Positions 1 through 64,000 of a DNA stretch of 64,000 bases are shown here, piece after piece. The stretch comes from a virus: the UHGV virus genome UHGV-0144373; one strand, written 5' to 3'. The notes beneath the pieces were generated by a model, which did no database searches, had not been told where the DNA came from, and worked only from the letters and a program-made list of their open reading frames with translations. Position 1 is the first letter of the stretch, and every line of letters begins with the position of its first letter. Position numbers and translations under genes: made by a program.

Positions 1-731
1 ATGAATTAAAGGAAGCACACGCAGAACTATCTAAAGGCCGTCGTATCCACATCGTAGACCATCAAGGGGCAATTGACCAAGATAACCTGCTGGAATTTGT
101 TGACTATCTTGTTAACAGCTTAGACTGTAAGATTATAATTCTTGACCCTATTACGTTGGCTCTGTCACGTTCAGATACAGATGAAGAGGAGGTTTTGTCT
201 GAACTATTACGTCGTTGCAAACGCTACCAGTATGCACAGGTTAACGTCTGTCACGTTCGTAAGAGTGCAGGTGGTCAGAAAGCCAACTCTGAAGGTGGAG
301 ACATCTCTGAAGAGGATATTAAGGGTTCTGGTGCATATTTTCAGATTTCTATGAATAACATTCTGTTAATGCGTAATAAGGTTGACCCAGACCCTGTTAA
401 GAAAAACTTGACAAAAATCAAGTTAACTAAGTGTCGTCGTCATGGTAAGTCAACAGGTATTGCTGGTCATACTTGGTACAATCCAGACACAGGACGTCTT
501 ATCAAAGCTTCTGGGTGTGGTGTTGACATTGATGGTGCAGCAGAAAATATTCGTCAACAGTTTGGTATTGGTGAAGCTGAAGACCATTATGACGATTCTT
601 TACCTCATTATGAGGATGAAGTGTTTGACCGTGAGACTGGTGAAGCCTATACTGAAGAACAGCGTCAAAGCTCAACGATTCCACCTGTATTAAGTGAGGA
701 TGCAGATGACTGCCCATTCGAAACTGAGTGA
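1..731 (+). CDS. replicative DNA helicase (DnaB/T7 gp4-like), C-terminal part; 5' end upstream of window
   Basis: Frame open from base 3 to TGA 729-731; translation has RecA-fold helicase C-terminal motifs (CKIIILDPITLAL; GSGAYFQISMNNILLMRNK, resembling DnaB H3/H4). Family assigned from motif memory. Confidence 0.55.
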   Translation, partial: ELKEAHAELSKGRRIHIVDHQGAIDQDNLLEFVDYLVNSLDCKIIILDPITLALSRSDTDEEEVLSELLRRCKRYQYAQVNVCHVRKSAGGQKANSEGGDISEEDIKGSGAYFQISMNNILLMRNKVDPDPVKKNLTKIKLTKCRRHGKSTGIAGHTWYNPDTGRLIKASGCGVDIDGAAENIRQQFGIGEAEDHYDDSLPHYEDEVFDRETGEAYTEEQRQSSTIPPVLSEDADDCPFETE

Positions 732-987
732 TAGTTATAAAAGAGAGGGGTTTATACCCTTCTTTGAAGAAAAAAGTTTAAATGAATTTCAGGAAGAGTG
801 TTTGACAAAGATTGATAGGTTCTATAGAATGCTCCTCATGAAATGCAATGGGGGAGTTGAGGTAAAAGAAGATTTCCACCAGAGCATGATTACAGTCGTC
901 ATTGCGCTACCTAAGCATAATATTAGTTGGCTGTTTATAATTAAAGAAAATGTGTTTGAATATCAAGTATATCGGAGAATATCATGA
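706..987 (+). CDS. hypothetical protein
   Basis: ATG706 with GAGGA 5 nt upstream; overlaps helicase 3' end; no recognisable motif. The ORF-track start at 694 is an alternative codon. Confidence 0.3.
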   Translation: MTAHSKLSDSYKREGFIPFFEEKSLNEFQEECLTKIDRFYRMLLMKCNGGVEVKEDFHQSMITVVIALPKHNISWLFIIKENVFEYQVYRRIS

Positions 988-1133
988 AACACTCTAAAGC
1001 ATTTGAAAAAGTTTTTGGGGATTCCTTAAAAGCCACTGCTGGAAAACCAGCAAAATACTATGAAGAAAAACGTGTAAGAACTGGAAAAACTGCACGTAAA
1101 GCAGCTTCTAAAGATAAGCACAACATCCAGTAA
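984..1133 (+). CDS. small basic hypothetical protein (49 aa)
   Basis: ATG984 preceded by GGAGA (974-978); 49 codons to TAA 1131-1133; below the ORF-track length cutoff. Confidence 0.3.
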   Translation: MKHSKAFEKVFGDSLKATAGKPAKYYEEKRVRTGKTARKAASKDKHNIQ

Positions 1134-1140
1134 TTAATGT

Positions 1141-1169
1141 TTGACAATAGAGTATCAACAAATTAGAAT
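1141..1169 (+). promoter_or_regulatory. sigma70-like promoter
   Basis: TTGACA (1141-1146), 17-nt spacer, TAGAAT (1164-1169), about 36 nt upstream of ATG1206. Confidence 0.45.
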
Positions 1170-1205
1170 TGATGCTCTTCATAAATTGAGATAGAGGTTT
1201 AAATA

Positions 1206-2063
1206 ATGTCTAAAGTTGTTAAAATGAAAGCTCCGGTAGAGAAGTACAAAGGTACTGAACGTCAAACTCTACGTTACCTTCTGAAAGATGTCTGGTTTTA
1301 TTACCTGAACACTTCACCATATCCGGGGAAAGGTAAATCCATTGATAAGAAATTCCCAGGCAAAGACTGTAACTACAGCGTATCAATTCTGGCAGAAGAC
1401 GGTAACAAACTCTTTAAAGAGTTTACTAAGTCTAAGAAAAACCCAGAAGGTTGGGATAAAGTTACTACTGAAGCAGTTGATGCAGATGACTTCGAAGAGA
1501 AGTTTGGTTGTAAACCACCTTTTGAAGCAGACACTTACTACATCTTGAAAGTAAGTCGTGCAGCAGCTTATAAAGATGGTGCTGTATGGACAGCTAAACA
1601 GTCATTCCCTGTAATGCTGATTGAAGAAGTAAATGGTAAGCGTGTAGCTGTTAAGCAGCCGATGAAGAAAATCAAAGCTCAAGCATCTGATAAACATGAA
1701 GATGATAAGAACTATGATGTAATTCATCCAGATATTGCAGTTGGTAACGGTTCTTTTGGTAGTGTGATTCTTTCTACTCACTTCTACACTTTTGAGAACA
1801 ATGTTCTGACAAAACCTATTCAGGAACAGTTTATCATTGATACTCTTGTACCTTACACTGGTGGTAACGGTGCTAACGGTGAACCTGAACTGGATGAAGA
1901 CGAACTGGCTATGCTTGGTCTTGATGGTGTCGAAGATAACGGTGAAATCACTGAAGAAGACGCAAAAGACCACAAACCTTCGAATGATTCTGATGATGGT
2001 GACGATGAAGATTTGCCAGACCCAGATGACGAAGAGGATGAAGACTTCGATACAGAAGACTAA
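1206..2063 (+). CDS. putative ssDNA-binding protein (acidic C-terminal tail)
   Basis: 285 aa; last about 35 residues almost all D/E (DSDDGDDEDLPDPDDEEDEDFDTED), as in SSB tails; sits between helicase and FEN genes. Inference only. Confidence 0.35.
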   Translation: MSKVVKMKAPVEKYKGTERQTLRYLLKDVWFYYLNTSPYPGKGKSIDKKFPGKDCNYSVSILAEDGNKLFKEFTKSKKNPEGWDKVTTEAVDADDFEEKFGCKPPFEADTYYILKVSRAAAYKDGAVWTAKQSFPVMLIEEVNGKRVAVKQPMKKIKAQASDKHEDDKNYDVIHPDIAVGNGSFGSVILSTHFYTFENNVLTKPIQEQFIIDTLVPYTGGNGANGEPELDEDELAMLGLDGVEDNGEITEEDAKDHKPSNDSDDGDDEDLPDPDDEEDEDFDTED

Positions 2064-2082
2064 TCTCTAAAAGTTACTTTAA

Positions 2083-2110
2083 AGCCCTGTACTCAGTATG
2101 GGGCTTTTTC
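2083..2110 (+). terminator. rho-independent terminator-like hairpin
   Basis: AGCCC-loop-GGGCT followed by TTTTT. Confidence 0.45.
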
Positions 2111-2125
2111 ATATGGAGAGCCATA

Positions 2126-3166
2126 ATGGAGAAGTACACATTAACAAAACTTCCCGATTCAGTTACACACGTCTTTATTGACTCTGACAGTATTGCCTAT
2201 AAAGGTGCTTGTGTAGTTGAGAAAGCAAAATATAAATACGTCAATAAACTCACAGCAGAAGAATCTGAGCCATTTGATAATGCGAAAGATGCTGCAAGAT
2301 GGTTAGCAGACCAGAGAATCCTTGTGGAAGAGCTTGGCCTGACATTTGATGAAGATGAATGGGAAAGACAGACTTGGAAAGAAGCTAAGAGTGAAAAAGA
2401 AGCTATCATGGCTACTCAACAGGTTCTTCAGGAATGGCTTAAGGTTGTTGGTAAAGAGAGAACTTGGGTAGGTTATTTAACAGAGAAAGGTGTGCATAAG
2501 CATAAAGACATTAAAGGTCTTGAGCACCAATATCAAGGTAACCGCAAAGATGCTGTCACGCCAACACACTTAGTTGCTTGTCGTGAATATCTTCTGTCAA
2601 GACCAGAGTTCAAACTGATTCTTGATGGATTTGAAGCTGACTCCATCGTTATTGCTAAAGCTGAAAAGATGGGTAAAAAAGCTGCCTTAATGAGTATTGA
2701 CAAAGACCTTCGACAAGCTGAAGGGACTTATTGTATTGATATGACCTATGAAAAGTCACCTTTGATTTTCATTGCTGACAACAACGTAGGTGAAATTTGG
2801 GATTGCCCAATAAAATCGACACCAAAAGCTAAGAAGACAGTTGGGGTAGGTTTTAAATTTCTTTGTTACCAAGCTGTGGCTGGTGATAATGCTGATAATT
2901 ATTTTGGTTTAAAGGGTGTTGGTAAGGTTACTATAATGAAAGCCCTTGAAGGTAAAACCACTTACAAAGAGTGTCTTGATGCAATTTATGAGCTTTATGC
3001 TAAGAAAGAGTCATACACTTATGTCTCGTGGGATGGTCAAACAATTACCAGAACACCTTTAGAGTTAATGCAGCAACACTTTTTCTTAGCTTATCAGGAA
3101 AGAAACAAGAAAGACGATTTTACTTTTAAGAAATATAATTGGGAGCCGTGTATGAATGAAGATTAA
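2126..3166 (+). CDS. flap endonuclease / 5'-3' exonuclease (FEN-like)
   Basis: 346 aa; motifs VFIDSDSIAYK, GFEADSIVIAKAEKMG, SIDKDLRQ and H3TH-like GLKGVGKVT match the 5'-3' exonuclease family. Confidence 0.7.
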   Translation: MEKYTLTKLPDSVTHVFIDSDSIAYKGACVVEKAKYKYVNKLTAEESEPFDNAKDAARWLADQRILVEELGLTFDEDEWERQTWKEAKSEKEAIMATQQVLQEWLKVVGKERTWVGYLTEKGVHKHKDIKGLEHQYQGNRKDAVTPTHLVACREYLLSRPEFKLILDGFEADSIVIAKAEKMGKKAALMSIDKDLRQAEGTYCIDMTYEKSPLIFIADNNVGEIWDCPIKSTPKAKKTVGVGFKFLCYQAVAGDNADNYFGLKGVGKVTIMKALEGKTTYKECLDAIYELYAKKESYTYVSWDGQTITRTPLELMQQHFFLAYQERNKKDDFTFKKYNWEPCMNED

Positions 3167-3653
3167 AGGATTTGGCAATTGCCCTACCTATGGTCATTGG
3201 GTATCTTTATGTGGGGAAGTTGACCCCACTAAACATTTTGGCTTTGTCTATTTAGTACACTGTAAGAAAACCGGACAATATTATATAGGAAAAAAACAGT
3301 TTAACAGTGTTACTAAAAGAAAAGTTGCTGGGAAGACCCGTAAGAAGATAGTCACTAAGGAAAGTGATTGGATGACTTACGAGACTTCTTCTGAGTATAT
3401 CAAAAAAGATATTGAAAGCTTTGGAAAAGAGTTTTTTGACTTTTACATTATCCAAACCTACTACACAAAAGGTGGCCTAGTCTATGGTGAAGCAAACCTT
3501 CAACATAAATTCGATGTAATGACAAAAAGAATTGACTCGAAGCTCAGACTCTTCTACAATGCCAATATTGCAGCAATTAAGTTTATTACTAAAGAAACTT
3601 ATGAAGATGCTGAAAAAAGAATCAATAAGGTAATGAAAGCAAATTGTGCTTGA
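3156..3653 (+). CDS. GIY-YIG-like nuclease domain protein (possible homing endonuclease)
   Basis: 165 aa; FGFVYLVHCKKTGQYYIGKK fits the GIY...YIG motif pattern; overlaps the FEN gene 3' end. Confidence 0.4.
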   Translation: MKIKGFGNCPTYGHWVSLCGEVDPTKHFGFVYLVHCKKTGQYYIGKKQFNSVTKRKVAGKTRKKIVTKESDWMTYETSSEYIKKDIESFGKEFFDFYIIQTYYTKGGLVYGEANLQHKFDVMTKRIDSKLRLFYNANIAAIKFITKETYEDAEKRINKVMKANCA

Positions 3654-3674
3654 CAACTATTGAGAGAGAATAAA

Positions 3675-3923
3675 ATGTTTAACAAAAGCAAAGCTGTGAG
3701 TCATGTAGCAAAAGTTGACAGCAAGATTGAAGAACTTGAGCGCACTCTTGCAAATGCTAGAGAGTCAATAATTAAAGAAGTTGAAGCTGTTGAATCTCAA
3801 ATGCAGCACCTAATGCTTAAACGCCAAGAGCTACGTGAGCATCTAGAATATATTGAAACACGAGAGCTAAAGGTTAACAAATATTTTAAGGAGTCCGAAT
3901 GTTTAACTCAAGAGAATCAGTAA
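3675..3923 (+). CDS. hypothetical protein (predicted coiled coil)
   Basis: ATG3675 after GAGAGAG; track start 3660 is TTG. Confidence 0.4.
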   Translation: MFNKSKAVSHVAKVDSKIEELERTLANARESIIKEVEAVESQMQHLMLKRQELREHLEYIETRELKVNKYFKESECLTQENQ

Positions 3924-4654
3924 AAAACTGGAACCTTCGTTGTGGAAACACTCAAAAGCAACCTTACAGTAATGAGTATTGGGAATCTTTGAAATCTCAA
4001 TCTCTGTGTATGCTTGAAGAAGCAAAAGAGCTTGTAAAAGCAATTGAAGAGAAAGACCCCATTGAGACACTGGATGCTCAGGCAGATTTGCAATATGTTC
4101 TTGACGGTTTGATTTACCTGTCACAACATGACCATAATGGTGCTATGAAAGCTGTTTGCCATAATAATGACCTGAAGTACACAGACGATTATGAAGAAGC
4201 TTTAAAACGTCTTGCAGACATTGAAAAGCATACTGGTCAAGAGTGTATTATCAGAATGTCAGTAGTTGATGGTAAAGAGTGGTATGCGATTGTTCGTGTA
4301 GCCGATGGGAAGGTTATGAAGCAATCGAACCTCCCTAAAGTACAGCTTGGTGAATACATTGTAGAACTTGAAAGCCAAGAACTTTTTGTGGTAGTATCTG
4401 AGACATGCGTTATCTGCAAAGGTATTGTAGGTAGCTTAAAGGATTTGGGTGTAGATGGTTTTGTAGAAGTTAATCCAATTACCTCTAAAGCAGATAAAGA
4501 CTTCTGTAAAGAGAATGGACTATGGATTGCAGATATTGTCTACTATGATGGTGAGCAGTTCCATGTAACCTCATACCCGAAACTGAATTATGATGCTAAT
4601 AACCTGAAGTGCTGGTTAAAAGGGGTTGGTTATAATGGATTCACAGAACATTAA
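3899..4654 (+). CDS. hypothetical protein with N-terminal MazG-like NTP pyrophosphohydrolase motif
   Basis: AAGGAG SD; LEEAKELVKAIEE...DAQADLQYVLDG resembles the EExxE...D metal-binding pattern of MazG-like domains. Weak. Confidence 0.3.
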   Translation: MFNSRESVKNWNLRCGNTQKQPYSNEYWESLKSQSLCMLEEAKELVKAIEEKDPIETLDAQADLQYVLDGLIYLSQHDHNGAMKAVCHNNDLKYTDDYEEALKRLADIEKHTGQECIIRMSVVDGKEWYAIVRVADGKVMKQSNLPKVQLGEYIVELESQELFVVVSETCVICKGIVGSLKDLGVDGFVEVNPITSKADKDFCKENGLWIADIVYYDGEQFHVTSYPKLNYDANNLKCWLKGVGYNGFTEH

Positions 4655-4958
4655 TAAAGAAGATGTGGCTCAGAAGAGCCACTTCTCAAACTACAATATC
4701 TCTATGACGGTGTTTATGAATGACCCGTTACTTGAGAAGTATGGTGAGACTCCAGATACACTTCTGGATAATGAACAAGTTTTAAAAGCAGTCCTGTACA
4801 AATACGGGATTGACATTGAGAAAGAGTATTCTTTTGAAATCTGCCAACACAGGAATACTTTCGGTAAAGTTGTGATGGCTCCACTCTTTATGGGTGTAGA
4901 AAGGACTGACTATGGTTGGTTGTATCTAAAAAGAAACTTGGAGAAATACCGTGTCTAA
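4635..4958 (+). CDS. hypothetical protein
   Basis: ATG4635 after AAGGGG; no motif. Confidence 0.4.
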   Translation: MDSQNINKEDVAQKSHFSNYNISMTVFMNDPLLEKYGETPDTLLDNEQVLKAVLYKYGIDIEKEYSFEICQHRNTFGKVVMAPLFMGVERTDYGWLYLKRNLEKYRV

Positions 4959-5289
4959 AACAAAAAAGTTATCTTATGATGACATTATCTCAGGTGCTAA
5001 ATTAGGTGTTGATAGTATCGGACAAGATGTTAAGCACGGAGACACAGTTATGTACTGTGACGACCTAAGAGGCAGAAGTGCAATCTTGTTTGGAAGAATT
5101 GTTTGCAAGATACGAGGTAATTACATTGTTGCAGACATGGATGTGAATATTACACAAAAACTTGAAACACTTATGGACGATAATACACCATCATGGTTCT
5201 CCCTGAATTGTATGCACACCTCTTCAGTCACAAAGGTAAGTGATAAGTTTTACGATATGTGGCAGAATGAGCAAATTTTCAAGATTTAA
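4951..5289 (+). CDS. hypothetical protein
   Basis: GTG start with GGAGAAA SD; no motif. Confidence 0.4.
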   Translation: MSKTKKLSYDDIISGAKLGVDSIGQDVKHGDTVMYCDDLRGRSAILFGRIVCKIRGNYIVADMDVNITQKLETLMDDNTPSWFSLNCMHTSSVTKVSDKFYDMWQNEQIFKI

Positions 5290-5294
5290 ACTAC

Positions 5295-5318
5295 GGAGCC
5301 TCTTCGGAGGCTCTTTTC
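5295..5318 (+). terminator. rho-independent terminator-like hairpin
   Basis: GGAGCCTC-TTCG-GAGGCTC then TTTT. Confidence 0.5.
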
Positions 5319-5335
5319 ACCTGTAGGATTCAAAA

Positions 5336-7570
5336 ATGATTAAGACAATTAAAAAATCAAACGGTACAGTAGTAAGCTTTGACCCAGAAAGACTGAATAA
5401 GTGGGCATCATGGGCAGATAAACGTGGAATTATCTGGTCAGAAGTCACTATGGAAGCCATGAAGCGTGTCTATGAGGGTTGCACTACAAAAGAGATGCAC
5501 CAAGCCATGATTGATGTTTGTGTTGATAAACAAACTCAAGAGTACTCAGATATGGCTGGACGGCTACTTCTGGGGATTATCTACAAAGAAGCCTTTGGAG
5601 GCTTTACTAAGGTTCCTACTCTGATTACCTTCGTTAAAAATATGGAGAGAGCAGGACTTTGGGAGAAGATGGATTATTCACAGGAAGAGCTTGAATATCT
5701 GCAAGGTTACATCGTACACTCAAAAGATATCTCTTACGGCTATGCAGTATTGAAACAGTTCAGAGACAAGTATGGTATCCGTGATATTAAAACTGGAAGA
5801 CTTTTTGAGTCACCACAATTTATGTTTATGGGTATGGCTATGAAAGCCTTTGAGAAGCAACCAAAGCACCGTAGACTGCAAGATGTTATCAAGCTGTACA
5901 CTTACCTATCTGACCTGAAGATTAACGCTCCTACGCCTTATTTAAACGGTTTAAGAGCCACCAAGTCAGGCTATGCGTCATGCTGTTTGATTAAGGCAAA
6001 TGATACTGCCGAATCTCTCGGTATTGCTGCAAAGGTTGCTTATGATATGACTACAAAGCAAGCTGGTATTGGTATGCTGATGGAGACACGTACTATTGGT
6101 GATGGTATCCGTCAAAATACAATTGAGCACATGGGTAAACTACCTTATTACAAGCTTGTACGTTCATCTGTAGAGGCAAATAAACAGAAGAGTCGTGGTG
6201 GTTCAGCTAATAACTTCTACACTGCTCTAGACCCGCAGATTGAAGATTTACTGCGTTTGAAGCACCCTACAACGGTTCCTTCTAAACGTATTAATGAGAT
6301 GGACTACTCATTCGGCACAAACGATTACTTCTGGCAGTGTGTTCAGTATGATACAGATTGGTTGCTATTCTCTTACAAAGATGCACCAAAACTCTATGAC
6401 ATGTTCTACACAGCATCTGCTGATGAGTTTGCTATGGCAGTTGGTCACGCAGTACATTCAGGAGTTAAGCACAGACGAGTAAAGGCTCGTGAAATTGCTA
6501 AGCTGTTTATTCAACAGCGTTATGCTACAGGTCGTGTGTATCCATTCTTCACTAACAATGCAAACACACATACACCATTTAAAGAACCATTGAAGATGTC
6601 AAATCTTTGTATGGAAATTGTGTTGCCAGTGTATGGTTTTGAGAAAGAGACAGACCTTTACAGAGATGATGCTGTGAAAGAGGATGGTGAGGTGGCTCTT
6701 TGCTTCCTAGCTAGTTTGGTTGCAGGGAGAATTTCAGAAGATGAATACGCTGACGTTGCTTATTATGCTCTTGCAATGGTTGACTCCGTTATTGACCTTA
6801 TGGATTATCCGTATCCGTCGATGCGCAACCATGTTCAGAAGCGTCGTTCTGTTGGGATTGGCCTTACAAATGTGGCTCATTACCTTGCGAAGAACTATGT
6901 GAACTACTCTTCACGAGCAGGTAAAACGAAACTTCATGAACTTGCAGAGATGCACTCTTACTATCTGCATGAAGCTTCTCTGAGACTTGCTAAAGAGCGT
7001 GGCGTTCCAGAGTACATGAAGTTCACTAAGTATCCTGAAGGCTGGGTTCCTCCAAAGACAGCTAACCAGAAGATTGATGAAAAGCATGATGCAAAACTAC
7101 GATATGATTGGGATGACTTAGCACAACGTATCAAAGAGAATGGTGGAATCCGAAACTCTGTATTAGAAGCTTACATGCCTAATGAGAGTTCTTCACTAGC
7201 AACTAATACGACAAATGGCTTGTACCCAATTCGTGACTTTATTTTAACTAAAAAGTCTGCAACTGGTAACGTACTGTTTATTGTTCCAGATTATGAAGAG
7301 TTGAAGTATGTTTATGAAATTGCTTGGGATATTGACACCTTTGATATGATTGATTGTTATGCAATTGTTCAAAAGTTCACTGGTCAAGCTATTTCTTCAG
7401 ACTTCTATGTTGACTATGCAAAGTCTAAGAAGGTATCATTGGCTCAAGCTTTGAAGTACATGATTTATGCCAACTCGGTAGGTATGAAAACCATGTACTA
7501 CCTTAACAGTCGCATTGGTGTAGGTAAATCTGCACTGCAAGATGCTTATTGCGAGGGTTGTGGTGTTTAG
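5336..7570 (+). CDS. nrdA: ribonucleoside-diphosphate reductase alpha subunit (class Ia)
   Basis: 744 aa; N-terminal ATP-cone (MIKTIKKSNGTVVSFDPERL), active-site NLCMEI motif, C-terminal Cys pair (YCEGCG). Confidence 0.9.
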   Translation: MIKTIKKSNGTVVSFDPERLNKWASWADKRGIIWSEVTMEAMKRVYEGCTTKEMHQAMIDVCVDKQTQEYSDMAGRLLLGIIYKEAFGGFTKVPTLITFVKNMERAGLWEKMDYSQEELEYLQGYIVHSKDISYGYAVLKQFRDKYGIRDIKTGRLFESPQFMFMGMAMKAFEKQPKHRRLQDVIKLYTYLSDLKINAPTPYLNGLRATKSGYASCCLIKANDTAESLGIAAKVAYDMTTKQAGIGMLMETRTIGDGIRQNTIEHMGKLPYYKLVRSSVEANKQKSRGGSANNFYTALDPQIEDLLRLKHPTTVPSKRINEMDYSFGTNDYFWQCVQYDTDWLLFSYKDAPKLYDMFYTASADEFAMAVGHAVHSGVKHRRVKAREIAKLFIQQRYATGRVYPFFTNNANTHTPFKEPLKMSNLCMEIVLPVYGFEKETDLYRDDAVKEDGEVALCFLASLVAGRISEDEYADVAYYALAMVDSVIDLMDYPYPSMRNHVQKRRSVGIGLTNVAHYLAKNYVNYSSRAGKTKLHELAEMHSYYLHEASLRLAKERGVPEYMKFTKYPEGWVPPKTANQKIDEKHDAKLRYDWDDLAQRIKENGGIRNSVLEAYMPNESSSLATNTTNGLYPIRDFILTKKSATGNVLFIVPDYEELKYVYEIAWDIDTFDMIDCYAIVQKFTGQAISSDFYVDYAKSKKVSLAQALKYMIYANSVGMKTMYYLNSRIGVGKSALQDAYCEGCGV

Positions 7571-7625
7571 TTTTAACAACTATGAGGGTCGTAAAAGACC
7601 CTCTAAAAATAACTTTGGAGAGACC

Positions 7626-7883
7626 ATGAAAGATTTAATAGAAAAACATGAGCGGCCTATATACTTGCTCCACAAGCCTCGGAAAACGATGTACTATGTG
7701 AGTAGCACAGACATGATGATAAAACAAAATGATGACTCATGGGTTGCTGGTATCTCTTACATCTCTACAGCAGATGGTAAAATCTACGCAAGACCTTATG
7801 AGATGTTTAACAAAGAAAATTGGGAAGTTTTAGACAGAAAACAAGCCTTAGAAATGATAAAGAAAGGAGAAATCACGCTATGA
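7626..7883 (+). CDS. hypothetical protein
   Basis: ATG7626 after GGAGAG; lies between nrdA and nrdB. Confidence 0.4.
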   Translation: MKDLIEKHERPIYLLHKPRKTMYYVSSTDMMIKQNDDSWVAGISYISTADGKIYARPYEMFNKENWEVLDRKQALEMIKKGEITL

Positions 7884-8953
7884 TTAACCAGCACCCAATC
7901 TTTTTAGGTGGTGAGAGAAAAACTTTTGACTCACTTAATAAGCACTACCCAAAAATCTTTGAACTTTATAAGCAACAAAAAGCACAAGACTGGTCAGAAG
8001 ATGAGTTCCCTTTTGAACAATCACGTCTTGATTTTGAGAGTGTCCCAGCATCAATGTCAGGTGTAATGCTTGAGATTCTTAAGTGGCAATGGGAAGCAGA
8101 CACTCAAGTTGCTAAGAGCTTGGCATTTGCCTTTGCACCATTTATCTCTGATGACATCTATGCAACTGCAATTATGAAGCAGTCTGAGATTGAAAACCTA
8201 CATGCCCTCACTTACTCGGAGATTGTAAGGCAATGTATTAAAAACCCTGAAACAATCTTAGATGAGATTAACCAGAATGTTGCTGTGCAAGAACGATTAA
8301 AAACTGTGAATCGTGTTCTTGAAGAATTACTGGATGAAGGCATAAACTATCGGCTGAGTTATGTCCGTGACTCACTTCTGGACAAAGACCCTTTACACTT
8401 CCATAAAGTGATTCTGAAAGGGCTGTTTGCAGTGACTGCACTTGAAGGTATATCTTTTATGGCATCCTTTGCATGTACTTTTGCACTTGATGCTCAAGAT
8501 AAATTTCAGGGTATTGCTCAAGCTGTCCAGAAAATTATGCTTGACGAAATCCTTCACACTAAAATTGATATTGAAGTTTTAAAAGAAACTTTAAGAGATG
8601 ATGAGTGGCAGAAAGCTTTTCAACAAATTCTTCCAGAGATTAAAGTAATCTTAGATGAAGTAGTTGAAAGTGAAGAGAAATGGTCGTATTATATCTTCTC
8701 CGAAGGACGTGCTGTAGTTGGCTTAAATACAAAGCTTCTTCATGAGTGGGTTTACTATAATGCTGCCCCACTGTATGATATGTTTGGCATTCCCAGAGAT
8801 TTTGTAGCTCCTAAAGAACCACCTTTGAAGTACATGATTAAGAAGATGGAAATTGATAAAGAGCAGAATGCTAATCAGGAGCAACAGAATGGTGCGTACC
8901 TATTGAATACTGTTGTAGATGATTTGAATAGTGGATTTTTAGAGGTTCCTTAA
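7880..8953 (+). CDS. nrdB: ribonucleoside-diphosphate reductase beta subunit
   Basis: ATG7880 after AAGGAGA; about 357 aa; di-iron ExxH-type motifs; immediately follows nrdA. Confidence 0.8.
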   Translation: MINQHPIFLGGERKTFDSLNKHYPKIFELYKQQKAQDWSEDEFPFEQSRLDFESVPASMSGVMLEILKWQWEADTQVAKSLAFAFAPFISDDIYATAIMKQSEIENLHALTYSEIVRQCIKNPETILDEINQNVAVQERLKTVNRVLEELLDEGINYRLSYVRDSLLDKDPLHFHKVILKGLFAVTALEGISFMASFACTFALDAQDKFQGIAQAVQKIMLDEILHTKIDIEVLKETLRDDEWQKAFQQILPEIKVILDEVVESEEKWSYYIFSEGRAVVGLNTKLLHEWVYYNAAPLYDMFGIPRDFVAPKEPPLKYMIKKMEIDKEQNANQEQQNGAYLLNTVVDDLNSGFLEVP

Positions 8954-9195
8954 TGACTTATATAATTTACTCCAAAACTGGATGCCCTCAGTGTGAGACT
9001 GCAAAGAATTTTGCAAAAGCTCGTGGTATTGACCATGTTGTAAGAATGTTAGGGCAGGACTATGAACTATCAGACCTGATGGATATTGCACAGATGCCAG
9101 TTCGTCAGATGCCATTCATCATGAAAACTGATGGACAAAACCTAAAGCCTGTTGGTACGCTACAGAATTTTATGGCAGAGGTGAATAATGCTTAA
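8953..9195 (+). CDS. glutaredoxin/NrdH-like redoxin
   Basis: 80 aa; CPQC dithiol motif near N-terminus; TAATG overlap with nrdB stop. Confidence 0.6.
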   Translation: MTYIIYSKTGCPQCETAKNFAKARGIDHVVRMLGQDYELSDLMDIAQMPVRQMPFIMKTDGQNLKPVGTLQNFMAEVNNA

Positions 9196-9394
9196 ACGCA
9201 TTTGGGAAGGTTTGGTTGTTGATGCACCAGCTATTGTGATTGGTATGCTGATTGTTAACCTATTTACTGACTTTGAACAAGGTTCATTGTTTGGAGCCAT
9301 GTTACTATGGGTTATCTTCGAAATATTAGAGATACAGTTAGGTATCACTGAAAAGCTAAGAGAACTCTTTTCGAAGTTTTCTAAAAAGATTTAA
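9188..9394 (+). CDS. small membrane protein (hypothetical)
   Basis: 68 aa with a hydrophobic core. Confidence 0.35.
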   Translation: MLKRIWEGLVVDAPAIVIGMLIVNLFTDFEQGSLFGAMLLWVIFEILEIQLGITEKLRELFSKFSKKI

Positions 9395-9402
9395 AATGAA
9401 AT

Positions 9403-9423
9403 GGTCTCTTCGGAGACCTTTTT
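9403..9423 (+). terminator. rho-independent terminator
   Basis: GGTCTC-TTCG-GAGACC followed by TTTTT. Confidence 0.55.
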
Positions 9424-9442
9424 AGCATGTAAAGGGGCAATA

Positions 9443-11587
9443 ATGAACAAAGTACAGATTATTAAAAAGAATGGCTCACTCGAAGAACCTGATATCAAAA
9501 AAGTTTTAGTAGCAGTCACAAAGTCAGCTAACAGAGTTGGTTATAAAGAGCTTCCACCAGATGTTACTCAAGCTCTTGAGTCAGCATTTATGAGGATTCT
9601 GGTAAAGTCCACTAAACAGAATAATTTGCTAATTTCGGTAAATGATATTCACAGTATTGTTGAGGGTGCTTTGGCAGAAGTCAATCACGAAATCTATGAG
9701 TCTTACTCAACATATAGAAATTACCGTAAAGAAGTTGCTCAAAATTGGGATGAACTCTACCAGAAGACCAGAGATACACTCTTCTTAGGTGACAGAGAGA
9801 ATGCTAACTTTGACAGCAGTTTAATTTCTACAAAAGGTTCAATTATTCGTGGTTATCTGACTAAAGAAATCTTTAAACAGTACCATTTAACACCAGAGGA
9901 ACTTGAAGCCATTGAAAAAGGGTTTATCTATATCCATGATTTAAGAGACCTAATTTTTGGTGGTATCAACTGTTGCCTGTTTGACATTGGTAAAGTCCTG
10001 AAAGGTGGCTTTGAAATGTCTGGCATCGAATATTGTGAACCGAAGTCTGTGCTGTCGGCCTTACAGGTTATTGGTGACGTAGTTCTTTCAGCAACTGCAC
10101 AGCAATTTGGTGGTTTTACTTTAGCAGAGATTGATAAGGTACTTGTGCCGTATGCTAAGAAGTCTCTACGCTATCATGCTGAGAAAGCAGCATCTTATGG
10201 TATTCCTAAAGAACATTACCACAATTATGTCATGGAGCAGCTACAGCTTGAATTAACTCAGGGTTTCCAGTCACTCGAAATGAAACTAAATACTGTACCT
10301 TGTAGCCGTGGTGATTTTGCATTTACAACTTTGACATTTGGATTACTTGACTCAGATATGTCTAATGAAGACAACCGACTGCAATACATGATTGCAAACA
10401 CCATTCTTGATGTTCGCATGAATGGACAAGGTAAGAGCAAGAAGCCTGTTGTATTCCCTAAACTGGTTTATATTCATGACCAGAAGAGACACGATGAGGA
10501 TATCTGTCAAGGCCAACTGTACAGCAAAGCTATTGAGTGTTGCTCTAAAGCGATGTATCCAGATTTCTTAAGTGTATCTGGTCATGGTGCTGTAGCAGAA
10601 GCTTTTGAGCGTTCTGGCAAGGTAATTTCACCGATGGGTTGCAGAGCTTTCTTATCCCCATATCTTAACGAGAATGGAGAAGAGTTCTACGTTGGTCGTG
10701 CTAATATTGGTGCTGTATCTTTGAACTTACCAATGATTTACCAGTATTCTAAAGAGAATGGTTTAGATTTCTGGAAAGAGCTTGATAAGTACCTAGAAAT
10801 GATTCGTAGCTTCCATAAGAAACGTTACGAAATGATTGCCAATATGCCAGCAAGTTCTAACCCTCTTGCATTCACACAAGGTGGTCTGTATAAAGGGACT
10901 AAGAAGCCTACTGACAAGGTTGGTTGGGATATTGTGAAGTCCTTCACAGCTTCTTTTGGGGTTACTGCTCTTGATGAGTTATCTGTTCTTGCTGAAGGTA
11001 AACGACTTCATGAAGTTGGAAGTTCTAGTTTTGCATACGATGTTCTGGCATACATTAACATGAAAACTGAAGAGTTTAAGAATGAAGATGGCTTCCTGTA
11101 TGCAGTATATGGCACTCCAGCAGAGTCATTGTGTGGAACTCAGCTAAAACAGTTCAGAGATATGTTTGGTGTTATTAAAGGCGTTTCTGACAAGGAATAC
11201 TTTACAAACAGTTTCCATATGAATGTTGCAGCAAACATCTCACCATTTGAGAAGCAGGACTTAGAAGAGCCATTCTTCCATATCTGTAGAGGTGGCAGAA
11301 TCCAGTATGTAAGGGTAGCTAACCCAGAAAACTTACCAGCACTTAAAAGTTGTATTACCAGAGGGATGTTGAAGGGTTTTTATCAGGGACTTAACTTTGA
11401 CTTAGCAATCTGTGAACATTGTGGTAACAGACCAAAGGCTGATGTGGAAGAATGTGAGGTTTGTCATTCACACGATATCTCTGTGATTAACAGGGTGTGC
11501 GGGTACTTGTCATTCACAAAAATTAAAGGTCAGTCTCGAATGAATGACGCTAAGATGGCAGAAATTAAGGATAGAGTTTCTATGTAA
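9443..11587 (+). CDS. nrdD: anaerobic ribonucleoside-triphosphate reductase (class III)
   Basis: ATG9443 after AAAGGGG; ATP-cone N-terminus; C-terminal Zn-ribbon CEHCGN...CEVCHSHD and glycyl-radical motif NRVCGYL. Confidence 0.85.
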   Translation: MNKVQIIKKNGSLEEPDIKKVLVAVTKSANRVGYKELPPDVTQALESAFMRILVKSTKQNNLLISVNDIHSIVEGALAEVNHEIYESYSTYRNYRKEVAQNWDELYQKTRDTLFLGDRENANFDSSLISTKGSIIRGYLTKEIFKQYHLTPEELEAIEKGFIYIHDLRDLIFGGINCCLFDIGKVLKGGFEMSGIEYCEPKSVLSALQVIGDVVLSATAQQFGGFTLAEIDKVLVPYAKKSLRYHAEKAASYGIPKEHYHNYVMEQLQLELTQGFQSLEMKLNTVPCSRGDFAFTTLTFGLLDSDMSNEDNRLQYMIANTILDVRMNGQGKSKKPVVFPKLVYIHDQKRHDEDICQGQLYSKAIECCSKAMYPDFLSVSGHGAVAEAFERSGKVISPMGCRAFLSPYLNENGEEFYVGRANIGAVSLNLPMIYQYSKENGLDFWKELDKYLEMIRSFHKKRYEMIANMPASSNPLAFTQGGLYKGTKKPTDKVGWDIVKSFTASFGVTALDELSVLAEGKRLHEVGSSSFAYDVLAYINMKTEEFKNEDGFLYAVYGTPAESLCGTQLKQFRDMFGVIKGVSDKEYFTNSFHMNVAANISPFEKQDLEEPFFHICRGGRIQYVRVANPENLPALKSCITRGMLKGFYQGLNFDLAICEHCGNRPKADVEECEVCHSHDISVINRVCGYLSFTKIKGQSRMNDAKMAEIKDRVSM

Positions 11588-11601
11588 AACTTGACAAGGT
11601 G

Positions 11602-11985
11602 ATGTGGGTCTTGATAGGCTTACATCACCTTTTTATTTGGAGTTACATTATGGACTTGTGGCTTTATGTAGCAGTTTGTGGGATTGTATGTCTGATAATC
11701 TTATTTATTCTTGGAATAATGCGATTTAGAGACATCATACAGTCAGATTTTTTGCCTGAGTTTGCCATGATGGTTGGAGTTATTGCACTTTGTGTCTTGG
11801 CGGTGTTCTATTCATACAAAACTGTGATACGGATGAAGGCAAACAATTGTGTAAAAACTCATCAACATCGTGAGGTTACTTATTTTGTGAGTGTACTTAG
11901 TGGGAACACCACTGTACTTGTCCCACAAACTTCTGTAGAGTATCTTTACACATGTGATAATGGTAAAACTATATGGTGGAATTAA
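11602..11985 (+). CDS. membrane protein (hypothetical)
   Basis: Two or three predicted TM helices; ATG11602. Confidence 0.4.
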   Translation: MWVLIGLHHLFIWSYIMDLWLYVAVCGIVCLIILFILGIMRFRDIIQSDFLPEFAMMVGVIALCVLAVFYSYKTVIRMKANNCVKTHQHREVTYFVSVLSGNTTVLVPQTSVEYLYTCDNGKTIWWN

Positions 11986-11987
11986 CA

Positions 11988-12188
11988 ATGACAACAATCT
12001 TAAAGGTATTGACACCCATACTACACATAGTAATCTTCTTCTTTGGTGTTAGTGTTATGGTATGGGGTTTTTCAGACCCACAATGGAATTTCTCATATCA
12101 TGGTAAGATGGATTTATGGTCATGCTTCAAACCATTTTTAGGGTTAGCTATAGCATTCAGTGCATTACCAACTAAGGCGAGATTATGA
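11988..12188 (+). CDS. small membrane protein (hypothetical)
   Basis: ATG11988 after GGTGGA; hydrophobic N-terminus. Confidence 0.3.
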   Translation: MTTILKVLTPILHIVIFFFGVSVMVWGFSDPQWNFSYHGKMDLWSCFKPFLGLAIAFSALPTKARL

Positions 12189-12580
12189 TTAAGTTGAACC
12201 AAAAACAGTTAGAGTGGATTAAAGATTACGCCTCAGAGTGTGGCTCTTGCGAAAAGAATCACGTAAGATATTCAACATTCCATACGACCTTCACATTGTA
12301 CATCAGCGACAACGTTCTAAGTGATTCTGTAGAAGATGGTGTAGCATTGCCTAATGAATTGCTTGACAAATTAGCTGTAGTCACTGGAACTTGGTCTGAA
12401 GAAGACGGTCATGAACTATCTAACGATGTTGCCTTCTACAGTCTTGAAAACATTATGAATCCAGAGTACATTATGCTAATGACTTGTGCACAAGACTGTG
12501 TGCCATTACAAAACTTTATTAAAGAGCACTGTGAAGAGTTTATTACTAAACAGGTTCCTTGTCAGGTGGTATTTGAATGA
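12185..12580 (+). CDS. hypothetical protein
   Basis: ORF with AAGGCGAG SD; Cys-rich; no motif. Confidence 0.4.
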   Translation: MIKLNQKQLEWIKDYASECGSCEKNHVRYSTFHTTFTLYISDNVLSDSVEDGVALPNELLDKLAVVTGTWSEEDGHELSNDVAFYSLENIMNPEYIMLMTCAQDCVPLQNFIKEHCEEFITKQVPCQVVFE

Positions 12581-12876
12581 GCAAAACAATTCGAAGAAAA
12601 GGTTTAAAGAACGTTCATGGACTTTATGAGTGGAGAAATGAGGTACGTAACAGAGAAAATGCTTCAGAGGTCTACTACCACTCTGATATGATGTCCAGAA
12701 AAGGTGGCTTTTACGACTTCACAAGTCAGCCTTGTAGAGAAATTAAGAAGGCTACTAAACGTCTTACAAGAACACAAATAAGGCAGCTTTCTAAGACATC
12801 CTTCTTAGATGAAGACTTTGACATTGATAGTAAGTCTCCAAAGAAAGCTGCTAAGAACACTTATATGTATTGGTGA
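12577..12876 (+). CDS. hypothetical basic protein
   Basis: ATGA overlap with upstream gene. Confidence 0.4.
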   Translation: MSKTIRRKGLKNVHGLYEWRNEVRNRENASEVYYHSDMMSRKGGFYDFTSQPCREIKKATKRLTRTQIRQLSKTSFLDEDFDIDSKSPKKAAKNTYMYW

Positions 12877-12885
12877 GGTAACTAG

Positions 12886-13371
12886 ATGAATTACATGGAG
12901 ATTAGACCATTTGACACAGCTAATGGTGAAGGGGTTCGTGTAAGCCTCTTCGTAGCTGGTTGTAAGCATCACTGTGAAGGCTGCTTTAACAGGGAGTCTT
13001 GGAAGTTTAATGCTGGTAAAGAGTTTACTTATGCAAACCTCTATGGAATCATCCAGCTAATGGGTGATAATGCTATCAGTGGGTTGTCAATACTTGGTGG
13101 AGAACCTCTGGATGATAGAAATATTCGAGAGGTCACCAATATATGCAAACGTATTAAAACTATTTATCCAGAGAAATCTATATGGCTCTGGACAGGTTTT
13201 CAACTACACGAAAAAATTCACCTAGATGTGATGAAATATGTTGACGTGGTGATTGATGGTAAGTATGATTCATCTAAACCCACAGTTAAACCATATCGTG
13301 GTTCTGATAACCAAAACCTCTGGAGAAAAGAGTATGGGTGGCAAGGTGATTGTCAGTGGAGAGCCGAGTAA
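12886..13371 (+). CDS. nrdG: anaerobic RNR activating protein (radical SAM)
   Basis: 161 aa; CKHHCEGC = CX3CX2C radical-SAM motif; follows nrdD. Confidence 0.8.
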   Translation: MNYMEIRPFDTANGEGVRVSLFVAGCKHHCEGCFNRESWKFNAGKEFTYANLYGIIQLMGDNAISGLSILGGEPLDDRNIREVTNICKRIKTIYPEKSIWLWTGFQLHEKIHLDVMKYVDVVIDGKYDSSKPTVKPYRGSDNQNLWRKEYGWQGDCQWRAE

Positions 13372-13495
13372 GTCTCGTCATAAAGTAGGTTATCGGTAAA
13401 GGACACTTTACAATGTTCTACAGAACAAACTTAACCGTTTGTGTCACTGAAAAAGAACTTAAAACATTTTGTGAAAATATTGAGAGAGATACGAA

Positions 13496-13753
13496 ATGGG
13501 ACTCTGGAACAGTTTTAAATCAAGAGTAAAAGCAGCACTAGCCTCATTAGGTATGCTCACTGGCGTTGATGTGACTCATCTTATGCAGAACTTTAAGATG
13601 GATGAGAAGCTGGCTAATGAGATTATGAAAAGTATCTATGTAGGCCGTGGTAAAGGTGGTAAGAAACAAGCCCACCGTCCGTCTGGTGCAGCAGCTATTA
13701 AACGAGCAGCTAAGAAAGCTCGTAACCGTAAACGTAATAAGAAGGCTAAATAA
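13496..13753 (+). CDS. hypothetical protein with basic C-terminus
   Basis: 85 aa; C-terminal K/R-rich tail. Confidence 0.4.
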   Translation: MGLWNSFKSRVKAALASLGMLTGVDVTHLMQNFKMDEKLANEIMKSIYVGRGKGGKKQAHRPSGAAAIKRAAKKARNRKRNKKAK

Positions 13754-13755
13754 TC

Positions 13756-14076
13756 ATGAGCAAAGTTTATAACACTCGTAAATTACAGATTTTCGTACTG
13801 TGCCAGTTTATGGCTAAAGAATACAACTTCTACTATTGTGGTACAGGTTTTATTAGCGACGATGATGGTTCATACCTACCATTCAAAGAAGCTGTAAAAC
13901 TCTTTAATGAAGAGAAAAGCTCTAAGAAAGATATTGAAAAGGTTAAGCTAACCTACAGTAAGAAAGATAAGAAAATTATCTGCCTAGATAACTTTGTAAA
14001 AGTTACTGGAGAAGCAAAAGAGTTTATGGATGAGAGTGAGATTTCATTCACAAGCATCTTGAAAGTAGCTCAGTAA
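13756..14076 (+). CDS. hypothetical protein
   Basis: ORF; no motif. Confidence 0.4.
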   Translation: MSKVYNTRKLQIFVLCQFMAKEYNFYYCGTGFISDDDGSYLPFKEAVKLFNEEKSSKKDIEKVKLTYSKKDKKIICLDNFVKVTGEAKEFMDESEISFTSILKVAQ

Positions 14077-14087
14077 ACAGATACTAT

Positions 14088-14118
14088 AAGGGAACTGTAA
14101 AGGTTCCCTTTTTATTTT
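14088..14118 (+). terminator. rho-independent terminator
   Basis: AAGGGAAC-loop-GGTTCCCTT then TTTTATTTT. Confidence 0.5.
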
Positions 14119-14127
14119 GGAGATGAT

Positions 14128-14643
14128 ATGTATCTGTCAAACCTGAAACGTTCTGCTGCAATGTCAGTGTTAAGACTCAGCTTTGAGGAACGTCAAGAGT
14201 TCATTGACTCCCACCAATACGACCCTTCCAACTCGAATCACATGATACTCTGGAATCGTGAGAGTACTCGTGAAAGAGCACTATTCCGCTATTACCCACA
14301 CTACACTATAGATAACCTGTATGAATTGTTTGTTGTGAAGAACACCATTACAGTGCTCAATCAACTTTGCAGATACACAGGTAGTCAATCCTTCACATTA
14401 GGCCACCACAAACCTGTTACAAAGGGTGGTGAGCATCACTGTGCAAACTGGTTTATCCAGACTAAACTTGATAACCAGAAGCAGGGAGATAACCTTCTAA
14501 GCACACCTAAGATGACCTACGAAGAGCAAGAGAAATATATCAAAAATAATATGCCAGATGTGCTTGACAACAACTATACAGATTTGGCAATATCTCTCCT
14601 GTTGAAGTTCGAGACAGTTTATAGGGCAACTTACAATGGCTAA
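14128..14643 (+). CDS. HNH endonuclease-like protein
   Basis: GHHKPVTKGGEHHCANWFIQTKLDNQKQGD fits the HNH pattern (HH...GG...N...N..K). Confidence 0.5.
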   Translation: MYLSNLKRSAAMSVLRLSFEERQEFIDSHQYDPSNSNHMILWNRESTRERALFRYYPHYTIDNLYELFVVKNTITVLNQLCRYTGSQSFTLGHHKPVTKGGEHHCANWFIQTKLDNQKQGDNLLSTPKMTYEEQEKYIKNNMPDVLDNNYTDLAISLLLKFETVYRATYNG

Positions 14644-14914
14644 AGAGAAGTGGGAGATTTTACCATTAGTCAGTGAAGGCGGTAATGGTTGCGAAATGTA
14701 CATGATACGTGGTCATGTTCCAGAACCAATTGCACTTGAGATGGTAAACAACTTTACAGATGGCTCTTACAAAGACTTAGGGGAGCCAACTATAAAGCAG
14801 CAATGGGTAAAGCCTGTACCAGACAGCACAGGTGGCTGTAGTGTACTTTATCACGTTGTAGACCCTGCAAAATGCAAATCTGCAATGGCAGTAACAAACG
14901 TAACTTTTGATTGA
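14636..14914 (+). CDS. hypothetical protein
   Basis: ORF overlapping the HNH gene end. Confidence 0.4.
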   Translation: MAKEKWEILPLVSEGGNGCEMYMIRGHVPEPIALEMVNNFTDGSYKDLGEPTIKQQWVKPVPDSTGGCSVLYHVVDPAKCKSAMAVTNVTFD

Positions 14915-14923
14915 GAGAAAATT

Positions 14924-15379
14924 ATGATTTTTTGCAGCTTCCAAAAAAGAATTATTGAGATTCTATACAATAAGTTTGGGACAGATAACACATTTGACTC
15001 AAATGAAGCTATTGAAGCCCTACAAGAAGGAAGTGATTATATCAAAAAACAGCCAATAGCAAACATCAGGTACTACTTGACTCAGATGAGAAAGTGGGGT
15101 GTGCTCATCGTGGTAGGACAGATTAAGCAACAAGGGAGGATGCTCATCAACCAATTAAACAGAGGTTTTATTGAGAAGCACATTCAGCTAGACTATTTAC
15201 TTAAAGAGCCACGAAACCAACGTGAAGAGCAGCAAAAAGACTTAAGTGGTGGTGTAGGTGTGTCTCCAGACATAAAATTCTTTATTGGTGAGTTGATGTT
15301 TGATACACTCCAAGATGCTGTTGAACACTGCAAAAAGTATATTATCAAAGTAAAACGTGCAAAAATTATTTGGGAGTAA
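14924..15379 (+). CDS. paralog family protein, subtype A (copy 1)
   Basis: Starts MIFCSFQKRIIEILYNKFGTDNTFDSNEAIE; ends AVEHCKKYIIKVKRAKIIWE; homologous to 15801-16265. Confidence 0.5.
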   Translation: MIFCSFQKRIIEILYNKFGTDNTFDSNEAIEALQEGSDYIKKQPIANIRYYLTQMRKWGVLIVVGQIKQQGRMLINQLNRGFIEKHIQLDYLLKEPRNQREEQQKDLSGGVGVSPDIKFFIGELMFDTLQDAVEHCKKYIIKVKRAKIIWE

Positions 15380-15383
15380 TAAC

Positions 15384-15779
15384 ATGTTTGAGCTTCTGAA
15401 GGTTCTGTATATAAATTTTGGCTATGATAAAACATTTTCTGGCTCACAACTAACTAAGGTTTTTAATAAATATCTACCACATGCTTCAATCAGGGATAAA
15501 GCTAATTGGTCTCACAGATTACGTAAAAGTGGGTATATTAGCGTTGTTGGGGCGACAGGCTTTAATAATGAGTATCTTATGAGAATCAATGAAAGCAAAG
15601 CTAAAAATGTGCTTTTAAATTGTAATGACTATCAACAAAAGGATGAAGAGGTCAGTGTAGGTGAAGTAGGGTACTTCATAGGTGACATACACTTTACCAG
15701 TATGGAGGCAGCAGTTGAGCATTGTAAGAGAACGGTTATCCAAACAAAAAGAAAGCGTATTGTTTGGGAAGAAGTTTAA
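15384..15779 (+). CDS. paralog family protein, subtype B (copy 1)
   Basis: ATG15384 (MFELLKVLYINFGYDKTF); shared C-terminal EHCK...K(R/K)xK(I/V)(I/V)WE motif; homologous to 16270-16650. Confidence 0.5.
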   Translation: MFELLKVLYINFGYDKTFSGSQLTKVFNKYLPHASIRDKANWSHRLRKSGYISVVGATGFNNEYLMRINESKAKNVLLNCNDYQQKDEEVSVGEVGYFIGDIHFTSMEAAVEHCKRTVIQTKRKRIVWEEV

Positions 15780-15800
15780 ACATTTGATTAGGAATACACT

Positions 15801-16265
15801 ATGATTTTTTGCAATTTACAGAAGCACGTAATAGAGATTTTATACAAAACCTTCGGGACAGAAAACACTTTTGACTCTAACGAAGCAATTGACACATTAA
15901 GAGAGAATAGCCTTTTTATACGAGGCCAGTCAATCAGTAATACCCGTGGGTATCTGACAATGTTAAGACAGTCTGGTGTACTGCTGACTGTAGGGCAGGT
16001 AAAAAGCAAAGGTAGACTAAGTATTAATCAATTAAATCGAGCCTTTATGGAGAAGCACATACAACTGTCAAGGATGCTAGATAATACGTGTGAAGAGTTG
16101 GGGAGTCCACAAAAAGCGAGTTCATCTGATGTTAAAGATGTGGATGCACAACCTGACGTAAGATACTTTATTGCTGATGTTATGTTTAAAACACTCGATG
16201 AAGCTATTGAGCACTGCAAAAAGCATCTTATTAAAGTTAAACATGCAAAAGTTATTTGGGAGTGA
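15801..16265 (+). CDS. paralog family protein, subtype A (copy 2)
   Basis: MIFCNLQKHVIEILYKTFGTENTFDSNEAID...EHCKKHLIKVKHAKVIWE. Confidence 0.5.
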   Translation: MIFCNLQKHVIEILYKTFGTENTFDSNEAIDTLRENSLFIRGQSISNTRGYLTMLRQSGVLLTVGQVKSKGRLSINQLNRAFMEKHIQLSRMLDNTCEELGSPQKASSSDVKDVDAQPDVRYFIADVMFKTLDEAIEHCKKHLIKVKHAKVIWE

Positions 16266-16269
16266 TGCT

Positions 16270-16650
16270 ATGATTGAACTGTTAAAAGTCCTATATAATA
16301 AGTTTGGTTATGATAAAACTTTTACTTGTTCACAGATACGTAGTATCCATGATAAGGAATTTCCAAATGTATCCAAGACAAACAAGTCAACTCGGTTCAA
16401 TCGTCTTCGCCAGAGGGGTTACATTAAAATAGTTGGATACAAGAATAACTCTTTCGAGTATGTAATGCAGATTAATAGAGAAGTGTCAAGTAAAATACTT
16501 GAAGAGCCAACAGCCGAAGAACAAAAGATACAAGACGGTGAAGTTCGCTTCTTTGTGGAGAAGGAAAGTTTTGGGTCAATAGATGAAGCTATCGAATATT
16601 GTAAAAAGAACATTATTCAGGTAAAGCGTAGAAAGGTTATTTGGGAATAA
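16270..16650 (+). CDS. paralog family protein, subtype B (copy 2)
   Basis: ATG16270 (MIELLKVLYNKFGYDKTF...EYCKKNIIQVKRRKVIWE). Confidence 0.5.
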   Translation: MIELLKVLYNKFGYDKTFTCSQIRSIHDKEFPNVSKTNKSTRFNRLRQRGYIKIVGYKNNSFEYVMQINREVSSKILEEPTAEEQKIQDGEVRFFVEKESFGSIDEAIEYCKKNIIQVKRRKVIWE

Positions 16651-16667
16651 AGAGAGAGAGAGAGAGA
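16651..16667 (+). repeat. (AG)8 dinucleotide repeat in the 5' leader of the prs-like gene
   Basis: AGAGAGAGAGAGAGAGA directly upstream of ATG16672. Confidence 0.9.
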
Positions 16668-16671
16668 AGCT

Positions 16672-17553
16672 ATGAAAACATCTATCCGTGTTACAGTTCA
16701 TTCACCGACTAAAGGGACTCACGAAGAAGAGTTTAACATTATCCAATTCCCTTCTGGTGAGATTGGTGGACACTTTTCACAAGAGCTTGTTGATTTTACT
16801 GCTTATGCAGCATCATCCATCAACAACGTGGTTATGATTGTAAAGGGTTATGACAAAGACACATTGTTTGCTGTTGCACTTGCTAAAGAAGCAATTGATG
16901 ATTTAGTTCCTCATGATTATGCTCTGAAGACTGTCATTTTTTACTACTTGCCAAATGCACGATATGACCGTCACATGTTTAAAGGCGACGCAGCAGCTTT
17001 AAAGGTTTTTGCTAAACAGATTAATGCAATGGGGTTTGGCGCAGTCTGTGCAGTTGACCCTCACAGCTATGTACCAGATAACCTGTTTAACTGCTTCCAG
17101 AGTATCCCTCAAAAGGAAATTGCAGTCCACTATGCAAATGACCCTCTGATTGATTACTTAGTAGCTCCAGATGCAGGTGCTTCTAAGAAGATTGCAGAGA
17201 CTGCTAAAGAGGTAGATAAACCATACATCACAATGTCTAAAGTACGCAACCTCAAGACTGGTGAAATCACTGGTATGCGAATCCTTGATGATGTTGATTT
17301 GACAGATAAAACTGTCATGATTCTGGATGATATTTGTGATGGAGGCCGAACCTTCATAGAAGCAGCTAAACACCTCCGTAAAGCAGGTGCAAAACGTGTG
17401 GAACTATATGTAACACATGGTATCTTCTCTAAAGGTGTTGAAAACTTACTTGACAATGGTATTGACCATATCTACACTACAAACTCTTTAGGCGAAGCTA
17501 AAGACCGTGGCTTAACACATTACGGCCAAGTTACTGTAGCAACCATTGATTGA
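16672..17553 (+). CDS. ribose-phosphate pyrophosphokinase-like protein (PRPP synthetase homolog; possible ADPR-PP synthetase)
   Basis: 293 aa; PRPP-binding loop MILDDICDGGRTF and VAPDAGASKK; Prs family by motif. Confidence 0.75.
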   Translation: MKTSIRVTVHSPTKGTHEEEFNIIQFPSGEIGGHFSQELVDFTAYAASSINNVVMIVKGYDKDTLFAVALAKEAIDDLVPHDYALKTVIFYYLPNARYDRHMFKGDAAALKVFAKQINAMGFGAVCAVDPHSYVPDNLFNCFQSIPQKEIAVHYANDPLIDYLVAPDAGASKKIAETAKEVDKPYITMSKVRNLKTGEITGMRILDDVDLTDKTVMILDDICDGGRTFIEAAKHLRKAGAKRVELYVTHGIFSKGVENLLDNGIDHIYTTNSLGEAKDRGLTHYGQVTVATID

Positions 17554-17563
17554 AACTTTATAG

Positions 17564-17584
17564 GGGCTTAAAAGCCCCATTTTG
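17564..17584 (+). terminator. hairpin (terminator/processing-like)
   Basis: GGGGCTT-AAA-AGCCCC followed by ATTTTG. Confidence 0.4.
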
Positions 17585-17598
17585 AGAGAGATTAAAAG

Positions 17599-19380
17599 AT
17601 GACTAAATCACTTTATGCAGTACCAGCAGGTCTTAATGCAGATGCTTACAAGGCATCACATATATATCAGTATCCAGATGCTACACAATATCTTATGTTG
17701 AACCTGACACCACGTAGTGATAAATGGTTTAACAGTCCTTTAGCAATTGACGGTGTAGTGGCTTTTGGTATTCAACGTTTTGTTAAAGATTACTTGATAG
17801 ACCACTGGAATGCCACTTTCTTTGAACGTGATAAAAAAGAAGCAATTGACGAAATCTTAGAAGTCATGAATGGTGTTCTGGGTAAAGATGCTATCGGTCG
17901 AGAGCATTGGGAAGCACTTCACGACTTAGGCTATCTACCAGTTGAAGTATACGCTGTAGAAGAAGGTGCAGTTGTTCCTATGCGTGTCCCAATGATTGTC
18001 TTCCAGAACACTGTTTCAGGCTTCCATTGGGTAGCAGGGTATCTGGAAGATGCTTTCTCTGCTGAGATTTGGAAGGCTTGCACTATTGCAACTATTGCAT
18101 TGCATTACAAACGCATCTGTAAGAAGTGGGCTGACCTTACTTGCGACAATGACTTACATTTACCCTATCAGTGCCATGACTTTGCTATGCGTGGTATGTC
18201 CGGCTTTACTGATGACGCATTTAACGCTGTAGGTCACTTAACCAGCTTTAAAGGAACTGATAGCTTCCCTGCTGTGTATACGGCTAAACGAATCTATGGA
18301 CAGTCCTACCCAATCTCTGATATTGGTAGCTCTGTACCAGCCACTGAACACTCTGTGATGTGTGCAAACATTGCTTGGGAAGGTGGTAATGAATTGATTG
18401 AAGATGAAAGACGTTTTAAAGGTGAGTTACAAACCTTCCGTCGTTTCTTAACAGAAACTTACCCAACTGGTATTGCAAGTATTGTTTCAGACACTTATAA
18501 CTTCTGGAGAACTGTGTCAGAAATCTTACCAGCACTACGTAAAGAAATTATGGAACGTGACGGTAAACTGGTAATTCGCCCTGACTCTGGAGACCCTGTA
18601 CATATTGTCACAGGTTATAAAGCAATCCACTTAGAGTGTGCTAAAAAGGCTTATTATGAGCACCTAAGCAAGCTGGAAGCCAGTGACACAATGCTGAATG
18701 CTGTTCTGAACATGAAGCTTGAAAACATCAGCTATGGTATTGCTGGATGGCTACTGTCAGAAGGATACGAAATGGTTGTTGATAGAGAAGACTTTGAAGT
18801 TGCTGATACAGTGATGTTGAAAAATGCTTATATGGTTGGTTCTGCAAACGTTATAACACGTCCTGTGGCTGAGATTGATGGAGCTATTAAGACACTGTAC
18901 AACATCTTTGGAGGAACTATTAACTCTAAAGGGTTTAAGGTACTGGATGAGCATATCGGTCTTATCTATGGTGACTCTATCACACTGGAACGTGCAAACG
19001 AAATCCTGAAGCGTCTGTATGAAATGGGTTTTGCAAGCTCTAACGTAGTATTTGGTGTAGGCTCTTACACTTACCAGTACATGACTCGTGACACCTTTGC
19101 ATTTGCTGTCAAAGCAACTCTTGCAAGCATTGGTGGTAAAGAGATTATGCTTGCAAAAGACCCTAAAACAGATAGTGGTGTTAAGAAATCTGCTTTTGGC
19201 GGTGTAGCACCTATGTGGGATGGTGATAAGTTGAAAGCTGTAGATGGCTATGGATTCCAGAGCTTTGCAGATGCACTTGAACATCCAGCTTGTGCTTTAC
19301 GTTTAGTCTTTAGTGACTCTGAGCAGTACGGTTACACATCTCTTGGTGATATTCGAAATAATATTGACAAGCAGCTTTAA
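17599..19380 (+). CDS. nicotinamide phosphoribosyltransferase-like protein (Nampt/NadV homolog)
   Basis: 593 aa; GFTDDAFNAVGHL, GTDSFPAVY and SVPATEHSVMC segments recalled as Nampt-family-like (from memory); immediately downstream of the prs-like gene. Confidence 0.7.
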   Translation: MTKSLYAVPAGLNADAYKASHIYQYPDATQYLMLNLTPRSDKWFNSPLAIDGVVAFGIQRFVKDYLIDHWNATFFERDKKEAIDEILEVMNGVLGKDAIGREHWEALHDLGYLPVEVYAVEEGAVVPMRVPMIVFQNTVSGFHWVAGYLEDAFSAEIWKACTIATIALHYKRICKKWADLTCDNDLHLPYQCHDFAMRGMSGFTDDAFNAVGHLTSFKGTDSFPAVYTAKRIYGQSYPISDIGSSVPATEHSVMCANIAWEGGNELIEDERRFKGELQTFRRFLTETYPTGIASIVSDTYNFWRTVSEILPALRKEIMERDGKLVIRPDSGDPVHIVTGYKAIHLECAKKAYYEHLSKLEASDTMLNAVLNMKLENISYGIAGWLLSEGYEMVVDREDFEVADTVMLKNAYMVGSANVITRPVAEIDGAIKTLYNIFGGTINSKGFKVLDEHIGLIYGDSITLERANEILKRLYEMGFASSNVVFGVGSYTYQYMTRDTFAFAVKATLASIGGKEIMLAKDPKTDSGVKKSAFGGVAPMWDGDKLKAVDGYGFQSFADALEHPACALRLVFSDSEQYGYTSLGDIRNNIDKQL

Positions 19381-19394
19381 AAGTATATGATAAG

Positions 19395-19417
19395 AGGCTC
19401 CTACGGGAGCCTTTTTA
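19395..19417 (+). terminator. rho-independent terminator
   Basis: AGGCTCC-TACG-GGAGCCT then TTTTT. Confidence 0.55.
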
Positions 19418-19433
19418 ATTTCTGGAGAAAACT

Positions 19434-19769
19434 ATGAAAATCAAAGAGATGAATATCAACATTGTCCTAGAAGAACGTTGGGAGAATATTAAGAAATCTG
19501 AAGATGGTAAAAAGTTCCTTAACAAAATTTTAGTAGCAGCTAAAGAAGAACTAACAGGTAAGGTTGCAGCAGCAATCACAATAAAGGTTTGTGTAAAAGG
19601 TCTCCCAGACAATCACCAATTTGCACTTGACGAGTTTAAAGAAGGCTTCTACAATCCAAACAAACAGATGATTGAAAGTAACTTTGCAGTATCTACAAGT
19701 ATCGTCCATGACAGAAGCTTTATCCTTTACAAAAATATGAGAGGTGAGTCATGCAAGCATATTGGATAG
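19434..19769 (+). CDS. hypothetical protein
   Basis: ORF with GGAGAAAA SD. Confidence 0.4.
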   Translation: MKIKEMNINIVLEERWENIKKSEDGKKFLNKILVAAKEELTGKVAAAITIKVCVKGLPDNHQFALDEFKEGFYNPNKQMIESNFAVSTSIVHDRSFILYKNMRGESCKHIG

Positions 19770-19927
19770 AAATTTTACTGTCACTTGGTAGTGTAGCAGT
19801 ATTTGTTTACCTTCTTTGCAAGTACTATGCAGAGTGCAAGAAGTGTGATTACTGCAACGGGGAAGGGTATACAAGAGCAGGTTGTTGCCCTATTTGTGGT
19901 GGTTCTGGTAAAATGTTTAATAAGTAA
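19751..19927 (+). CDS. small Cys-rich membrane protein (58 aa, hypothetical)
   Basis: ATG19751 to TAA 19925-19927; TM segment then CxxC...CCPICGG; below the ORF-track cutoff. Confidence 0.3.
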   Translation: MQAYWIEILLSLGSVAVFVYLLCKYYAECKKCDYCNGEGYTRAGCCPICGGSGKMFNK

Positions 19928-19955
19928 TTTAACAGTAAACTAAGAGGAAAGTATT

Positions 19956-22322
19956 ATGCGCATGGTAAACGACCACGCAGAAGTGCTTAAGAGTTCAACT
20001 TCTTTGGAGACATCTCAAGCACAGATTACAATGACACCTGAAATGTTCAGCCTTTTGAGTTCTGGTGTATACACATTTAAAGAGCGAGCAGTGATTCGTG
20101 AACTGTCATGTAATGCAGTGGATGCTCAGAAAGAAGCTGGAAAAGAGAACATCCCGTTCCATGTGCATTTACCTACTCGATTTGAGCCTTACTTTGAAGT
20201 CCGTGACTTTGGAACTGGATTGACTCATGATAAAGTTATGAGTTTGTACCTAAACTACGGAGCTTCTACGAAGAATGACTCTAATGATTACATTGGTGCA
20301 ATGGGTATCGGCTCAAAATCTCCATTTGCAATTGCTCAGTCATTCACAGTATCTAGCTATGTTGACGGTGTTGTTAATAAGTACTCTGTTTACCTTGAGA
20401 ATGGTATCCCTCAAGTAACTAAGCTTACTACTAACCAAACAAATGAACCTAATGGTTTAGCTGTACGTGTGGCAGTTGCTGACCACCGTATTTCAAAGTT
20501 CTTTGAAGAGGCTGGTCACGTATACTCATACTTTGCTGTAAAACCAGAAAGTAACATTGTATATGATGACGTGTTAGCAGATATGAACGTCATTGCCCGT
20601 GAAGAAGGTGTTTATGATGCTATGATTCATAAGCAAAGCTGGCGTTCTAGTGGCAACAGGACAGATTTTAATGTGGTAATGGGTAATATTGCCTACCCAG
20701 TTAATATGGAAGCATTACTTGGCGATGATTTCTTCAAAGTCTTGCCAGAATTTTTCCGTAGGAGCGTAGACCTTGTAAACATTTACATGCCTATTGGTTC
20801 AGTGGCTATTGCAGCTTCTCGTGAAGCATTGCAGATGAATGATACGACAAAAAATGTTATTATCGAGGCCACCAAAAAGATAACTGGAGCAATTACAAAG
20901 GATGTTATCAAGAAAGTTAATAGTCAACCTACACTCATGGATGCTGCACAGGCTTATGCTGAGTTACGTTTGAACTCACGAGAGATGTTTAATGCTGTGT
21001 GTCCAAAGCTGGAGTGGGGTGGTGTTAAGCTTGATTCTCTGGAAGAAGAATTACTAAACATTCGTCGTGGGATTATCTACGCAGAAGACGGCTCAGTCAT
21101 TTATGAACGTGACGGCAAAGGTAATATTAAGGTTGATAGGAACGGGAACAATATCCCTAAAGTAGATTATCTTTATAATCCAGTTGCTTATGTCAAGTTC
21201 AACTCTTTAGAGAGTAAGATTCGTGCAACAGCACTTTCCTACACTCAAGAGGCAAGTATGTTCAATATCTTTGGTGCAATGCGTAAAAGCCAAATTGAAC
21301 AGTTTTTGTTCGTGATTAATGACCGTCGCAATAAAAATGGCACTGAGAAGACTGTAGGCCGCAATCAGATTCTGCGTGGTGCATGTCGAGATTACGCCAA
21401 TGAGTCAAGTCTGTTTCACAGATACAATGGTATTGTGTTTGTATTCTCGACTGAAAAAGAGTTAGATGATTTAATCAACCTGCATAAACTTGATAAAAGC
21501 TTGTTAAAGATTGTGAAAATGTCTGATAAGGAACACCATTACCAGCGTAAAGAAGCTGTCAGGGGTGTTGTAAAACTCTGGAAAGCTGTTCCAGCAGAAG
21601 GTGTAGCCTCATACACAGAGGTGTCAGAAGACTTTGATACAATTGAAGAACCTCAGCTTTACATTAAGGCAGTTGGTGATACAGTTGATGGCGAATGTTT
21701 TTGCTCATCTCCAGAAGATGTAGCTAAGTCAGTTGCTAATGTTACAGGGAAGACAGTCTATGTTTTCCGAAAAGCAAATTGGAAAAAGATACCAGAAGAC
21801 TGGATTGAAGTAGATGAGAAGCTCTTGAACGACAGTTTAACTGATGTTCACTGGATTAATCATAACAGGTATATGACACGCATCTGTATGCGTGGTGTCC
21901 TTAACCTTACAAGCTGTTGGATTATTACCAGAAACTTTACGTTCAATAACAGGAAGATTTCTGATGGTTATTGCTATTCACGGGACACAAACAAAACTAT
22001 CTTCCTAGAAGGTAATGAAGATGCTGTTGAGGCAATGTTCGGTAAAATCCAATACGTTGCTGCACAATTTGCATACACTTACACTATTAGTGTGTTGCAA
22101 GATTTGAAAAGGTGTCTTGACAATGATACAAAGCTTTATAAGAAAATTAAGAAAGCTGGTGACCGTATGTTTATTAAGGTGACAAACTACTTCTCAAAAA
22201 GAAAACAAGAAAACTTCTTGCTTTCTCATTTAGATTGGAATAAAGTGTCACCCATTGAAGTGAGTAAGTTCTTGGGCTTTGATGTGAAGTGTGTTCCAGA
22301 AGGGACTACAATTTACGATTAA
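19956..22322 (+). CDS. rIIA: rIIA-like protein with N-terminal GHKL (Bergerat-fold) ATPase domain
   Basis: 788 aa; N-box ELSCNAVDA, G1 box VRDFGTGL, G2 box GAMGIGSKS in canonical order; rIIA assignment from architecture, size and following gene. Confidence 0.5.
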   Translation: MRMVNDHAEVLKSSTSLETSQAQITMTPEMFSLLSSGVYTFKERAVIRELSCNAVDAQKEAGKENIPFHVHLPTRFEPYFEVRDFGTGLTHDKVMSLYLNYGASTKNDSNDYIGAMGIGSKSPFAIAQSFTVSSYVDGVVNKYSVYLENGIPQVTKLTTNQTNEPNGLAVRVAVADHRISKFFEEAGHVYSYFAVKPESNIVYDDVLADMNVIAREEGVYDAMIHKQSWRSSGNRTDFNVVMGNIAYPVNMEALLGDDFFKVLPEFFRRSVDLVNIYMPIGSVAIAASREALQMNDTTKNVIIEATKKITGAITKDVIKKVNSQPTLMDAAQAYAELRLNSREMFNAVCPKLEWGGVKLDSLEEELLNIRRGIIYAEDGSVIYERDGKGNIKVDRNGNNIPKVDYLYNPVAYVKFNSLESKIRATALSYTQEASMFNIFGAMRKSQIEQFLFVINDRRNKNGTEKTVGRNQILRGACRDYANESSLFHRYNGIVFVFSTEKELDDLINLHKLDKSLLKIVKMSDKEHHYQRKEAVRGVVKLWKAVPAEGVASYTEVSEDFDTIEEPQLYIKAVGDTVDGECFCSSPEDVAKSVANVTGKTVYVFRKANWKKIPEDWIEVDEKLLNDSLTDVHWINHNRYMTRICMRGVLNLTSCWIITRNFTFNNRKISDGYCYSRDTNKTIFLEGNEDAVEAMFGKIQYVAAQFAYTYTISVLQDLKRCLDNDTKLYKKIKKAGDRMFIKVTNYFSKRKQENFLLSHLDWNKVSPIEVSKFLGFDVKCVPEGTTIYD

Positions 22323-22327
22323 AGTGT

Positions 22328-22357
22328 TTGACAAGGGGCTTTGAAGCCCCTTAGAAT
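22328..22357 (+). promoter_or_regulatory. promoter-like element with GC hairpin in the spacer
   Basis: TTGACA, 18-nt spacer containing GGGGCTTTGAAGCCCC, then TAGAAT. Confidence 0.35.
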
Positions 22358-22401
22358 AGCCTCACAAAATGAGTTATTAACTAACAAGAGAGAGTAATAA
22401 G

Positions 22402-23511
22402 ATGACTACTAAAACTAAAGCACAGATTGACGCAGAAATTTACAAACTGGTTAAAGAAGGTAAGCTTACTAAAACAGCTATTGCACAGAAGTTCAATACT
22501 TCAACCCGTTCAGTTGGTCGTGCTGTAGAGCGTCATGAAGCAACCTTAAAAGGTAAGAAAAAGGTAGCTTCTAAACCAGCTACGAAGACTTTGAAGCAAG
22601 TTGCTAAGTCAGTTAAAAAGAAAGCTGGAAAACCAGTTGAAAAGGTTGTTAAAGAGGTTGTACAAAAGGCTCCGGTAAATAAACTACACGAAGCTATGCA
22701 GAATGGCAACCAGATTGAGTACATGATTACTGGTGACTCTGTTATCATGACTTTCGGTGCAGATTCTGAAATAGTTGAATCTACCCATCCGAACTACAAA
22801 GAAATCGTGATGGCTGTTGTATCCGGTGAGTTTAAGAAAGCCTTTGAACTGATGAACATTCGTAAGTCTATCGAAAACTTCACTCAGGGTGCTATCACAA
22901 TCAAGGGTGACAAACTATTCTACGGTGCTGTTGAGATGCGTTCTACTCTGGTTGACCGTATTCTTCACATGATGAAGACTGGAGATAAAGGTTTTGAACG
23001 CCTTGTAATGTTCTTTGAAAAACTGATGGAAAACCCATCTAAAGATTCTGTAGAACAACTTTGGGGCTTCGTATCCCACCTTGATGTTGAAATTGATGAA
23101 GAAGGTTACATCATTGGTTGGAAGAAAGTCTCTACTCGTGAAGGTAAGCTGGTTGACTCCCACACCTACAGAGTACCTAATGATTTAGGTAACATTGTAG
23201 AAATGCCACGTTGGATGGTTGATAATAACCGTAACGTGACTTGCTCACAAGGTCTTCACGTTGGTGCTTGGGATTATGTTCGTTGCTTCTCAGGTGATAC
23301 AATTCTGAAGGTTCGTGTCCATCCACGAGATGTTGTATCTGTTCCAACTGATTACAACGATATGAAGATGCGTTCATCACGTTATGAAGTTGCAGCAATC
23401 GTTGACAATCAACGTAAAGTGCTGAAAGCATGGGATGGCAAGACTGAAGCTTTGCATGTCATCGTTGGTACTGCTGGCGAACTTATTTCTCAGCGTAAAC
23501 GTGAAATCTAA
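22402..23511 (+). CDS. rIIB: rIIB-like protein (tentative)
   Basis: 369 aa, directly downstream of the rIIA-like gene; Lys-rich N-terminal region; assignment by synteny only. Confidence 0.35.
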   Translation: MTTKTKAQIDAEIYKLVKEGKLTKTAIAQKFNTSTRSVGRAVERHEATLKGKKKVASKPATKTLKQVAKSVKKKAGKPVEKVVKEVVQKAPVNKLHEAMQNGNQIEYMITGDSVIMTFGADSEIVESTHPNYKEIVMAVVSGEFKKAFELMNIRKSIENFTQGAITIKGDKLFYGAVEMRSTLVDRILHMMKTGDKGFERLVMFFEKLMENPSKDSVEQLWGFVSHLDVEIDEEGYIIGWKKVSTREGKLVDSHTYRVPNDLGNIVEMPRWMVDNNRNVTCSQGLHVGAWDYVRCFSGDTILKVRVHPRDVVSVPTDYNDMKMRSSRYEVAAIVDNQRKVLKAWDGKTEALHVIVGTAGELISQRKREI

Positions 23512-23526
23512 TAAGTAATTTCTTAA

Positions 23527-23550
23527 AAGGCTGCTTCGGCGGCCTTTTTT
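23527..23550 (+). terminator. rho-independent terminator
   Basis: GGCTGC-TTCG-GCGGCC stem then TTTTTT. Confidence 0.5.
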
Positions 23551-23552
23551 AT

Positions 23553-23580
23553 TTGTATTTTGTGCAGAGTGCTGTATAAT
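23553..23580 (+). promoter_or_regulatory. sigma70-like promoter
   Basis: TTGTAT, 16-nt spacer, TATAAT (23575-23580). Confidence 0.4.
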
Positions 23581-23611
23581 TGTTGTCACGATAAACTAAA
23601 CAGGAGAACCA

Positions 23612-24160
23612 ATGAAGAAATTGATTCTAGGTTTGTGCTTAATGTTTACAGCACACTTATCTTATGCAGTTGACTGCCCAGAGCTATCAATTAGCCAAAA
23701 AGTAAACATGTTAAAAGCTTACCAGTATGGCGAGAATAACATGGGTAAAGGTTGGGGTATCACTCTAGCTGCTATAGCCTTACAAGAGTCAGAGTTAGGT
23801 CTGAAGGTAGAGAATAAAAAGACACATGATTATGGTATTTTCCAGAACCACTTGAAGACTGTTGTAAAGCGTAACAAAATCAGTCCTAATGTGGCTAAAA
23901 AGAAACTCTTAAAAGATTTTGACTATGCTGCAAAGGAAACTCACAAAGAGCTTGAATTTTGGACTAAGGTACACGGTCAACCAAAGTCAAAGAAGACTTT
24001 ACAAAAAGTTTTAGCATCATATAATGCTGGGTATTCGTACAAAATCCCTAAAGCTAAGAAATATTCTCAAGATGTCTATAACAACATGAAAGTCATTGCT
24101 CAATGTGAATTTGCAACAAACATTTCTAAGGTAAACCATGAAAAAATTAAAAAAGTCTGA
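23612..24160 (+). CDS. secreted protein with lytic-transglycosylase-like motif
   Basis: Signal peptide MKKLILGLCLMFTAHLSYA; LAAIALQESELG resembles the SLT-domain catalytic Glu region. Confidence 0.4.
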   Translation: MKKLILGLCLMFTAHLSYAVDCPELSISQKVNMLKAYQYGENNMGKGWGITLAAIALQESELGLKVENKKTHDYGIFQNHLKTVVKRNKISPNVAKKKLLKDFDYAAKETHKELEFWTKVHGQPKSKKTLQKVLASYNAGYSYKIPKAKKYSQDVYNNMKVIAQCEFATNISKVNHEKIKKV

Positions 24161-24833
24161 TGAAGTACTGTGTCATGCTTACGACTTACATCCTCATGAG
24201 TTAGGTCTTGATTCCTGTGTATGGACTCCAGAACAGTGTAGGGATTTTGAAGACACTGCAAGAGAAGTTGTATGTTCACTCGAAGAGTTCCACACATCAG
24301 AGCCAATTGTGAATGTTGTAGATAAAGAGACTGGACAAACTATAGGTGTAAGTCATGATAGCTTAGTCATAGTCAATAAAGACCTTGTAGAAAAAGGTAA
24401 CCTCATCTTAGCAGATATTGATGGTGTTCTTACAAATTTTAATCACGAAGATTACTCAACGGAATTGACTGATGGTTCATTCTCACAGTATACCAATCTT
24501 CTTGATTCTGTAAGAGCAAAGCCAACGTATGTTTTCAATATCATTGATGCAATTGCTAATCATGCTGCCATTGGACTCTTGACAGCGAGAGGTGAATCTC
24601 AGAGAATACCTACTGAGATGTTTTTAAGGCATAACACAGAGCATGACTACATGCTCTTTATGCGTGGTTTTGGGACTAACTCTATAAGTGCAGAAAGTTT
24701 GAAAGTGAGGATGATTCAGTCTTGCATTCTGCCTTACTTTAATATAGTATGTTTTATAGAAGACACAGAGAAGAATGTGCAGAAGGTGAACAGAATCCTT
24801 CCACACATCAAAACCATGTTAGTTAAACATTGA
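24138..24833 (+). CDS. HAD-superfamily hydrolase/phosphatase-like protein
   Basis: LILADIDGVLTNF fits HAD motif I (DxDG[TV]). Confidence 0.45.
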   Translation: MKKLKKSDEVLCHAYDLHPHELGLDSCVWTPEQCRDFEDTAREVVCSLEEFHTSEPIVNVVDKETGQTIGVSHDSLVIVNKDLVEKGNLILADIDGVLTNFNHEDYSTELTDGSFSQYTNLLDSVRAKPTYVFNIIDAIANHAAIGLLTARGESQRIPTEMFLRHNTEHDYMLFMRGFGTNSISAESLKVRMIQSCILPYFNIVCFIEDTEKNVQKVNRILPHIKTMLVKH

Positions 24834-24843
24834 GAGAAAACTT

Positions 24844-25308
24844 ATGAACAATATCATTACGGTAGCACTTGACGTTACGGCAAACAAATCTGAAGTAGTT
24901 CGTAACATTATCAAGAGCAACTTTGAGGGTAAAATCTTCCGTGCTGTCAACGTAAAAGCAGACGGTAACATCCGAGAGTATCGTGCTCTTTTGAATGTTA
25001 AGAAACACGTAAAAGGTTCTGGCTCAACGACAGCACATAAAGAAAATCTGATGACTATCTATGATATGGGTATGGCTTCAGAATTAGGTGCTGAAGGTAT
25101 CGTTAAAGAAGGTGCTCCGTATCGCTCTTTCAATCTGGAAACTACTCTCATGCTTTCCTTTACAAGTGGTTCTAAAACAACTACTTATCTCTTTACTGAT
25201 GCTGCAACGGTATCTGCTATCAAGGATAGCACTGTCAAAGCTGGGGTAGCTGCTGCTGCAAAAGCTTCTTCGATGGCTGCAAATGTCCTTGCTAAAGTCC
25301 TCGGTTAA
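24844..25308 (+). CDS. hypothetical protein
   Basis: ORF with SD; Ala-rich C-terminus. Confidence 0.4.
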   Translation: MNNIITVALDVTANKSEVVRNIIKSNFEGKIFRAVNVKADGNIREYRALLNVKKHVKGSGSTTAHKENLMTIYDMGMASELGAEGIVKEGAPYRSFNLETTLMLSFTSGSKTTTYLFTDAATVSAIKDSTVKAGVAAAAKASSMAANVLAKVLG

Positions 25309-25320
25309 GGTTAAGATACA

Positions 25321-25341
25321 GGCTCCTTCGGGAGCCTTTTT
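25321..25341 (+). terminator. rho-independent terminator
   Basis: GGCTCC-TTCG-GGAGCC then TTTTT. Confidence 0.55.
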
Positions 25342-25360
25342 CATTTTAGGAGATTGTTAA

Positions 25361-25708
25361 ATGACATTTAAAGAGTTCTGTCAAGCTACCTTCATAATTG
25401 TTTTCTTAGTTGGGGCAGGTGTCTGGGGAGGATACTCTTACAGAGACTATCAAGTTGCTGAAGCTGAGCTAAACAATCAAAAGCTCATAAGTGTTGCTAA
25501 AGATGCTTATCAGGAAGGTTTAGTCACACTGAGCACCAATTACAAAAATGATTTGAAAGATGTGCTTGCTAAGAATAAGCATACAAAAGAGGTACTAACA
25601 TATGAAAAAACTAAGCCAGAGTTTTATAATGTTTGTGTTACTGATAACTATGTCAGGGTGTTCAACGAACAAAGTGAACAGTACATTCAAAAACTCCCAA
25701 GTAAGTGA
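25361..25708 (+). CDS. i-spanin-like protein (N-terminal TM helix plus periplasmic helical region)
   Basis: 115 aa; TM FIIVFLVGAGVWGGYSY then charged helical region; 3' end overlaps the next gene in a different frame. Confidence 0.4.
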   Translation: MTFKEFCQATFIIVFLVGAGVWGGYSYRDYQVAEAELNNQKLISVAKDAYQEGLVTLSTNYKNDLKDVLAKNKHTKEVLTYEKTKPEFYNVCVTDNYVRVFNEQSEQYIQKLPSK

Positions 25709-25871
25709 GAGTGACAAGTACACTCAAGAAGAATCAAGATTCACTGTCAAAGGTAATACTGGCAGCGATGTGGCAGCAGCCCTTGAGTTCTATCGTGATG
25801 GATTTTACCAGTGCACAATCAAAGCTAATAACCTTATTGATATGATTTTATTAGGAAACAAACAGCAATGA
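25602..25871 (+). CDS. o-spanin-like lipoprotein
   Basis: 89 aa; signal peptide with lipobox-like TMSGC; gene starts 107 nt inside the preceding gene. Not Pro-rich, so tentative. Confidence 0.35.
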   Translation: MKKLSQSFIMFVLLITMSGCSTNKVNSTFKNSQVSESDKYTQEESRFTVKGNTGSDVAAALEFYRDGFYQCTIKANNLIDMILLGNKQQ

Positions 25872-26137
25872 CAGAGAATGAAGATACTTTTTACATAGAA
25901 GGGTACTTACTGTTGCCACGACCAAAAGAAACTTATATGCGAATTGATTTCTCACCAACCATTATGGATAATGTGATGTGCCATATCTTTATGCAAGGTG
26001 TCACAGCACAGCTTAAGTATGTTGGTAAAGAGTGCAAAATAAAGGTTGACACTCATCCAGAAATCAAAGAGAATCACTACACATGGTTCTTACCAGACTC
26101 TAAAGAAATCTTAGCAGTTCTTAAAACGAGGAAGTAG
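25868..26137 (+). CDS. hypothetical protein
   Basis: ORF; ATGA overlap. Confidence 0.4.
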   Translation: MTENEDTFYIEGYLLLPRPKETYMRIDFSPTIMDNVMCHIFMQGVTAQLKYVGKECKIKVDTHPEIKENHYTWFLPDSKEILAVLKTRK

Positions 26138-26139
26138 CT

Positions 26140-26463
26140 ATGCAGATTAATGGAAGAGACTTTGTAGCCGTTTACTACGAGAAGGATAAAGAGGTTGGTG
26201 TAGCACAAGTAACCTATGGCAATGGTAAGTGGCTATATGGAACAATCGCAGTAGTAGGAACAAGAAGTGATACAAAAACCTTTAAAGATTGTGTTGACCT
26301 TCTTGAAGAATCCATCCAGAATCATTGGTGTCTGATATGGATGACTGACAACGAAGTGATGGAGCGTTTCAAAAAGATTGATATCAACATTGATAGTATT
26401 GAGCATGTTGATTTATATGAACTGACCGAAAAGGTAAACTATGAAAGCTCTAGAGGTAATTGA
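26140..26463 (+). CDS. hypothetical protein
   Basis: ORF. Confidence 0.4.
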   Translation: MQINGRDFVAVYYEKDKEVGVAQVTYGNGKWLYGTIAVVGTRSDTKTFKDCVDLLEESIQNHWCLIWMTDNEVMERFKKIDINIDSIEHVDLYELTEKVNYESSRGN

Positions 26464-26668
26464 CAAAGATACTGGAGAAGTCACGTCAGCATGTGTTTTC
26501 GTGAGTCACGACACAGTGATACCATTTTACAACCTCGACAGTTTTAGTTTTACAGGGATAACTTCAGAGGAATACTTTGAAGACCTCACCTTTGCCAGAA
26601 TCTCTATAGACACATTCTATAAATGCTTCTATGATGAAGGTAAAGAATTACGAGAAACTGAACTATAA
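26441..26668 (+). CDS. hypothetical protein
   Basis: ORF. Confidence 0.4.
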   Translation: MKALEVIDKDTGEVTSACVFVSHDTVIPFYNLDSFSFTGITSEEYFEDLTFARISIDTFYKCFYDEGKELRETEL

Positions 26669-26680
26669 GGTATATATTAT

Positions 26681-26881
26681 ATGGCTGACTTCTGCAAAGA
26701 CTGTTCTATCGAAATGTTCGGACGTGATACAGGTGACTTAAAAGGTCTTATCACTGAAGATGACTTTAAAGCTGGCTATGCAATGCCAGTAATCTGTGAA
26801 GGTTGTGGGTGCATCTGGGTAGACCACGAAGGACAGCGTGTAAAACCTTCAGAAGATAAAGAATCTTGGGAGAGATGTTAA
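26681..26881 (+). CDS. small Cys-rich protein (zinc-ribbon-like)
   Basis: 66 aa; CKDC...CEGCGC. Confidence 0.4.
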   Translation: MADFCKDCSIEMFGRDTGDLKGLITEDDFKAGYAMPVICEGCGCIWVDHEGQRVKPSEDKESWERC

Positions 26882-27667
26882 ATGGGTATTGTAAAAATAA
26901 TCAATGGTGATATCTTTGCCGCATTTGATAAAGGTAAGTTTGACATCATCGGTCACGGTTGCAACTGTATGAATTTAATGGGTGCAGGTATTGCAGCAAC
27001 TATTTCTAAGCGTTATCCAAAAGTGTATGATACTGACACAGAAGTTTACCTGTTTGCAGGCGGCATCCGTCACAAACCCTGTGAAAATTTACTGGGTAAT
27101 TTCTCCGTAGCACGTTTAAAACAAGGCCGTATAGCTAACCTTTACACCCAACTTCATACTGGTAAAGATGCCCGATACAGTGCTTTAGAGTCATCTTTGA
27201 AACAGCTTAACAGATACTGTGAAGTTAACCAGTTGAAGAAAGTTGGTCTACCTATGATTGGTGCAGGTATTGGTGGACTCGACCCTCAAGCCGCCACAGT
27301 TATCATTAATCAGGTGATGAAAAGTGTAGATGTTTATCTGTATGTCTACGAAGGAGAGATGTACCACAAGTTACTCTCAGGTTGGAAGAACTACTGTGAA
27401 CCAGAATACTTTGCAGGTGTAGTAACGTTCACAGATAATACAGTTACCCTCTTCAGACGAAGAAAAGGTAAGATACATCAAAGTAACCCTCCGGTTGAAA
27501 AGATGTCTCTAAGTAACGCTCTAGTTACCCACCTGTCGAAGAGCAATCACAGAATTGCTGTGACATTTGGTAGTGATGCCGATGCTTACATTTATGCAAG
27601 AACTGATGAGGATATCGAGGCAATCTTCTCTTCACCAGAAGTTACCTTCTTAGACGCAAAGAACTAA
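26882..27667 (+). CDS. macrodomain protein (TARG1/OARD1-like), possible ADP-ribose hydrolase
   Basis: GDIFAAFDKGKFDIIGHGCNCMNLMGAGIA and VGLPMIGAGIGGLDP match the macrodomain signature pattern; about 110-aa C-terminal extension. Confidence 0.55.
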   Translation: MGIVKIINGDIFAAFDKGKFDIIGHGCNCMNLMGAGIAATISKRYPKVYDTDTEVYLFAGGIRHKPCENLLGNFSVARLKQGRIANLYTQLHTGKDARYSALESSLKQLNRYCEVNQLKKVGLPMIGAGIGGLDPQAATVIINQVMKSVDVYLYVYEGEMYHKLLSGWKNYCEPEYFAGVVTFTDNTVTLFRRRKGKIHQSNPPVEKMSLSNALVTHLSKSNHRIAVTFGSDADAYIYARTDEDIEAIFSSPEVTFLDAKN

Positions 27668-27730
27668 GAAACTCTGTAGGATATTCACAATAGGCTAAGC
27701 CTTTCTTATCTGGTAAATTTTTCAGGTAAG

Positions 27731-27920
27731 GAGGGCTTTTTCATTTCAGATTTGTGCAGGTAGAGTTCTGTAGAGGAATCTATAGAGAAAATTTTGAACT
27801 CCAAAGAGCTTTTTCATTTTCAAACTGTGCAGGTAATCTCCAAAGAGCTTTTTCATTTTCAAAACGTGCAGAGAAAAATCAGGTCGGGCAAGAAAAATCA
27901 TTTTAGAATTGTGCAGGTAG
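27731..27920 (+). repeat. four direct repeats (about 33 bp; iteron-like)
   Basis: 27731-27763, 27803-27836, 27841-27873, 27888-27920 share (AAAGAGC)TTTTTCATTTTCAAA-N-GTGCAGGTA; AT-rich stretch follows. Confidence 0.6.
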
Positions 27921-28094
27921 GTGGGTGTAGGTGGGGATGTCGCCATTTCTCACAAGGCTACCACATCCGAAAAGAAAAGTCAACAGAAAAATTTGTAGCG
28001 GATTGAAAAATAATTCTTGATTTGTTTTCTGTTTTGTGGTATTCGCGTGCGCCCGTTTCATTACATTTTGCCAAAAATATTTTTAAAATTTTTC

Positions 28095-28123
28095 TTGACT
28101 CCTCGAACGGGTTTTTATAGTAT
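28095..28123 (+). promoter_or_regulatory. sigma70-like promoter
   Basis: TTGACT, 17-nt spacer, TAGTAT. Confidence 0.4.
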
Positions 28124-28171
28124 TTGCATCAGACGGGGCGACAAGCTCCCTTCCTAAAATGGAAAGTCTAG

Positions 28172-28259
28172 AAAGTACTTTACAAGGGGCTTAAAAGTTG
28201 TTACCTTAAGCCCCAGATAAAGAGCTTTACCAACAACCTTAAACTAGGAGAATATGAAA
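28172..28259 (+). promoter_or_regulatory. class-A cassette element (copy 1)
   Basis: AAAGTACTTTACAA, hairpin GGGGCTTAA-N-TTAAGCCCC, AGATAAAGAGCTTTACC, then SD GGAGA and ATG. Confidence 0.6.
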
Positions 28260-28643
28260 ATGGCATATCGTGCACCTAAATTCATCAATAAAGATAATTT
28301 CCGCAATGCACTGGAAAAATCACTTGATGAGAATTTTACAGGTCAGATTATTGTTGTTCACGCATTCAATTTTAAGTATGATATTAACGGGAATAAAATC
28401 AATCATTACACGGCAACAATGTTAGATGGCACGCTTTCAAGTGAAAAAGCCGTACTAAATGCGCTTGCAGGACGTGGTAAAAACCTGATAAGATGCGATA
28501 AGAGACGTTATCAGGGCGGCGCATATGGTTATGATGATACTGTTTATCATCTTGAAAACATGGGCTATCAAGTAGAAAAAGCTGGAGTGTCGCAGATTAT
28601 TGGTCGTGATGGTTATGTAACTATCTTCAAAATTAACAAATAA
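28260..28643 (+). CDS. hypothetical small protein (cassette gene a)
   Basis: ATG28260 aligned with the conserved SD-ATG context. Confidence 0.45.
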   Translation: MAYRAPKFINKDNFRNALEKSLDENFTGQIIVVHAFNFKYDINGNKINHYTATMLDGTLSSEKAVLNALAGRGKNLIRCDKRRYQGGAYGYDDTVYHLENMGYQVEKAGVSQIIGRDGYVTIFKINK

Positions 28644-28730
28644 AGTACTTTACAAGGGGCTTATAGTTCGATAAAGTAAGCCCCAGATAAAGAGCTTTAC
28701 CACTAAATCCTAAATTGGAGAATCTGAAAA
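28644..28730 (+). promoter_or_regulatory. class-A cassette element (copy 2)
   Basis: Same element; palindrome TAAAGTACTTTA includes the upstream stop codon. Confidence 0.6.
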
Positions 28731-28988
28731 ATGGCTATTATTAAAAACGTTGTAATTACTGCAAAAACTCGTGATGACGCTCGCGTTATGGCTAAAAAGT
28801 TATGTGGGAAAGTGGTTGACAACGGGAAAAAATCTGCTGTAAGATGGGGCGTCAAGGTTGATAAACATTTAACCTTAAGACGCAGTTCAAACAACCTTTT
28901 TAAAGGTGTAAAATCACTCGGTAAAGTGAACGTTTTTACCAAAAAAGGCTATAAAATGCACTTATCATTAACTGGCAATTTAATCTGA
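28731..28988 (+). CDS. hypothetical small protein (cassette gene b)
   Basis: ORF after class-A element. Confidence 0.45.
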   Translation: MAIIKNVVITAKTRDDARVMAKKLCGKVVDNGKKSAVRWGVKVDKHLTLRRSSNNLFKGVKSLGKVNVFTKKGYKMHLSLTGNLI

Positions 28989-29076
28989 TAAAGTACTTTA
29001 CAAGGGGCTTAAAAGTTGTTACCTTAAGCCCCAGATAAAGAGCTTTACCACTAAATCCTAAATTGGAGATTCTAAA
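28989..29076 (+). promoter_or_regulatory. class-A cassette element (copy 3)
   Basis: Same element. Confidence 0.6.
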
Positions 29077-29589
29077 ATGAAAACTGTAGACGCTACCTTT
29101 GAAGTTGTAAAAGAAAAATTTTCAATTATCTATGAAGCGGTGAATTGCTACGAACCAAGCCATAATCTTGATGATTGGAAGTTTACAGATGACCATCAAG
29201 GCGGTGTGACTATTAAAAACCCCAACTATCGTCATAATGCCTTTAAATATGCAATCCCTTTAAATTATAGCCTTAAGCAGCTTTCTAGTGACTATGCAAA
29301 GCAAGGCCGGGAAAATCCATCCCGTGAGGCTTACATCAGCTTACAAAGAGAACTGGAAAGGGATTTAGAGGCTTCAGAATACAACCTTGCTGCAAAAGTT
29401 ATTGATGCAAATGGTCAAACAATTTTAGACAGTTTTTATATTGGTTACGCTTTCGATTGGTGCTATAGCGACGGCGTCGATTTAGAGGATAGACTAAAAG
29501 AGGAAGTGAGCAATTCAGGCGCAGAATCTGAAGTTATGGAACAACTAGAAGCCTTAAAAGATTCAGTGATGAATATCTTTAAGAACTAA
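29077..29589 (+). CDS. hypothetical protein (cassette gene c)
   Basis: 170 aa. Confidence 0.45.
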   Translation: MKTVDATFEVVKEKFSIIYEAVNCYEPSHNLDDWKFTDDHQGGVTIKNPNYRHNAFKYAIPLNYSLKQLSSDYAKQGRENPSREAYISLQRELERDLEASEYNLAAKVIDANGQTILDSFYIGYAFDWCYSDGVDLEDRLKEEVSNSGAESEVMEQLEALKDSVMNIFKN

Positions 29590-29681
29590 ATAGATTTCTT
29601 TACACGGGGTTATCAAGCTGATAAGATAGCCCCAGATAAAGAGCTTTATTTAAATCAACCCTTAAACTAGGAGATTCTAAA
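29590..29681 (+). promoter_or_regulatory. class-A cassette element (variant copy 4)
   Basis: Variant hairpin GGGGTTATC...GATAGCCCC, then AGATAAAGAGCTTTA and class-B-like CTTAAACTAGGAGATTCTAAA. Confidence 0.5.
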
Positions 29682-29978
29682 ATGAAATTATCAAATAAAG
29701 TTAGGGAAAATCTAAGCAAGTTACTCAACAAAATCGATTTTATCGAGACCTCAAGAAATACTCATGAGGTTATGGAATGGTTACACGGGAAAATAAATGG
29801 CCGCCGTGTAGTGATTTGTTTATGGAATAGTTGCAGGGAGTATAAAAAACCTGTATTACAAATTAATGTTTATGATGATACTTTTAAAAGTCCAGTAAAG
29901 TCTAAAAGCGATTTATTAGAATCTTATGAGATATCTGTAAATGGTAAAATCTCACAAAAAGAGGCAATACCATGCTGA
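29682..29978 (+). CDS. hypothetical small protein (cassette gene d)
   Basis: ORF. Confidence 0.45.
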   Translation: MKLSNKVRENLSKLLNKIDFIETSRNTHEVMEWLHGKINGRRVVICLWNSCREYKKPVLQINVYDDTFKSPVKSKSDLLESYEISVNGKISQKEAIPC

Positions 29979-30304
29979 TGACTGGTGTCACCGCAATTAT
30001 AGCCATTTTCGCGCTCTATAAGGCATATAAAGCCTATAATCTGGCAAGTAAGGCAATCACGCAGCAGGTTAGTAATAGCCTTGTAGAGAGCTTTCTAGAG
30101 CGTTTAAACGATGAACAAATAAAACGGTTAGAAATGAGCTTCAGATTTCAATCAAAAACTTATCAAATCAGCGACATTTTCAAAGATGATTTTCAGCTTG
30201 TCGATGATTATAACTCTCTGATAAATGCTTTAAATATCAGTGACTTAAAAGACTACTACGCTGTAATTGTCCAAGAAATGAGCAAACGAAAACAAAATGC
30301 TTGA
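29972..30304 (+). CDS. hypothetical small membrane protein (cassette gene e)
   Basis: N-terminal TM helix; AAAGAGG SD; no private element. Confidence 0.4.
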   Translation: MLMTGVTAIIAIFALYKAYKAYNLASKAITQQVSNSLVESFLERLNDEQIKRLEMSFRFQSKTYQISDIFKDDFQLVDDYNSLINALNISDLKDYYAVIVQEMSKRKQNA

Positions 30305-30393
30305 CACTGGTTTTTAGATAAATTAAATTACACATCAACGGGGAGGAAATGACCCCCCCACTAAATAAAACCCTTAAACTAGGAGATTCAAAA
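30301..30393 (+). promoter_or_regulatory. class-B cassette element (copy 1): promoter plus 5' stem-loop plus conserved SD
   Basis: TTGACA-17-TAAATT, hairpin GGGGAGG-AAATGA-CCCCCCC, leader ACTAAATAAAACCCTTAAACTAGGAGATTCAAAA. Confidence 0.55.
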
Positions 30394-30666
30394 ATGTATG
30401 CTACTAACAATGGTCGTACTCTAAATGTCACTCTGCGTCACTATGTAGACGGTGTGATGCACTTTGAGGATTTACGGGCTGAACAATATATCTTAGATTG
30501 GCAAGTCGCAGGACTCCAAAAAACTGTTACGGGATACGGTAAAAAGATTCCAACCAGTTGGAAAGTTCACTACAAAGGACGTTTGCGCAGAATTTATCAG
30601 GATGTTTGTAGCAATAGCGCATCAAGTTACATCATGGTAAAAGGTAAAAAGCTGCATTTAGTTTAA
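30394..30666 (+). CDS. hypothetical small protein (cassette gene f)
   Basis: ATG30394 after conserved SD; upstream in-frame ATG30349 lies in the hairpin loop and is not taken as the start. Confidence 0.45.
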   Translation: MYATNNGRTLNVTLRHYVDGVMHFEDLRAEQYILDWQVAGLQKTVTGYGKKIPTSWKVHYKGRLRRIYQDVCSNSASSYIMVKGKKLHLV

Positions 30667-30751
30667 AGTACTTTACAAGGGGCTTAAAAGTTGTTACCTT
30701 AAGCCCCAGATAAAGAGCTTTACCACTAAATCCTAAATTGGAGATTCAAAA
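30667..30751 (+). promoter_or_regulatory. class-A cassette element (copy 5)
   Basis: Same as copy 1. Confidence 0.6.
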
Positions 30752-31156
30752 ATGGCTATTAATAATCGTGAATTATCAATCTTAAAAGCACGTTTGACCA
30801 TTAATAGAATTAATGTTATGACATCAGCAGCGCCAGATGAAACCTTATATAATATTATTGGAAAGATTCAAAGTGTTATCTTAGACGTTGAAAACGTGAA
30901 AAACTCATTAACTGACGTTGCAGCAGGTATCACGCTAGACGGTGCACAATACGAAATGGCTGACATGTTGGGCAAATCTAAGGTAATGAATAAAGAGCTG
31001 GATTTAAAAATTTTTAGGTTCGCCGTGAAAGTATGGCTATCCGTCGAGTATGATGCTAATTATGCAATCGCTGACTTTTTCGCCACTTGGTTACAACGTA
31101 ATTTGACAAATCACGATTTTCGTGGTATCTGCGATGCAATTTATGCAGAACTCTAA
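30752..31156 (+). CDS. hypothetical protein (cassette gene g)
   Basis: 134 aa. Confidence 0.45.
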   Translation: MAINNRELSILKARLTINRINVMTSAAPDETLYNIIGKIQSVILDVENVKNSLTDVAAGITLDGAQYEMADMLGKSKVMNKELDLKIFRFAVKVWLSVEYDANYAIADFFATWLQRNLTNHDFRGICDAIYAEL

Positions 31157-31165
31157 AAAATTTTC

Positions 31166-31258
31166 TTGACGCTGGTTTTTAGATAGATTAAATTACACAT
31201 CAACGGGGAGGGTATGACCTCCCCACTAAATAAAACCCTTAAACTAGGAGATTCTAAA
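31166..31258 (+). promoter_or_regulatory. class-B cassette element (copy 2)
   Basis: TTGACG-17-TAAATT; perfect hairpin GGGGAGG-GTATGA-CCTCCCC. Confidence 0.55.
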
Positions 31259-31462
31259 ATGGCTATTATTAACGGTTTAAACATTGAAACCACACACATC
31301 AAAGATATTAAAGTCGGTGATACAGTTCTCTTTCACGGCGTAGAAAAAACCGTCACTGCAAAGGATATAAAAGAGGATTCTTTCATGGGTAGGACTCTTT
31401 TCGGTGATTCTTATTGCTTAGGTTACCTTGCAGTTTTAAAAGTTGTCAAAAATAACAAATAA
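31259..31462 (+). CDS. hypothetical small protein (cassette gene h)
   Basis: ATG31259 after conserved SD. Confidence 0.45.
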   Translation: MAIINGLNIETTHIKDIKVGDTVLFHGVEKTVTAKDIKEDSFMGRTLFGDSYCLGYLAVLKVVKNNK

Positions 31463-31547
31463 AGTACTTTACAAGGGGCTTATAGTTCGATAAAGTAAGC
31501 CCCAGATAAAGAGCTTTACCACTAAATCCTAAACTGGAGATTCTAAA
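31463..31547 (+). promoter_or_regulatory. class-A cassette element (copy 6)
   Basis: Same as copy 2. Confidence 0.6.
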
Positions 31548-32090
31548 ATGAAATGCTTTCACGGTACTACTCAAGAAAATTTCCTCAACCTGATTAATAA
31601 CGGTGATAAACCATCAGGTGCATGGAATTGTTCGGATATGGACGGCAATTTTTACGTGTACCCAGAGAATAAAATCTATGGCGACGATGAGGAAGAGATA
31701 ATCTCTGAAGGTATCCAACAAGCTATGGGAAATGCCGCTATCACCGCAGCTTTCCAGATGAAAACTCAAAACATTGTTATCTTGGAACTTGATATTCCAG
31801 AGGATGAGTTGAATGATGATTTCTCTTGCGATAATATGTCGAGCGTGGCAAGTTTTACAGAATACTTCGATTTGAATTGGATTAAAAAGGTTTACGTAAC
31901 CGAGTTTAATGCGATGTTTTCGCCTTTTTGTCTTCCTTCATTGGATAACCCAAATTTGAACTATCTTGATGAGTCTCTGGAGCTTCTTGCGAAAAGCGTT
32001 CAACAGGCGGACAGTATTCAGGTTTTTTGTGACATCATGGACACACTAACGGGAAACATCGCAGAGGGAGATTTAAAGAGCTTTTTCTGA
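31548..32090 (+). CDS. hypothetical protein (cassette gene i)
   Basis: 180 aa. Confidence 0.45.
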   Translation: MKCFHGTTQENFLNLINNGDKPSGAWNCSDMDGNFYVYPENKIYGDDEEEIISEGIQQAMGNAAITAAFQMKTQNIVILELDIPEDELNDDFSCDNMSSVASFTEYFDLNWIKKVYVTEFNAMFSPFCLPSLDNPNLNYLDESLELLAKSVQQADSIQVFCDIMDTLTGNIAEGDLKSFF

Positions 32091-32156
32091 AAACCTATGC
32101 AATCACCTTATAAACACTAATCAGCCCCTTGTAGGGGCTTTTAGGGGGCTTAAATC

Positions 32157-32390
32157 ATGCTTATAACCGTTTATCTCATCCTTTCTATTTGTAATGGCCA
32201 TTCATGCGACTTTAAAGGGCTTGAAGCGTTTACAGGAAGTAAAGAAAACGCTATTCAGGTTTGTCAGATAGCAAGACAAGACTACCCCGCCAGTGATGAT
32301 ATTCAATGCTACTTTAAAACAGAAGATGACGATGTAATCTATTTTGACAGCGTTGACGGTCAATATGAAATTATCATAGAAAAAGACTAG
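32157..32390 (+). CDS. hypothetical small protein (cassette gene j)
   Basis: ORF after hairpin AGCCCCTTGTAGGGGCT. Confidence 0.4.
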   Translation: MLITVYLILSICNGHSCDFKGLEAFTGSKENAIQVCQIARQDYPASDDIQCYFKTEDDDVIYFDSVDGQYEIIIEKD

Positions 32391-32480
32391 ACAAGCATGA
32401 TAAAAATCTGTAAATTACTAATTAACGGGGAGGAAATGACCCCCCCACTAAATAAAACCCTTAAACTAGGAGATTCAAAA
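32388..32480 (+). promoter_or_regulatory. class-B cassette element (copy 3)
   Basis: TAGACA-17-TAAATT; hairpin GGGGAGG-AAATGA-CCCCCCC. Confidence 0.5.
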
Positions 32481-32822
32481 ATGGCTTATGTAACCGTAAT
32501 TACCGATAAAGCTGGTTCATCTTGGTCAACTCAAGTAAGTGATAAGATGACACCTATGCAGTGCCTAAAATACTTTGAGCAATGGAATAAAGGCGAGGAA
32601 ACAAGCCCCTTTCAAGTGATGCAGATTATTCATGTAGACAATGAAGGGAATAAAACGGTTTTAAGTAGTGAGTACTACGCAAACCGCTTCGAAACGAGAA
32701 GTAAAGCAATGAAGCTTCTACGTGAATCCGGTTACTCCCATATCGCCGCACTAATCTGGGATGACCTGCTAAAAAACCAACGTATCAGCTATGTAAAACC
32801 TGAAAAAATATTCATCAGTTAA
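32481..32822 (+). CDS. hypothetical protein (cassette gene k)
   Basis: ATG32481 after conserved SD. Confidence 0.45.
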   Translation: MAYVTVITDKAGSSWSTQVSDKMTPMQCLKYFEQWNKGEETSPFQVMQIIHVDNEGNKTVLSSEYYANRFETRSKAMKLLRESGYSHIAALIWDDLLKNQRISYVKPEKIFIS

Positions 32823-32956
32823 TCAATAACTTACAAAAAACTTCTAAAAAAGTGTTGACAATACCCCTTGACATTGGTAATGTTGTTCGAGGGGGTTTAT
32901 CTAAAAGGGATTAACTTAAAAGATTCTTTATAGATAAGCTTAAAAAAAAAAATTGC

Positions 32957-33047
32957 TTGCAATCAGATATCAAAACAAGTAAATTACTAATCAACGGGAG
33001 GGATGACCTCCCCACTAAATAAAATCCTTAAACTAGGAGATTCAAAG
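32957..33047 (+). promoter_or_regulatory. class-B cassette element (copy 4)
   Basis: TTGCAA-17-TAAATT; hairpin GGGAGG-GATGA-CCTCCCC. Confidence 0.5.
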
Positions 33048-33578
33048 ATGAACAAGTTCAAAGCTATCAATTACATTCGTTCAAATGCTGTAATGTCTAA
33101 ACCTGTTAAAGATACCTATGAATTTCGCTGCAATGGTGTACACTTTGCAACCATCACTAAATCAGAAAAAGGGGCTTATTACGTTCATCGTCGTAATGTT
33201 GCAACCGTTGTAGTCTCTCATTTTATGCAAGCTATAGCGGAGTTATTACCGCTATTCTTAGAAATTTACTTAGATGAGTGTAAAAACGTTCACAAACACG
33301 TTAAAAGCCTTTTAAACAGTTATAAAATGGCTTACGAGCGTTCTATCAAGTTTTTAAACAAGTTCTATAAAGCCCCTGTAAATACTGTTTCAATGGCTTA
33401 CAATGTAAGCGGTGAGTTGGTTAGTCTCTTCGAAGTGGAAGAAATCGAACTATATAACTCACGTCCTGATGGTTACGCTAAGACACTGGGGGAAGGCTTA
33501 TCTTTCAATATCAAGAACTTAGAAAAAACTCTAAAAGATATTGAAAAAGATATTGACGAGACAATCAAAAATCTGTAA
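33048..33578 (+). CDS. hypothetical protein (cassette gene l)
   Basis: ATG33048 after conserved SD. Confidence 0.45.
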   Translation: MNKFKAINYIRSNAVMSKPVKDTYEFRCNGVHFATITKSEKGAYYVHRRNVATVVVSHFMQAIAELLPLFLEIYLDECKNVHKHVKSLLNSYKMAYERSIKFLNKFYKAPVNTVSMAYNVSGELVSLFEVEEIELYNSRPDGYAKTLGEGLSFNIKNLEKTLKDIEKDIDETIKNL

Positions 33579-33643
33579 ATTGTCAATCAACGGGGAGGCG
33601 ATAACCTCCCCACTAAATAAAGTCCTAAACTGGAGTTATCAAG
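33553..33643 (+). promoter_or_regulatory. class-B cassette element (copy 5)
   Basis: TTGACG-17-TAAATT; hairpin GGGGAGG-CGATAA-CCTCCCC (no ATG in loop). Confidence 0.5.
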
Positions 33644-33907
33644 ATGGAAAACGTAGAATTAACCACACTTTTACAAATTGCAACCGACAAAGAAAACGTA
33701 GCTTTATTTCACCGCATCGAAAGTGATTTGTTCAATGGTGAAATCATCAAAGAGTCTTACGAGGTTGTTGGATTCAAAGATGGTAAAACATTTGGATTCT
33801 TTGACCTCGAAAAAGGCAACGCTGTTACAAAATATGATGTTTTATCTTGTGAGATTCTTACAAAATACAACGAAAAAAGGCTTGCAACATACGCCAATAT
33901 GCAGTAA
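33644..33907 (+). CDS. hypothetical small protein (cassette gene m)
   Basis: ORF. Confidence 0.45.
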   Translation: MENVELTTLLQIATDKENVALFHRIESDLFNGEIIKESYEVVGFKDGKTFGFFDLEKGNAVTKYDVLSCEILTKYNEKRLATYANMQ

Positions 33908-33972
33908 ATTACTAATCAACGGGAGGGATGACCTCCCCACTAAATAAAATCCTTAAACTAGGAGATTCAAAA
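33883..33972 (+). promoter_or_regulatory. class-B cassette element (copy 6)
   Basis: TTGCAA-17-TAAATT; hairpin GGGAGG-GATGA-CCTCCCC. Confidence 0.5.
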
Positions 33973-34221
33973 ATGGCAACTATCCGCGCTACTGTTAACG
34001 AGTTCGGTTTTTCCTCTCTGGATGTTAAATTTGACATTGCAGGCACTGATAACGCCTTTGAAATGGTGAAAGGTCTTATCAGTCAGACCATCAAAGATTA
34101 TAATCCTTCGGATGAGTTCTGGGAGGAAACAAAACAAGAAGTTCTCAAGGATGGTTATACTTATCACTATTGGGGCGATTTAATTGTTTCCCTGTACTAC
34201 GATAAACAAGGTTACAACTAA
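33973..34221 (+). CDS. hypothetical small protein (cassette gene n)
   Basis: ATG33973 after conserved SD. Confidence 0.45.
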   Translation: MATIRATVNEFGFSSLDVKFDIAGTDNAFEMVKGLISQTIKDYNPSDEFWEETKQEVLKDGYTYHYWGDLIVSLYYDKQGYN

Positions 34222-34261
34222 TCAACGCAGCGGGGCTAAACAGCCCCAGATACCTTTATAC

Positions 34262-34284
34262 AGCCCCTCATAGGGGCTTTTTTA
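34262..34284 (+). terminator. rho-independent terminator
   Basis: AGCCCCT-CAT-AGGGGCT then TTTTTT; preceded by a second hairpin GGGGCT-AAAC-AGCCCC (34232-34247). Confidence 0.55.
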
Positions 34285-34289
34285 CGTCT

Positions 34290-35945
34290 TATCAAATCCC
34301 TTATACAACCCTTTCCCTTTCCTTTCCAGAATCTTTCCACTGATTCGATAAAGCCTATCTCATACCTTAAAAAGCAATAACTCTATAGCCTATTCTATAG
34401 CCTTTTATCAAATCCACTAATTGGCATTGTTACCAATCCCTTAAATATAAGCCCATAACCCGAAAGGGAAGGGCAACCCCTAAAACGCTCTATAACGCTC
34501 TATAACAGCCTTATCAACCTAACTTAATGGATTGCATTACCTCACCTTAAAAAGCTCTTTACAGGGCTTTATAGAGCCTTAAAAGAACCTTATAAGGGTA
34601 TAAGCTTTATCATCTCGTTAGTATTCTTGTGAACTACTAAAAAGGGTTTGATAGTTCCTTTAAAGTATGTTATAGGGGCTATAAAGTTACTTCAAAGTAA
34701 CGTAAAAGTTGCTTAAAAGTTACGTAAATGCTAGCCACCTTTAACATTTTCTTAACAATTTCTTAACAATCCCTACATAGTTATACTTGTTAGCAACTTG
34801 TCAGCCCCTTGTTAAATCTCTGTTAAGACCATGTAAAAGCCTTGTAAGAGTCTTTGACATAGCCTTTAAAGCTCCTGTAAAGCCCTATAAAGAGCTATCC
34901 ATACAGTTGAGGGGTAAATACTAGGGAGATACTAAAAGAGCCTATAAAGAGCTATAGAGAGCTTTTAAGAGGTATGTTTAAAGAATCACTAAAAGGGAAA
35001 GGGAACGATAAGAAAGAGATAGTGACCATGTTAACAGTTTGTTAAAAAGATTAAACACTTGTTAGGAACTTGTTAATTATCTTAATTGGTATTGTTACCA
35101 ATCCCTACAAAATAACTCTTTAAAATTAACTATATAGCTCTTGTTAGTCATCTATTAAGAATCTGTAAAGACTATTCAGCACTTGTTAGAAAACTGTTAC
35201 ACTCTTGTTAGTTCTGTTAAGAATCTGTTAAGACCTTTAAAGAGATGTTAAGACGATGTGAGAACTGTTAAGAGATTGTTAAGGATATTTTAAAATTTTG
35301 CAAAGGGGGTGTTAAGGAGCTGTTAAGGGCTACCAAGCAGATATACATCCTAATCAGATATTTTTCAGTTCCTTCAAAGACCCTAAAAAATGACTTGATA
35401 GTCCTATTTTATAAAAATTTTAAAATTCTGAATAATTACCTATACAGTCTTTTAAAAATACAGGTAGAAACAGGCTTATAAGATACCTTGTTAGTACCGT
35501 GTTAGACCTTGTGAGATAAGGTCTGTAAAGATATTCCTGTTAAGTTTGTTAAAACAGTCTATATAGAGGCTTAGTAATACCTAGTGAACACCTATAGAGG
35601 GTATCATAGCTAACCTAATGGGTTACTGTTAAGTAACACAGGTAACCTAGAGATTAAGAGGTGTATAGGAGCTTCTAAGAGGGTATAGAGAGATGGTTAA
35701 GGTGATTGTATAGGTTGTTAAGAAGGCTTGTTAGAGGGCTATTTAGAAGGGTTATACAGATGGCTATTAAGACCACTAGATAGTTACTAAGATACTATAT
35801 AGTACTATATAACTATATAGAGAGTAAGATTAAGAAGGTTGTTAAGAAGGATAGATATTTTATTCACATATGATGGTGACCCAGAGGTTGGGACAACCGA
35901 TAAAATTTTATAAAAAATATAAATTTCGTAAATTTTACTCAATAA
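34290..35945. repeat. 1.65-kb ORF-free, AT-rich region dense in short repeats
   Basis: No ORF of 60 aa or more on either strand; many copies of TGTTAAG/CTTGTTAG, TAAAGAGCT and TATAGAGAGCTT; duplicated 23-mer AATTGG(C/T)ATTGTTACCAATCCCT at 34419-34441 and 35084-35106. Confidence 0.7.
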
Positions 35946-35972
35946 AAAGCCCCCAATTAAGGAGGCTCTTAA
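35946..35972 (-). terminator. rho-independent terminator (minus strand)
   Basis: Minus-strand reading: AGCCTCC-TTAATT-GGGGGCT then TTTTTATT, just downstream of the stop of the 35979-36530 gene. Confidence 0.45.
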
Positions 35973-35978
35973 GATATT

Positions 35979-36530
35979 TTAAATCAGTGTTTCCAGAACT
36001 GTTTTTAGTGATGACTTAGTTGTCTGATAAAAATGAGTGAATCCGTTGTTGTTATCGAATATCTGCATCATGATATCATCTCCCTTGATTGGGTATACTC
36101 GGATATCATAGTGAAACCCATTAAAGACAGCAGAACCATTACAGAATACACTAAAATCACTTGCTGAGATGTACTCTTCATGACCTGTGATTTTTATACA
36201 GACACCTTTACTCGGTCTCTTAGGATTGATATCTTCCATCACAGACATACTCTGTCCACCAAGAGATACCATAGTGACCACTTTACGGTTCTTCTGTTTA
36301 AAGTACATCTTAACTTTCTGTAAAGTGTCTTCATAGAACGGGTAAGACTTCTCTACAAAGACTCCTTCAAGTGGCTCTTTACCATTTTTAACTTCTCTGA
36401 TATGTCGTATTGAGAAGACAAGCTGCTCTAGTATGTCAAGGCTTTCTTTGGATAATGCTTCTCGAACATCACTCCAGTCAAGTACTAGGTAGTTACCTTC
36501 AACTTCTTTTACATCCATAAGCTCTTTCAT
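35979..36530 (-). CDS. hypothetical protein
   Basis: 183 aa; ATG with GAAGGTAG SD; no confident motif. Confidence 0.4.
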   Translation of the reverse strand: MKELMDVKEVEGNYLVLDWSDVREALSKESLDILEQLVFSIRHIREVKNGKEPLEGVFVEKSYPFYEDTLQKVKMYFKQKNRKVVTMVSLGGQSMSVMEDINPKRPSKGVCIKITGHEEYISASDFSVFCNGSAVFNGFHYDIRVYPIKGDDIMMQIFDNNNGFTHFYQTTKSSLKTVLETLI

Positions 36531-36581
36531 TTCGCTACCTTCTAAGTTCTACAAAGGGGCTATCAAGTAACCCCTAAGTTA

Positions 36582-36806
36582 TTACTCAGACTTTTCAGTC
36601 TTCTTATCGGACTTCTTACTAGTCTTCTTCTCAGCTTTCTGTTCAGGTTCCTTCTCAGAAGTTGCCTTGATAACCATATCAAGAAGCTCTGATAAGTCAC
36701 TCTTCAGCAAAGTAACAGGCTGCTCATTGTAGAAGTTTTTGTCAAGATAGACTTTAAACTCTTCTATAGAAGGAAATCCAAAAATTGGTACAGGTGTCTT
36801 AATCAT
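36582..36806 (-). CDS. hypothetical protein with Lys/Glu-rich C-terminus
   Basis: 74 aa; GGAGAGA SD. Confidence 0.4.
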   Translation of the reverse strand: MIKTPVPIFGFPSIEEFKVYLDKNFYNEQPVTLLKSDLSELLDMVIKATSEKEPEQKAEKKTSKKSDKKTEKSE

Positions 36807-36882
36807 TACTTAGTCTCTCCATAGGCATCTTTTAAGATTGCCTTGTTAATCATTTCAGCGATTGCAAAACGAACACATACAG

Positions 36883-37386
36883 CTATAATTGTAGGTTGCA
36901 TTCTTTACTTACCTCTTCAAGTTTAACCTCAGAGTCCTTAAGTCGTTTCTTATGAACTCTGAACCTCATTAGTGAGATGATGATACCAGCTAAAGGAACA
37001 GCATACAAGTACCAAACATCATGTACCTTTGCAGTAATCTGTGTAATGGTCAAGTCTTGAGCTATACAACTGATTGCTGATACTGCCAGTAACATTGCTA
37101 AGAAGAACGCCAGTACCATAACAATACTTAGGCAACCTCTGGCATGGTGTTCATGCTTAATGCACTTATTCTTTTCGTCAACAACTCTGTTGTAGTCGTT
37201 TGTAAAGTCTCTGTAGAAAGCTTTCAAGTATTCTTGACTGTAGCCCTCAAAGCAACCTGTACCGTACCAATAATCACCACCAAAATGTGCTATGATACCG
37301 GTATCTCCATTTGGTTTGGTTACTCTTAGGGAGACATGATGACCAGTCTTCTGGTAATCTATTTTGTATCTTTCTTCGTAAATCAT
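36883..37386 (-). CDS. membrane protein (hypothetical)
   Basis: ATG at 37384-37386 with AGAGGTG SD (track start 37416 also possible); two predicted TM helices. Confidence 0.4.
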   Translation of the reverse strand: MIYEERYKIDYQKTGHHVSLRVTKPNGDTGIIAHFGGDYWYGTGCFEGYSQEYLKAFYRDFTNDYNRVVDEKNKCIKHEHHARGCLSIVMVLAFFLAMLLAVSAISCIAQDLTITQITAKVHDVWYLYAVPLAGIIISLMRFRVHKKRLKDSEVKLEEVSKECNLQL

Positions 37387-37601
37387 TTTCCAACACCTCT
37401 CAATCGTTTGTTCCATTCAAGGTCAACAAGTCTTTGCAGGACTTTCCCTCTAGGTGTTACACCTTTTAAATCTGCATCGTAGCAACGGTAAAAGTCACCT
37501 TCAGCGTGTTTACCATAGCATTTTCTGATATTCTGGCTTCTGCGATACTGTTCTAACAAGGACAGTTTGTAGTAATCTTCGACTGTAGTTAGTTTTTTCA
37601 T
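37383..37601 (-). CDS. hypothetical protein
   Basis: 72 aa; stop overlaps next start (ATGA). Confidence 0.35.
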   Translation of the reverse strand: MKKLTTVEDYYKLSLLEQYRRSQNIRKCYGKHAEGDFYRCYDADLKGVTPRGKVLQRLVDLEWNKRLRGVGK

Positions 37602-37684
37602 TCTTTCACCGTAGTGTTTCTCTAGAAACTAAAAAGGGAACTACCTCTCGATAGCTCCCATCATAATTAATATTGTATACTCGG

Positions 37685-38266
37685 TCAAGAGTATTTTTTA
37701 GGCAGCAATGCACTACGCTTGTTACTCTCTTCACTCAACAGTGCAATGAAATCATCACTTTTACCTTTCCACGGGCTGAATGAAGGTATGTGTTCGCGGA
37801 TAGCCTCAATCACTGTTTTAAGTGCTGTGTTCTTCATCCACCAATCAGAATCTGCTGATGCTACCACGTAGTATCCACCGTCATCAGTTAAAATTGGCTC
37901 TGAAATACATGGTGAAATCAAAGTGGTGATGATTGAACCATTGTTCATGTAGTATGTGCGTTTCATAACCTTTTCAAGAAGCTTGTGAAGGTCACCAAAC
38001 AGTGTTACAAGTTCTTTGTGGTCAATATCTTTTTCGAGGTTTGCTCGATACTTCAATAGAGCAGCATCAACCTCTCTATCATTGAACTTGAAATATTGAA
38101 CTTCTTCAACAAGGCAAACACTGATGTTGTTAACATTCATAGTCAACTTACAAACTTTTGCAGGAGAGTTGATACTTGGTTGAAAAAGTGCAACACACCC
38201 TTCAATGTTTCCAAAATGTTGTACCAGTGTTACTTGTGGAGTGATATTCTGTTGCTCTTCGGACAT
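37685..38266 (-). CDS. hypothetical protein
   Basis: 193 aa; GAGGAAA SD. Confidence 0.4.
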   Translation of the reverse strand: MSEEQQNITPQVTLVQHFGNIEGCVALFQPSINSPAKVCKLTMNVNNISVCLVEEVQYFKFNDREVDAALLKYRANLEKDIDHKELVTLFGDLHKLLEKVMKRTYYMNNGSIITTLISPCISEPILTDDGGYYVVASADSDWWMKNTALKTVIEAIREHIPSFSPWKGKSDDFIALLSEESNKRSALLPKKYS

Positions 38267-38610
38267 TACAGTTTCCTCATTAAATACTTTTTAAGTTGTG
38301 TGTTAGGTTTCTCAAAAACTTCTATAGAAGATATCTTGACAGCTTCACCACGCATACCAGTATGTTTGAATATGTAATACTCTAACATCCCTATGTACTT
38401 TGCTGGTAAGTCATATTTGACATACACCGTCACAGAATCTTCAAATTCGACAACCTTTGTACCATCTTTGTAGTTAAACTCTTTAGGATGGTTGTAGTTG
38501 TCTATGTCGTACATTAAAAAGAGTCTTTTACGTTGTAGGTCAAGCTTATTTGTTAAAGACTCTTTGATATCTGAGAAGTTTTTGTACACTGTGACATGGA
38601 GCTTATTCAT
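38266..38610 (-). CDS. hypothetical protein
   Basis: ATG at 38608-38610 with GAGAG SD (track start 38652 is an alternative codon). Confidence 0.35.
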   Translation of the reverse strand: MNKLHVTVYKNFSDIKESLTNKLDLQRKRLFLMYDIDNYNHPKEFNYKDGTKVVEFEDSVTVYVKYDLPAKYIGMLEYYIFKHTGMRGEAVKISSIEVFEKPNTQLKKYLMRKL

Positions 38611-38896
38611 CGTTAAACTCTCTGACGAAGAAATAGTTGACTTTGTTATCACCTACCATAAGGTCAAAGCAGGTATTTTCAAAAGGTTTGTTGTAGGCAT
38701 CATATGAAACATATGGGTCAGCTACTTGCTTAGTGCTTAACTTCTTACTTGATGGTTTTAAGAGGCCACCATACAGCTTCTTGATAGCCTCTTCTACAAC
38801 AGACCAGATAATTTCGTCAGTAATTTCTTCGTACAGGTCAAGTTCACGCTCTAGTGAGAAGTCACAAATAGGGAAAATAACCTGTACTTTACTCAT
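38603..38896 (-). CDS. hypothetical protein
   Basis: 97 aa. Confidence 0.35.
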   Translation of the reverse strand: MSKVQVIFPICDFSLERELDLYEEITDEIIWSVVEEAIKKLYGGLLKPSSKKLSTKQVADPYVSYDAYNKPFENTCFDLMVGDNKVNYFFVREFNDE

Positions 38897-39285
38897 TAAC
38901 GGATAACCTGTGTGACTTGAATTGCTTCAGTTACTGATAAATCACCTACTTGCTCTTCTTTGATAAAAGTGAAGGTAAGTTCAACGGGTTCTTGCTCTTC
39001 TTGCTCAACCGGAACACCGTTAAGCTCATCAAAGATTGACTGAGTTGTCCAGTCTTCTCCACCATCTGGATAATGGATGGCGTAACGAGGAAACTCCATA
39101 TCATACCAGCCAAATACAGGACAACCATCTTCATCATCTCGCATTCTGCGAAGGGTGCTACCTGAGCCTGTAAAGCGAAGACTAATATTCCCATTACACT
39201 CAAAAATCACTGCGTCGGCAAGTCCAGTATCTTCTCGACCATCATGTCCAAAAGTGTCAACTTTTACTTGAATCTCTTTATTCAT
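38896..39285 (-). CDS. hypothetical protein
   Basis: 129 aa; GAGAGAGG SD. Confidence 0.4.
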   Translation of the reverse strand: MNKEIQVKVDTFGHDGREDTGLADAVIFECNGNISLRFTGSGSTLRRMRDDEDGCPVFGWYDMEFPRYAIHYPDGGEDWTTQSIFDELNGVPVEQEEQEPVELTFTFIKEEQVGDLSVTEAIQVTQVIR

Positions 39286-39676
39286 AAAAACCTCTCTCTG
39301 CTTGTTCGATTTTTGCTCTTAAAACTTCACAACGTTCTATGTGATATCTGGCCTCATGCTCATGTGTTGCCAAAGTCCTTTCAAGAACTGTTTTATAGTA
39401 ACTCACAAGCTGCTCTCTTGTCAAGGGATGTTCTGAAATAATATCAAGGCCGCTTTCCCCTAGAGTATTAAACTGCCCGTGTTCATTTACATGGTAAGTC
39501 TCAAACTTGAATAGGCCGTTGTTAGCAGCCTCAATAGGTGAGAGTTCAACCAACTCAACAGTAAACATTGTGTGTACCCTATCACCAATTGTAACAATGT
39601 TGCTACCAATGATTCTCACCATTGAGCCATTGCGAGTGTACTTAAAAGTTCCAAAGTCACTAGCCCAAAGTTTCAT
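39278..39676 (-). CDS. hypothetical protein
   Basis: 132 aa; AAGGAGAAA SD. Confidence 0.4.
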   Translation of the reverse strand: MKLWASDFGTFKYTRNGSMVRIIGSNIVTIGDRVHTMFTVELVELSPIEAANNGLFKFETYHVNEHGQFNTLGESGLDIISEHPLTREQLVSYYKTVLERTLATHEHEARYHIERCEVLRAKIEQAERGFYE

Positions 39677-39727
39677 AGTTTTCTCCTTAGAAAATAAAAA
39701 AGGCTCCCGAAGGAGCCTATGAAGATA

Positions 39728-40192
39728 TTACTTTGGATATACACTGTCAAGATAAATCTCAGCTTCCATTCTACGTCTGTTTTTCAGGCCGTTTGAAGTG
39801 ACATTCTTACCTTTGACTGTAACCTTGTTCCACCATTGCATAGCTTCTGCACAACCGGCCTTATTACCATCGTTGTGGCGCTTGATAAATGTGGAATCCT
39901 GCATAGCTGTGATGCCAATGTTGTATGTTTCACTTACAAGTGCATCAAACTCATTCTGAGAAGTTGGAACCTTGATAGCTTTGTTCACTGCTGCAACGAA
40001 CTTTTCAACATCTGCGAGAAGATACTGTTCAGCTTGTTCAGCGGTAATCCTCATACCCATCTTAACAGGTTTGCCAGCAATACGGATTGTCCCGTACCCA
40101 ATTGTGGGGATTCCAGCAGAATCTTCGTAAGCCTCTAGCTTAAGACCTTCAAAGAACTTAATAGCTTCTAAACCTTTTCTTGAGAGTTGCAT
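39728..40192 (-). CDS. endolysin, GH24 lysozyme (T4 e / lambda R-like)
   Basis: 154 aa; N-terminal LEAIKFFEGLKLEAYEDSAGIPTIGYGT matches the catalytic Glu/Asp/Thr region of phage lysozymes; GGAGGTATA SD. Confidence 0.8.
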   Translation of the reverse strand: MQLSRKGLEAIKFFEGLKLEAYEDSAGIPTIGYGTIRIAGKPVKMGMRITAEQAEQYLLADVEKFVAAVNKAIKVPTSQNEFDALVSETYNIGITAMQDSTFIKRHNDGNKAGCAEAMQWWNKVTVKGKNVTSNGLKNRRRMEAEIYLDSVYPK

Positions 40193-40824
40193 TATACCTC
40201 CCCTGCTGGGTTAACTGTAACTGTTGCCGCATTAGATGTTACAGAGCCACCTGCGCCAGTAACTACACAGGTGTAGCTTCCTGTATCAGCAGCGGTTGCA
40301 CCTTCTTTGGTGTAAGTTGCAGTAGTTGCATCGAGGATGTCTTCCTCACCTTTCTTCCACTGGTAACCTGTCGCACCTGTTGCCACAACATTCAGCGTTA
40401 AGGTCTCACCTTCATTGATTTCTTGATTGGTTGGTTGCTGAGTGATTGATGGTGGCTTGATAGCATCCTTCAACTTAGCATTCAACATTGAGAATGGTTT
40501 AACTCTTGCCAGCCATTCACAATAAACTGTATCAACGTCTTTACCATTGATAATTGCATATTGTAAGTCCATGAAGAAGTCAGAAGTTCTCATTTGAGCA
40601 CCGATGCTGTAAAGCAACTCATCACTAAATGGGACTTTATAGGCTGGTTTGTAGTCAAACTTCTTAACTTCTGCAATATCAGCTTCAGGCCAATACGAAC
40701 TATAGGTAAGTGGTAAAATAGCCTCTTGATATGTTCTAAAATCATATCTCTTACCAGCCTTTACGTTTGCAATGAAGCCCTTCACAAACTCTTTGAAGTC
40801 TGGGTAAGTCTTTGCTTTAATCAT
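40192..40824 (-). CDS. paralog pair member with C-terminal Ig-like domain
   Basis: 210 aa; N-terminal 125 aa homologous to the next gene; C-terminus PPSITQQP...EGETLTLNVVATGATGYQWKKGEE...DTGSYTCVVTGAGGSV is an I-set-like Ig pattern. Confidence 0.45.
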   Translation of the reverse strand: MIKAKTYPDFKEFVKGFIANVKAGKRYDFRTYQEAILPLTYSSYWPEADIAEVKKFDYKPAYKVPFSDELLYSIGAQMRTSDFFMDLQYAIINGKDVDTVYCEWLARVKPFSMLNAKLKDAIKPPSITQQPTNQEINEGETLTLNVVATGATGYQWKKGEEDILDATTATYTKEGATAADTGSYTCVVTGAGGSVTSNAATVTVNPAGEV

Positions 40825-41192
40825 TTCTTTTTAGCCTCTAAATGTGCGTTTAGTCTAAAATAACCTTTGTGATGCGGAGATACATCACCAACAACAACAC
40901 CTTTAACCTTATAACCTTTACCAATTACATACTGAATATCCATAAGGAATCTTCCCAGACCAACAATATGGAACATTGGATATAATAGATTCTCAGAGTC
41001 TGGAATATTGATTTCTGGTTTGTAGGTGCGTTGTTCGCTTGTTGGTGTAATATCTTCTTCAGGCCATTTACTGAGTCTCCATGTCAAAGGTGTTGGGATA
41101 ACATCATTAAGGTTGTACCTTTCACCATTTTGCACGGAATTGATATAGGATTGTAGGAAGCAATAAAAGTCTTTTGCACTCTTAGCTTTCAT
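40821..41192 (-). CDS. paralog pair member (no Ig domain)
   Basis: 123 aa; shares Y(P/N)DF..F(V/L)..(F/Y)I..V..G.RY and FxMDxQY(A/V)I motifs with the upstream paralog. Confidence 0.45.
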   Translation of the reverse strand: MKAKSAKDFYCFLQSYINSVQNGERYNLNDVIPTPLTWRLSKWPEEDITPTSEQRTYKPEINIPDSENLLYPMFHIVGLGRFLMDIQYVIGKGYKVKGVVVGDVSPHHKGYFRLNAHLEAKKK

Positions 41193-41239
41193 TAAATATC
41201 CTTATAAATAGTTAAAGGGGCATCAGCCCCTATTCACAC

Positions 41240-41830
41240 TTAAGCTTTGGTCTTAAGTAGGTTCTTAAGTTTTTTAAGATTCATACTCTCATCAAACTTA
41301 AAACCAAATCCATTGACATAATCAATGAACTCGGATTTCTTACTGAGTGACAGTGCGTAACTCATATCAAAGTTCTTACTTGTTTCTGCGTCTGGACTAG
41401 AGTTCACATCAAATGAAATTTCTGTAGGCTCTTGCTTACTTTTTCTCATATTATCAATTAACAAACATGTATAGTTTGCTGGATAGAAGTTTACACTACC
41501 ATCAACGTAGCTGTACTTATTATTATGGATAAGGTTGGAAAATACCTTAAGGAATGTTTCTGAGTCGTGGCAAACAAGTTTGAATTGGCTGCTCTCTCCA
41601 AGTGCAACTAATGAGTACGGACTTTCACTATCGAAGTCATAGTTTGGATTCGATGTCGTCACTGTTACACGCATCAAGTTATTAGCAATAGTCTTCTGTT
41701 TAAAAGAATTTTGAACATAGTGAAGACCTCTACCACACTGATTGACTAGCTCTTTAAGTAGGTCATTTGCATACGGTGAATTAATTGATACAGAGCCATC
41801 ACTATTGTAATTAAAACTTACTGTTAACAT
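41240..41830 (-). CDS. hypothetical protein
   Basis: 196 aa. Confidence 0.4.
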   Translation of the reverse strand: MLTVSFNYNSDGSVSINSPYANDLLKELVNQCGRGLHYVQNSFKQKTIANNLMRVTVTTSNPNYDFDSESPYSLVALGESSQFKLVCHDSETFLKVFSNLIHNNKYSYVDGSVNFYPANYTCLLIDNMRKSKQEPTEISFDVNSSPDAETSKNFDMSYALSLSKKSEFIDYVNGFGFKFDESMNLKKLKNLLKTKA

Positions 41831-42057
41831 TTTTCAGTTCTCCTGCGATTTATAATTTTGCTGCAATAGAGAAACGAAGTAAACTCACTGGAAGAAACCA
41901 TTAAGTGTTGTTCACTAGATTGAGCCATTGCCCTGAAATACATTCCAGTCAAAGCATCATAGTGACTATTCTTTCCAATTGAGGTTATATAGCCATGACT
42001 CTTTGCAGTTTGATATAAATCTATAATATCTGCGATTTCTAATTGGGAACTACACAT
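41824..42057 (-). CDS. hypothetical protein
   Basis: 77 aa; AAGAGGA SD. Confidence 0.35.
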   Translation of the reverse strand: MCSSQLEIADIIDLYQTAKSHGYITSIGKNSHYDALTGMYFRAMAQSSEQHLMVSSSEFTSFLYCSKIINRRRTEKC

Positions 42058-42200
42058 AGATAATCCTCTTGTCTTCTGTAATTTTGAAAGAACAGGTACA
42101 GACCAATTTCAGAGGATGAATAGTAGATTAATTCTACCCTTTTTGATTCCTTACAGTGATTGGTATTCTTACCTTTCTTCGGTTTATTTGATTTTCTCAT
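42039..42200 (-). CDS. small basic hypothetical protein
   Basis: ATG at 42198-42200 with AAAGGAGA SD (track start 42221 is TTG). Confidence 0.3.
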   Translation of the reverse strand: MRKSNKPKKGKNTNHCKESKRVELIYYSSSEIGLYLFFQNYRRQEDYLCVVPN

Positions 42201-42449
42201 TAAGTCTCCTTTGTAGAACAAGGCAGACCTACAGCTTTAAGTAAGATGGTACAGTAATCCATACAACAAGTCAAGAACTATTGCAAGTTAAAAAAGTTGT
42301 TGACAAAGCACTTGACAAGGTATAGGCTTATAAATACTTAGAAGATAACTTAAAAGGTTCCTCTAAAAAGGCTATTTAAACAGATATCTTTCTGGATATC
42401 TATCTTTTATCTTAAAAGCCTTTTAAGAGGTCTTATAAGAGGCATACCA

Positions 42450-42821
42450 ATGAAAAACAGAACAAACAAAGGCCAGTTTAAAAAAGGCCAGTCTGGAAAC
42501 CCATCTGGAAGACCAAAAGGCTCTCGTAACAAAAGCTCACTCGTAAAAGCTCAACTGACCATTGATAATTCTGCTGAGTTTGCTGCAAAGTTGTTTGAAG
42601 CGATTGTTACAAGGGACGCTGCTAAGCTTGCAGAGTTCGGTTTGACGACTGACGATGTAAACCTGAAGTCGATGATGGAAGCTGGTAAAACTATCATGAC
42701 CCACTCAGCAGGTGAGATGAAAGCGATTGCAGCAGACACTAAGAAGACCCCTGATAATGGTGGTCAGTCTCAGACAGATAACAAGCCAACGTTCTCTGCT
42801 GTAGCGACTCTCAAAAAATAA
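42450..42821 (+). CDS. hypothetical protein with N-terminal GNPSGRPKG motif
   Basis: 123 aa; basic N-terminus KKGQSGNPSGRPKGSRNK. Confidence 0.4.
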   Translation: MKNRTNKGQFKKGQSGNPSGRPKGSRNKSSLVKAQLTIDNSAEFAAKLFEAIVTRDAAKLAEFGLTTDDVNLKSMMEAGKTIMTHSAGEMKAIAADTKKTPDNGGQSQTDNKPTFSAVATLKK

Positions 42822-42833
42822 TTTTAAAAGGTG

Positions 42834-42869
42834 TTGACAGACTCTACAAAGTTGCTCTAAAGTCTGTCA
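42834..42869 (+). promoter_or_regulatory. promoter-like TTGACA overlapped by a perfect 9-bp inverted repeat (operator-like)
   Basis: TGACAGACT (42835-42843) and AGTCTGTCA (42861-42869) separated by 17 bp; TTGACA at 42834-42839. Confidence 0.4.
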
Positions 42870-42902
42870 CATCAAACAACAAACGAGAGAAGAGAGTAAA
42901 AT

Positions 42903-44318
42903 ATGAGCGAGTTATTTAAACATGCGCACCTTCATGCAGGTCGAACTGAAAATGGTGCTGTAAACCATACTTCATCAATGTCTGCTCTTGTAGACTTTTA
43001 CAAAGCTGCTGGTTCAAGCCGTAGCAACGTAGAAATCTTACCAGACCTGTTCTACAAAGCTTTGCGTGAGGATGTTGATGTTGCAGTTCGTATTTTGCTT
43101 CATATGCGAGATGTACGAGAAGGTATGGGTGAGCGTAAAGCCTTCAGAACTGTTTTGCTTCAAGCGATTGAAGACAAAGTTTTAGAGCCTACACAGTTTC
43201 TTCGCATTATGGATAAGATTGCAGAACTTGGTCGTTTTGATGACTTCAAAATCTTCGTAGGTACTCGTTTCGAGACAGATGCCTTCAAACATTTAGAAGC
43301 AGCATTACTAGACCCTGCAACAGCAGGTTTGGCAGCTAAGTGGTTACCACGAGTCAAACCACGTCATAAGCAGTTTGTAAAACGTTTCTGCAAGTTTGCC
43401 AACTTGAGTGAGAAAGAGTACCGCACACTGTTATCTGCACTGTCTGATACGGTTGAGCAAAAAATCTCTGCTAATGAGTTTGGTAAGATTGACTACAGTA
43501 AGATTCCTTCACTCGCTGCTGCACGTTACCAAAAGCTCTTTAACCGCAAAGATGGAGAACGTTACAAAGCTTACATCGAATCACTCTCAAAGGGTGAGTC
43601 TAAGATTAACGCTGGTGCTGTTTATCCATACGATGTGATTAAGTCTCTCAAGCATGGTAATGCAGATGTTGCCAATGAGCAGTGGAAAGCACTACCAAAC
43701 TGGATGGCAGAAGGTGAGAACATCTTGTGTATGACCGATGTTTCAGGCTCAATGTCTTGGGTGAATCTTGGTTCAATCACTGCCCTTGATATTGGTGTAT
43801 CACTTGCCTTGTATGTAGCAGAACGCAATACTGGTTGCTTTAAGGATGAGTTAATGGTTTATTCAACAAACCCTTACTTCATTGAACTGAGTGGTGATTT
43901 ACGAAACCGTCATCGTCAGGTGATGCGACACGTTGAATATGGCTCAACTAACTTACAAGCAGCTTTTGACCGCATTCTTGAGATAGGTAAGAGAAACAAC
44001 TTGACTCAGAAAGATATGCCAAGCAAGCTTATCATCTTCTCCGATATGGAGTTCAATCAGGTTGATGGAGCTAACGGTCGTACAAACTTTGAAGCAATTC
44101 GAGATAAGTACGAAAAAGCTGGATATGAGATGCCACAACTGGTATTCTGGTACTTAGCAAACCGTAATGGTACTTGCGAAGTGTCTGTTAAGGATAACGG
44201 TGTAGCAATGGTATCTGGTTTCTCTCCAGCCACTTTAAAAGCTCTGCTTGGTGGTGAGAAGTTTGACCCAATCAGCGTAATGCTCAAAGCAGTAATGATT
44301 GACCGTTACATCTGGTAA
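42903..44318 (+). CDS. von Willebrand factor A (vWA) domain protein
   Basis: 471 aa; MIDAS motif DVSGSMS in the C-terminal half; large N-terminal domain of unknown type. Confidence 0.55.
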   Translation: MSELFKHAHLHAGRTENGAVNHTSSMSALVDFYKAAGSSRSNVEILPDLFYKALREDVDVAVRILLHMRDVREGMGERKAFRTVLLQAIEDKVLEPTQFLRIMDKIAELGRFDDFKIFVGTRFETDAFKHLEAALLDPATAGLAAKWLPRVKPRHKQFVKRFCKFANLSEKEYRTLLSALSDTVEQKISANEFGKIDYSKIPSLAAARYQKLFNRKDGERYKAYIESLSKGESKINAGAVYPYDVIKSLKHGNADVANEQWKALPNWMAEGENILCMTDVSGSMSWVNLGSITALDIGVSLALYVAERNTGCFKDELMVYSTNPYFIELSGDLRNRHRQVMRHVEYGSTNLQAAFDRILEIGKRNNLTQKDMPSKLIIFSDMEFNQVDGANGRTNFEAIRDKYEKAGYEMPQLVFWYLANRNGTCEVSVKDNGVAMVSGFSPATLKALLGGEKFDPISVMLKAVMIDRYIW

Positions 44319-44337
44319 AAAGTTTTAAAAAAGGGTA

Positions 44338-44366
44338 TTGACAATGTGTTTGATACCCTTTAATAT
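44338..44366 (+). promoter_or_regulatory. sigma70-like promoter upstream of tRNA array
   Basis: TTGACA, 17-nt spacer, TAATAT; embedded in inverted repeat GGGTAT...ATACCC. Confidence 0.45.
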
Positions 44367-44484
44367 GTTCTACATAGAAACGAAATGAGAGCTTTTCTAA
44401 GATACTGAAAAATATTTTAAAAAAGTTCTTGACAACCACTAAAAAATAATGTTAAAGTGGTTACATAGAGTTTGAAAAGTTTAT

Positions 44485-44561
44485 CTCTGTTTAGCTCAGC
44501 TTGGTAGAGCGTTCCGTTTGGGGCGGTAAGGCCGGAGGTTCAAGTCCTCCAACAGAGACCA
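44485..44561 (+). tRNA. tRNA-Pro (anticodon TGG)
   Basis: Cloverleaf folded by eye: acceptor CTCTGTT/AACAGAG, anticodon loop TTTGGGG, T-loop TTCAAGT, encoded CCA. Confidence 0.65.
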
Positions 44562-44568
44562 AATTAAT

Positions 44569-44646
44569 GTTCCAGTAGACAAAATGGTATAGTCACCACT
44601 CTTTCAAAGTGGATATCTGAGGGTTCAAATCCCTTCTGGAACGCCA
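44569..44646 (+). tRNA. tRNA-Glu (anticodon TTC)
   Basis: Acceptor GTTCCAG/CTGGAAC, anticodon loop CTTTCAA, T-loop TTCAAAT, CCA. Confidence 0.6.
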
Positions 44647-44653
44647 GTTTTGA

Positions 44654-44725
44654 CAGAAGACCAATTACAGCAAACTTAATCTACTCATCTGACACGAAAT
44701 CGGACAAAGAAGATATTTGGTCTGG
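44654..44725 (+). repeat. inter-tRNA structured element, CAGAAGACC...GGTCTGG family (copy 1)
   Basis: Starts CAGAAGACCAATTACAGCAA, ends TTGGTCTGG; termini complementary. Confidence 0.45.
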
Positions 44726-44737
44726 TCATTGAGAATT

Positions 44738-44813
44738 GCGGGTATAGAGAAAGGGCGTCTCACATGTCTCATTAGCATGGTATCGGCAGGTTCGACTCCT
44801 GCACCCGCCTCCA
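44738..44813 (+). tRNA. tRNA with anticodon CAT (Met, fMet or Ile2)
   Basis: Anticodon stem CATGT/GCATG, loop CTCATTA, T-arm GCAGG-TTCGACT-CCTGC, CCA; acceptor has one mismatch. Confidence 0.45.
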
Positions 44814-44819
44814 ATTTTG

Positions 44820-44880
44820 CAGAAGACCGTATTCAGCAACAAAATACTTTTTGCGGATAAAAGAAAAAACACGGTCTGGC
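44820..44880 (+). repeat. inter-tRNA structured element (copy 2)
   Basis: CAGAAGACCGTATTCAGCAA...ACGGTCTGGC. Confidence 0.45.
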
Positions 44881-44890
44881 AATGTATTAA

Positions 44891-44967
44891 GGTTAGGAAG
44901 CACATAAGGTATGTGCGGTCGCCTGTTAAGCGAATGGCACAGGGTTCGAATCCCTGACTAACCGCCA
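44891..44967 (+). tRNA. tRNA-Asn (anticodon GTT)
   Basis: D-stem GCAC/GTGC, anticodon loop CTGTTAA, T-arm CAGGG-TTCGAAT-CCCTG, CCA. Confidence 0.6.
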
Positions 44968-45036
44968 AATTTAGGAGAGAAGCGATTGCTCACCGATTTG
45001 TAAGGTGCAAGTCCTTAGCCTGAATAGAAATTAAAT

Positions 45037-45124
45037 GTGTCGTTATCCCGTAGATGGTAGCGGTGGGGACTGTAAATCCCTTGTCATTGAGACTCGGTAG
45101 GTTCGACTCCTACACGGCACACCA
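45037..45124 (+). tRNA. tRNA-Tyr (anticodon GTA), long variable arm
   Basis: Acceptor GTGTCGT/ACGGCAC, anticodon loop CTGTAAA, 15-nt variable arm, T-arm GTAGG-TTCGACT-CCTAC, CCA. Confidence 0.6.
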
Positions 45125-45129
45125 ATAAA

Positions 45130-45207
45130 GGTTATGTAGTTTAATTTGGTTAAAATACTCCCCTGTCACGGGAGATGATGAGGGTTCAAATCCCTTCGTA
45201 ACCGCCA
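45130..45207 (+). tRNA. tRNA-Asp (anticodon GTC)
   Basis: Acceptor GGTTATG/CGTAACC, anticodon stem CTCCC/GGGAG, loop CTGTCAC, CCA. Confidence 0.65.
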
Positions 45208-45268
45208 ATTTTGAGAGGGCTATTTAGCCCCTCCCTTAAAGGGTTCTTACGAGTATCCTTTAAAGGAG

Positions 45269-45341
45269 CAGAAGACCAAATACAGCAAGAACGTATGAAA
45301 TTTCAAGCCAATTTAATTTTGAAAATTTAAACTTGGTCTGG
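45269..45341 (+). repeat. inter-tRNA structured element (copy 3)
   Basis: CAGAAGACCAAATACAGCAA...ACTTGGTCTGG. Confidence 0.45.
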
Positions 45342-45354
45342 CTCAACAAATTTA

Positions 45355-45486
45355 CAGAAGACCGTTTACAGCAAAACTTAAACAATCTATTTCTCCGGTA
45401 AAGAAAAGGCGAAGGTTCGATTCCTTCACTCGGCAGATGTCGAGTTGGTGTAATGGTAGCACTTAAGATGATAAACAACGGTCTGG
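45355..45486 (+). repeat. inter-tRNA structured element (copy 4) containing tRNA-like hairpins
   Basis: CAGAAGACCGTTTACAGCAA...CGGTCTGG; inside: T-arm-like GAAGG-TTCGATT-CCTTC, acceptor-like hairpin ACTCGGC-AGAT-GTCGAGT, D-arm-like GTG-TAATGGTAG-CAC. Confidence 0.4.
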
Positions 45487-45488
45487 TA

Positions 45489-45630
45489 ATTATCTTTGTA
45501 GATAAGTTATTAAGCTTACCTGTGAGTATGCGACCACAAAGGGTGAAAGGGTAAATTCTAGATTTAAACCCAAAAAGGCACATCGCTACAGACCTTAAGC
45601 AAGTCTGGGTAGCTTATCTACAAAGATAAT
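45489..45630 (+). repeat. perfect 18-bp inverted repeat flanking a 106-nt structured segment
   Basis: ATTATCTTTGTAGATAAG (45489-45506) and its exact reverse complement CTTATCTACAAAGATAAT (45613-45630). Confidence 0.7.
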
Positions 45631-45635
45631 TTAAT

Positions 45636-45711
45636 GGAAGTGTAGCAGAATGGTGATGCGGCAGACTTTTAATCTGACAGGCGATGGGTTCGAATCCCTC
45701 CACTTCTACCA
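45636..45711 (+). tRNA. tRNA-Lys (anticodon TTT)
   Basis: Acceptor GGAAGTG/CACTTCT, anticodon loop CTTTTAA, T-loop TTCGAAT, CCA; T-stem weak. Confidence 0.5.
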
Positions 45712-45715
45712 AAAT

Positions 45716-45792
45716 GGTTCAGTCGCAGATAAGGTAATGCAAGGGTCTCATAAGCCCTATGAATGTGGGTTCGATTCCCATCTGAACCTCCA
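45716..45792 (+). tRNA. tRNA-Met (anticodon CAT)
   Basis: Acceptor GGTTCAG/CTGAACC, anticodon stem AGGGT/GCCCT, loop CTCATAA, T-arm GTGGG-TTCGATT-CCCAT, CCA. Confidence 0.6.
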
Positions 45793-45794
45793 AT

Positions 45795-45869
45795 TGTGGG
45801 TTAGCATAAATGGTAATGCAAACGGCTGATAACCGTTAGAAGAGGGTTCGATACCCTCACCTACAACCA
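45795..45869 (+). tRNA. tRNA-Ile (anticodon GAT)
   Basis: D-stem GCAT/ATGC, anticodon stem AACGG/CCGTT, loop CTGATAA, T-arm GAGGG-TTCGATA-CCCTC, CCA. Confidence 0.65.
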
Positions 45870-45884
45870 ATTTCAATAAAGTTG

Positions 45885-45913
45885 TTGACATTGAGATGTG
45901 ACTACTTTATAGT
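45885..45913 (+). promoter_or_regulatory. sigma70-like promoter inside tRNA array
   Basis: TTGACA, 17-nt spacer, TATAGT. Confidence 0.5.
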
Positions 45914-46117
45914 AACCTTAGTTTTCGTTGCGTAGCGTCTATTTTGCAAATTTAAAATAAATGCAAACGACAATGTTTTTCTGGCAGTAGCTTGATAGGC
46001 TAAACACCAGTGAGGTCTTCCAATCCCTCATCAAAGAATTTGGCGTACTCGCCCACGGTATGATTAATAAGGTGGGCATCTTTAAGGGCTTTCTAAGAGA
46101 GTCTTTAAAGATAATTA

Positions 46118-46199
46118 CGGGGCGTATCTCAGCTGTCTTCTAAACAGCCGTTAACCGAGTAAGTGGAGTATGCGGGTTCGAGTCCTGCCGCCTCGACCA
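46118..46199 (+). tRNA. atypical tRNA-like gene, anticodon TCT (Arg); D-arm apparently missing
   Basis: Acceptor CGGGGCG/CGCCTCG, perfect anticodon arm GCTGT-CTTCTAA-ACAGC, T-arm GCGGG-TTCGAGT-CCTGC, CCA; only 5 nt between position 9 and the anticodon stem, and a 23-nt variable region. Confidence 0.35.
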
Positions 46200-46342
46200 A
46201 TTTAGTTAGCAGATTACTTAGACGACCTAAGCGGGTCTTCCTGTAGGGAGGTGGTCTGTATCTCATGTTTTCCAGAACATGTAAATAATCTGAGAAGGGG
46301 CTTTACAGTGTTGAGATAATACGGTAAGCTTCGAATTATAGT

Positions 46343-46425
46343 ATGGGATGATGTTAAGACTCTAAGGCATGAGCAACGGCTTCCAACACCGTTTCAAAGG
46401 GGTTCAACTCCTCCGTCCCATGCCA
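46343..46425 (+). tRNA. tRNA, anticodon undetermined (possibly Trp, CCA)
   Basis: Acceptor ATGGGAT/GTCCCAT, T-loop TTCAACT, CCA; best anticodon hairpin AACGG/CCGTT around TTCCAAC; about 7 extra nt in the D region. Confidence 0.3.
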
Positions 46426-46438
46426 AAGTCTTATTAGG

Positions 46439-46528
46439 GGTAGGTAGCGGCTAATGGTAGCCAAACTGTCTTGAAAACAGTTGCCACTGTAGAGATACGG
46501 TGAGGGTTCGACTCCTTTACTTACCGCC
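46439..46528 (+). tRNA. tRNA-Ser (anticodon TGA), long variable arm
   Basis: Acceptor GGTAGGT/ACTTACC, anticodon stem ACTGT/ACAGT, loop CTTGAAA, about 20-nt variable arm, discriminator G. Confidence 0.6.
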
Positions 46529-46784
46529 TAATAAGATTTTAAAGCCAAGCTTCATTCGGATGTTGCTTTGGTATCCCTCGTGTATTGTCTAACACACTGA
46601 TAAATCACCTAGTAGGTGTCACGGAGAAGAGATAATATCAAGCTCTCCAAAGGTTCTAGTCACCGGATTAAACAAGACTATGCAAAGACCTTTTTAGGTC
46701 TTTTTAGAGGGCTTCTAAGGTTATTACAGCTTGTTGTGGAACCTTGTTGCTTAGGTTCTTAGAAGTTCTCTAAAAAGATTTAAT

Positions 46785-46861
46785 GCACCTATAGCCCAAC
46801 TGGTAGAGGCAGCAGACTTAGAATCTGCTCAGTGTGAGTTCGAATCTCTCTAGGTGTACCA
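46785..46861 (+). tRNA. tRNA with anticodon TAG (Leu by anticodon) but short variable arm
   Basis: Acceptor GCACCTA/TAGGTGT, anticodon stem GCAGA/TCTGC, loop CTTAGAA, 5-nt variable loop, discriminator A, CCA. Confidence 0.5.
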
Positions 46862-46868
46862 AATTAAT

Positions 46869-46944
46869 GCAGGTGTAGCAAAATGGTTATGCGGCTGACT
46901 CTTAATCAGTAAGACGATGGGTTCAATTCCCTCCACCTGTACCA
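46869..46944 (+). tRNA. tRNA-Lys (anticodon CTT)
   Basis: Paralogous to the TTT tRNA; anticodon loop CTCTTAA; T-loop TTCAATT; CCA. Confidence 0.55.
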
Positions 46945-46950
46945 AACATT

Positions 46951-47026
46951 GGGGATGTAGTTTACATGGTTAAAACATAAGTTTTGCAAACTTAAGTACA
47001 GGGTTCAATTCCCTGCTTCTCCACCA
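46951..47026 (+). tRNA. tRNA-Ala (anticodon TGC)
   Basis: G3:U70 wobble in acceptor (Ala identity element), anticodon stem TAAGT/ACTTA, loop TTTGCAA, T-arm CAGGG-TTCAATT-CCCTG, CCA. Confidence 0.65.
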
Positions 47027-47032
47027 ATTAGT

Positions 47033-47107
47033 GCATCCATAGTTTAAATGGGAAAATTACAGTCTTCCAAACTGAGGTTGAGGGTTCGATTCCCTCTGGA
47101 TGCTCCA
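47033..47107 (+). tRNA. tRNA-Gly (anticodon TCC)
   Basis: Acceptor GCATCCA/TGGATGC, anticodon loop CTTCCAA, T-arm GAGGG-TTCGATT-CCCTC, CCA. Confidence 0.6.
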
Positions 47108-47114
47108 AATTAAT

Positions 47115-47190
47115 GCTCCTATCGTATAATTGGCTATTACGGTTGCCTTGTAAGCAACTTATCAGGGTTCGAATCCTTGTGGGAGCACCA
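47115..47190 (+). tRNA. tRNA-Thr (anticodon TGT)
   Basis: Acceptor GCTCCTA/TGGGAGC, anticodon stem GTTGC/GCAAC, loop CTTGTAA, CCA. Confidence 0.65.
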
Positions 47191-47285
47191 ATTCAGAGGT
47201 CAAGTGAAAGACCGCTGGTGTCAACTGAAGACCGTAACAAATTCCACGGAGTTGAGTTAGCGGCACAACTTCAGACCTCTTTCAT

Positions 47286-47360
47286 ACTCGCTTAGTTTAT
47301 ATGGTAAAACACCACCCTTACAAGATGAAGAAAAAGGTTCAAGTCCTTTAGTGAGTACCA
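47286..47360 (+). tRNA. tRNA-Val (anticodon TAC), weak anticodon stem
   Basis: Acceptor ACTCGCT/AGTGAGT, D-stem GTTT/AAAC, loop CTTACAA with 3 of 5 stem pairs, T-arm AAAGG-TTCAAGT-CCTTT, CCA. Confidence 0.45.
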
Positions 47361-47361
47361 T

Positions 47362-47439
47362 GTTCCAGTATCCCAATTGGCAGAGGATGCAAGCTCAAAC
47401 CTTGTATTAGTGATGGTTCGAATCCGTCTTGGAACACCA
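47362..47439 (+). tRNA. tRNA with anticodon CAA (Leu by anticodon) but short variable arm
   Basis: Acceptor GTTCCAG/TTGGAAC, anticodon stem GCAAG/CTTGT, loop CTCAAAC, discriminator A, CCA. Confidence 0.5.
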
Positions 47440-47444
47440 ATTTT

Positions 47445-47520
47445 GCAGGATTAGTTCAAATGGATAGAGCAACAGTCTACGAAGCTGTTAATAGGGGTTC
47501 GAATCCCTTATCCTGCACCA
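47445..47520 (+). tRNA. tRNA-Arg (anticodon ACG)
   Basis: Acceptor GCAGGAT/ATCCTGC, anticodon loop CTACGAA, T-arm AGGGG-TTCGAAT-CCCTT, CCA. Confidence 0.65.
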
Positions 47521-47538
47521 GACAAGTAAGAGGAATTT

Positions 47539-47781
47539 ATGCAAACATTAATCGTCATTGAACATGAAAATTCCAATAGTATTGAGTTTGTAAGGGTTCC
47601 CACTATAGATACCCACATTTTCTTGAAAGTCGGATGGGGATGTGACCCAATAAAAGTAGAAAATTTTATTGGTCATTACTTTGGTGGAAGACAACTTAAA
47701 AGCGTCAATTTTGAGACAATGTTACCAGAAAACTCAGAAACAAATAATAATGTTTATCTCCTTACGAGGATTAGACAATGA
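47539..47781 (+). CDS. hypothetical protein embedded in tRNA array
   Basis: 80 aa; AAGAGGA SD. Confidence 0.4.
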   Translation: MQTLIVIEHENSNSIEFVRVPTIDTHIFLKVGWGCDPIKVENFIGHYFGGRQLKSVNFETMLPENSETNNNVYLLTRIRQ

Positions 47782-48335
47782 GATATCTGAAGTATGCTTC
47801 ATGGATTTTCCTAGCTTTGTTAGAACCATTGGCAGCAACCTTAGCAGTTATCTTAGCACCCTTTGTAGTCCCATTCTACAGTGAGAAGAAAGGTCATCTA
47901 CCTTTTGGATTCAGATGGATGGAGACATATGACAACCCAATTGATGGTGATAAAGGTCATGTCGAACGATGGGCTAAGATTAGAAAGATTGGTAAGCTTG
48001 GTGTCTATATGCAGAGAGTTGGTTGGCTCTGGAGAAACAAAGCTTATAACTTCTCTTACCATGTGTTAGGAAGAGATGTAAAAGATGTTACTAAGTGGAA
48101 AGGTAATATCAATGTAAGTTCTAACCCTGAAGATAATCAGACAGGTTATCTCCTAATGTGGAACAGTAATGCTTGGGGATTATTCGCTTTTATCCCGTCA
48201 ATTAAAGTCTTTGGTAATCAATTCTACTGGAGAATTTATGTTGGGTGGAAACTTAAAAGTGTTGTCCCAAAAGAAAGAGCATTCTCAAGGGAAAGAGTTA
48301 TGTTGGCATTCTTTATTCATCCACTGAGAAAGTAA
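47778..48335 (+). CDS. hypothetical membrane-associated protein embedded in tRNA array
   Basis: 185 aa; hydrophobic N-terminus; ATGA overlap with upstream ORF. Confidence 0.4.
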   Translation: MRYLKYASWIFLALLEPLAATLAVILAPFVVPFYSEKKGHLPFGFRWMETYDNPIDGDKGHVERWAKIRKIGKLGVYMQRVGWLWRNKAYNFSYHVLGRDVKDVTKWKGNINVSSNPEDNQTGYLLMWNSNAWGLFAFIPSIKVFGNQFYWRIYVGWKLKSVVPKERAFSRERVMLAFFIHPLRK

Positions 48336-48343
48336 AGATTTAA

Positions 48344-48419
48344 AGGGGATTAGTTTACAAGGTTAAAACCTCGGTCTTTGAAATCGAAGAAGTTGGTTCA
48401 ATTCCAACATCCCCCGCCA
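48344..48419 (+). tRNA. tRNA-Gln (anticodon TTG)
   Basis: Acceptor AGGGGAT/ATCCCCC (1:72 mismatch), anticodon loop CTTTGAA, T-arm GTTGG-TTCAATT-CCAAC, CCA. Confidence 0.55.
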
Positions 48420-48421
48420 AT

Positions 48422-48500
48422 GCTCCATTACTCCAATTGGCAGAGAGGCCAGACTTAAAATCTGTGTTATGTATCGGTTCGAATCCGATATGGAGTACCA
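48422..48500 (+). tRNA. tRNA with anticodon TAA (Leu by anticodon) but short variable arm
   Basis: Acceptor GCTCCAT/ATGGAGT, anticodon loop CTTAAAA, T-arm ATCGG-TTCGAAT-CCGAT, discriminator A, CCA. Confidence 0.5.
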
Positions 48501-48505
48501 AATTT

Positions 48506-48581
48506 AGCGGTATAGCATAACTGGCAATGCAGCAGCCTCTGAAGCTGTCCTATTAAGGTTCAAATCCTTATGCCGCTGCCA
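48506..48581 (+). tRNA. tRNA-Gln (anticodon CTG)
   Basis: Acceptor AGCGGTA/TGCCGCT, anticodon stem GCAGC/GCTGT, loop CTCTGAA, T-arm TAAGG-TTCAAAT-CCTTA, CCA. Confidence 0.6.
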
Positions 48582-48612
48582 CTTCTAAGGATTCTTGCGA
48601 GAGTCCTTAAAT

Positions 48613-48688
48613 GTGGCCTTATCATAAACGGTAATGACCCATGCTGTGAACATGGTCTATACGGGTTCAAATCCCGTAGGTCACCCCA
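48613..48688 (+). tRNA. tRNA-His (anticodon GTG)
   Basis: Acceptor GTGGCCT/AGGTCAC, anticodon stem CCATG/CATGG, loop CTGTGAA, discriminator C, CCA. Confidence 0.65.
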
Positions 48689-48693
48689 ATTTA

Positions 48694-48770
48694 TAGTCCA
48701 AGTAGCTTATATGGTTAAAGCGCGTGTCTGAAAAACATGAGAAGAGGGTTCAAATCCCACTGGACTACCA
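48694..48770 (+). tRNA. tRNA-Phe (anticodon GAA)
   Basis: D-stem GCTT/AAGC, anticodon stem CGTGT/ACATG, loop CTGAAAA, T-loop TTCAAAT; exact 5' boundary ambiguous. Confidence 0.5.
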
Positions 48771-48786
48771 ATTTCAAAGGTGCTTA

Positions 48787-49521
48787 ATGAAAGAGATGAC
48801 AGAACAAGGTAAGGAGATTTTTAATCTCTTAAAAACCGGTAAAGGGTTCTCTAACCCGCTTATTACTGGTGCAGCAGTTCTCGGTGGAACCGTAGCTGCT
48901 TCTACATCACTTGTAAGCTCTATTAGTTCTGTAACAGACCCTACAATGAAGGAGAAACTTGTTGCTGCTGGGCTTACAACAGTCCTTCTAAACAGCTTTA
49001 CAACAAGCCTTACAAGCACTACAGCAACTACTAAAACTCTGACAGACTACGGTCAAAAGTCTATTGATGAGTTTTCATCACGTATGCAGGTAGCAAAGGG
49101 GTATTCCAATGTTATGGGTGCAGCAGGAGAACAAGTTGGTTGTACACCATTCAGTGGTATCATGGGTGTTGCTACAGAGTATGGTCAAAAAGCTATTGAC
49201 ATGATAAACAGTACACTAGATAGTGTTAATGGTGTGTTAAGTGACTTACAAGATGCTATTGATAAGGGTCTTGATACTGTTTCTGATTTAGCTAACCAAG
49301 CTGTCAGTAAGATTAATGAAGGTATCTCAAAGATTACAGCTTATGCAGATGAAGTTGTGCAGATGATTGAAGAAGAAGCTGCCCTTATTGCAGAGTACCT
49401 TAAAACGAATATCAATGGGTTCTTAGCAGGTATCTTACCAGACTGGTTTGATGATGCTTGTAAAACTGGTGTAATTGATGCTATTGCAACACCAGAAATG
49501 AAGAACGCATTACAGAAATAA
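48787..49521 (+). CDS. hypothetical Ser/Thr-rich protein
   Basis: ATG48787 after AAAGG; the track start at 48724 (GTG) would overlap tRNA-Phe. Confidence 0.4.
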   Translation: MKEMTEQGKEIFNLLKTGKGFSNPLITGAAVLGGTVAASTSLVSSISSVTDPTMKEKLVAAGLTTVLLNSFTTSLTSTTATTKTLTDYGQKSIDEFSSRMQVAKGYSNVMGAAGEQVGCTPFSGIMGVATEYGQKAIDMINSTLDSVNGVLSDLQDAIDKGLDTVSDLANQAVSKINEGISKITAYADEVVQMIEEEAALIAEYLKTNINGFLAGILPDWFDDACKTGVIDAIATPEMKNALQK

Positions 49522-49523
49522 AT

Positions 49524-49616
49524 GGAAGATTAACCCTAAAAGGTAAGGGAGCAGTTTGCTAAACTGCCAGTAGCTGAGAAATCGGTGTACCAGTTCAAGT
49601 CTGGTATCTTCCTCCA
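49524..49616 (+). tRNA. tRNA-Ser (anticodon GCT), long variable arm
   Basis: Acceptor GGAAGAT/ATCTTCC, anticodon stem GCAGT/ACTGC, loop TTGCTAA, 21-nt variable arm, T-arm ACCAG-TTCAAGT-CTGGT, CCA. Confidence 0.6.
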
Positions 49617-49620
49617 ATTT

Positions 49621-49696
49621 GAATCCGTGACAGAAATGGCTATGTGCCTGTCTGCAAAACAGGTTTATAAGGGTTTGAGTCCCTTCGGATTCTCCA
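49621..49696 (+). tRNA. tRNA-Cys (anticodon GCA)
   Basis: Acceptor GAATCCG/CGGATTC, anticodon stem CCTGT/ACAGG, loop CTGCAAA, non-canonical T-loop TTTGAGT, CCA. Confidence 0.5.
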
Positions 49697-49858
49697 ATTT
49701 ATTTTACTCTCTCTCAATTAAAATAATAATAATGCCCTGCTATAAGTATTCTTCCTTTCGCTACCGAAGAGTATTTTTAGACAGGGCTTTTTTACAGAGT
49801 TATACTTTATAGGAAGACTTATACAGTATGTCTCTGACGTACATTGTGGTTTCTCCTT

Positions 49859-49882
49859 GACGGTCTCTGTGCCGTCTTTTTT
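49859..49882 (+). terminator. rho-independent terminator
   Basis: GACGG-loop-CCGTC then TTTTTT; preceded by a larger hairpin GCCCTG...CAGGGC plus T-run at 49734-49793. Confidence 0.5.
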
Positions 49883-49918
49883 AAGGGGAAACAAGATTAA
49901 TTATTTGGAGAAAACATA

Positions 49919-50119
49919 ATGAGCGAGAACGTTTATAAAGAACTTTATGAAGCTAACAAGAAGTTAGAGTTTATGCAGAATACTATCATGGCAATTGCAG
50001 ACAGGCTATCTGTAGCAACAGGTATTGATATTAAAGAAGCATCTATGGATGCACTTCTTGATGCTGTTGATGCAAAGTTCGAAGTTAAGAAAGAAGAGAC
50101 TGCTACAGACTCTGAATAA
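49919..50119 (+). CDS. hypothetical small protein upstream of terminase
   Basis: 66 aa; GGAGAAAA SD. Confidence 0.4.
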   Translation: MSENVYKELYEANKKLEFMQNTIMAIADRLSVATGIDIKEASMDALLDAVDAKFEVKKEETATDSE

Positions 50120-50140
50120 TTCTATTTGCGGAGGCGCTTA

Positions 50141-51742
50141 ATGGACTTAAATGCTGTTAAGCAGAAGCGAGTGGAAGATGTTAGGAAAGTCCTAGCTGGA
50201 GAGTTGGGGCTTTCTGATGAAGTAAAAGAAATTATCAAATCATTCGGTAAAGACCCCTCTAAATTCCTTCCAACTCAAATTCTGACTTTATTAAGATACA
50301 CACCAGACCAAGTTCGCCTCATCTTTAAATTGATGACTGATAAGAACTATGTAGCCCCTCAACCGGGTTCTCAAGAGGTCTTTTTAAATACTAATGCTGA
50401 CTTGGTTCTCTATGGTGGTGCTGCTGGTGCTGGTAAAACTGCTGCATTGTTAATGGACTCTTTAAGATTCATTGAAGACCCTAACTATAATGCTGTATAT
50501 TTCCGTCGAAATACAACACAGCTACAAGGTGGTTTATGGCCTGCTGCAAAGAAACTATTTGGTAAGTTTGGTGGGATTCCTCACGAGCAGAAGATGACTA
50601 TCACATTCCCTTCTGGGGCAACTATCAAGTTTACCTACCTAGAACTTGAAAAGCACGCTGAAGGTCATCAGGGTATTGAATACTCAGCTATTTACTTTGA
50701 CGAAGGTACACACTTCTCTGCTTCGCAGATTTCATACCTACAAACCCGTCTGCGTTCTGGTGCTGAAGGCGATTCATACATGAAGATTTCCATGAACCCA
50801 GACAGAGACCATTTTATTTATGATTGGGTAGAACCATTCTTAGATGAAGAAGGTTATCCAGACCCTGAAAAGTGTGGTCGTATTCGTTGGTATGTAATGA
50901 ATGATGGTGTGATGGTTTCTGATTGGGAGAGAGACAAGATTCTTGAAATGTTCCCTCTTGAGATTCCTCAAACATACACCTTCATCTCTGGTACGATTGA
51001 TGATAACCCGATTCTTGACTTCTTAGAACCAAAGTATCGCGGTAAGCTTGAAAACAACACTCCTGTAAACGTTGCAAGACTTCGTTTCGGTAACTGGAAG
51101 GCTCGTGCAGAAGGTTCAAACTATTGGCAAAGGCAATGGTGTGAAATTGTTGATTCACTCCCAGAAGATGTATTTGATGTTAGAGCATGGGACTTAGCAG
51201 CAACTTTACCATCTGAGATTAACCCTAATCCAGACTGGACAGCAGGTGTTAAGATGGGTAAATCTAAAAAAGACGGTTGCTATTATATCATTGATGTAGT
51301 AAGATTTAGAGATAGACCCTCTGGAGTCGAAACACAAATTAATTTGACTGCTGAAAGTGACGGTAAGCGAACTGGTATTTTTATCCCTCAAGACCCAGGC
51401 GCTGCTGGTAAATCCTACGCAACATCCCTCATCAGGAAACTTGCCGAGAAAGGCTATCGTGCAAGAGCTAAACCAACAAATAAAGATAAAGTTACCCGCT
51501 TTGCGGGATTTTCTGCTGCTTCTGAAGCTGGACTTGTAAAAGTCTTGAGAGGTAGTTGGAATGAAGCTTACTTTCAAGAGCTTGAAGGCTTTTGTGGTGA
51601 TGGCAAAACTAAAGATGACCAAGTGGATGCTACCAGTGATGCTTTCAACAGTCTTAACGAAGTTAAACTATTCAAGCCACCATCAATGGGTGCTCACACA
51701 GACTTAGTGAGAGGAAATCCATATGAGGGGCTTAGACGTTGA
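50141..51742 (+). CDS. terminase large subunit
   Basis: ATG50141 after GCGGAGG; Walker A LYGGAAGAGKTAA; size and position immediately upstream of portal. Confidence 0.75.
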   Translation: MDLNAVKQKRVEDVRKVLAGELGLSDEVKEIIKSFGKDPSKFLPTQILTLLRYTPDQVRLIFKLMTDKNYVAPQPGSQEVFLNTNADLVLYGGAAGAGKTAALLMDSLRFIEDPNYNAVYFRRNTTQLQGGLWPAAKKLFGKFGGIPHEQKMTITFPSGATIKFTYLELEKHAEGHQGIEYSAIYFDEGTHFSASQISYLQTRLRSGAEGDSYMKISMNPDRDHFIYDWVEPFLDEEGYPDPEKCGRIRWYVMNDGVMVSDWERDKILEMFPLEIPQTYTFISGTIDDNPILDFLEPKYRGKLENNTPVNVARLRFGNWKARAEGSNYWQRQWCEIVDSLPEDVFDVRAWDLAATLPSEINPNPDWTAGVKMGKSKKDGCYYIIDVVRFRDRPSGVETQINLTAESDGKRTGIFIPQDPGAAGKSYATSLIRKLAEKGYRARAKPTNKDKVTRFAGFSAASEAGLVKVLRGSWNEAYFQELEGFCGDGKTKDDQVDATSDAFNSLNEVKLFKPPSMGAHTDLVRGNPYEGLRR

Positions 51743-51758
51743 TAGCTAGGTGAGAAGA

Positions 51759-53225
51759 ATGGCAGATATTACAGAAACACAAGAAAGCTTACCACCATTT
51801 AGAATGGGTGAAGTAGGTTCTTTGGGTCTGAAGGTTAAGAATGGAAGAATCTATGAAGAACCTCGTCAGGCACTAAGGTTCCCTGAAAGTATTAAAACTT
51901 TCCAATTAATGATGCGTGACCCTGCTGTAGCAGCATCTGTAAATATTATTAAGATGTTTGTCAGAAAAGTCAACTGGAGATTCGTACCTCCAAAGGGAAA
52001 AGAGCAAGACCCTAAAATGCTTGAAAGAGCAGACTTCTTTAATTCTTTAATGGATGACATGGAGCATGATTGGGCAGATTTTATTAACTCTGTAATGTCA
52101 TTCTGCACTTATGGGTTCTGTGTTAACGAGAAAGTTTATAAGAAGCGACAGGGCAAGAAAGGAAAGTACCAGTCTAAGTTTGATGATGGTCTAATTGGGT
52201 GGGCTAAATTACCAATCAGAAACCAATCAACACTCGATAAGTGGTATTTTGACGAAGACTTTAGAAAAGTTACTGGTGTCAGACAAAATCTGAGAAATGT
52301 TTCACATATTGCCGGAGCAATTAATCTTGGAGAGAGACCACTAACAAGAAAACTTCCACGAGCTAAATTCATGCTGTTTAAGTATGACGATGAATATGGA
52401 AATCCAGAAGGTCGTTCACCATTACTTAATGCCTATGTGCCGTGGAAGTATAAAGTTCAGATTGAAGAGTACGAAGCTGTTGGTGTTTCAAGAGACTTGG
52501 TAGGTATGCCAAAGATTGGTTTACCACCAGATTATCTGGATGAAAATGCAGAACCTGAAAAGAAAGCTTTCGTACAATACTGCAAAACTGTTGTTAATGA
52601 TATGATTGCTAATGACAGAGCAGGTTTAATCTGGCCTAGATATATTGACCCAGATACTAAAGAGGATATTTTTGAGTTCTCATTAGTTTCTAGACAGGGT
52701 GCTAAAGCATACGATACAGGTTCTATTATTGACAGATATTCTAAGCAGATTATGATGGCATTTATGTCAGATATTCTTGCTATGGGTCAGTCAAAATATG
52801 GTTCATTCTCTCTTGCAGATTCTAAGACAAGCTTACTAGCAATGTCAGTAGATATTCTGCTGAAGCAAATTAAGAACGTAATTAACCGTGATTTAGTTGC
52901 ACAGACTTATGCTCTTAATATGTGGGACGATGAAGAACATGTGCAAATCACATATGATGATATCGAAACCCCAGACCTTGAAGTAATTGGTTCTTATATC
53001 CAGAAGACTGTTGCAGTAGGTGCTTTGGAAGTTGACAAAGAGCTATCTAACAAGCTTAGAGAGCATATTGGTCTTCCTCCTGCTGATGAGTCTCAGCCAG
53101 TATCTGAAAAGCTTTCTCCAAATAGCCAAAGCCGTTCAGGAGATGGTTATAAGACCGCTGGAGAAGGTACTGCAAAGACACCTTCAGCGAAAGACCCAAG
53201 CACAGCAAATAAGGCAAATAAATAA
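51759..53225 (+). CDS. portal protein
   Basis: ATG51759 after GAGAAGA; 488 aa; between terminase and head protease. Assigned by synteny and size. Confidence 0.6.
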   Translation: MADITETQESLPPFRMGEVGSLGLKVKNGRIYEEPRQALRFPESIKTFQLMMRDPAVAASVNIIKMFVRKVNWRFVPPKGKEQDPKMLERADFFNSLMDDMEHDWADFINSVMSFCTYGFCVNEKVYKKRQGKKGKYQSKFDDGLIGWAKLPIRNQSTLDKWYFDEDFRKVTGVRQNLRNVSHIAGAINLGERPLTRKLPRAKFMLFKYDDEYGNPEGRSPLLNAYVPWKYKVQIEEYEAVGVSRDLVGMPKIGLPPDYLDENAEPEKKAFVQYCKTVVNDMIANDRAGLIWPRYIDPDTKEDIFEFSLVSRQGAKAYDTGSIIDRYSKQIMMAFMSDILAMGQSKYGSFSLADSKTSLLAMSVDILLKQIKNVINRDLVAQTYALNMWDDEEHVQITYDDIETPDLEVIGSYIQKTVAVGALEVDKELSNKLREHIGLPPADESQPVSEKLSPNSQSRSGDGYKTAGEGTAKTPSAKDPSTANKANK

Positions 53226-53725
53226 TGACTGAAGTTATCTCTATTTCAAATGCTACACGAGTGCATTCGTATAGAGGTGTCCTTATCATTACTGACAAGT
53301 TATCTGTAGAGGCTGGCTCAAGGGTCAGCCTTTCAGGTTATGTAAGTGATGGTGGAACCTCTGACGTTTTCACTATTTGCAGGTTACTTGATTCCCCAAT
53401 GAGTGGAAAACCGTTTATTTCAGGAAATTGTAGTGAAATTGTTAAAATTCCATTTGACAGTTCATGCCTTTTGGGTGTAAAGTTATATAACTGCGAGAAT
53501 AAACGTATCAATGTTAATAGCATTGAAGCCGCTTTCATTACCCTCGACACTGCATTTCAATCTCCAATGACAGTTAATAGAGAAACAAACAGACTTGAAT
53601 ACATTTTTTCACAAAATGATTACAAAGTACTTGTCAAAGGCAAAGTATATGATATGATTGTAAATGTGGTAGATGAATCTGGTAACCATTCAACAGTCCT
53701 TAAACAAAAAGTAAGGTTTAATTAA
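53225..53725 (+). CDS. hypothetical head-module protein
   Basis: 166 aa; TAATG overlap with portal stop. Confidence 0.4.
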   Translation: MTEVISISNATRVHSYRGVLIITDKLSVEAGSRVSLSGYVSDGGTSDVFTICRLLDSPMSGKPFISGNCSEIVKIPFDSSCLLGVKLYNCENKRINVNSIEAAFITLDTAFQSPMTVNRETNRLEYIFSQNDYKVLVKGKVYDMIVNVVDESGNHSTVLKQKVRFN

Positions 53726-54057
53726 TGGGAACATTAACTATTGATGGTAAGAATAAAATCCTCGCCACGCTAACCCCAACGACTATTATTTTACACAATG
53801 TAGACCCAACGGCAGACCCTACAGCAAATAAGGTTACTCAGCCAGTGGCTATTTATTTTTCTGAACCGGATAATGGCTTAATTGCCTCAGAAGACACAGT
53901 TAACATTACTGTTCCAGCTTCTGCAACGGTCTCACACTATAGCTTGTGGGATGCTAACGATAAATGCGTGGCAACTGGTGCTCTTAGCAAACCTCAATTC
54001 TTCGCTGAAGAAGGTATCTATGTTATCTCTTCAGTCTCTGTAGATTTAAACAAATAG
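53725..54057 (+). CDS. hypothetical head-module protein
   Basis: 110 aa. Confidence 0.4.
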   Translation: MGTLTIDGKNKILATLTPTTIILHNVDPTADPTANKVTQPVAIYFSEPDNGLIASEDTVNITVPASATVSHYSLWDANDKCVATGALSKPQFFAEEGIYVISSVSVDLNK

Positions 54058-54068
54058 GGTGAGTAAAA

Positions 54069-55415
54069 ATGAGTTCGAATATCTTCAGACTTGCTGATAG
54101 ATTATTCAACCAACCTTTACTAGCCACTGAATCATTAGCTCACTCAGCAGCAACTTATGTGAATAACAGATTGCTGGGTGATGTCCAAGCAGCAGTAAAC
54201 TTTGATAAACCCAAAGGTGAAGCAAGAAGTCTTTTAAAAGTAAAAGATGACATTGCTATTATCCCTATTATGGGTGGTTTAACCCATCGTATGACATTCA
54301 TTGATGCAATGTGTACAGGTGGATTAAGCTCTTATGAGGGTTTACGTAGAGGCTTTGACGAAGCTTTAGCAGATGAGTCAATTAAGACTATTGTTCTGCA
54401 CATTGATTCTGGTGGTGGTGAAGCTTCAGGTTGCTTTGAATTAGCACGTCACATCATGGCTTCAAGAGGCCAAAAGAAAATTATTGCTTATGTAGATGAG
54501 TTCGCTTGTTCCGCTGCATATGCTCTTGCATCTTCTGCTGAAGAAATTATTGCATCACCAGATGCAGATGTTGGTTCTATTGGTGTAATCATGGTTCATC
54601 AGGAATTAACTAAGGCATTTGAAAAGAATGGCGTAACAATTAACGTCATCAAAGCTGGTGAGTTTAAAGGTATGGGTTCACCATTCCAAGCACTCTCAGA
54701 AGAAAGCAAAGAAAGACTTCAAAAGAGAATTAATGATACCTACGCAACCTTTACAGGTTTTGTAGCTGAATCTCGTAATCTCTCTGAAGAAGCTGTAAAG
54801 AATACTGAGGCGAATGTTTATTCTGCTCAGGAAGCTCTTGAACTTGGTTTAATTAACTCAATCATGTCTCAAGATGATTTCTTAAATTACTTACAAGGTT
54901 CTGAAGAGGCTCCTGTAAGTTTAAACGTTAACAATTCAGGTGAAGAAATGACTGAACAAGAAAAGCAAGAACTAGAAGCTTTGCGTCTTCAGGTTGCTCA
55001 AATGAAAGCTAAAGAACAGGAAGCTGCTTTGTCAGATTTGACTAATAAGATTTCTGCTTCTGCTGAAGCTTTTGGGTTTGATGCAAAAGAAGCTGCAACG
55101 ACTATTTTAGGTGCTGGTCTTGATAACCCTCTAAGCGTTCTGTTTATGAATGCTATGGAAGGTGCTAACCAGAAACTTAATGAAACTATCGCGTCCCATG
55201 CTTCTGCAATGGAAGAAAAAGAATCAGAAATTACCAAGCTGAAAGAAACTGCTGGTGCTGTTCTTGAACATTCCAACGCTATGGAAGAAGTGGGTAATGA
55301 CGGCGAAGCTGATTTGGTTGAAGAAGAAAAAGAACCAGCTAAGAATGCTTCCGAAGACACCGCTGAACAACGCAAACTGGCTCTCCAGAATGCTCTAAAA
55401 TCTCTTATCAAATAA
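54069..55415 (+). CDS. prohead protease (S49/ClpP-like) with C-terminal scaffold-like region
   Basis: 448 aa; FACSAAYALASSAEEII matches the S49 serine-peptidase active-site region; C-terminal 200 aa is Ala/Glu-rich helical, as in lambda C/Nu3. Confidence 0.65.
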   Translation: MSSNIFRLADRLFNQPLLATESLAHSAATYVNNRLLGDVQAAVNFDKPKGEARSLLKVKDDIAIIPIMGGLTHRMTFIDAMCTGGLSSYEGLRRGFDEALADESIKTIVLHIDSGGGEASGCFELARHIMASRGQKKIIAYVDEFACSAAYALASSAEEIIASPDADVGSIGVIMVHQELTKAFEKNGVTINVIKAGEFKGMGSPFQALSEESKERLQKRINDTYATFTGFVAESRNLSEEAVKNTEANVYSAQEALELGLINSIMSQDDFLNYLQGSEEAPVSLNVNNSGEEMTEQEKQELEALRLQVAQMKAKEQEAALSDLTNKISASAEAFGFDAKEAATTILGAGLDNPLSVLFMNAMEGANQKLNETIASHASAMEEKESEITKLKETAGAVLEHSNAMEEVGNDGEADLVEEEKEPAKNASEDTAEQRKLALQNALKSLIK

Positions 55416-55426
55416 GGAACACAACA

Positions 55427-55804
55427 ATGGCATATCAAGGTTTTACTAAGTTAGGTAAAAGAGAACCTCTGAATGATATCATTCTTTGGGAACAGGTTAC
55501 CCCAACAGGTCACTCTCGTAAAGAGTACACTCCAAAAGCTTCTACAGAATACCGTGTTGGTGAAGTTCTGAAAGCAGATGGCTCTAAAGTTGCAGCAGGA
55601 GAAGAAGCTCAGGCCGATTCTGTATGTATCGTTAACTTTTATGCAGACCTGCAACTGTCTTACCATGGTCAGTTGAAAGTGGTTGGTATTTACCGTGACG
55701 CAGAACTGAAAGACATGCTTACTCTTGAATCAAGCGTTAATGCTGATGAAGTCAAGAAAGCTCTGGCTGCTAAAGGTATTGATTTCGTACCAACTGGCCT
55801 GTAA
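55427..55804 (+). CDS. putative head decoration protein
   Basis: 125 aa, between protease and major capsid gene. Synteny only. Confidence 0.35.
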   Translation: MAYQGFTKLGKREPLNDIILWEQVTPTGHSRKEYTPKASTEYRVGEVLKADGSKVAAGEEAQADSVCIVNFYADLQLSYHGQLKVVGIYRDAELKDMLTLESSVNADEVKKALAAKGIDFVPTGL

Positions 55805-55837
55805 TAACAATAATAAGACATTCTGGAGAATTTTACA

Positions 55838-56944
55838 ATGTTGACTAATTCTGAAAAAAGCAGATTTTTCCTTGCTGACCTAACTGGTGAAGTCCAGTCT
55901 ATCCCAAATACTTATGGGTATATTTCCAACTTAGGTCTGTTCCGTTCAGCACCAATCACCCAAACTACTTTCCTTATGGACTTGACTGATTGGGATGTTA
56001 GCTTGCTTGATGCGGTAGACCGTGATAGCCGTAAAGCAGAGACTAGCGCACCTGAGCGTGTTCGTCAAATCAGCTTCCCAATGATGTACTTCAAAGAAGT
56101 TGAAAGCATTACTCCTGATGAGATTCAGGGTGTACGTCAGCCAGGCACTGCAAATGAACTGACTACTGAAGCTGTAGTACGTGCTAAGAAGCTGATGAAG
56201 ATTCGTACCAAGTTCGATATTACTCGTGAGTTCCTGTTTATGCAAGCTCTGAAGGGTAAAGTTGTTGATGCTCGAGGTACTCTGTATGCTGACCTGTACA
56301 AACAGTTCGACGTTGAGAAGAAGACTGTTTACTTCGACCTTGACAATCCGAACTCTGATATTGATGCTCACATCGAAGAACTACGTATGCACATGGAAGA
56401 CGAAGCTAAGACTGGTACTGTAATCAACGGTGAAGAGATTCACGTAGTTGTTGACAGAACTTTCTTCAGTAAACTTACCAAGCATCCGAAGATTCGTGAC
56501 GCATACCTTGCACAGCAGACTCCGCTGGCATGGCAACAGATTACTGGCTCTCTGAGAACTGGTGGTTCTGATGGTGTTCAGGCTCATATGAACACTTTCT
56601 ACTACGGTGGTGTTAAGTTTGTCCAGTACAACGGTAAGTTCAAAGACAAGCGTGGTAAGGTTCACACTCTGGTGAGCATTGATAGTGTAGCAGCAACTGT
56701 TGGTGTAGGTCATGCTTTCCCTAACGTTTCTATGCTGGGTGAAGCTAACAACATCTTCGAAGTGGCATATGGTCCATGTCCTAAGATGGGTTACGCAAAT
56801 ACACTTGGTCAGGAACTGTACGTATTTGAATACGAAAAAGACCGTGACGAAGGTATTGACTTCGAAGCTCACTCTTACATGCTGCCATACTGTACTCGTC
56901 CTCAGTTGCTGGTAGATGTTCGCGCTGACGCTCAAGGTGGCTAA
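55838..56944 (+). CDS. major capsid protein (HK97-fold, lambda E-like)
   Basis: 368 aa; CTGGAGAA SD; position after protease and decoration genes. Confidence 0.65.
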   Translation: MLTNSEKSRFFLADLTGEVQSIPNTYGYISNLGLFRSAPITQTTFLMDLTDWDVSLLDAVDRDSRKAETSAPERVRQISFPMMYFKEVESITPDEIQGVRQPGTANELTTEAVVRAKKLMKIRTKFDITREFLFMQALKGKVVDARGTLYADLYKQFDVEKKTVYFDLDNPNSDIDAHIEELRMHMEDEAKTGTVINGEEIHVVVDRTFFSKLTKHPKIRDAYLAQQTPLAWQQITGSLRTGGSDGVQAHMNTFYYGGVKFVQYNGKFKDKRGKVHTLVSIDSVAATVGVGHAFPNVSMLGEANNIFEVAYGPCPKMGYANTLGQELYVFEYEKDRDEGIDFEAHSYMLPYCTRPQLLVDVRADAQGG

Positions 56945-56964
56945 TAAACTTAGGAGGGTTATGA

Positions 56965-57414
56965 ATGTGTTATACAGGCGACCCAGCCAATAACCCTCTT
57001 GATAGAGTAAGAATCCTCTGCACAGACACTAATAATGATGAAATTCTTATTGAGCAGTCTGTGCTAGAGTGGTTCTATCTAGAATCTGGAAAGGATGAAA
57101 AGAAAGCAGCCATCAAAGCTCTTAAATATTTACTCTTTCAAGTAGCCAAGATGGGAGATGAGAAGGTTGGTGGTGTTTATTTACGTAACTCTTCCAGATT
57201 CAAATCTCTGAAAGCTGTTTATGACGACCTTGTTAAAAGCTCTGTTTCAGGACTACCCTATGCAGGTGGTATTAATCAGTGTGATATTGACATGCGTCGT
57301 CAGAATCCTTGCTCTGTCAAGAAATACACAGAATATGGTGATGCTGCCAGATACGAAGGCAGAGATTACTGCAACCGTGTTAATGGCGTATTTATTATCG
57401 AGCGAGATGAATAA
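56965..57414 (+). CDS. head-tail connector/neck protein (hypothetical)
   Basis: 149 aa; TAGGAGGG SD. Confidence 0.4.
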   Translation: MCYTGDPANNPLDRVRILCTDTNNDEILIEQSVLEWFYLESGKDEKKAAIKALKYLLFQVAKMGDEKVGGVYLRNSSRFKSLKAVYDDLVKSSVSGLPYAGGINQCDIDMRRQNPCSVKKYTEYGDAARYEGRDYCNRVNGVFIIERDE

Positions 57415-57896
57415 TGGTTAAAAGGGTTATTCACCCCGCTAGAGCAAAATTAGTCGGGGCTATGAAGAACTTGCAAACGGCTAATGCTCAAGTTGGGTAT
57501 TTTCAAGAACAAGGTCAACATAGCTCTGGTTTTTCTTATCCTGCTTTAATGTATTTACAAGAAGTTATTGGGGTTCCTTCAGCTTCTGGTAAAGTATATC
57601 GTAGGTTGTTTGAAATCACTATGATGCTAAACAAACAGACCTTGTTAGAGCAGACTAAGAAGAATCTATATAAGCAACTTAGCAGTCTCAACACAGACCC
57701 TTCAAATACCTTAGAAGCATTTGCAAAGAATGCTCAAAAGGCAATTAAAAGGGGGTTTGGTAATTCTGCTATCCTCCCTCCTAACGCACCTTCCACAGTC
57801 AAGAAAAAAGGCTTTAACGCACCTCTTGTTGAGACAGGTGACTTAAGAGATAACCTTGCTTATAAAATTTCTACTAAGAAGGGTATTAAAAAATGA
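57414..57896 (+). CDS. neck/head completion protein (hypothetical)
   Basis: 160 aa. Confidence 0.4.
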   Translation: MVKRVIHPARAKLVGAMKNLQTANAQVGYFQEQGQHSSGFSYPALMYLQEVIGVPSASGKVYRRLFEITMMLNKQTLLEQTKKNLYKQLSSLNTDPSNTLEAFAKNAQKAIKRGFGNSAILPPNAPSTVKKKGFNAPLVETGDLRDNLAYKISTKKGIKK

Positions 57897-58294
57897 GACT
57901 CTTAAACAGGCACAGCTTTGTAGTAAAGCGTAAAGTCTCTGAAGACGGTTATTATAACGATGATGGTGATTGGGTAGCTTCACAAGATATTGTAGAGGTT
58001 AACTGCAAAGGTAATATCCAGCCATATATCAAAGGTTCTGTAAAGAATGGTACACAGATTGCTTTACCGGAAGGTATCAGACTTACCGATACAAGAATCC
58101 TGTATACCACATATAAACTTAGAACTTCAGATGATGTAGAGTGGAATGAGTCTGATATTGTTATGATTGATGGTCATGAGTATGAAGTATTTATGACTAT
58201 GGATTGGTCACAGCAATTAGCCCATACGTCCCATTATGAATATATTATTATTAGAAGGGATAAAATGAATGCAGTTAGAAACAGCAGAACTTGA
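57893..58294 (+). CDS. neck/tail completion protein (hypothetical)
   Basis: 133 aa. Confidence 0.4.
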   Translation: MRLLNRHSFVVKRKVSEDGYYNDDGDWVASQDIVEVNCKGNIQPYIKGSVKNGTQIALPEGIRLTDTRILYTTYKLRTSDDVEWNESDIVMIDGHEYEVFMTMDWSQQLAHTSHYEYIIIRRDKMNAVRNSRT

Positions 58295-58868
58295 AAAAGG
58301 TCTAGTTAGAACCTTAGTGGATGTTATTGGTCACAGACTAGCTCGTGATAAAAATAATAGACCGAACGTAATTAGAGCTTACCCTTCTGATAACTCAAAT
58401 GACAAAGGTTTAAAACCTGACCAGCCATTTATCACTGTATATTGTCAAGATGCTGCAACACCTTATGGTTGGGTTCTTGATAAGTTTGTTGAGGATGATG
58501 TAGTTTGCTACAGAATTGCTTTTCAGATTCCTGTATTAATTACGGTAAATGGTAAAGGTGCTCACAGTATTATGCTTGAGCTTAAACAACGATTAGAGAT
58601 GAGTTCAGTCAGGGATTTAATTCTTGAAGAGACAGGAGCTACAGTACTAGACACTGGAGCCATCCCAAATGACTACACTTATCTCAATACAGATTTCGAA
58701 AATTCTGCGCCTCTTGTTGTAACTCTTGTAAAAAACTCAGTCCTGAAGGATGAACGTGGAAGTATTATTGAGCGTGTCATTGTTGATGGTGAGTTGGTTT
58801 ATGAAGAAGGACAAGAGCCACCAGAATATACTATCCATCTAGATGTAGACTCCAAAGGGGTAAAATAA
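58269..58868 (+). CDS. neck/tail terminator protein (hypothetical)
   Basis: 199 aa. Confidence 0.4.
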   Translation: MQLETAELEKGLVRTLVDVIGHRLARDKNNRPNVIRAYPSDNSNDKGLKPDQPFITVYCQDAATPYGWVLDKFVEDDVVCYRIAFQIPVLITVNGKGAHSIMLELKQRLEMSSVRDLILEETGATVLDTGAIPNDYTYLNTDFENSAPLVVTLVKNSVLKDERGSIIERVIVDGELVYEEGQEPPEYTIHLDVDSKGVK

Positions 58869-60221
58869 ATGTGGAATCCAATTGTTAATGTAGATATTAC
58901 ATTGAACACCGCAGGAACTACAAGAGAAGGTTTTGGTTTGCCACTATTCTTAGCTTCAACAGATAACTTTGAAGAAAGAGTTCGTGGCTACACTTCCTTA
59001 ACTGAAGTTGCTGAAGATTTCGATGAGAGGTCTGCTGCATATAAGGCTGCTAAACAACTTTGGAGTCAGACTCCTAAAGTAACTCAGCTTTATATTGGTA
59101 GACGTGCTATGCAGTACACTGTATCAATTCCTAATGCCGTTGCTGAAAGTACAGACTACTCAATTACTGTAGCTGTTGGCGGTGGAATTTCTCAACCATA
59201 CCAGTACACATCAAAAAACTCAGATACTGCTGAGAAAGTTTTGCAACAGTTTAAAACACAGATTGAAGCTGACCCAACAATCAAAGATAAGGTTTCTGTG
59301 AACGTAACTGGTAGTGGTGCTTCTGCCACAATGATTATTACCAAAGCTGGTGATAATGACTTTGTGAAAGTAACAACTACAGCACAGACTGTATATATTG
59401 CAAGTACAACTGCTGATACAGCATCAACTGCTCTGGCAGCTATCGAAGCTTACTCTACTGACTGGTATTTCATTGCAGCAGAAGACAGAACGCAACAGTT
59501 TGTCTTAGCAATGGCTTCTGAGATTCAGGCTCGTAAGAAAATCTTCTTTACGGCTAACTCCGATGTAACAGCCCTACAAGGTACAGAGTTAGCCAGCGCA
59601 AATGATGTTCCAGCACAGCTTGCTAAGAGCATGTACACCCGTACAGTTTGCTTGTGGCATCACACAGCAGCAGAAGATTATCCAGAAATGGCATACATTG
59701 CTTATGGTGCTCCATACGATGCAGGTTCAATTGCTTGGGGCAATGCTCAACTAACTGGTGTAGCTGCTTCTCTACAGCCAGCTAATAAGAGACCTCTGAC
59801 AAGTATTCAGAAGTCAGCTTTAGATGCACGTCACTGTAACTTTATTGACCTTGATGGTGGTGTTCCAGTGGTTCGTAGAGGGATTACTTCTGGTGGGGAA
59901 TGGATTGATATCATCCGTGGTGTTGACTGGTTAGAATCAGACCTGAAAACTTCTCTGAGAGACTTGCTAATTAATCAGAAGGGTGGTAAGATTACTTATG
60001 ATGATACTGGTATTACCCGTATTCGTCAAGTCATTGAAACCTCTCTGCAAAGAGCAGTCAACAGAAACTTCCTGTCATCTTACACAGTTAATGTTCCTAA
60101 AGCCTCTCAAGTTGCTTTGGCAGACAAGAAAGCACGTATCCTGAAAGACGTTACCTTCGCAGGTGTCTTAGCAGGGGCTATCTTGGATGTTGACTTGAAA
60201 GGTACAGTGGCTTACGAATAA
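58869..60221 (+). CDS. tail sheath protein (putative)
   Basis: 450 aa, followed by a 148-aa tube-sized protein, chaperone pair and tape measure: myovirus-type order. Confidence 0.45.
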   Translation: MWNPIVNVDITLNTAGTTREGFGLPLFLASTDNFEERVRGYTSLTEVAEDFDERSAAYKAAKQLWSQTPKVTQLYIGRRAMQYTVSIPNAVAESTDYSITVAVGGGISQPYQYTSKNSDTAEKVLQQFKTQIEADPTIKDKVSVNVTGSGASATMIITKAGDNDFVKVTTTAQTVYIASTTADTASTALAAIEAYSTDWYFIAAEDRTQQFVLAMASEIQARKKIFFTANSDVTALQGTELASANDVPAQLAKSMYTRTVCLWHHTAAEDYPEMAYIAYGAPYDAGSIAWGNAQLTGVAASLQPANKRPLTSIQKSALDARHCNFIDLDGGVPVVRRGITSGGEWIDIIRGVDWLESDLKTSLRDLLINQKGGKITYDDTGITRIRQVIETSLQRAVNRNFLSSYTVNVPKASQVALADKKARILKDVTFAGVLAGAILDVDLKGTVAYE

Positions 60222-60236
60222 TAGAGGTAAATTGGA

Positions 60237-60683
60237 ATGGCTATGTATCAGCAATATTCCCCTAAAGACGTTGTATGTAGCTGGAATGGTATTGCCATTG
60301 AAGGCTTTGCCCCAGATTCATTCTTGCGTCTACAGAGAACATCACCGCTTGTGACACCAGTTGTTGGTGCAGGTGGTCAAGTTGCTCTGACAAGAAATGC
60401 AGACAAGACAGGTACTATTGAGATTGAGTTAATGCAGACTTCTCTCTCTAACCAGATGCTTTCTGCAATTCAAGCTAAACAAGACAATATGGAACTTGAA
60501 GAAGATATCTCTTCTAACTTCGTAATCTACGACCCATCAGGCTCTGTTCTGGCAACTGGTATTAATGCTTGGTTGCAGGAATTACCACAGATTGAACTTG
60601 GTCGTGACCAGAACTCTAAAACTTGGATTTTTGGTTGTGAGAAGCTAGACTACACTTCTACAATTCCAGCGTCAAGTGTTTAA
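60237..60683 (+). CDS. tail tube protein (putative)
   Basis: 148 aa; AGAGGTAAA SD; synteny. Confidence 0.45.
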   Translation: MAMYQQYSPKDVVCSWNGIAIEGFAPDSFLRLQRTSPLVTPVVGAGGQVALTRNADKTGTIEIELMQTSLSNQMLSAIQAKQDNMELEEDISSNFVIYDPSGSVLATGINAWLQELPQIELGRDQNSKTWIFGCEKLDYTSTIPASSV

Positions 60684-60756
60684 TAAATCCTATAAGGGGG
60701 AGACTTTAAAAGGTCTTCCCCTTTTTTGTTTCTTTTAAAAGTATTAAGGAATCACA

Positions 60757-61155
60757 ATGAAAACAGAATCTAGAGTAATTAATGGTAAGAAAGTGAATAT
60801 CATTCTGCTTGGGGCAAGAGATGGTATTAGGATGTCTATGAAGTTGGGTAAAATTGTTGTTCCAACTTTTGCACAGATGCTGTCAAGTCTGACTGACAAG
60901 GGTAAGAAAGAAGCTCCAATGGTTCCATTTAAAGAACTTGTTGAAGCTTGTTTTGACAGAATTGAAGAAATTAACCTTGAAGAAATGGCTACCCTGTTAT
61001 TTCAAGGGGCAACTGTTGATGACTTCCCACTTAATATTGATACGTACTTCCAAGCAAACTACGGTGAGTTTATTGATTACTTAGCATTTGCGCTGGAGGC
61101 AAACTTCGGAAGTTTTTTCGAAGCAAGCATTTTCAAAAGCCTAACTTCTCAGTAA
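60757..61155 (+). CDS. tail assembly chaperone (G-like)
   Basis: 132 aa immediately upstream of tape measure; slippery heptamer TTTTTTC near the 3' end. Confidence 0.5.
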   Translation: MKTESRVINGKKVNIILLGARDGIRMSMKLGKIVVPTFAQMLSSLTDKGKKEAPMVPFKELVEACFDRIEEINLEEMATLLFQGATVDDFPLNIDTYFQANYGEFIDYLAFALEANFGSFFEASIFKSLTSQ

Positions 61156-61157
61156 AC

Positions 61158-61396
61158 ATGGGTAACACTCTACAGACACCACTAACTGATGCTGCTGTAG
61201 AGGCAACCTATGAAGAAGCAGACGAGATGAAATTTGTGCTTGCTATTTATGGTATGGAAGGGTGTAAAGAAACACTTGACCAACTCTTTGCTATGACATT
61301 CTCTGATTTATTATCATTGAGACAATTTCTTGAGATTCAGAGGTCGTATAAAGAGGAAATTGCTTACAACGAACTTAGAAGAGCAGGAAAAATGTA

Positions 61397-61397
<1 letters not shown>
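61158..61397 (+). CDS. tail assembly chaperone -1 frame extension (T-like)
   Basis: ORF in the -1 frame relative to 60757-61155; frame open from the slippery site at 61113-61119 through to 61397. Confidence 0.45.

Positions 61398-64000
<2,603 letters not shown>

Follow-up and report, generated by a model that had tools for sequence, protein, structure and literature searches.

A family of predicted winged-helix proteins encoded as gene pairs upstream of a putative NARP1 operon in Ounavirinae phages

The 64,000-nucleotide stretch of virus genome UHGV-0144373 analysed here (hereafter, the window) carries, at positions 14924-16650, four plus-strand paralogs in the order A1-B1-A2-B2. Their products form a phage family with a predicted winged-helix (wHTH) head and a C-terminal module, and comparison with related loci shows the gene pair as the evolutionary unit, the four-gene array being one of several states. 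The A and B proteins are probably accessory, heteromeric and nucleic-acid-binding, a function that we infer from fold, conservation and context. The locus comprises the following features:

14059-14087 (+): promoter-like site TTGAAA-17-TACTAT, found by a consensus scan
14088-14110 (+): hairpin with a T-run, directly after the promoter-like site
14128-14643 (+): g171, first gene of the predicted operon, PHROG 3500 (unknown function), with a weak HNH-endonuclease-like match
14636-14914 (+): g92, 92 aa, PHROG 4726, conserved; left flank of the cassette insertion point
14912-14923 (+): left junction, g92 stop codon and GAGAGA-type ribosome-binding region TGAGAGAAAATT before the A1 ATG
14924-15379 (+): A1, 151 aa; predicted winged helix (aa 1-79), helix alpha-4, acidic disordered linker (about aa 96-117), and C-terminus (aa 118-151) made of a beta-beta-alpha module and the ...KIIWE tail
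15384-15779 (+): B1, 131 aa from the ATG, with an A1-like architecture
15780-15800 (+): B1-A2 spacer ACATTTGATTAGGAATACACT, a diverged copy of the A1 upstream sequence
15801-16265 (+): A2, 154 aa, second A-type paralog
16270-16650 (+): B2, 126 aa from the ATG, second B-type paralog
16651-16671 (+): right junction, (AG)8 run and AAGCT, which is the prs ribosome-binding region and the partner of the left junction repeat
16672-17553 (+): prs homolog, Pribosyltran/Pribosyl_synth (Pfam, PF14572), corresponding to the first NARP1 operon gene (Adps)
17599-19380 (+): nadV/Nampt homolog, NAMPT_N and NAPRTase (Pfam PF18127 and PF04095), corresponding to the second NARP1 gene (Namat)
19392-19415 (+): strong intrinsic-terminator-like hairpin (10-bp stem, T-run) that closes the unit

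The four small open reading frames (126-154 aa, all on the plus strand) lie where the sequence-only reading had placed them. The N-termini that it had quoted (MIFCSFQK and MIFCNLQK for type A, MFELLKVLY and MIELLKVLY for type B) and the common C-terminal motif F(I/V)(G/A)(E/D)...K(I/V)(I/V)WE were likewise found as described. In the ORF listing, B1 and B2 begin at GTG/TTG codons farther upstream (lengths of 140 and 159 aa, respectively), but the ATG starts are preferred. Those at 15384 (B1) and 16270 (B2) each lie 7 nt past a GGGAG Shine-Dalgarno sequence, embedded in the Trp-Glu codons that end the preceding A gene, and they agree with the 131- and 126-aa gene calls in L007-L009. Both A-to-B junctions (A1 stop to B1 start and A2 stop to B2 start) measure 4 nt, an arrangement that, with the embedded Shine-Dalgarno sequence, appears to favour coupled and roughly equimolar synthesis of A and B. 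Gaps of 29-33 nt separate the pair members in phages Pr103Blw and Mordin, which shows that not every pair is tightly coupled in translation.

At the protein level, A1 and A2 share 56% identity, B1 and B2 share 40-42%, and A and B proteins share 28-37%. Pairwise alignment, a check proposed by the sequence-only reading, showed that homology spans the full protein length. There are 24 invariant columns in the four-protein alignment, and those in the N-terminal half include L14, F18, G19, F24, R56, G59 and V64, with hydrophobic-core positions among them. All four proteins also match PHROG 29478 over their full length (E-values of 5e-63 for A1, 9e-67 for A2, 3e-14 for B1 and 7e-15 for B2), and a family HMM run over the 64-kb window recovered exactly these four ORFs. 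The shared C-terminal module of the earlier reading therefore exists, but similarity is not limited to it; an origin of the similarity in low-complexity sequence or in the C-terminal module alone is excluded by the full-length homology and by the sequence, which is not of low complexity.

The division into two alternating subtypes (A-B-A-B) was recovered in a neighbour-joining tree with five clades, in which A1, A2 and a third subtype from related phages, A3, fall into an A group and B1 and B2 into a B group with 100% bootstrap support, A1 splitting from A2 and B1 from B2 within these groups. Duplication of the A-B unit as a block, also proposed earlier, is consistent with this tree, with the two 4-nt junctions and with the resemblance of spacer ACATTTGATTAGGAATACACT to AACTTTTGATTGAGAGAAAATT, the sequence upstream of A1. 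It agrees as well with the best-kept DNA stretch between the units (78% identity over 184 nt), which covers the 3' end of the A gene, the junction and the 5' start of the B gene. BLASTn of unit 1 (A1-B1) against unit 2 (A2-B2) revealed only patches of 74-82% DNA identity, and dS between the paralogs (Nei-Gojobori) was saturated. Since, in addition, independent genomes carry the array, assembly duplication was rejected. The duplication is thus an old one, and the tree fits an A/B split that came first and a later duplication of the A-B block.

The AF2 models of A1 and B1, built with the family alignment, are alike (mean pLDDT of 78 and 76, respectively). Their N-terminal domain has the topology H1-b1-H2-H3 (recognition helix)-b2-b3 wing at pLDDT of about 90, i.e. 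that of a winged helix, and past the wing follow a further helix, a disordered segment and a beta-beta-alpha element predicted with moderate confidence (pLDDT of about 75). The final 9-13 residues, a basic/hydrophobic tail ending in ...K(I/V)(I/V)WE, are left unplaced in the models. Compared with A1, B1 misses the first 6 residues and has a shorter linker. The N-terminal domains of the four proteins are basic (pI 9.1-10.0), the linkers are acidic (net charge of -1 to -4), and an invariant Arg (R56 in A1) closes H3. The predicted fold and the charge together point to nucleic-acid binding by the head; winged helices may bind RNA or proteins as well as DNA.

Conservation is distributed unevenly along the proteins. 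Members of one subtype share 62-100% identity in the folded parts and 33-63% in the linker. For the recognition helix and wing, identity is 62-95% within a subtype, but only 22-24% between A and B (helix 22%, wing 24%), while the parts best kept between A and B are the C-terminal module (44%) and the tail (60%). The heads are thus subtype-specific and the C-terminal element is shared.

Scans of the four proteins against Pfam and NCBIfam gave no wHTH-family match even at E ≤ 1, and no significant HMM match placed any of them in the MarR, PadR, Fur or BlaI-MecI sequence families. A sequence-profile search of the PDB returned nothing below an E-value of 0.1. Weak matches to XopL_C, DapB_N, Tap-RNA_bind, CV_2116 and NCK SH2 (E-values of 0.03-0.1) were judged to be noise, the last of these (E-value of 0.1) reflecting the resemblance of a short beta-hairpin-helix motif and not an SH2 domain. 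A relation of the C-terminal module to the Listeria-Bacteroides repeat (Flg_new-like) was dismissed on similar grounds, as protein P0020 gathers its 38.7 bits over 7 repeats, none of which scores above 5.7 bits, and the likeness is again that of a beta-hairpin-helix. In the searches made, the C-terminal beta-beta-alpha element with its WE tail is thus a novel module without a match.

Over the 3.6 kb around the array, identity is 94-96% with FelixO1-like myoviruses (Ounavirinae, Felixounavirus) that infect E. coli and Salmonella, including the phages finno and vB_CECAV_041. When the GenBank phage set was searched by tBLASTn, g92, the flanking gene, was found in 231 phage records (Ounavirinae), 16 of which (about 7%) carry the family; as about 93% of the relatives are without these genes, their function does not lie in the core programme. 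Of the phage records in GenBank, 11 have the complete A1-B1-A2-B2 array, as do the two metagenome contigs L009 and L010. Beyond these phages the family is scarce: it comprises 17 clusters among 5.8 billion proteins, and an exhaustive HMMER profile search of 1.84 billion representatives retrieved three representatives of the family plus P0018, the single credible distant relative. This 125-aa singleton (E-value of 1e-7) has a wHTH-like head and the C-module, through which it matches PHROG 29478 (E-value of 9e-9), and is encoded once, on a nadV-rIIB-type phage contig at a different position; a search seeded with it recovered only P0018 itself. The repeat proteins P0019 and P0020 were discarded as homologs, their scores being sums of very weak repeats. 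Pattern scans of IMG/VR viral contigs and of 185,579 GTDB bacterial and archaeal genomes found no relatives, and the scan of JGI metagenomes yielded two loci, namely L010 with the four-gene array and L011, a short metagenome contig with a frameshifted A2-like fragment. The family is therefore, as far as these databases reach, phage-only and confined to Ounavirinae phages. In the literature on accessory, winged-helix or tandem-paralog genes of Felixounavirus, nothing was found on the PHROG 29478 family.

Between g92 and prs, the relatives differ in gene content. The locus is empty in EC6 and in most relatives, is occupied by A1-B1 only in L007 and L008, and holds an A2-like gene with A3 in Pr103Blw and in the Moogleviruses Mordin, Henu11 and KMM2. 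In such two-gene cassettes the A2 ortholog comes first, and it shares 81% (Pr103Blw) and 73% (Mordin) identity with A2 of the window. Gene counts per phage are 0, 2 or 4, and no odd number was encountered in the 16 GenBank records and 5 metagenome contigs, with P0018 as the sole exception. It is the existence of other pair combinations that marks the four-gene array as one state among several. Even closely similar backbones may differ in their cassette, as prs of L008 and Mordin are 97.6% identical, yet the former has A1-B1 and the latter A2-A3. Compared in this way, the variation is in presence or absence and in which pair is carried, not in the sequence within a subtype.

The boundaries of the cassettes suggest how such states may arise. 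In EC6, g92 is followed by prs with just one copy of the junction between them, while each cassette lies between direct repeats of the g92-stop/ribosome-binding-site/ATG junction (a perfect 37 bp in Mordin, with lengths of 16 bp in L008 and 17 bp in Pr103Blw). Pairs are gained, lost and exchanged among phages, the array itself stemming from the old tandem duplication of a pair; recombination at such repeats would remove or add a pair as a whole, giving 0, 2 or 4 genes. In the four-copy phages the cassette is 96-99.6% identical and the flanks 92-96%, with dS of 0.02-0.13 in the cassette versus 0.26-0.35 in the flanks, and this higher identity and lower dS indicate a recent spread of the cassette across backbones. 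When the loci of the relatives were compared, no transposase or homing-endonuclease gene was found to accompany the cassette. The HNH-like match of g171 does not provide such an association either, as this gene is kept in all relatives, with or without the cassette.

A synonymous/non-synonymous analysis, also suggested by the sequence-only reading, gave ortholog dN/dS values (Nei-Gojobori) of 0.03-0.25 where dS is informative, i.e. in the same range as for g171, g92 and prs. The only higher ratio (0.65, A2 of the window versus L009) rests on a dS of 0.02. For the A1 orthologs in L007 and L008, which are 84-86% identical at the amino acid level, dN/dS is 0.08, and for B1 it is 0.14-0.25. Between Felixounavirus-like and Mooglevirus-like backbones, A1 (84-86%) is better conserved than the flanking genes (67-81%). 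By this measure the orthologs are under purifying selection, and diversifying selection was dismissed, with no sign of positive selection. The suggestion that the expansion reflects diversifying host-interaction proteins was not borne out, as these ratios are combined with a predicted winged helix and not with a receptor-binding or surface protein.

The array lies in a predicted single transcription unit (g171-g92-A1-B1-A2-B2-prs-nadV) that would extend from about 14059 to 19392. Its upstream boundary is formed by the promoter-like site and hairpin (14059-14110), at the equivalent of which a terminator is annotated in Mordin, and its downstream end by the hairpin after nadV, where Mordin again has an annotated terminator, so that its annotation gives a matching unit. 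The adjacent Prs-like and Nampt-like genes carry the domain signature of the NARP1 operon, in the annotation pattern of Bas63 genes 79-80, and are thus putatively assigned to it. In the Felixounavirus Bas63, the NARP1 operon rebuilds NAD+ and overcomes NAD+-depleting defence (bioRxiv 10.1101/2024.02.11.579819). The promoter region upstream of g171 is alike in phages with and without the cassette, and no cassette-specific operator was found in the promoter/hairpin region of aligned phages with 0, 2 or 4 genes. An Rfam scan of positions 12000-20000 gave nothing; the 64-kb window carries 25 tRNA genes.

Taken as a whole, the explanation that we prefer, with a probability of about one half, is that the pairs encode hetero-oligomeric winged-helix proteins acting as accessory regulators or as host- or competitor-directed DNA binders. 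Each protein is predicted to consist of three parts, i.e. a basic wHTH head, a flexible acidic linker and a C-terminal beta-beta-alpha element ending in ...K(I/V)(I/V)WE. Through the shared C-terminal module, the proteins encoded by a pair (A and B, or A2 and A3) would assemble into hetero-oligomers, as the conservation pattern, the pair-wise inheritance and the coupling suggest. With its two unlike recognition helices, the complex would then engage a target of asymmetric DNA or possibly RNA. Expressed in the NARP1 transcription unit, it would be dispensable for the phage, and its role, whether regulatory or directed against host or competitor, would likewise be an accessory one.

It is conceivable, albeit rather unlikely, that each paralog acts independently on a target of its own, as a regulator of the homodimeric wHTH kind or as a nucleoid-binding protein, and that the pairing is a relic of the block duplication. 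Regulators with winged helices are mostly homodimers (e.g. the MarR, PadR and Fur families), and independent action would agree with the subtype-specific recognition helices, with the varied partners of the A2-like gene (B2 in the window, A3 in Pr103Blw and Mordin) and with the loose spacing of the A2-A3 pairs (gaps of 29-33 nt). Against it stand the lack of any genome with a single gene or an odd number of them among the 16 GenBank records and 5 metagenome contigs, apart from the distant singleton P0018, and the C-terminal module, whose better conservation between the subtypes is that expected of a shared interface. The possibility that the array is selfish or decaying cargo without function for the phage, or an assembly or annotation artefact, appears highly improbable. 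Most relatives do without the genes, the flanking direct repeats allow their easy loss and the A2-like copy of L011 is frameshifted, but none of the four ORFs is disrupted in 11 GenBank records and 2 metagenome contigs, the paralogs are too diverged for an assembly duplication and the cassette travels without a transposase or homing-endonuclease gene. Functionless cargo seems largely refuted by the selection and conservation data, namely the dN/dS of 0.03-0.25 and an A1 that, between distant backbones, exceeds its flanking genes in identity (84-86% versus 67-81%).

A third explanation sees in the pairs not regulators but counter-defence or inter-phage competition factors within an anti-defence locus. 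They would disarm a component of host immunity, or shut out a competitor, through binding to it or to its nucleic-acid signal; alternative pairs would match alternative host variants. The genes lie directly upstream of NARP1 and are predicted to be co-transcribed with it, their occurrence is patchy (16 of 231 related phage records), alternative cassettes occupy one locus in near-identical backbones (A1-B1 in L008, A2-A3 in Mordin, with prs 97.6% identical) and the cassette seems to have spread recently between backbones. The link to defence is, however, one of guilt by association, and neither the four proteins nor P0018 matched known or candidate defence proteins in PADLOC at E ≤ 1, nor was any other match to known defence-related families obtained. 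Moreover, positive selection was not seen, the basic winged helix points to nucleic-acid binding, and the four-copy phages, isolated on E. coli K-12, DH5a and diverse Salmonella, show no host pattern; we thus regard this explanation as unlikely. Bolder, and in our opinion quite doubtful, is the idea that the pairs represent a class of heterodimeric winged-helix factors not recognised before, which would be modular and exchangeable and would belong functionally to the NARP1 locus. They would sense or neutralise a nucleic-acid-based component of host immunity or tune the NAD+-reconstitution genes, with A1-B1, A2-B2 and A2-A3 as specificity alleles swapped at the ribosome-binding-site repeats and the ...IIWE module as a new docking or oligomerisation domain.

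Compared with known winged-helix regulators that have a separate C-terminal oligomerisation element (Fur, PadR, MarR/SarX and BlaI/MecI types), the proteins described here fall outside the Pfam and NCBIfam families, and their C-terminal module and WE tail are unmatched. Fur has a C-terminal dimerisation domain with His/Cys/Glu metal sites, whereas here such His/Cys clusters are lacking and only one Cys is invariant; the N/C-helix dimer interface of MarR is absent as well. Typical wHTH regulators are encoded by single genes beside the operon that they regulate, in contrast to the heterotypic paralog pairs of a lytic phage. A parallel, by analogy only, is offered by the Aca (anti-CRISPR-associated) HTH autoregulators, which are also small HTH-class proteins encoded in a counter-defence operon (here NARP1). 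However, aca genes lie downstream of acr and their products repress the operon promoter via operators, while the genes studied here are upstream of the effectors; the family is absent from about 93% of phages with the same operon, the promoter is unchanged, homology was not detected and promoter operators co-occurring with the regulator gene, which would mark an Aca-like system, were not found. T4 MotA is indispensable for middle transcription; its N-terminal domain binds sigma70 and its C-terminal 'double-wing' domain binds DNA. The present proteins resemble it in being small and phage-encoded, with a linker between a (here predicted) DNA-binding domain and a (here putative) partner-contacting domain, but the domain order is opposite, the proteins described here are accessory and no homology is known.

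PHROG 29478 has so far been a label without function, fold or organisation, to which the present analysis adds the predicted architecture, the subtypes A1, A2, A3, B1 and B2, the pairs and the locus. We consider the result moderately interesting, since a wHTH family and its paired, modular organisation beside a counter-defence operon are new, though not categorically so. On the present evidence, it is a modest finding of a real, selected and phage-restricted family of predicted wHTH proteins. Proteins labelled 'hypothetical protein' are given a predicted fold and a domain map, and the isogenic-like phages, whose gene counts are 0, 2 or 4, amount to a clean natural experiment; the analysis also adds an uncharacterised C-terminal module without relatives among 1.8 billion representative proteins. 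For the phage-therapy genomics of Felixounaviruses, the finding draws attention to a variable locus beside NARP1 that may affect phage behaviour on some hosts. If the proposed function holds, the locus would be a compact case of lytic phages carrying optional DNA-binding factors as exchangeable two-gene modules within a counter-defence operon.

The two A-B units of the four-gene paralog array (A1, B1, A2 and B2, predicted winged-helix proteins) share their longest conserved DNA stretch at 15266-15448 and 16152-16334 (78% identity over 184 nt), which runs from the 3' end of the A gene across the 4-nt junction into the 5' part of the B gene. This conservation suggests that the junction is under constraint or that gene conversion has acted at this place. 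The start codons of the B-type genes were called differently from record to record: the phage finno call is 135 aa long, metagenome calls give 126 or 131 aa, and taking the longest ORF gives 140 or 159 aa. The true starts are likely the ATGs that follow GGGAG. The features discussed here are listed below.

Features in the window and in comparison contigs
14059-14110: promoter-like hexamer pair, directly followed by a T-run stem-loop
14128-14643: conserved 171-aa gene (g171)
15357/16171 (window) and 3744-4151 (L001, phage finno): B-type start-codon discrepancy
16651-16666: (AG)8 dinucleotide run, the ribosome-binding region of prs
44485-49696, plus strand: cluster of 25 tRNA genes
L011 620-1055 (JGI contig CYGL01008360.1, 1.1 kb, metagenome): A2-like gene, interrupted after 72 codons
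L006 8001-8378 (Logan SRR31815898 contig, 57.6 kb): P0018 gene

Upstream of the array, the layout of promoter-like pair and stem-loop is kept in Felixounavirus and Mooglevirus relatives. The g171 product contains the stretch H-x-K-x...HH...N-W...N-Q and matches an HNH-endonuclease PHROG weakly (E 2e-4). Among relatives, the HNH/homing endonuclease label is applied inconsistently, to the 171-aa gene in some and to an upstream 106-aa DUF7390 gene in others. At the cassette edges, the GAGAGA tract equivalent to (AG)8 is a component of the flanking direct repeats, and its length differs among the relatives EC6, Pr103Blw, L007 and L008.

The interrupted A2-like gene of L011 occupies the same locus, 3' of the conserved gene g92, and is either a pseudogene or the product of a sequencing error. 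A profile search of 1.84 billion representatives returned P0018 as the sole distant relative of the A/B family. It is a single-copy gene of an unsequenced phage having nadV-rIIB synteny, and lies not 5' of prs but 3' of rIIB and of two further genes, one SLT lysozyme-like and one HAD/PNKP-like. Elsewhere in the window, GC skew and AT skew both flip sign at about 36000-42000, which suggests a minus-strand gene block there.

Immediately 3' of the A/B array (16672-19380) are prs-like and nadV-like genes, still labelled ribose-phosphate pyrophosphokinase and nicotinamide phosphoribosyltransferase in relatives' GenBank records. Their Pfam signature (Pribosyl_synth; NAMPT_N and NAPRTase) is that of the NARP1 operon, an NAD+-reconstitution counter-defence operon reported from Felixounavirus Bas63 (bioRxiv 10.1101/2024.02.11.579819).

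Follow-up and report, generated by a model that had tools for sequence, protein, structure and literature searches.

An Adps-Namat gene pair in a Felixounavirus genome, orthologous to the NARP1 operon of phage Bas63

Two neighboring genes in the analyzed stretch of a Felixounavirus genome (hereafter the window, 64,000 nucleotides) encode homologs of PRPP synthetase (Adps) and nicotinamide phosphoribosyltransferase (Namat), and very probably (probability roughly 0.93) represent the Felixounavirus NARP1 operon, which rebuilds NAD+ from ADP-ribose (ADPR) and nicotinamide. An earlier note on this DNA had put forward the same reading, and it is upheld by collinear orthologs of the same length in Escherichia phage Bas63 (g79/g80), by the clamp of Namat and by the catalytic and PP-loop residues of Adps. 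The presence and adjacency of the genes, their orthology to Bas63 g79/g80 and the conservation of catalytic and specificity residues were observed directly; the chemistry and the anti-defence phenotype are drawn from published work on orthologs and homologs, and we infer from it that this allele would be active. The locus is real and was rightly read, and since it is orthologous to the genes from which NARP1 first became known it is not new and brings no new biology.

Both genes lie on the + strand, as do the features given below with coordinates of their own, and both reading frames begin and end exactly where they had been placed before: adps at 16672-17553 (293 aa) directly precedes namat at 17599-19380 (593 aa), with a spacer of 45 nt, and each gives profile matches far beyond chance. 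The adjacency is kept, with the fixed spacer, in 259 phage records, and the pair is found just downstream of a cluster of nrdA, nrdB, nrdD and nrdG. An (AG)8 purine run (16651-16666), read directly from the sequence between the start codon of adps and the TAA (16648-16650) that ends the preceding ORF, is a probable ribosome-binding region, a role that is inferred only. The spacer carries a GC-rich hairpin, GGGGCU-UAAA-AGCCCC (17563-17578), followed by AUUUU and then by a GAGAGAG run resembling a ribosome-binding site; the hairpin stem is identical in Bas63, the predicted RNA fold has an energy of -13.8 kcal/mol over 61 nt (z = -3.1), and the element may act as a partial terminator or in mRNA stability. 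A terminator-like hairpin (19392-19415), located 12 nt past the namat stop codon and formed by a 10-bp stem, 5 pairs of which are GC, ahead of a T run, is identical in sequence in Bas63 and probably marks the end of the transcription unit.

The putative ADP-ribose pyrophosphokinase encoded by adps matches PHROG 619 (“ribose-phosphate pyrophosphokinase”, E = 2e-97) and the Pfam families Pribosyltran and Pribosyl_synth, and aligns without gaps to Bas63 gp79, which has an equal length (78% amino acid identity). Comparison with reference enzymes places it nearer to the enzymatically verified Adps of Vibrio phage ICP1 (37% identity, 118 bits) than to E. coli Prs (28%, 59 bits). The protein also fails all NCBIfam equivalog models for Prs, with 40-104 bits against cut-offs of 296-536 (e.g. 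103.9 vs. 296), and only marginally passes the cut-off of the broad subfamily model TIGR01251 “ribP_PPkin” (118.9 vs. 113). The PRPS-like protein thus appears to fall within the phage Adps clade and not with cellular Prs, an assignment based on pairwise scores and NCBIfam cut-offs.

The residues of the protein point in the same direction. Residues R87, H121, D161, K185, D212, D213 and D216 of ICP1 Adps correspond to R97, H131, D167, K190, D219, D220 and D223 here, and a hairpin K[VI]R[ND][LV]xTG[ED]I, a PP loop DDI[CS]DG, the motif THGIFSKG and a shortened C-terminus are common to the Adps proteins of the window, ICP1, Brizo and Bas63 and distinguish them from E. coli Prs. The PP loop reads CDGGRT in the window, CDGAAS in ICP1 (C215-S220) and IDTGGT in Prs. 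A search of this ORF for the Prs-type loop DxxDTGGT and the C-terminal regulatory helices found neither, with DDICDGGRT in place of the former and a truncated C-terminus, and these features together with the failed equivalog cut-offs led us to reject a canonical ribose-phosphate diphosphokinase. The adenine-contacting F18' and F92 of ICP1 align to T16 and M102, with F21 and F103 lying 1-5 positions away; at such divergence the N-terminal residues cannot be aligned reliably, and conservation of the acceptor site is less certain than that of the catalytic set. The N-terminal part also varies between close relatives: identity to Bas63 is 55-75% over the first ~180 aa and ~97% in the C-terminal half, nucleotide identity climbs from 59% to 95% along the gene, and the N-terminal allele of the window is commoner than that of Bas63 among database Felixounaviruses.

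Namat, the Nampt-like protein and presumed nicotinamide ADP-ribose transferase, matches PHROG 448 (“nicotinamide phosphoribosyl transferase”, E = 1.8e-201) and the Pfam families NAPRTase (E = 5.6e-35) and NAMPT_N, and is 97% identical to Bas63 gp80 (577/593, no gaps). Its best sequence match in the PDB is the Namat of Bacillus phage SpbetaL1 (9W5W/9W5X, E = 5e-128, 431 bits), and the AlphaFold2 model (pLDDT 93.2) has 9w5x as its top Foldseek hit with a TM-score of 0.95 over the target, so that SpbetaL1 Namat ranks above H. ducreyi NadV (HdNadV) and mammalian NAMPT by both sequence and fold. The catalytic core of SpbetaL1 Namat (D13, Y15, F189, R192, D215, the catalytic His, R306 and D308) is matched throughout, D15, Y17, F195, R198, D221, H251, R327 and D329 of the window protein being invariant columns in an alignment of 49 sequences, and further ligand contacts have equivalents in G458-D459 and T496-R497-D498.

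Two elements of Namat are held to select the substrate. The selectivity-clamp helix (SCH; aa 488-498, 19060-19092), GSYTYQYMTRD, fits the published adenine-clamp signature, whereas the corresponding segments of HdNadV (GAQTYQRNTRD) and Xanthomonas (Xcc) Nampt (GGALLQKVDRD), used as negative controls, fail the motif. The selectivity-clamp loop (SCL; aa 40-49, SDKWFNSPLA, 17716-17745) lies within the sequence TPRSDKWF, which is identical in Bas63 and includes the pair K42-W43. The SCL is expected to carry either Arg at its third position or Lys/Tyr followed by a stacking residue; where the third residue is Lys, as in Bas63, the fourth is reported to stack on the adenine, in a model and not a solved structure (PMC12774641), and the SCL of the window protein would accordingly appear to supply the adenine-stacking residue. 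The earlier note had held that sequence alone cannot distinguish NARP1 from ordinary salvage; that view is outdated, as the published signatures and orthology do separate them.

As had been remarked, Namat exceeds typical NadV by about 100 aa, with 593 aa compared to 482-496 aa for the solved Namat and Nampt chains. The excess consists of two insertions, one of ~15 aa that follows the catalytic His (aa ~257-272) and one of ~75-85 aa behind RPDSGDP (aa ~343-426), the latter forming an alpha/beta subdomain (aa ~342-427, 18622-18879) that is well folded in the model and common to Bas63. Neither SpbetaL1 Namat nor HdNadV nor mammalian NAMPT has the subdomain, and fold recognition on this ~80-aa insert found no recognizable fold.

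According to the proposed mechanism, Adps would convert ADPR and ATP to ADPR-PP, from which nicotinamide would displace pyrophosphate by the Nampt-type chemistry of Namat, so that NAD+ would form directly, without passing through NMN, and an NMN adenylyltransferase (NMNAT) would not be required. Deletion of g79-80 sensitizes Bas63 to SIR2-HerA and abolishes NAD+ recovery, and ADPR-PP was seen only for wild-type Bas63 in combination with the defence system (bioRxiv 10.1101/2024.02.11.579819). In an independent knockout screen, which likewise showed NARP1 to be required against Sir2-HerA, either single deletion caused a 1e4-1e6 drop in plating that was rescued by complementation, and both genes were dispensable on hosts without defence (PhageMaP preprint 10.1101/2024.10.10.617714). 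The Bas63 evidence is in vivo, and the biochemistry comes from the SpbetaL1, ICP1 and DyoEdafos homologs at roughly 33-37% identity. By extension, the phage would carry a working type of counter-defence against NAD+-depleting immunity, such as Sir2-HerA/Nezha, type I Thoeris, DSR, SEFIR, Kongming and SPARSA. The assignment is also of value for annotation, because Felix-O1-like therapeutic and diagnostic phages mostly still have these genes labelled Prs and NadV; points of secondary interest are the inserted domain of Namat, the two N-terminal alleles of Adps and an unlinked Macro-domain phosphatase.

The absence of an NMNAT from the window, also noted earlier, was confirmed by Pfam scans of its 70 ORFs of at least 92 aa, among which no member of the CTP_transf_like (PF01467), Nudix, PnuC or NadR families was found. 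This search covered 64 kb of the ~87-kb genome; for the remainder, no NMNAT is annotated among the Bas63 features bas63_0053-0161 (38,000-87,100 of that record). Two other routes of NAD+ reconstitution were rejected on the same inventory: NARP2 (Nampt with NMNAT/Nudix), as PF01467 and Nudix are missing from the 70 ORFs while the Nampt-like protein has an adenine clamp and Adps as its partner, and NARP3 (PnuC with a NadR-like protein), neither family being found in the window.

It is possible, though on balance we consider it unlikely, that a protein encoded away from the operon assists NARP1 in trans, in the manner of NARP1-AP. The Macro-domain “phosphatase” encoded at 26882-27667, a candidate accessory gene, would turn ADPR-1''-phosphate, the product of the aRES/RES NAD+ phosphorylase, into ADPR, thereby feeding NARP1 and covering aRES. 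The ORF matches Pfam Macro (E = 7.7e-8) and PHROG 335 “phosphatase” (E = 5e-112) and is 93% identical to its Bas63 ortholog, bas63_0095. PHROG 335 also holds the phosphatase from inside the Adps-phosphatase-Namat operon of Thalassavirus Brizo, to which the window protein is 30% identical (BLASTP, E = 4e-16); the two proteins have their nearest PDB matches, OARD1/TARG1, in common, and phage Gary, in which Adpp was shown to turn ADPR-1P into ADPR, belongs to the same genus as Brizo. Macro genes are present in other NARP1 lineages as well (PAK_P1-like, psageK4-like and Erwinia Ounavirinae-like phages), and the published survey was confined to two genes from NARP1, so that distal copies were not assessed. 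Against this, 7.5 kb and about 14 genes separate it from the operon, 2856 phage records, including those of T4-like phages, contain members of this family (T4 Tk.4 type), Poa1p is matched only marginally (E~0.01 over 40 aa), and the protein has an extra C-terminal region of ~100 aa that is absent in Adpp. A NARP1-AP within the operon itself was rejected, as the genes within two positions, which are PHROG 29478, PHROG 4262 and a 58-aa ORF, include no Macro gene. Somewhat more doubtful still is a broader proposal, namely that Felixounaviruses run an unlinked NARP1-AP in which the Macro protein converts ADPR-1''-phosphate, and perhaps other modified ADPR, to ADPR, and that, separately, the ~80-aa insert of Ounavirinae-type Namat by the ribose-binding RPDSGDP loop adds a function that the solved SpbetaL1 enzyme does not have, for instance in docking of Adps or in regulation. 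If true, an unlinked NARP1-AP would make NAD+ reconstitution effective against RES-type defences as well, and a survey based on operon proximity would have missed it.

Ordinary salvage, in which a phage Prs would supply PRPP, NadV/Nampt would form NMN and host NadR or PncC-dependent routes would finish NAD+, is what the database names suggest: the Pfam, NCBIfam and PHROG matches are all named for Prs and NadV, and the 259 related phage records are, with few exceptions, annotated likewise. The marginal pass of TIGR01251 fits such an enzyme, and Namat retains PRPP-to-NMN activity in vitro at about half the level of human Nampt, which may leave room for some classical salvage flux. Nevertheless, we regard this explanation as very improbable. 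Bas63 overcame Sir2-HerA even in a host without pncC and nadR, so the NMN route is not needed there, and SpbetaL1 Adps converted ADPR to ADPR-PP but showed no measurable product formation in the control reaction for canonical Prs (bioRxiv 10.1101/2024.02.11.579819). Moreover, the window Namat has an adenine clamp that canonical Nampts do not have, and Adps-type motifs stand in place of those of Prs in a protein that misses the Prs equivalog models widely. More remote again is the idea, prompted by the nrd genes just upstream, that the Prs-like enzyme raises PRPP for nucleotide supply and that its Nampt-like neighbor is incidental, given that 97% of Adps-clade genes have a Namat neighbor (bioRxiv 10.1101/2024.02.11.579819), that pair and spacer are conserved together across the 259 records, that either knockout gives the same defence-specific phenotype, and that restriction of the phenotype to hosts with NAD+-depleting defences and a lack of PRPP formation in vitro have already been reported for homologs.

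As a NARP1 operon, the locus is closest to bas63_0079/0080 of Bas63 (JohannRWettstein, MZ501086), a phage of the same genus that agrees in gene order, in the lengths of the two genes (882 and 1782 nt), in the layout of the 45-nt spacer with its hairpin, in the terminator and in the flanking genes, and whose Namat (97% identity) includes the inserted subdomain and both clamp elements. It differs from Bas63 in a 1.75-kb insertion of four ORFs immediately upstream of adps and in the ~180-aa N-terminal allele of Adps. The SpbetaL1 NARP1 characterized by Osterman et al. has the same two-enzyme logic, catalytic core and Namat fold (TM 0.95) at about 37-38% identity; its Namat is shorter (491 aa), lacking the ~80-aa subdomain and the ~15-aa insert after the His, its SCH (GSFTYQYNTRD) differs at two positions, and its SCL stacks by Arg40 instead of the Lys-Trp pair. 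ICP1 Adps, known from structures and kinetics (PMC13586617), shares with the window protein the DDICDG PP loop and the TG[ED]I hairpin as well as the catalytic Lys (K185/K190), the His and the triad of Asp residues, and is likewise truncated at the C-terminus, but has 33-37% identity and stacking residues, Phe18 and Phe92, that are not aligned to aromatics in the window; loss of allosteric regulation has been reported for the ICP1 enzyme.

The NARP1-AP of Thalassavirus Gary/Brizo has homologous Adps and Namat proteins, and its phosphatase has the PHROG 335 homolog described above, which unlike the operon-embedded version is distant from the operon and 100 aa longer. NARP2 of Vibrio phage KVP40, with a bifunctional NMNAT/Nudix, and NARP3 of Bas30 serve the same end, replenishing NAD+ in the course of infection. 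A Nampt-family enzyme takes part in NARP2 too, whereas the one found here shows the clamp of Namat and is encoded next to Adps. Finally, E. coli Prs (b1207) and the NadV/Nampt enzymes (H. ducreyi NadV 9KE8, Xanthomonas, human NAMPT) have the same folds and the same pyrophosphoryl- and phosphoribosyl-transfer chemistry, but identity is only 23-28% to cellular Prs and 24-34% to Nampt, the substrate-selecting elements differ, and the C-terminal region of Prs is absent from the window protein.

The AT-rich phage DNA of the window (GC about 0.39) holds two adjoining ORFs on the + strand, the Prs-like adps at 16672-17553 (882 nt, 293 aa) and the Nampt-like namat at 17599-19380 (1782 nt, 593 aa), separated by 45 nt. 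In profile searches the adps product matched Pfam Pribosyltran and Pribosyl_synth and PHROG 619 ('ribose-phosphate pyrophosphokinase', E=2e-97); among NCBIfam models it scored 118.9 with TIGR01251, marginally over the cut-off of 113, and far under the cut-offs of all Prs equivalogs. The namat product matched Pfam NAPRTase and NAMPT_N, PHROG 448 (E=1.8e-201) and NF006629. Given these ORF positions and profile matches, the gene pair and the two homologies described in the earlier note are real and far beyond chance. We consider the pair, with a probability of about 0.93, to be a Felixounavirus operon for NARP1, the Adps plus Namat pathway that rebuilds NAD+ from ADP-ribose (ADPR) and nicotinamide via ADPR-pyrophosphate (ADPR-PP). 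This reading, already proposed in the earlier note, is supported by orthology to genes 79 and 80 of phage Bas63 (JohannRWettstein, MZ501086), the Namat clamp motif and the Adps catalytic residues.

By megablast the locus belongs to Felixounavirus, Felix-O1-like myoviruses with Escherichia, Salmonella and Shigella hosts; it has matches in 259 phage records, of which 221 match across 80% or more of the gene pair, and a top identity of 96%. In almost all of these records the two genes are labelled Prs and NadV. At 94% nucleotide identity the Felixounavirus locus also turns up in MG065664.1, MG065668.1 and MG065639.1, records named 'Campylobacter phage A132/A126'. Wrong labels or mixed assemblies seem a better explanation for these, and for single entries under Staphylococcus and Listeria, than a real departure in host range. 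In Bas63, bas63_0079 and bas63_0080 measure 882 and 1782 nt with a 45-nt spacer, exactly as in the window, and BLASTP alignments of the products are gap-free, with 230/293 (78%) identical residues for the Prs-like and 577/593 (97%) for the Nampt-like protein. The flanks are likewise orthologous, gp77 being 98% identical and the 3' sequence near-identical. Within adps, nucleotide identity to Bas63 is 59% at the 5' end and increases to about 95% from about 17270 on, placing a mosaic boundary within 16672-17270. By tblastn, database Felixounaviruses fall into two Adps allele groups (about 92-98% and about 75-78% identity to the window protein), the window type being the commoner in the genus; despite this split, Namat is about 97% identical throughout.

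The structure of Adps from Vibrio phage ICP1 identified Arg87, His121, Asp161, Lys185 (essential), Asp212, Asp213 and Asp216, and showed that the PP loop is remodelled and the C-terminal helices of Prs are lost (PMC13586617). When the window Adps is aligned with its Bas63, ICP1 and Brizo counterparts and E. coli Prs, these residues map to its R97, H131, D167, K190, D219, D220 and D223. All four phage proteins have K[VI]R[ND][LV]xTG[ED]I, DDI[CS]DG, THGIFSKG and a short C-terminus in common, whereas E. coli Prs has none of these features. The window Adps matches ICP1 Adps at 118 bits (37% identity) and E. coli Prs at 59 bits (28%). The adenine-stacking Phe18 and Phe92 of ICP1 align to T16 and M102, F21 and F103 being merely nearby.

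The top PDB sequence matches of the Nampt-like protein were 9W5W/9W5X (E=5e-128), which are SPbetaL1 Namat (PMC12774641), followed by H. ducreyi NadV, Xanthomonas Nampt and mammalian NAMPT. A selectivity clamp in Namat recognises the adenine of ADPR-PP (PMC12774641). The clamp helix of the window protein reads GSYTYQYMTRD and its clamp loop TPRSDKWF, a Lys followed by a stacking residue, as given for Bas63 (PMC12774641). The motif discriminates Namat, since the negative controls, canonical HdNadV (GAQTYQRNTRD) and Xcc Nampt (GGALLQKVDRD), read differently at this site. The residues that correspond to the ligand contacts of SPbetaL1 show no variation across an alignment of 49 sequences. For an AlphaFold2 model (pLDDT 93.2, pTM 0.91), the best superposition is with SPbetaL1 Namat, at a TM of 0.95 over the target. 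The closest insert-less relatives (P0067, P0073, P0083, P0101 and others; about 495 aa, 46-48% identity, clamp helix GS[YF]TYQYNTRD) are encoded by contigs of several megabases from Klebsiella, Cronobacter, Kosakonia and Phytobacter, in line with the NARP1 modules already reported from bacteria.

The adps-namat spacer contains a conserved GC hairpin (17563-17578, + strand; -13.8 kcal/mol, z=-3.1), followed by a purine-rich RBS. Terminator-like hairpins at 14088-14110 and, strongly, at 19392-19415, 3' of the namat stop codon, suggest that one transcription unit runs from about 14128 to 19380. Promoter-like matches did not exceed chance; a near-consensus sigma-70-like TTGACA-16-TATGAT (11/12 matches; within 19364-19415), identical in Bas63, overlaps the last namat codons and abuts the terminator hairpin. 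Relative to Bas63, the window has a 1.75-kb insertion (14915-16660) exactly between the stop codon of the gp78 homologue and the adps RBS. It comprises four tandem paralogues in A-B-A-B order (14924-15379, about 15384-15779, 15801-16265 and 16243-16650), all matching PHROG 29478 (unknown function) and ending in a conserved ...EA[VI]EHCKK..I.VKR.K[IV]IWE tail; among the 25 best matches listed, only about 11 records extend over the insertion. In many relatives (phiWec177, L008:2391-2882; VpaE1, ESCO50, Mushroom, VSe11 and further phages) a free-standing gene of about 490 nt for an HNH homing endonuclease separates adps from namat, where the window (17554-17598) and Bas63 show nothing but the 45-nt spacer. 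In ST11, a homing endonuclease interrupts the annotated Namat. The nrdD homologue (9401-11587) appears to lack the Bas63-type intron, since it is one uninterrupted 728-aa ORF whereas the Bas63 annotation joins nrdD from two pieces, with an intron that carries a homing endonuclease between them (bas63_0067/0068). A SegE-like GIY-YIG ORF among the early genes (3156-3653; PF19835, E=3.7e-28) is probably a free-standing homing endonuclease.

Bas63 gp77, termed GIY-YIG, is reported to counter retron Ec67 (PhageMaP preprint); the sole profile match of its 98% identical window orthologue (14128-14643), a weak one at E=1.8e-4, is instead to a PHROG of HNH endonucleases, and an HH...HH...N motif is present. 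Directly downstream of NARP1 lie rIIA and rIIB homologues (19956-22322 and 22402-23511). Since their Bas63 orthologues, g84 and g85, are reported to counter QatABCD defence (PhageMaP), the region from 14.1 to 23.5 kb looks like a putative counter-defence gene cluster.

Pfam scans argue against NARP2, NARP3 and a self-contained classical salvage route: in 70 ORFs that span the window, beyond which lie about 23 kb of the genome, they detected no NMNAT (PF01467), Nudix, PnuC or NadR family; the absence of NMNAT from the window noted earlier thus holds. The inventory of these ORFs includes ribonucleotide reductases, structural proteins, lysozyme and similar functions. Nor is NMNAT annotated among Bas63 features bas63_0053-0161 (record 38,000-87,100).

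RES-type defences make ADPR-1''-phosphate, which NARP1 cannot use, and some phages have NARP1-AP, an operon with an inserted Macro-domain phosphatase, Adpp, surveyed only within two genes of NARP1 (2026 preprint, 10.64898/2026.01.28.702374). The window encodes a 261-aa Macro-domain 'phosphatase' (26882-27667; Pfam Macro, E=7.7e-8) 7.5 kb downstream of the pair, 93% identical to its orthologue bas63_0095. PHROG 335 takes in both this protein and the phosphatase within the Adps-phosphatase-Namat operon of Thalassavirus Brizo, a congener of the characterised phage Gary; the window protein and the Brizo phosphatase share 30% identity (E=4e-16). Unlike in Thalassavirus NARP1-AP, the window gene is unlinked and its product has an extra C-terminal region of about 100 aa. 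However, members of this family are very common, occurring in 2856 phage records with T4-like phages among them, and Poa1p is matched only marginally. A functional link of this gene to NARP1 seems rather unlikely.

NARP1 was defined from genes 79-80 of Bas63, a BASEL phage and Felixounavirus (Osterman et al., bioRxiv 10.1101/2024.02.11.579819). Without them the phage is sensitive to SIR2-HerA and NAD+ recovery is lost; ADPR-PP was seen only with wild-type Bas63 plus the defence system, the counter-defence effect was kept in a host without pncC and nadR, and the enzymology used SPbetaL1 homologues (10.1101/2024.02.11.579819). In the independent genome-wide knockouts of PhageMaP, loss of g79 or g80 cut plating on Sir2-HerA 1e4-1e6, a defect rescued by complementation, with weaker effects against retron Ec86 and hhe (bioRxiv 10.1101/2024.10.10.617714). 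Since the window pair is orthologous to this founding NARP1 example, the system it represents is already known.

What the first reader, a model, noticed from the sequence alone, without database searches (positions are those of the whole stretch)
26882..27667. Macrodomain (TARG1/OARD1-like) protein, candidate de-ADP-ribosylase
The N-terminal 150 aa carry the macrodomain signature pair (GD-IF...IGHGCNCMNLMGAGIA and LPMIGAGIGGLDP). Macrodomains remove ADP-ribose from proteins or nucleic acids; a phage copy could counter host ADP-ribosyltransferase toxins such as DarT-like enzymes or recycle ADP-ribose. It sits 8 kb from the NAD+ genes and directly upstream of the iteron-like repeats. The C-terminal 110 aa are unassigned.
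Basis: partly seen in the sequence, partly recalled or inferred. Interest (0 to 1): 0.6.

Follow-up and report, generated by a model that had tools for sequence, protein, structure and literature searches.

The report
Phage macrodomain enzyme with orphan tail
This FelixO1-like phage gene encodes a genuine macrodomain enzyme, a relative of the T4 protein that defeats the bacterial DarTG2 DNA-ADP-ribosylating defence. It carries an extra fast-evolving C-terminal domain of unknown role, so it is a fairly ordinary member of a known counter-defence family with one unexplained add-on.

Summary

The window is a Felixounavirus. The gene belongs to PHROG 335 and is usually annotated "phosphatase". Its macro part is 40% identical to T4 Tk.4, which a 2025 preprint named AdfM because deleting it makes T4 sensitive to DarTG2.

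The TARG1 Lys84/Asp125 dyad is absent. The lysine position is Gln90, invariant in this phage family and also in T4 Tk.4. A Gln at that position is essential in Streptomyces SCO6735, which cleaves thymidine-linked ADP-ribose from DNA.

The most likely function is early-expressed removal of DarT2-type ADP-ribose from phage DNA. This is inferred from homology and has not been shown for this protein.

The C-terminal 105 aa fold confidently but match no Pfam family, solved structure or viral model. They occur only fused to this macrodomain in Ounavirinae-type phages, and they evolve about twice as fast as the macro part.

Verdict: new member of a known kind, with modest interest.

The parts
26882..27667 (+). 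Complete CDS of 261 aa: macrodomain plus C-terminal domain (PHROG 335)
   Evidence: ORF list. PHROG 335 E 5e-112 over aa 1-260. Homologs at 92-96% identity in Felixounavirus genomes.
26868..26874 (+). Shine-Dalgarno-like GGGAGAG, 7 nt before the ATG. The upstream ORF's TAA stop (26879-26881) abuts the ATG, which suggests translational coupling.
   Evidence: Read directly from the sequence.
26882..27349 (+). Macrodomain (aa 1-156) of the ALC1-like class (TARG1/DarG/SCO6735/Poa1p). It has the ADPr-binding loops MGAGIA (aa 33-38) and IGAGIGG (aa 126-132) and the GD motif (D10).
26963..26965 (+). Codon for Asn28 (in HGCNC), equivalent to DarG active-site Asn22. Invariant in the family.
   Evidence: Alignments. 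The N22/K80 roles in T. aquaticus DarG are taken from PMC13309987.
27149..27151 (+). Codon for Gln90 (in NLYTQ), at the position of TARG1 Lys84, DarG Lys80 and SCO6735 Gln85. Invariant in the family and present in T4/T6 Tk.4.
   Evidence: Alignments. SCO6735 Q85A is inactive (PMC9411070).
27350..27664 (+). C-terminal domain (aa 157-261): one helix, six beta strands and a terminal helix. An orphan fold found only fused to this macrodomain.
27697..27738 (+). Terminator-like hairpin followed by a T-rich tail. This makes the macro gene the last gene of its transcription unit.
   Evidence: Consensus scan only.

Best explanation
The gene encodes an early-region phage ADP-ribosyl hydrolase of the T4 Tk.4/AdfM family. 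Its N-terminal macrodomain binds ADP-ribose through the two glycine-rich loops. It most likely uses the Gln-type (SCO6735-like) active site, built from Asn28, Gln90 and an activated water, to cut ADP-ribose off thymidines that a host DarT2-type toxin has attached to single-stranded phage DNA. That would restore replication (counter-defence).

Shown here: the fold, the family membership, the intact binding loops, the active-site residue identities and the genomic context. Inferred: the substrate (thymidine-ADPr DNA), the hydrolytic mechanism and the anti-DarTG2 role. The C-terminal 105-aa domain is a lineage-specific, faster-evolving appendage. Its role is unknown and may involve substrate or partner targeting.
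For: Macro fold and family. DarG is the only PADLOC hit (E 2e-13) and the top NCBIfam hit (E 3e-13). Identity to T4 Tk.4 is 40% over 135 aa, E 5e-24, with shared HGCNC/NLYTQ/IGAGIG motifs. The T4/T6 homolog is tk.4 by genome position. Deleting T4 tk.4 (adfM) sensitises T4 to DarTG2 (10.1101/2025.11.20.689424). TARG1, DarG and SCO6735, all from this clade, each cleave thymidine-ADPr DNA (PMC12879935). SCO6735 has Gln at the Lys position, needs it for activity, and protects against DarT (PMC9411070). The gene sits in a conserved same-strand block with rIIA/rIIB and NAD+ salvage genes, typical of early host-takeover regions, and this synteny is kept in distant relatives.
Against: There are no biochemical or genetic data for any Felixounavirus copy. 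The T4 result is genetic only, comes from a preprint, and involves a protein that is 40% identical and lacks the C-terminal domain. Macrodomain substrate range cannot be read from sequence: a survey of viral NAD+/ADPr systems argues that phage macrodomains mainly target small ADPr derivatives (PMC9503650). The catalytic lysine of DarG and TARG1 is missing. The Gln90 = SCO6735 Gln85 equivalence rests on transitivity, not on a direct superposition (one search failed to retrieve 5e3b).
Confidence: 0.55

Rival explanations
1. The enzyme acts on small soluble ADP-ribose derivatives rather than on DNA. Candidates are ADP-ribose-1''-phosphate (Poa1p-type phosphatase), O-acetyl-ADP-ribose, or ADPr-based immune signals and toxic metabolites made by host TIR, sirtuin or RES enzymes.
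Against: Sequence matches to Poa1p cover only aa 2-60, at E about 1e-2 to 1e-4. The annotations are transferred by homology, not tested. The one functional datum for this subfamily (T4 Tk.4) points to DarTG2. No Tpt1/KptA-type gene was noticed in the stretch examined.
Confidence: 0.2
2. The enzyme removes ADP-ribose from proteins or RNA. It would reverse a host ADP-ribosyltransferase defence, or tune ADP-ribosylation made by the phage itself.
For: TARG1 and SCO6735 also de-modify proteins (PMC9411070). TARG1 is the top PDB sequence hit. T4-like phages that carry Tk.4 also encode the ADP-ribosyltransferases Alt and Mod.
Against: The TARG1 Lys/Asp dyad used for Glu/Asp-linked protein ADPr is absent. 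No ADP-ribosyltransferase gene was seen in the part of the window examined. From the paper titles and abstracts only, T4 carries Tk.4 yet is restricted by the mRNA ADP-ribosyltransferase system CmdTAC; this is an inference.
Confidence: 0.15
3. The protein works mainly without catalysis. It would act as an ADP-ribose reader or sponge, or as a stoichiometric inhibitor that binds DarT (or another host factor) through the macrodomain and/or the C-terminal domain.
For: The canonical catalytic Lys is missing. Catalytically dead DarG, TARG1 and SCO6735 macrodomains still inhibit DarT by interaction (PMC9411070). DarG and the phage protein AdfB neutralise DarT by binding. The fast-evolving C-terminal domain fits an arms-race interface.
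Against: Gln at this position is catalytically essential, not inactivating, in SCO6735. Asn28 and both binding loops are invariant. T4 Tk.4 works without any C-terminal domain. The C-terminal domain shows no similarity to the DarG C-terminal domain and has no conserved charge (pI 4.6-9.5).
Confidence: 0.1

Closest known systems
T4 Tk.4 = AdfM (anti-DarT factor Macrodomain; PHROG 335; bioRxiv 10.1101/2025.11.20.689424)
   Same: Same PHROG. The macrodomain is 40% identical, E 5e-24. It shares the HGCNC, NLYTQ and IGAGIG motifs, including Gln at the Lys position. Both are genes of large lytic enterobacterial myoviruses in non-structural gene blocks.
   Different: T4 Tk.4 is 155 aa and macrodomain-only. 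The window protein has an extra 105-aa C-terminal domain, which is absent from T4/T6 and their flanks. No functional data exist for the Felixounavirus version.
Streptomyces coelicolor SCO6735 (PDB 5e3b), thymidine-ADPr DNA hydrolase
   Same: ALC1-like class macrodomain lacking the TARG1/DarG lysine, with an essential Gln at that position (PMC9411070). A weak direct sequence match exists (E 0.0062-0.074).
   Different: It is a bacterial, SOS-regulated, single-domain protein and only a distant relative. Its longer mobile loop with Lys89/Lys94 was not examined here. The Gln equivalence is by transitivity through TARG1 and DarG.
DarG (DarG2) antitoxin macrodomain (PDB 5m3i, 5m31, 7omu) and chimallivirus PhiKZ gp104 AdfM
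   Different: DarG Lys80 (PhiKZ Lys78) is replaced by Gln90. There is no DarG C-terminal DarT-binding domain and no adjacent darT gene. The NCBIfam score of 49.7 is far below the equivalog cut-off of 250.
Human TARG1/OARD1 (PDB 4j5r, 2lgr)
   Different: The catalytic dyad Lys84/Asp125 is replaced by Gln90/Gly131. Identity is about 22-27%. TARG1 is eukaryotic and single-domain.
Yeast Poa1p (PDB 6lfq), ADP-ribose-1''-phosphate phosphatase
   Different: Sequence similarity is detectable only over aa 2-60. Phosphatase activity has not been tested for any phage member.

Membership tests
Macro domain superfamily (Pfam PF01661) | Profile match above the curated gathering score | tested here: met
   32.7 bits against a cut-off of 22, E 7.7e-8, profile positions 2-117 of 118.
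Macro domain superfamily (Pfam PF01661) | Three-layer alpha/beta/alpha macro fold | tested here: met
Macro domain superfamily (Pfam PF01661) | ADP-ribose-binding glycine-rich loops and the adenine-contacting Asp | tested here: met
   MGAGIA (33-38), IGAGIGG (126-132) and G9-D10 are invariant or nearly invariant in 20 homologs and align with the same loops of DarG and TARG1.
Macro domain superfamily (Pfam PF01661) | Measured ADP-ribose binding or hydrolysis | not testable with these tools
   Needs ITC, thermal shift and hydrolase assays.
T4 Tk.4 / AdfM family (PHROG 335) | Profile and pairwise homology to T4 Tk.4 | tested here: met
   PHROG 335 E 5e-112. BLASTP to T4 Tk.4 gives 40% identity, E 5e-24. 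The T4/T6 gene identity is confirmed by its position between vs and tk.3.
T4 Tk.4 / AdfM family (PHROG 335) | Family motifs HGCNC, NLYTQ and P-x-IGAGIG | tested here: met
T4 Tk.4 / AdfM family (PHROG 335) | Protects the phage from DarTG2 | not testable with these tools
   Known only for T4 by knockout. No Felixounavirus was tested in that study.
TARG1/OARD1 | Catalytic dyad Lys84 / Asp125 | tested here: not met
   These positions align with Gln90 and Gly131.
DarG antitoxin (NCBIfam NF048014 equivalog) | Whole-protein score above the curated cut-off | tested here: not met
   49.7 bits against a cut-off of 250. Only profile positions 4-150 of 338 match.
DarG antitoxin (NCBIfam NF048014 equivalog) | Active-site Asn22 and Lys80 | tested here: not met
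   Asn is kept (N28), but Lys is replaced by Gln90.
DarG antitoxin (NCBIfam NF048014 equivalog) | C-terminal DarT-binding domain and an adjacent darT gene | tested here: not met
   DarG HMMs do not cover aa 160-261. The C-terminal model has no solved relative. The neighbours are small phage ORFs and a non-coding repeat region.
SCO6735-type (Gln active site) ALC1-like macrodomains | Gln at the TARG1 Lys84 / DarG Lys80 position | tested here: met
   Q90 aligns with K84 and K80. SCO6735 Gln85 is stated to be the equivalent position (PMC9411070). The link is by transitivity, because no direct alignment to 5e3b was obtained.
Poa1p-type ADP-ribose-1''-phosphate phosphatase | Full-length homology to Poa1p and phosphatase activity | tested here: inconclusive

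The most novel reading that the evidence does not exclude
The orphan, fast-evolving C-terminal domain is a second neutralising module that binds DarT2 or another host ADP-ribosyltransferase or defence protein. That would make this Ounavirinae protein a two-pronged antitoxin mimic, with an enzymatic eraser plus a stoichiometric inhibitor. It would be functionally convergent with DarG's macro plus C-terminal architecture but built from an unrelated fold.
Probability: 0.15. Interest if true: 0.55.

Novelty: new member of a known kind. Interest (0 to 1): 0.3.

Why it matters
If the inference holds, FelixO1-like phages carry a ready-made eraser of DarT2 DNA ADP-ribosylation. These phages are widely used for Salmonella and E. 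coli typing, biocontrol and therapy. The eraser would help explain their host range on DarTG2-bearing strains.

The family-wide Lys-to-Gln active site links the phage AdfM/Tk.4 enzymes to the SCO6735-type mechanism rather than to the DarG/TARG1 lysine mechanism. That link could be tested directly with one point mutant.

The C-terminal domain is a small, well-folded, lineage-restricted module with no known relatives. It is a cheap target for structure and interaction studies. None of this changes current concepts: phage macrodomains and anti-DarT factors are already established.

Tried and rejected
C-terminal domain (aa 157-261):
- Pfam scan of 16 members gave only scattered single-member hits at E above 0.02.
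- Foldseek against BFVD found only its own family (SUSP2 macro protein).
- A profile search against PDB sequences found nothing credible.
- The exhaustive profile search of 1.84e9 representatives gave 11 hits. The real ones are the same fusion or fragments of it. The long multi-stretch hits are beta-propeller or repeat proteins (P0042 is PQQ-like) and were rejected as spurious.
- A search for a split-off C-terminal-like ORF in the T4/T6 tk.4 flanks and in the whole window found none.
- Foldseek against afdb50 was requested, but the library was unavailable.

Other attempts:
- I tried to obtain a printed alignment to SCO6735 (5e3b) using a sub-sequence query. 5e3b was not retrieved.
- I tested whether the small Zn-ribbon-like ORF abutting the macro start is a conserved partner. 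A distant relative has a 63-aa CxxC...CxxC ORF in the same place, but there is no detectable homology (E 0.5), and another relative has an unrelated 103-aa ORF. Rejected as a conserved partner.
- Short database variants (P0007 frameshifted, P0068 with an internal deletion between the two GAGI motifs, P0082 N-terminally truncated) look like rare mutants or assembly artefacts. They are not evidence for a natural macro-only form.
- Rfam on the downstream intergenic region found no match.
- One search was a failed script, because a locus file was not yet present.
- C-terminal charge as a hint of DNA mimicry or DNA binding: pI varies from 4.6 to 9.5 across the family, so there is no consistent signal.

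Full report
**Observation.** The quoted motifs are in the translation. A GGGAGAG Shine-Dalgarno-like motif sits 7 nt upstream of the ATG. The TAA stop of the preceding 66-aa ORF abuts the ATG. The N-terminus MGIVK and M1 are conserved in all 20 full-length homologs, so the start codon is sound.

**Is it a macrodomain?** Yes.
- Pfam Macro (PF01661) matches aa 25-141 at 32.7 bits, against a gathering score of 22, with E 7.7e-8.
- A single-sequence search of PDB chains puts human TARG1/OARD1 first (E 5e-6). M. tuberculosis and T. aquaticus DarG macrodomains and coronavirus Mac1 follow. A profile of 20 homologs raises TARG1 to E 2.3e-12 and DarG to E 1.8e-8.
- An AlphaFold2 model built on that alignment is confident (pLDDT 90.1, pTM 0.88).

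All of these matches cover about 135-150 residues, that is, the N-terminal part only.

**Which phage and which family?** The region is 90-95% identical at the DNA level to about 210 Felixounavirus genomes from Escherichia, Salmonella and Shigella phages. The protein is PHROG 335 ("phosphatase", E 5e-112). Public records call it phosphatase, macro domain-containing protein, O-acetyl-ADP-ribose deacetylase or hypothetical protein.

tblastn finds the full-length form in about 271 phage records: Felixounavirus and relatives such as Citrobacter phage Michonne. The macro part alone (aa 3-160) matches about 2,500 further records, many of them T4-like phages. The T6 and T4 homolog lies between vs and tk.3, so it is gene tk.4, annotated "phosphatase; contains A1pp phosphatase motif". 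The window protein and T4 Tk.4 share 40% identity over 135 aa, E 5e-24.

**What is known about that family?**
- A 2025 preprint on transposon mapping of T4 found tk.4 to be the single gene needed for growth on a DarTG2 host. It confirmed this with a clean knockout and named the gene adfM, anti-DarT factor Macrodomain. Enzymology was not done (10.1101/2025.11.20.689424).
- Independently, a more DarG-like macrodomain of nucleus-forming phages (PhiKZ gp104, also named AdfM) was shown in vitro to remove DarT2-made ADP-ribose from DNA. Its active-site residues are N23 and K78 (PMC13309987).
- TARG1, DarG and the Streptomyces protein SCO6735 all cleave thymidine-linked ADP-ribose on DNA (PMC12879935).
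- In the defence-protein library, the window protein hits only DarG (E 2e-13), as does T4 Tk.4.
- No Felixounavirus was examined in the T4 study.

**Active site.** I retrieved the true chain sequences of M. tuberculosis and T. aquaticus DarG from the PDB. I then aligned them with TARG1, T4 Tk.4, the window protein and four other phage relatives.
- DarG Asn22 aligns with Asn28 of the HGCNC motif, which is invariant in the family.
- TARG1 Lys84 / DarG Lys80 aligns with Gln90 of the invariant NLYTQ motif. T4 and T6 Tk.4 and every phage relative inspected also have Gln there.
- TARG1 Asp125 aligns with a Gly, as it does in DarG.

The protein is therefore not a TARG1-type or DarG-type enzyme in mechanistic terms. 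This does not argue for an inactive domain. SCO6735 lacks both TARG1 residues and has Gln85 at the lysine position. Its Q85A mutant is dead, and it still cleaves thymidine-ADPr DNA and protects cells from DarT. The authors propose that the Gln positions the distal ribose while a water molecule is activated (PMC9411070). By transitivity, Gln90 is the SCO6735-type residue. I could not obtain a direct alignment to 5e3b.

**Membership.** The protein is a member of the Macro superfamily and of the T4 Tk.4/AdfM family (PHROG 335). It belongs to the ALC1-like class together with TARG1, DarG, SCO6735 and Poa1p. It is not a TARG1 orthologue, because the dyad is absent. It is not a DarG equivalog either: NCBIfam scores 49.7 bits against a cut-off of 250, only the macro part is covered, there is no DarT-binding C-terminal domain, and there is no adjacent darT gene.

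**C-terminal 105 aa.** This part folds with good confidence in the full-length model (block pLDDT 84-93). On its own it folds less well (pLDDT 77), which suggests it leans on the macrodomain. Its layout is a helix (158-167), six beta strands and a terminal helix (242-249).

It has no detectable relative outside its own family:
- No Pfam match.
- No PDB sequence match.
- No relative among predicted viral structures other than its own family.

An exhaustive profile search of 1.84 billion cluster representatives found 11 hits. The credible ones are the same macro fusion (246-260 aa) or fragments of it. Carriers are 85-90 kb Ounavirinae-type myoviruses: Felixounavirus, Michonne, Si3/SUSP-like phages and Hafnia phage Zyzzx. 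No separate ORF resembling it exists near tk.4 in T4 or T6, or elsewhere in the window.

The domain evolves about twice as fast as the macrodomain (mean pairwise identity 30% against 57%). Its net charge is not conserved (pI 4.6-9.5). Its function is therefore open. The data exclude detectable homology to the DarG C-terminal domain. They do not support a conserved DNA-mimic or DNA-binding surface.

**Context.** All neighbouring genes are on the + strand. Their order is:
- a PRPP-synthetase-like gene (16672-17553) and NAMPT (17599-19380);
- rIIA (19956-22322) and rIIB (22402-23511);
- a signal-peptide protein (23612-24160);
- a HAD "polynucleotide kinase"-like protein (24138-24833);
- a spanin-like pair;
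- four small unknown ORFs;
- the macro gene.

The rIIA, rIIB, HAD-like, small-ORF and Macro+CTD order is kept in relatives whose macro protein is only about 33-35% identical overall to the window protein. A terminator-like hairpin (27697-27738) follows the stop codon. Then comes a 590-bp non-coding stretch with four copies of a 34-48 nt repeat. A sigma-70-like promoter match (28095-28123) precedes the next gene.

This looks like the end of an early, host-takeover-type transcription unit. Timing was not measured. The 7.5-kb distance to the NAD+ genes is real, but nothing links them functionally beyond the shared NAD+/ADPr theme.

**Mechanism and rivals.**
- Best explanation (0.55): an early-expressed ADP-ribosyl hydrolase that strips DarT2-type thymidine ADP-ribose from phage ssDNA, using a Gln-type active site.
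- Rival 1 (0.2): hydrolysis of small ADPr derivatives, such as Appr1p, OAADPr or immune signals, as argued generally for phage macrodomains in PMC9503650.
- Rival 2 (0.15): removal of ADP-ribose from proteins or RNA.
- Rival 3 (0.1): a largely non-catalytic binder or inhibitor.

Each is separable with the substrate panel and point mutants listed under next steps.

**Novelty and score.** Phage macrodomains are common: 41% of myoviruses carry one (PMC9503650). This one is in databases under several names, and its T4 orthologue already has a published counter-defence role. What remains new is modest. First, the Ounavirinae-specific C-terminal orphan domain. Second, the observation that the whole Tk.4/AdfM-type family carries the SCO6735-type Gln rather than the DarG/TARG1 Lys. 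I rate it a new member of a known kind, with interest 0.3.

Noticed in passing
window 27715-27919 (within intergenic 27668-28253): Four copies of a 34-48 nt direct repeat, roughly ...CTTTTTCATTT(T)CA(A/G)A(N)TGTGCAG(GTA), lie in a 590-bp non-coding stretch right after the macro gene. The first copy overlaps a terminator-like hairpin (27697-27738). There is no Rfam match, and the repeat's function (promoters, iterons or a regulator-binding array) is unresolved.
   Followed up: partly
window 26681-26881 (+): A 66-aa ORF with CxxC...CxxCxC spacing (small zinc-ribbon-like, PHROG 2210, unknown function). Its stop codon abuts the macro gene's ATG. A distant relative (L005 7810-8001) has an unrelated 63-aa CxxC...CxxC ORF in the same position, with no detectable homology (E 0.5).
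   Followed up: partly
window 16672-17553 and 17599-19380 (+): A PRPP-synthetase-like protein (Pribosyltran / Pribosyl_synth) and a 593-aa nicotinamide phosphoribosyltransferase (NAPRTase/NAMPT_N domains). This looks like a phage NAD+ salvage pair, as in NAD+-reconstitution counter-defence pathways. No NMN adenylyltransferase was looked for.
   Followed up: no
window 19956-22322 and 22402-23511 (+): rIIA-like (788 aa) and rIIB-like (369 aa) genes by PHROG, although Pfam found nothing at E <= 0.001 for the window copies. The rIIA-rIIB ... Macro order is conserved in distant relatives L004 and L005.
   Followed up: partly
window 24138-24833 (+): A 231-aa protein in PHROG 3970, 'polynucleotide kinase' (E 8.5e-134). 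Only weak or faint HAD_PNKP phosphatase-domain similarity is seen in relatives, and no kinase domain is evident, so it may be a stand-alone HAD phosphatase rather than a true PNK.
   Followed up: no
window 25361-25708 and 25602-25871 (+): A spanin-like pair. The 115-aa ORF has an N-terminal membrane segment and is annotated Rz-like spanin in a relative. It overlaps an 89-aa ORF whose N-terminus carries a lipobox-like LITMSGC, resembling an o-spanin. The pair sits in the early-type gene block, not next to obvious lysis genes.
   Followed up: no
window 23612-24160 (+): A 182-aa protein with a signal-peptide-like N-terminus (MKKLILGLCLMFTAHLSYA), in PHROG 600 (unknown function). The syntenic gene in relative L005 has a weak SLT (lytic transglycosylase) Pfam hit.
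   Followed up: no
database variants of the same gene (P0007, P0068, P0082): Rare short forms occur among close relatives. One is frameshifted after aa ~165. One has an in-frame deletion joining the two G-A-G-I loop motifs, which removes most of the macrodomain. One is N-terminally truncated. These are probably mutants or assembly artefacts.
   Followed up: partly
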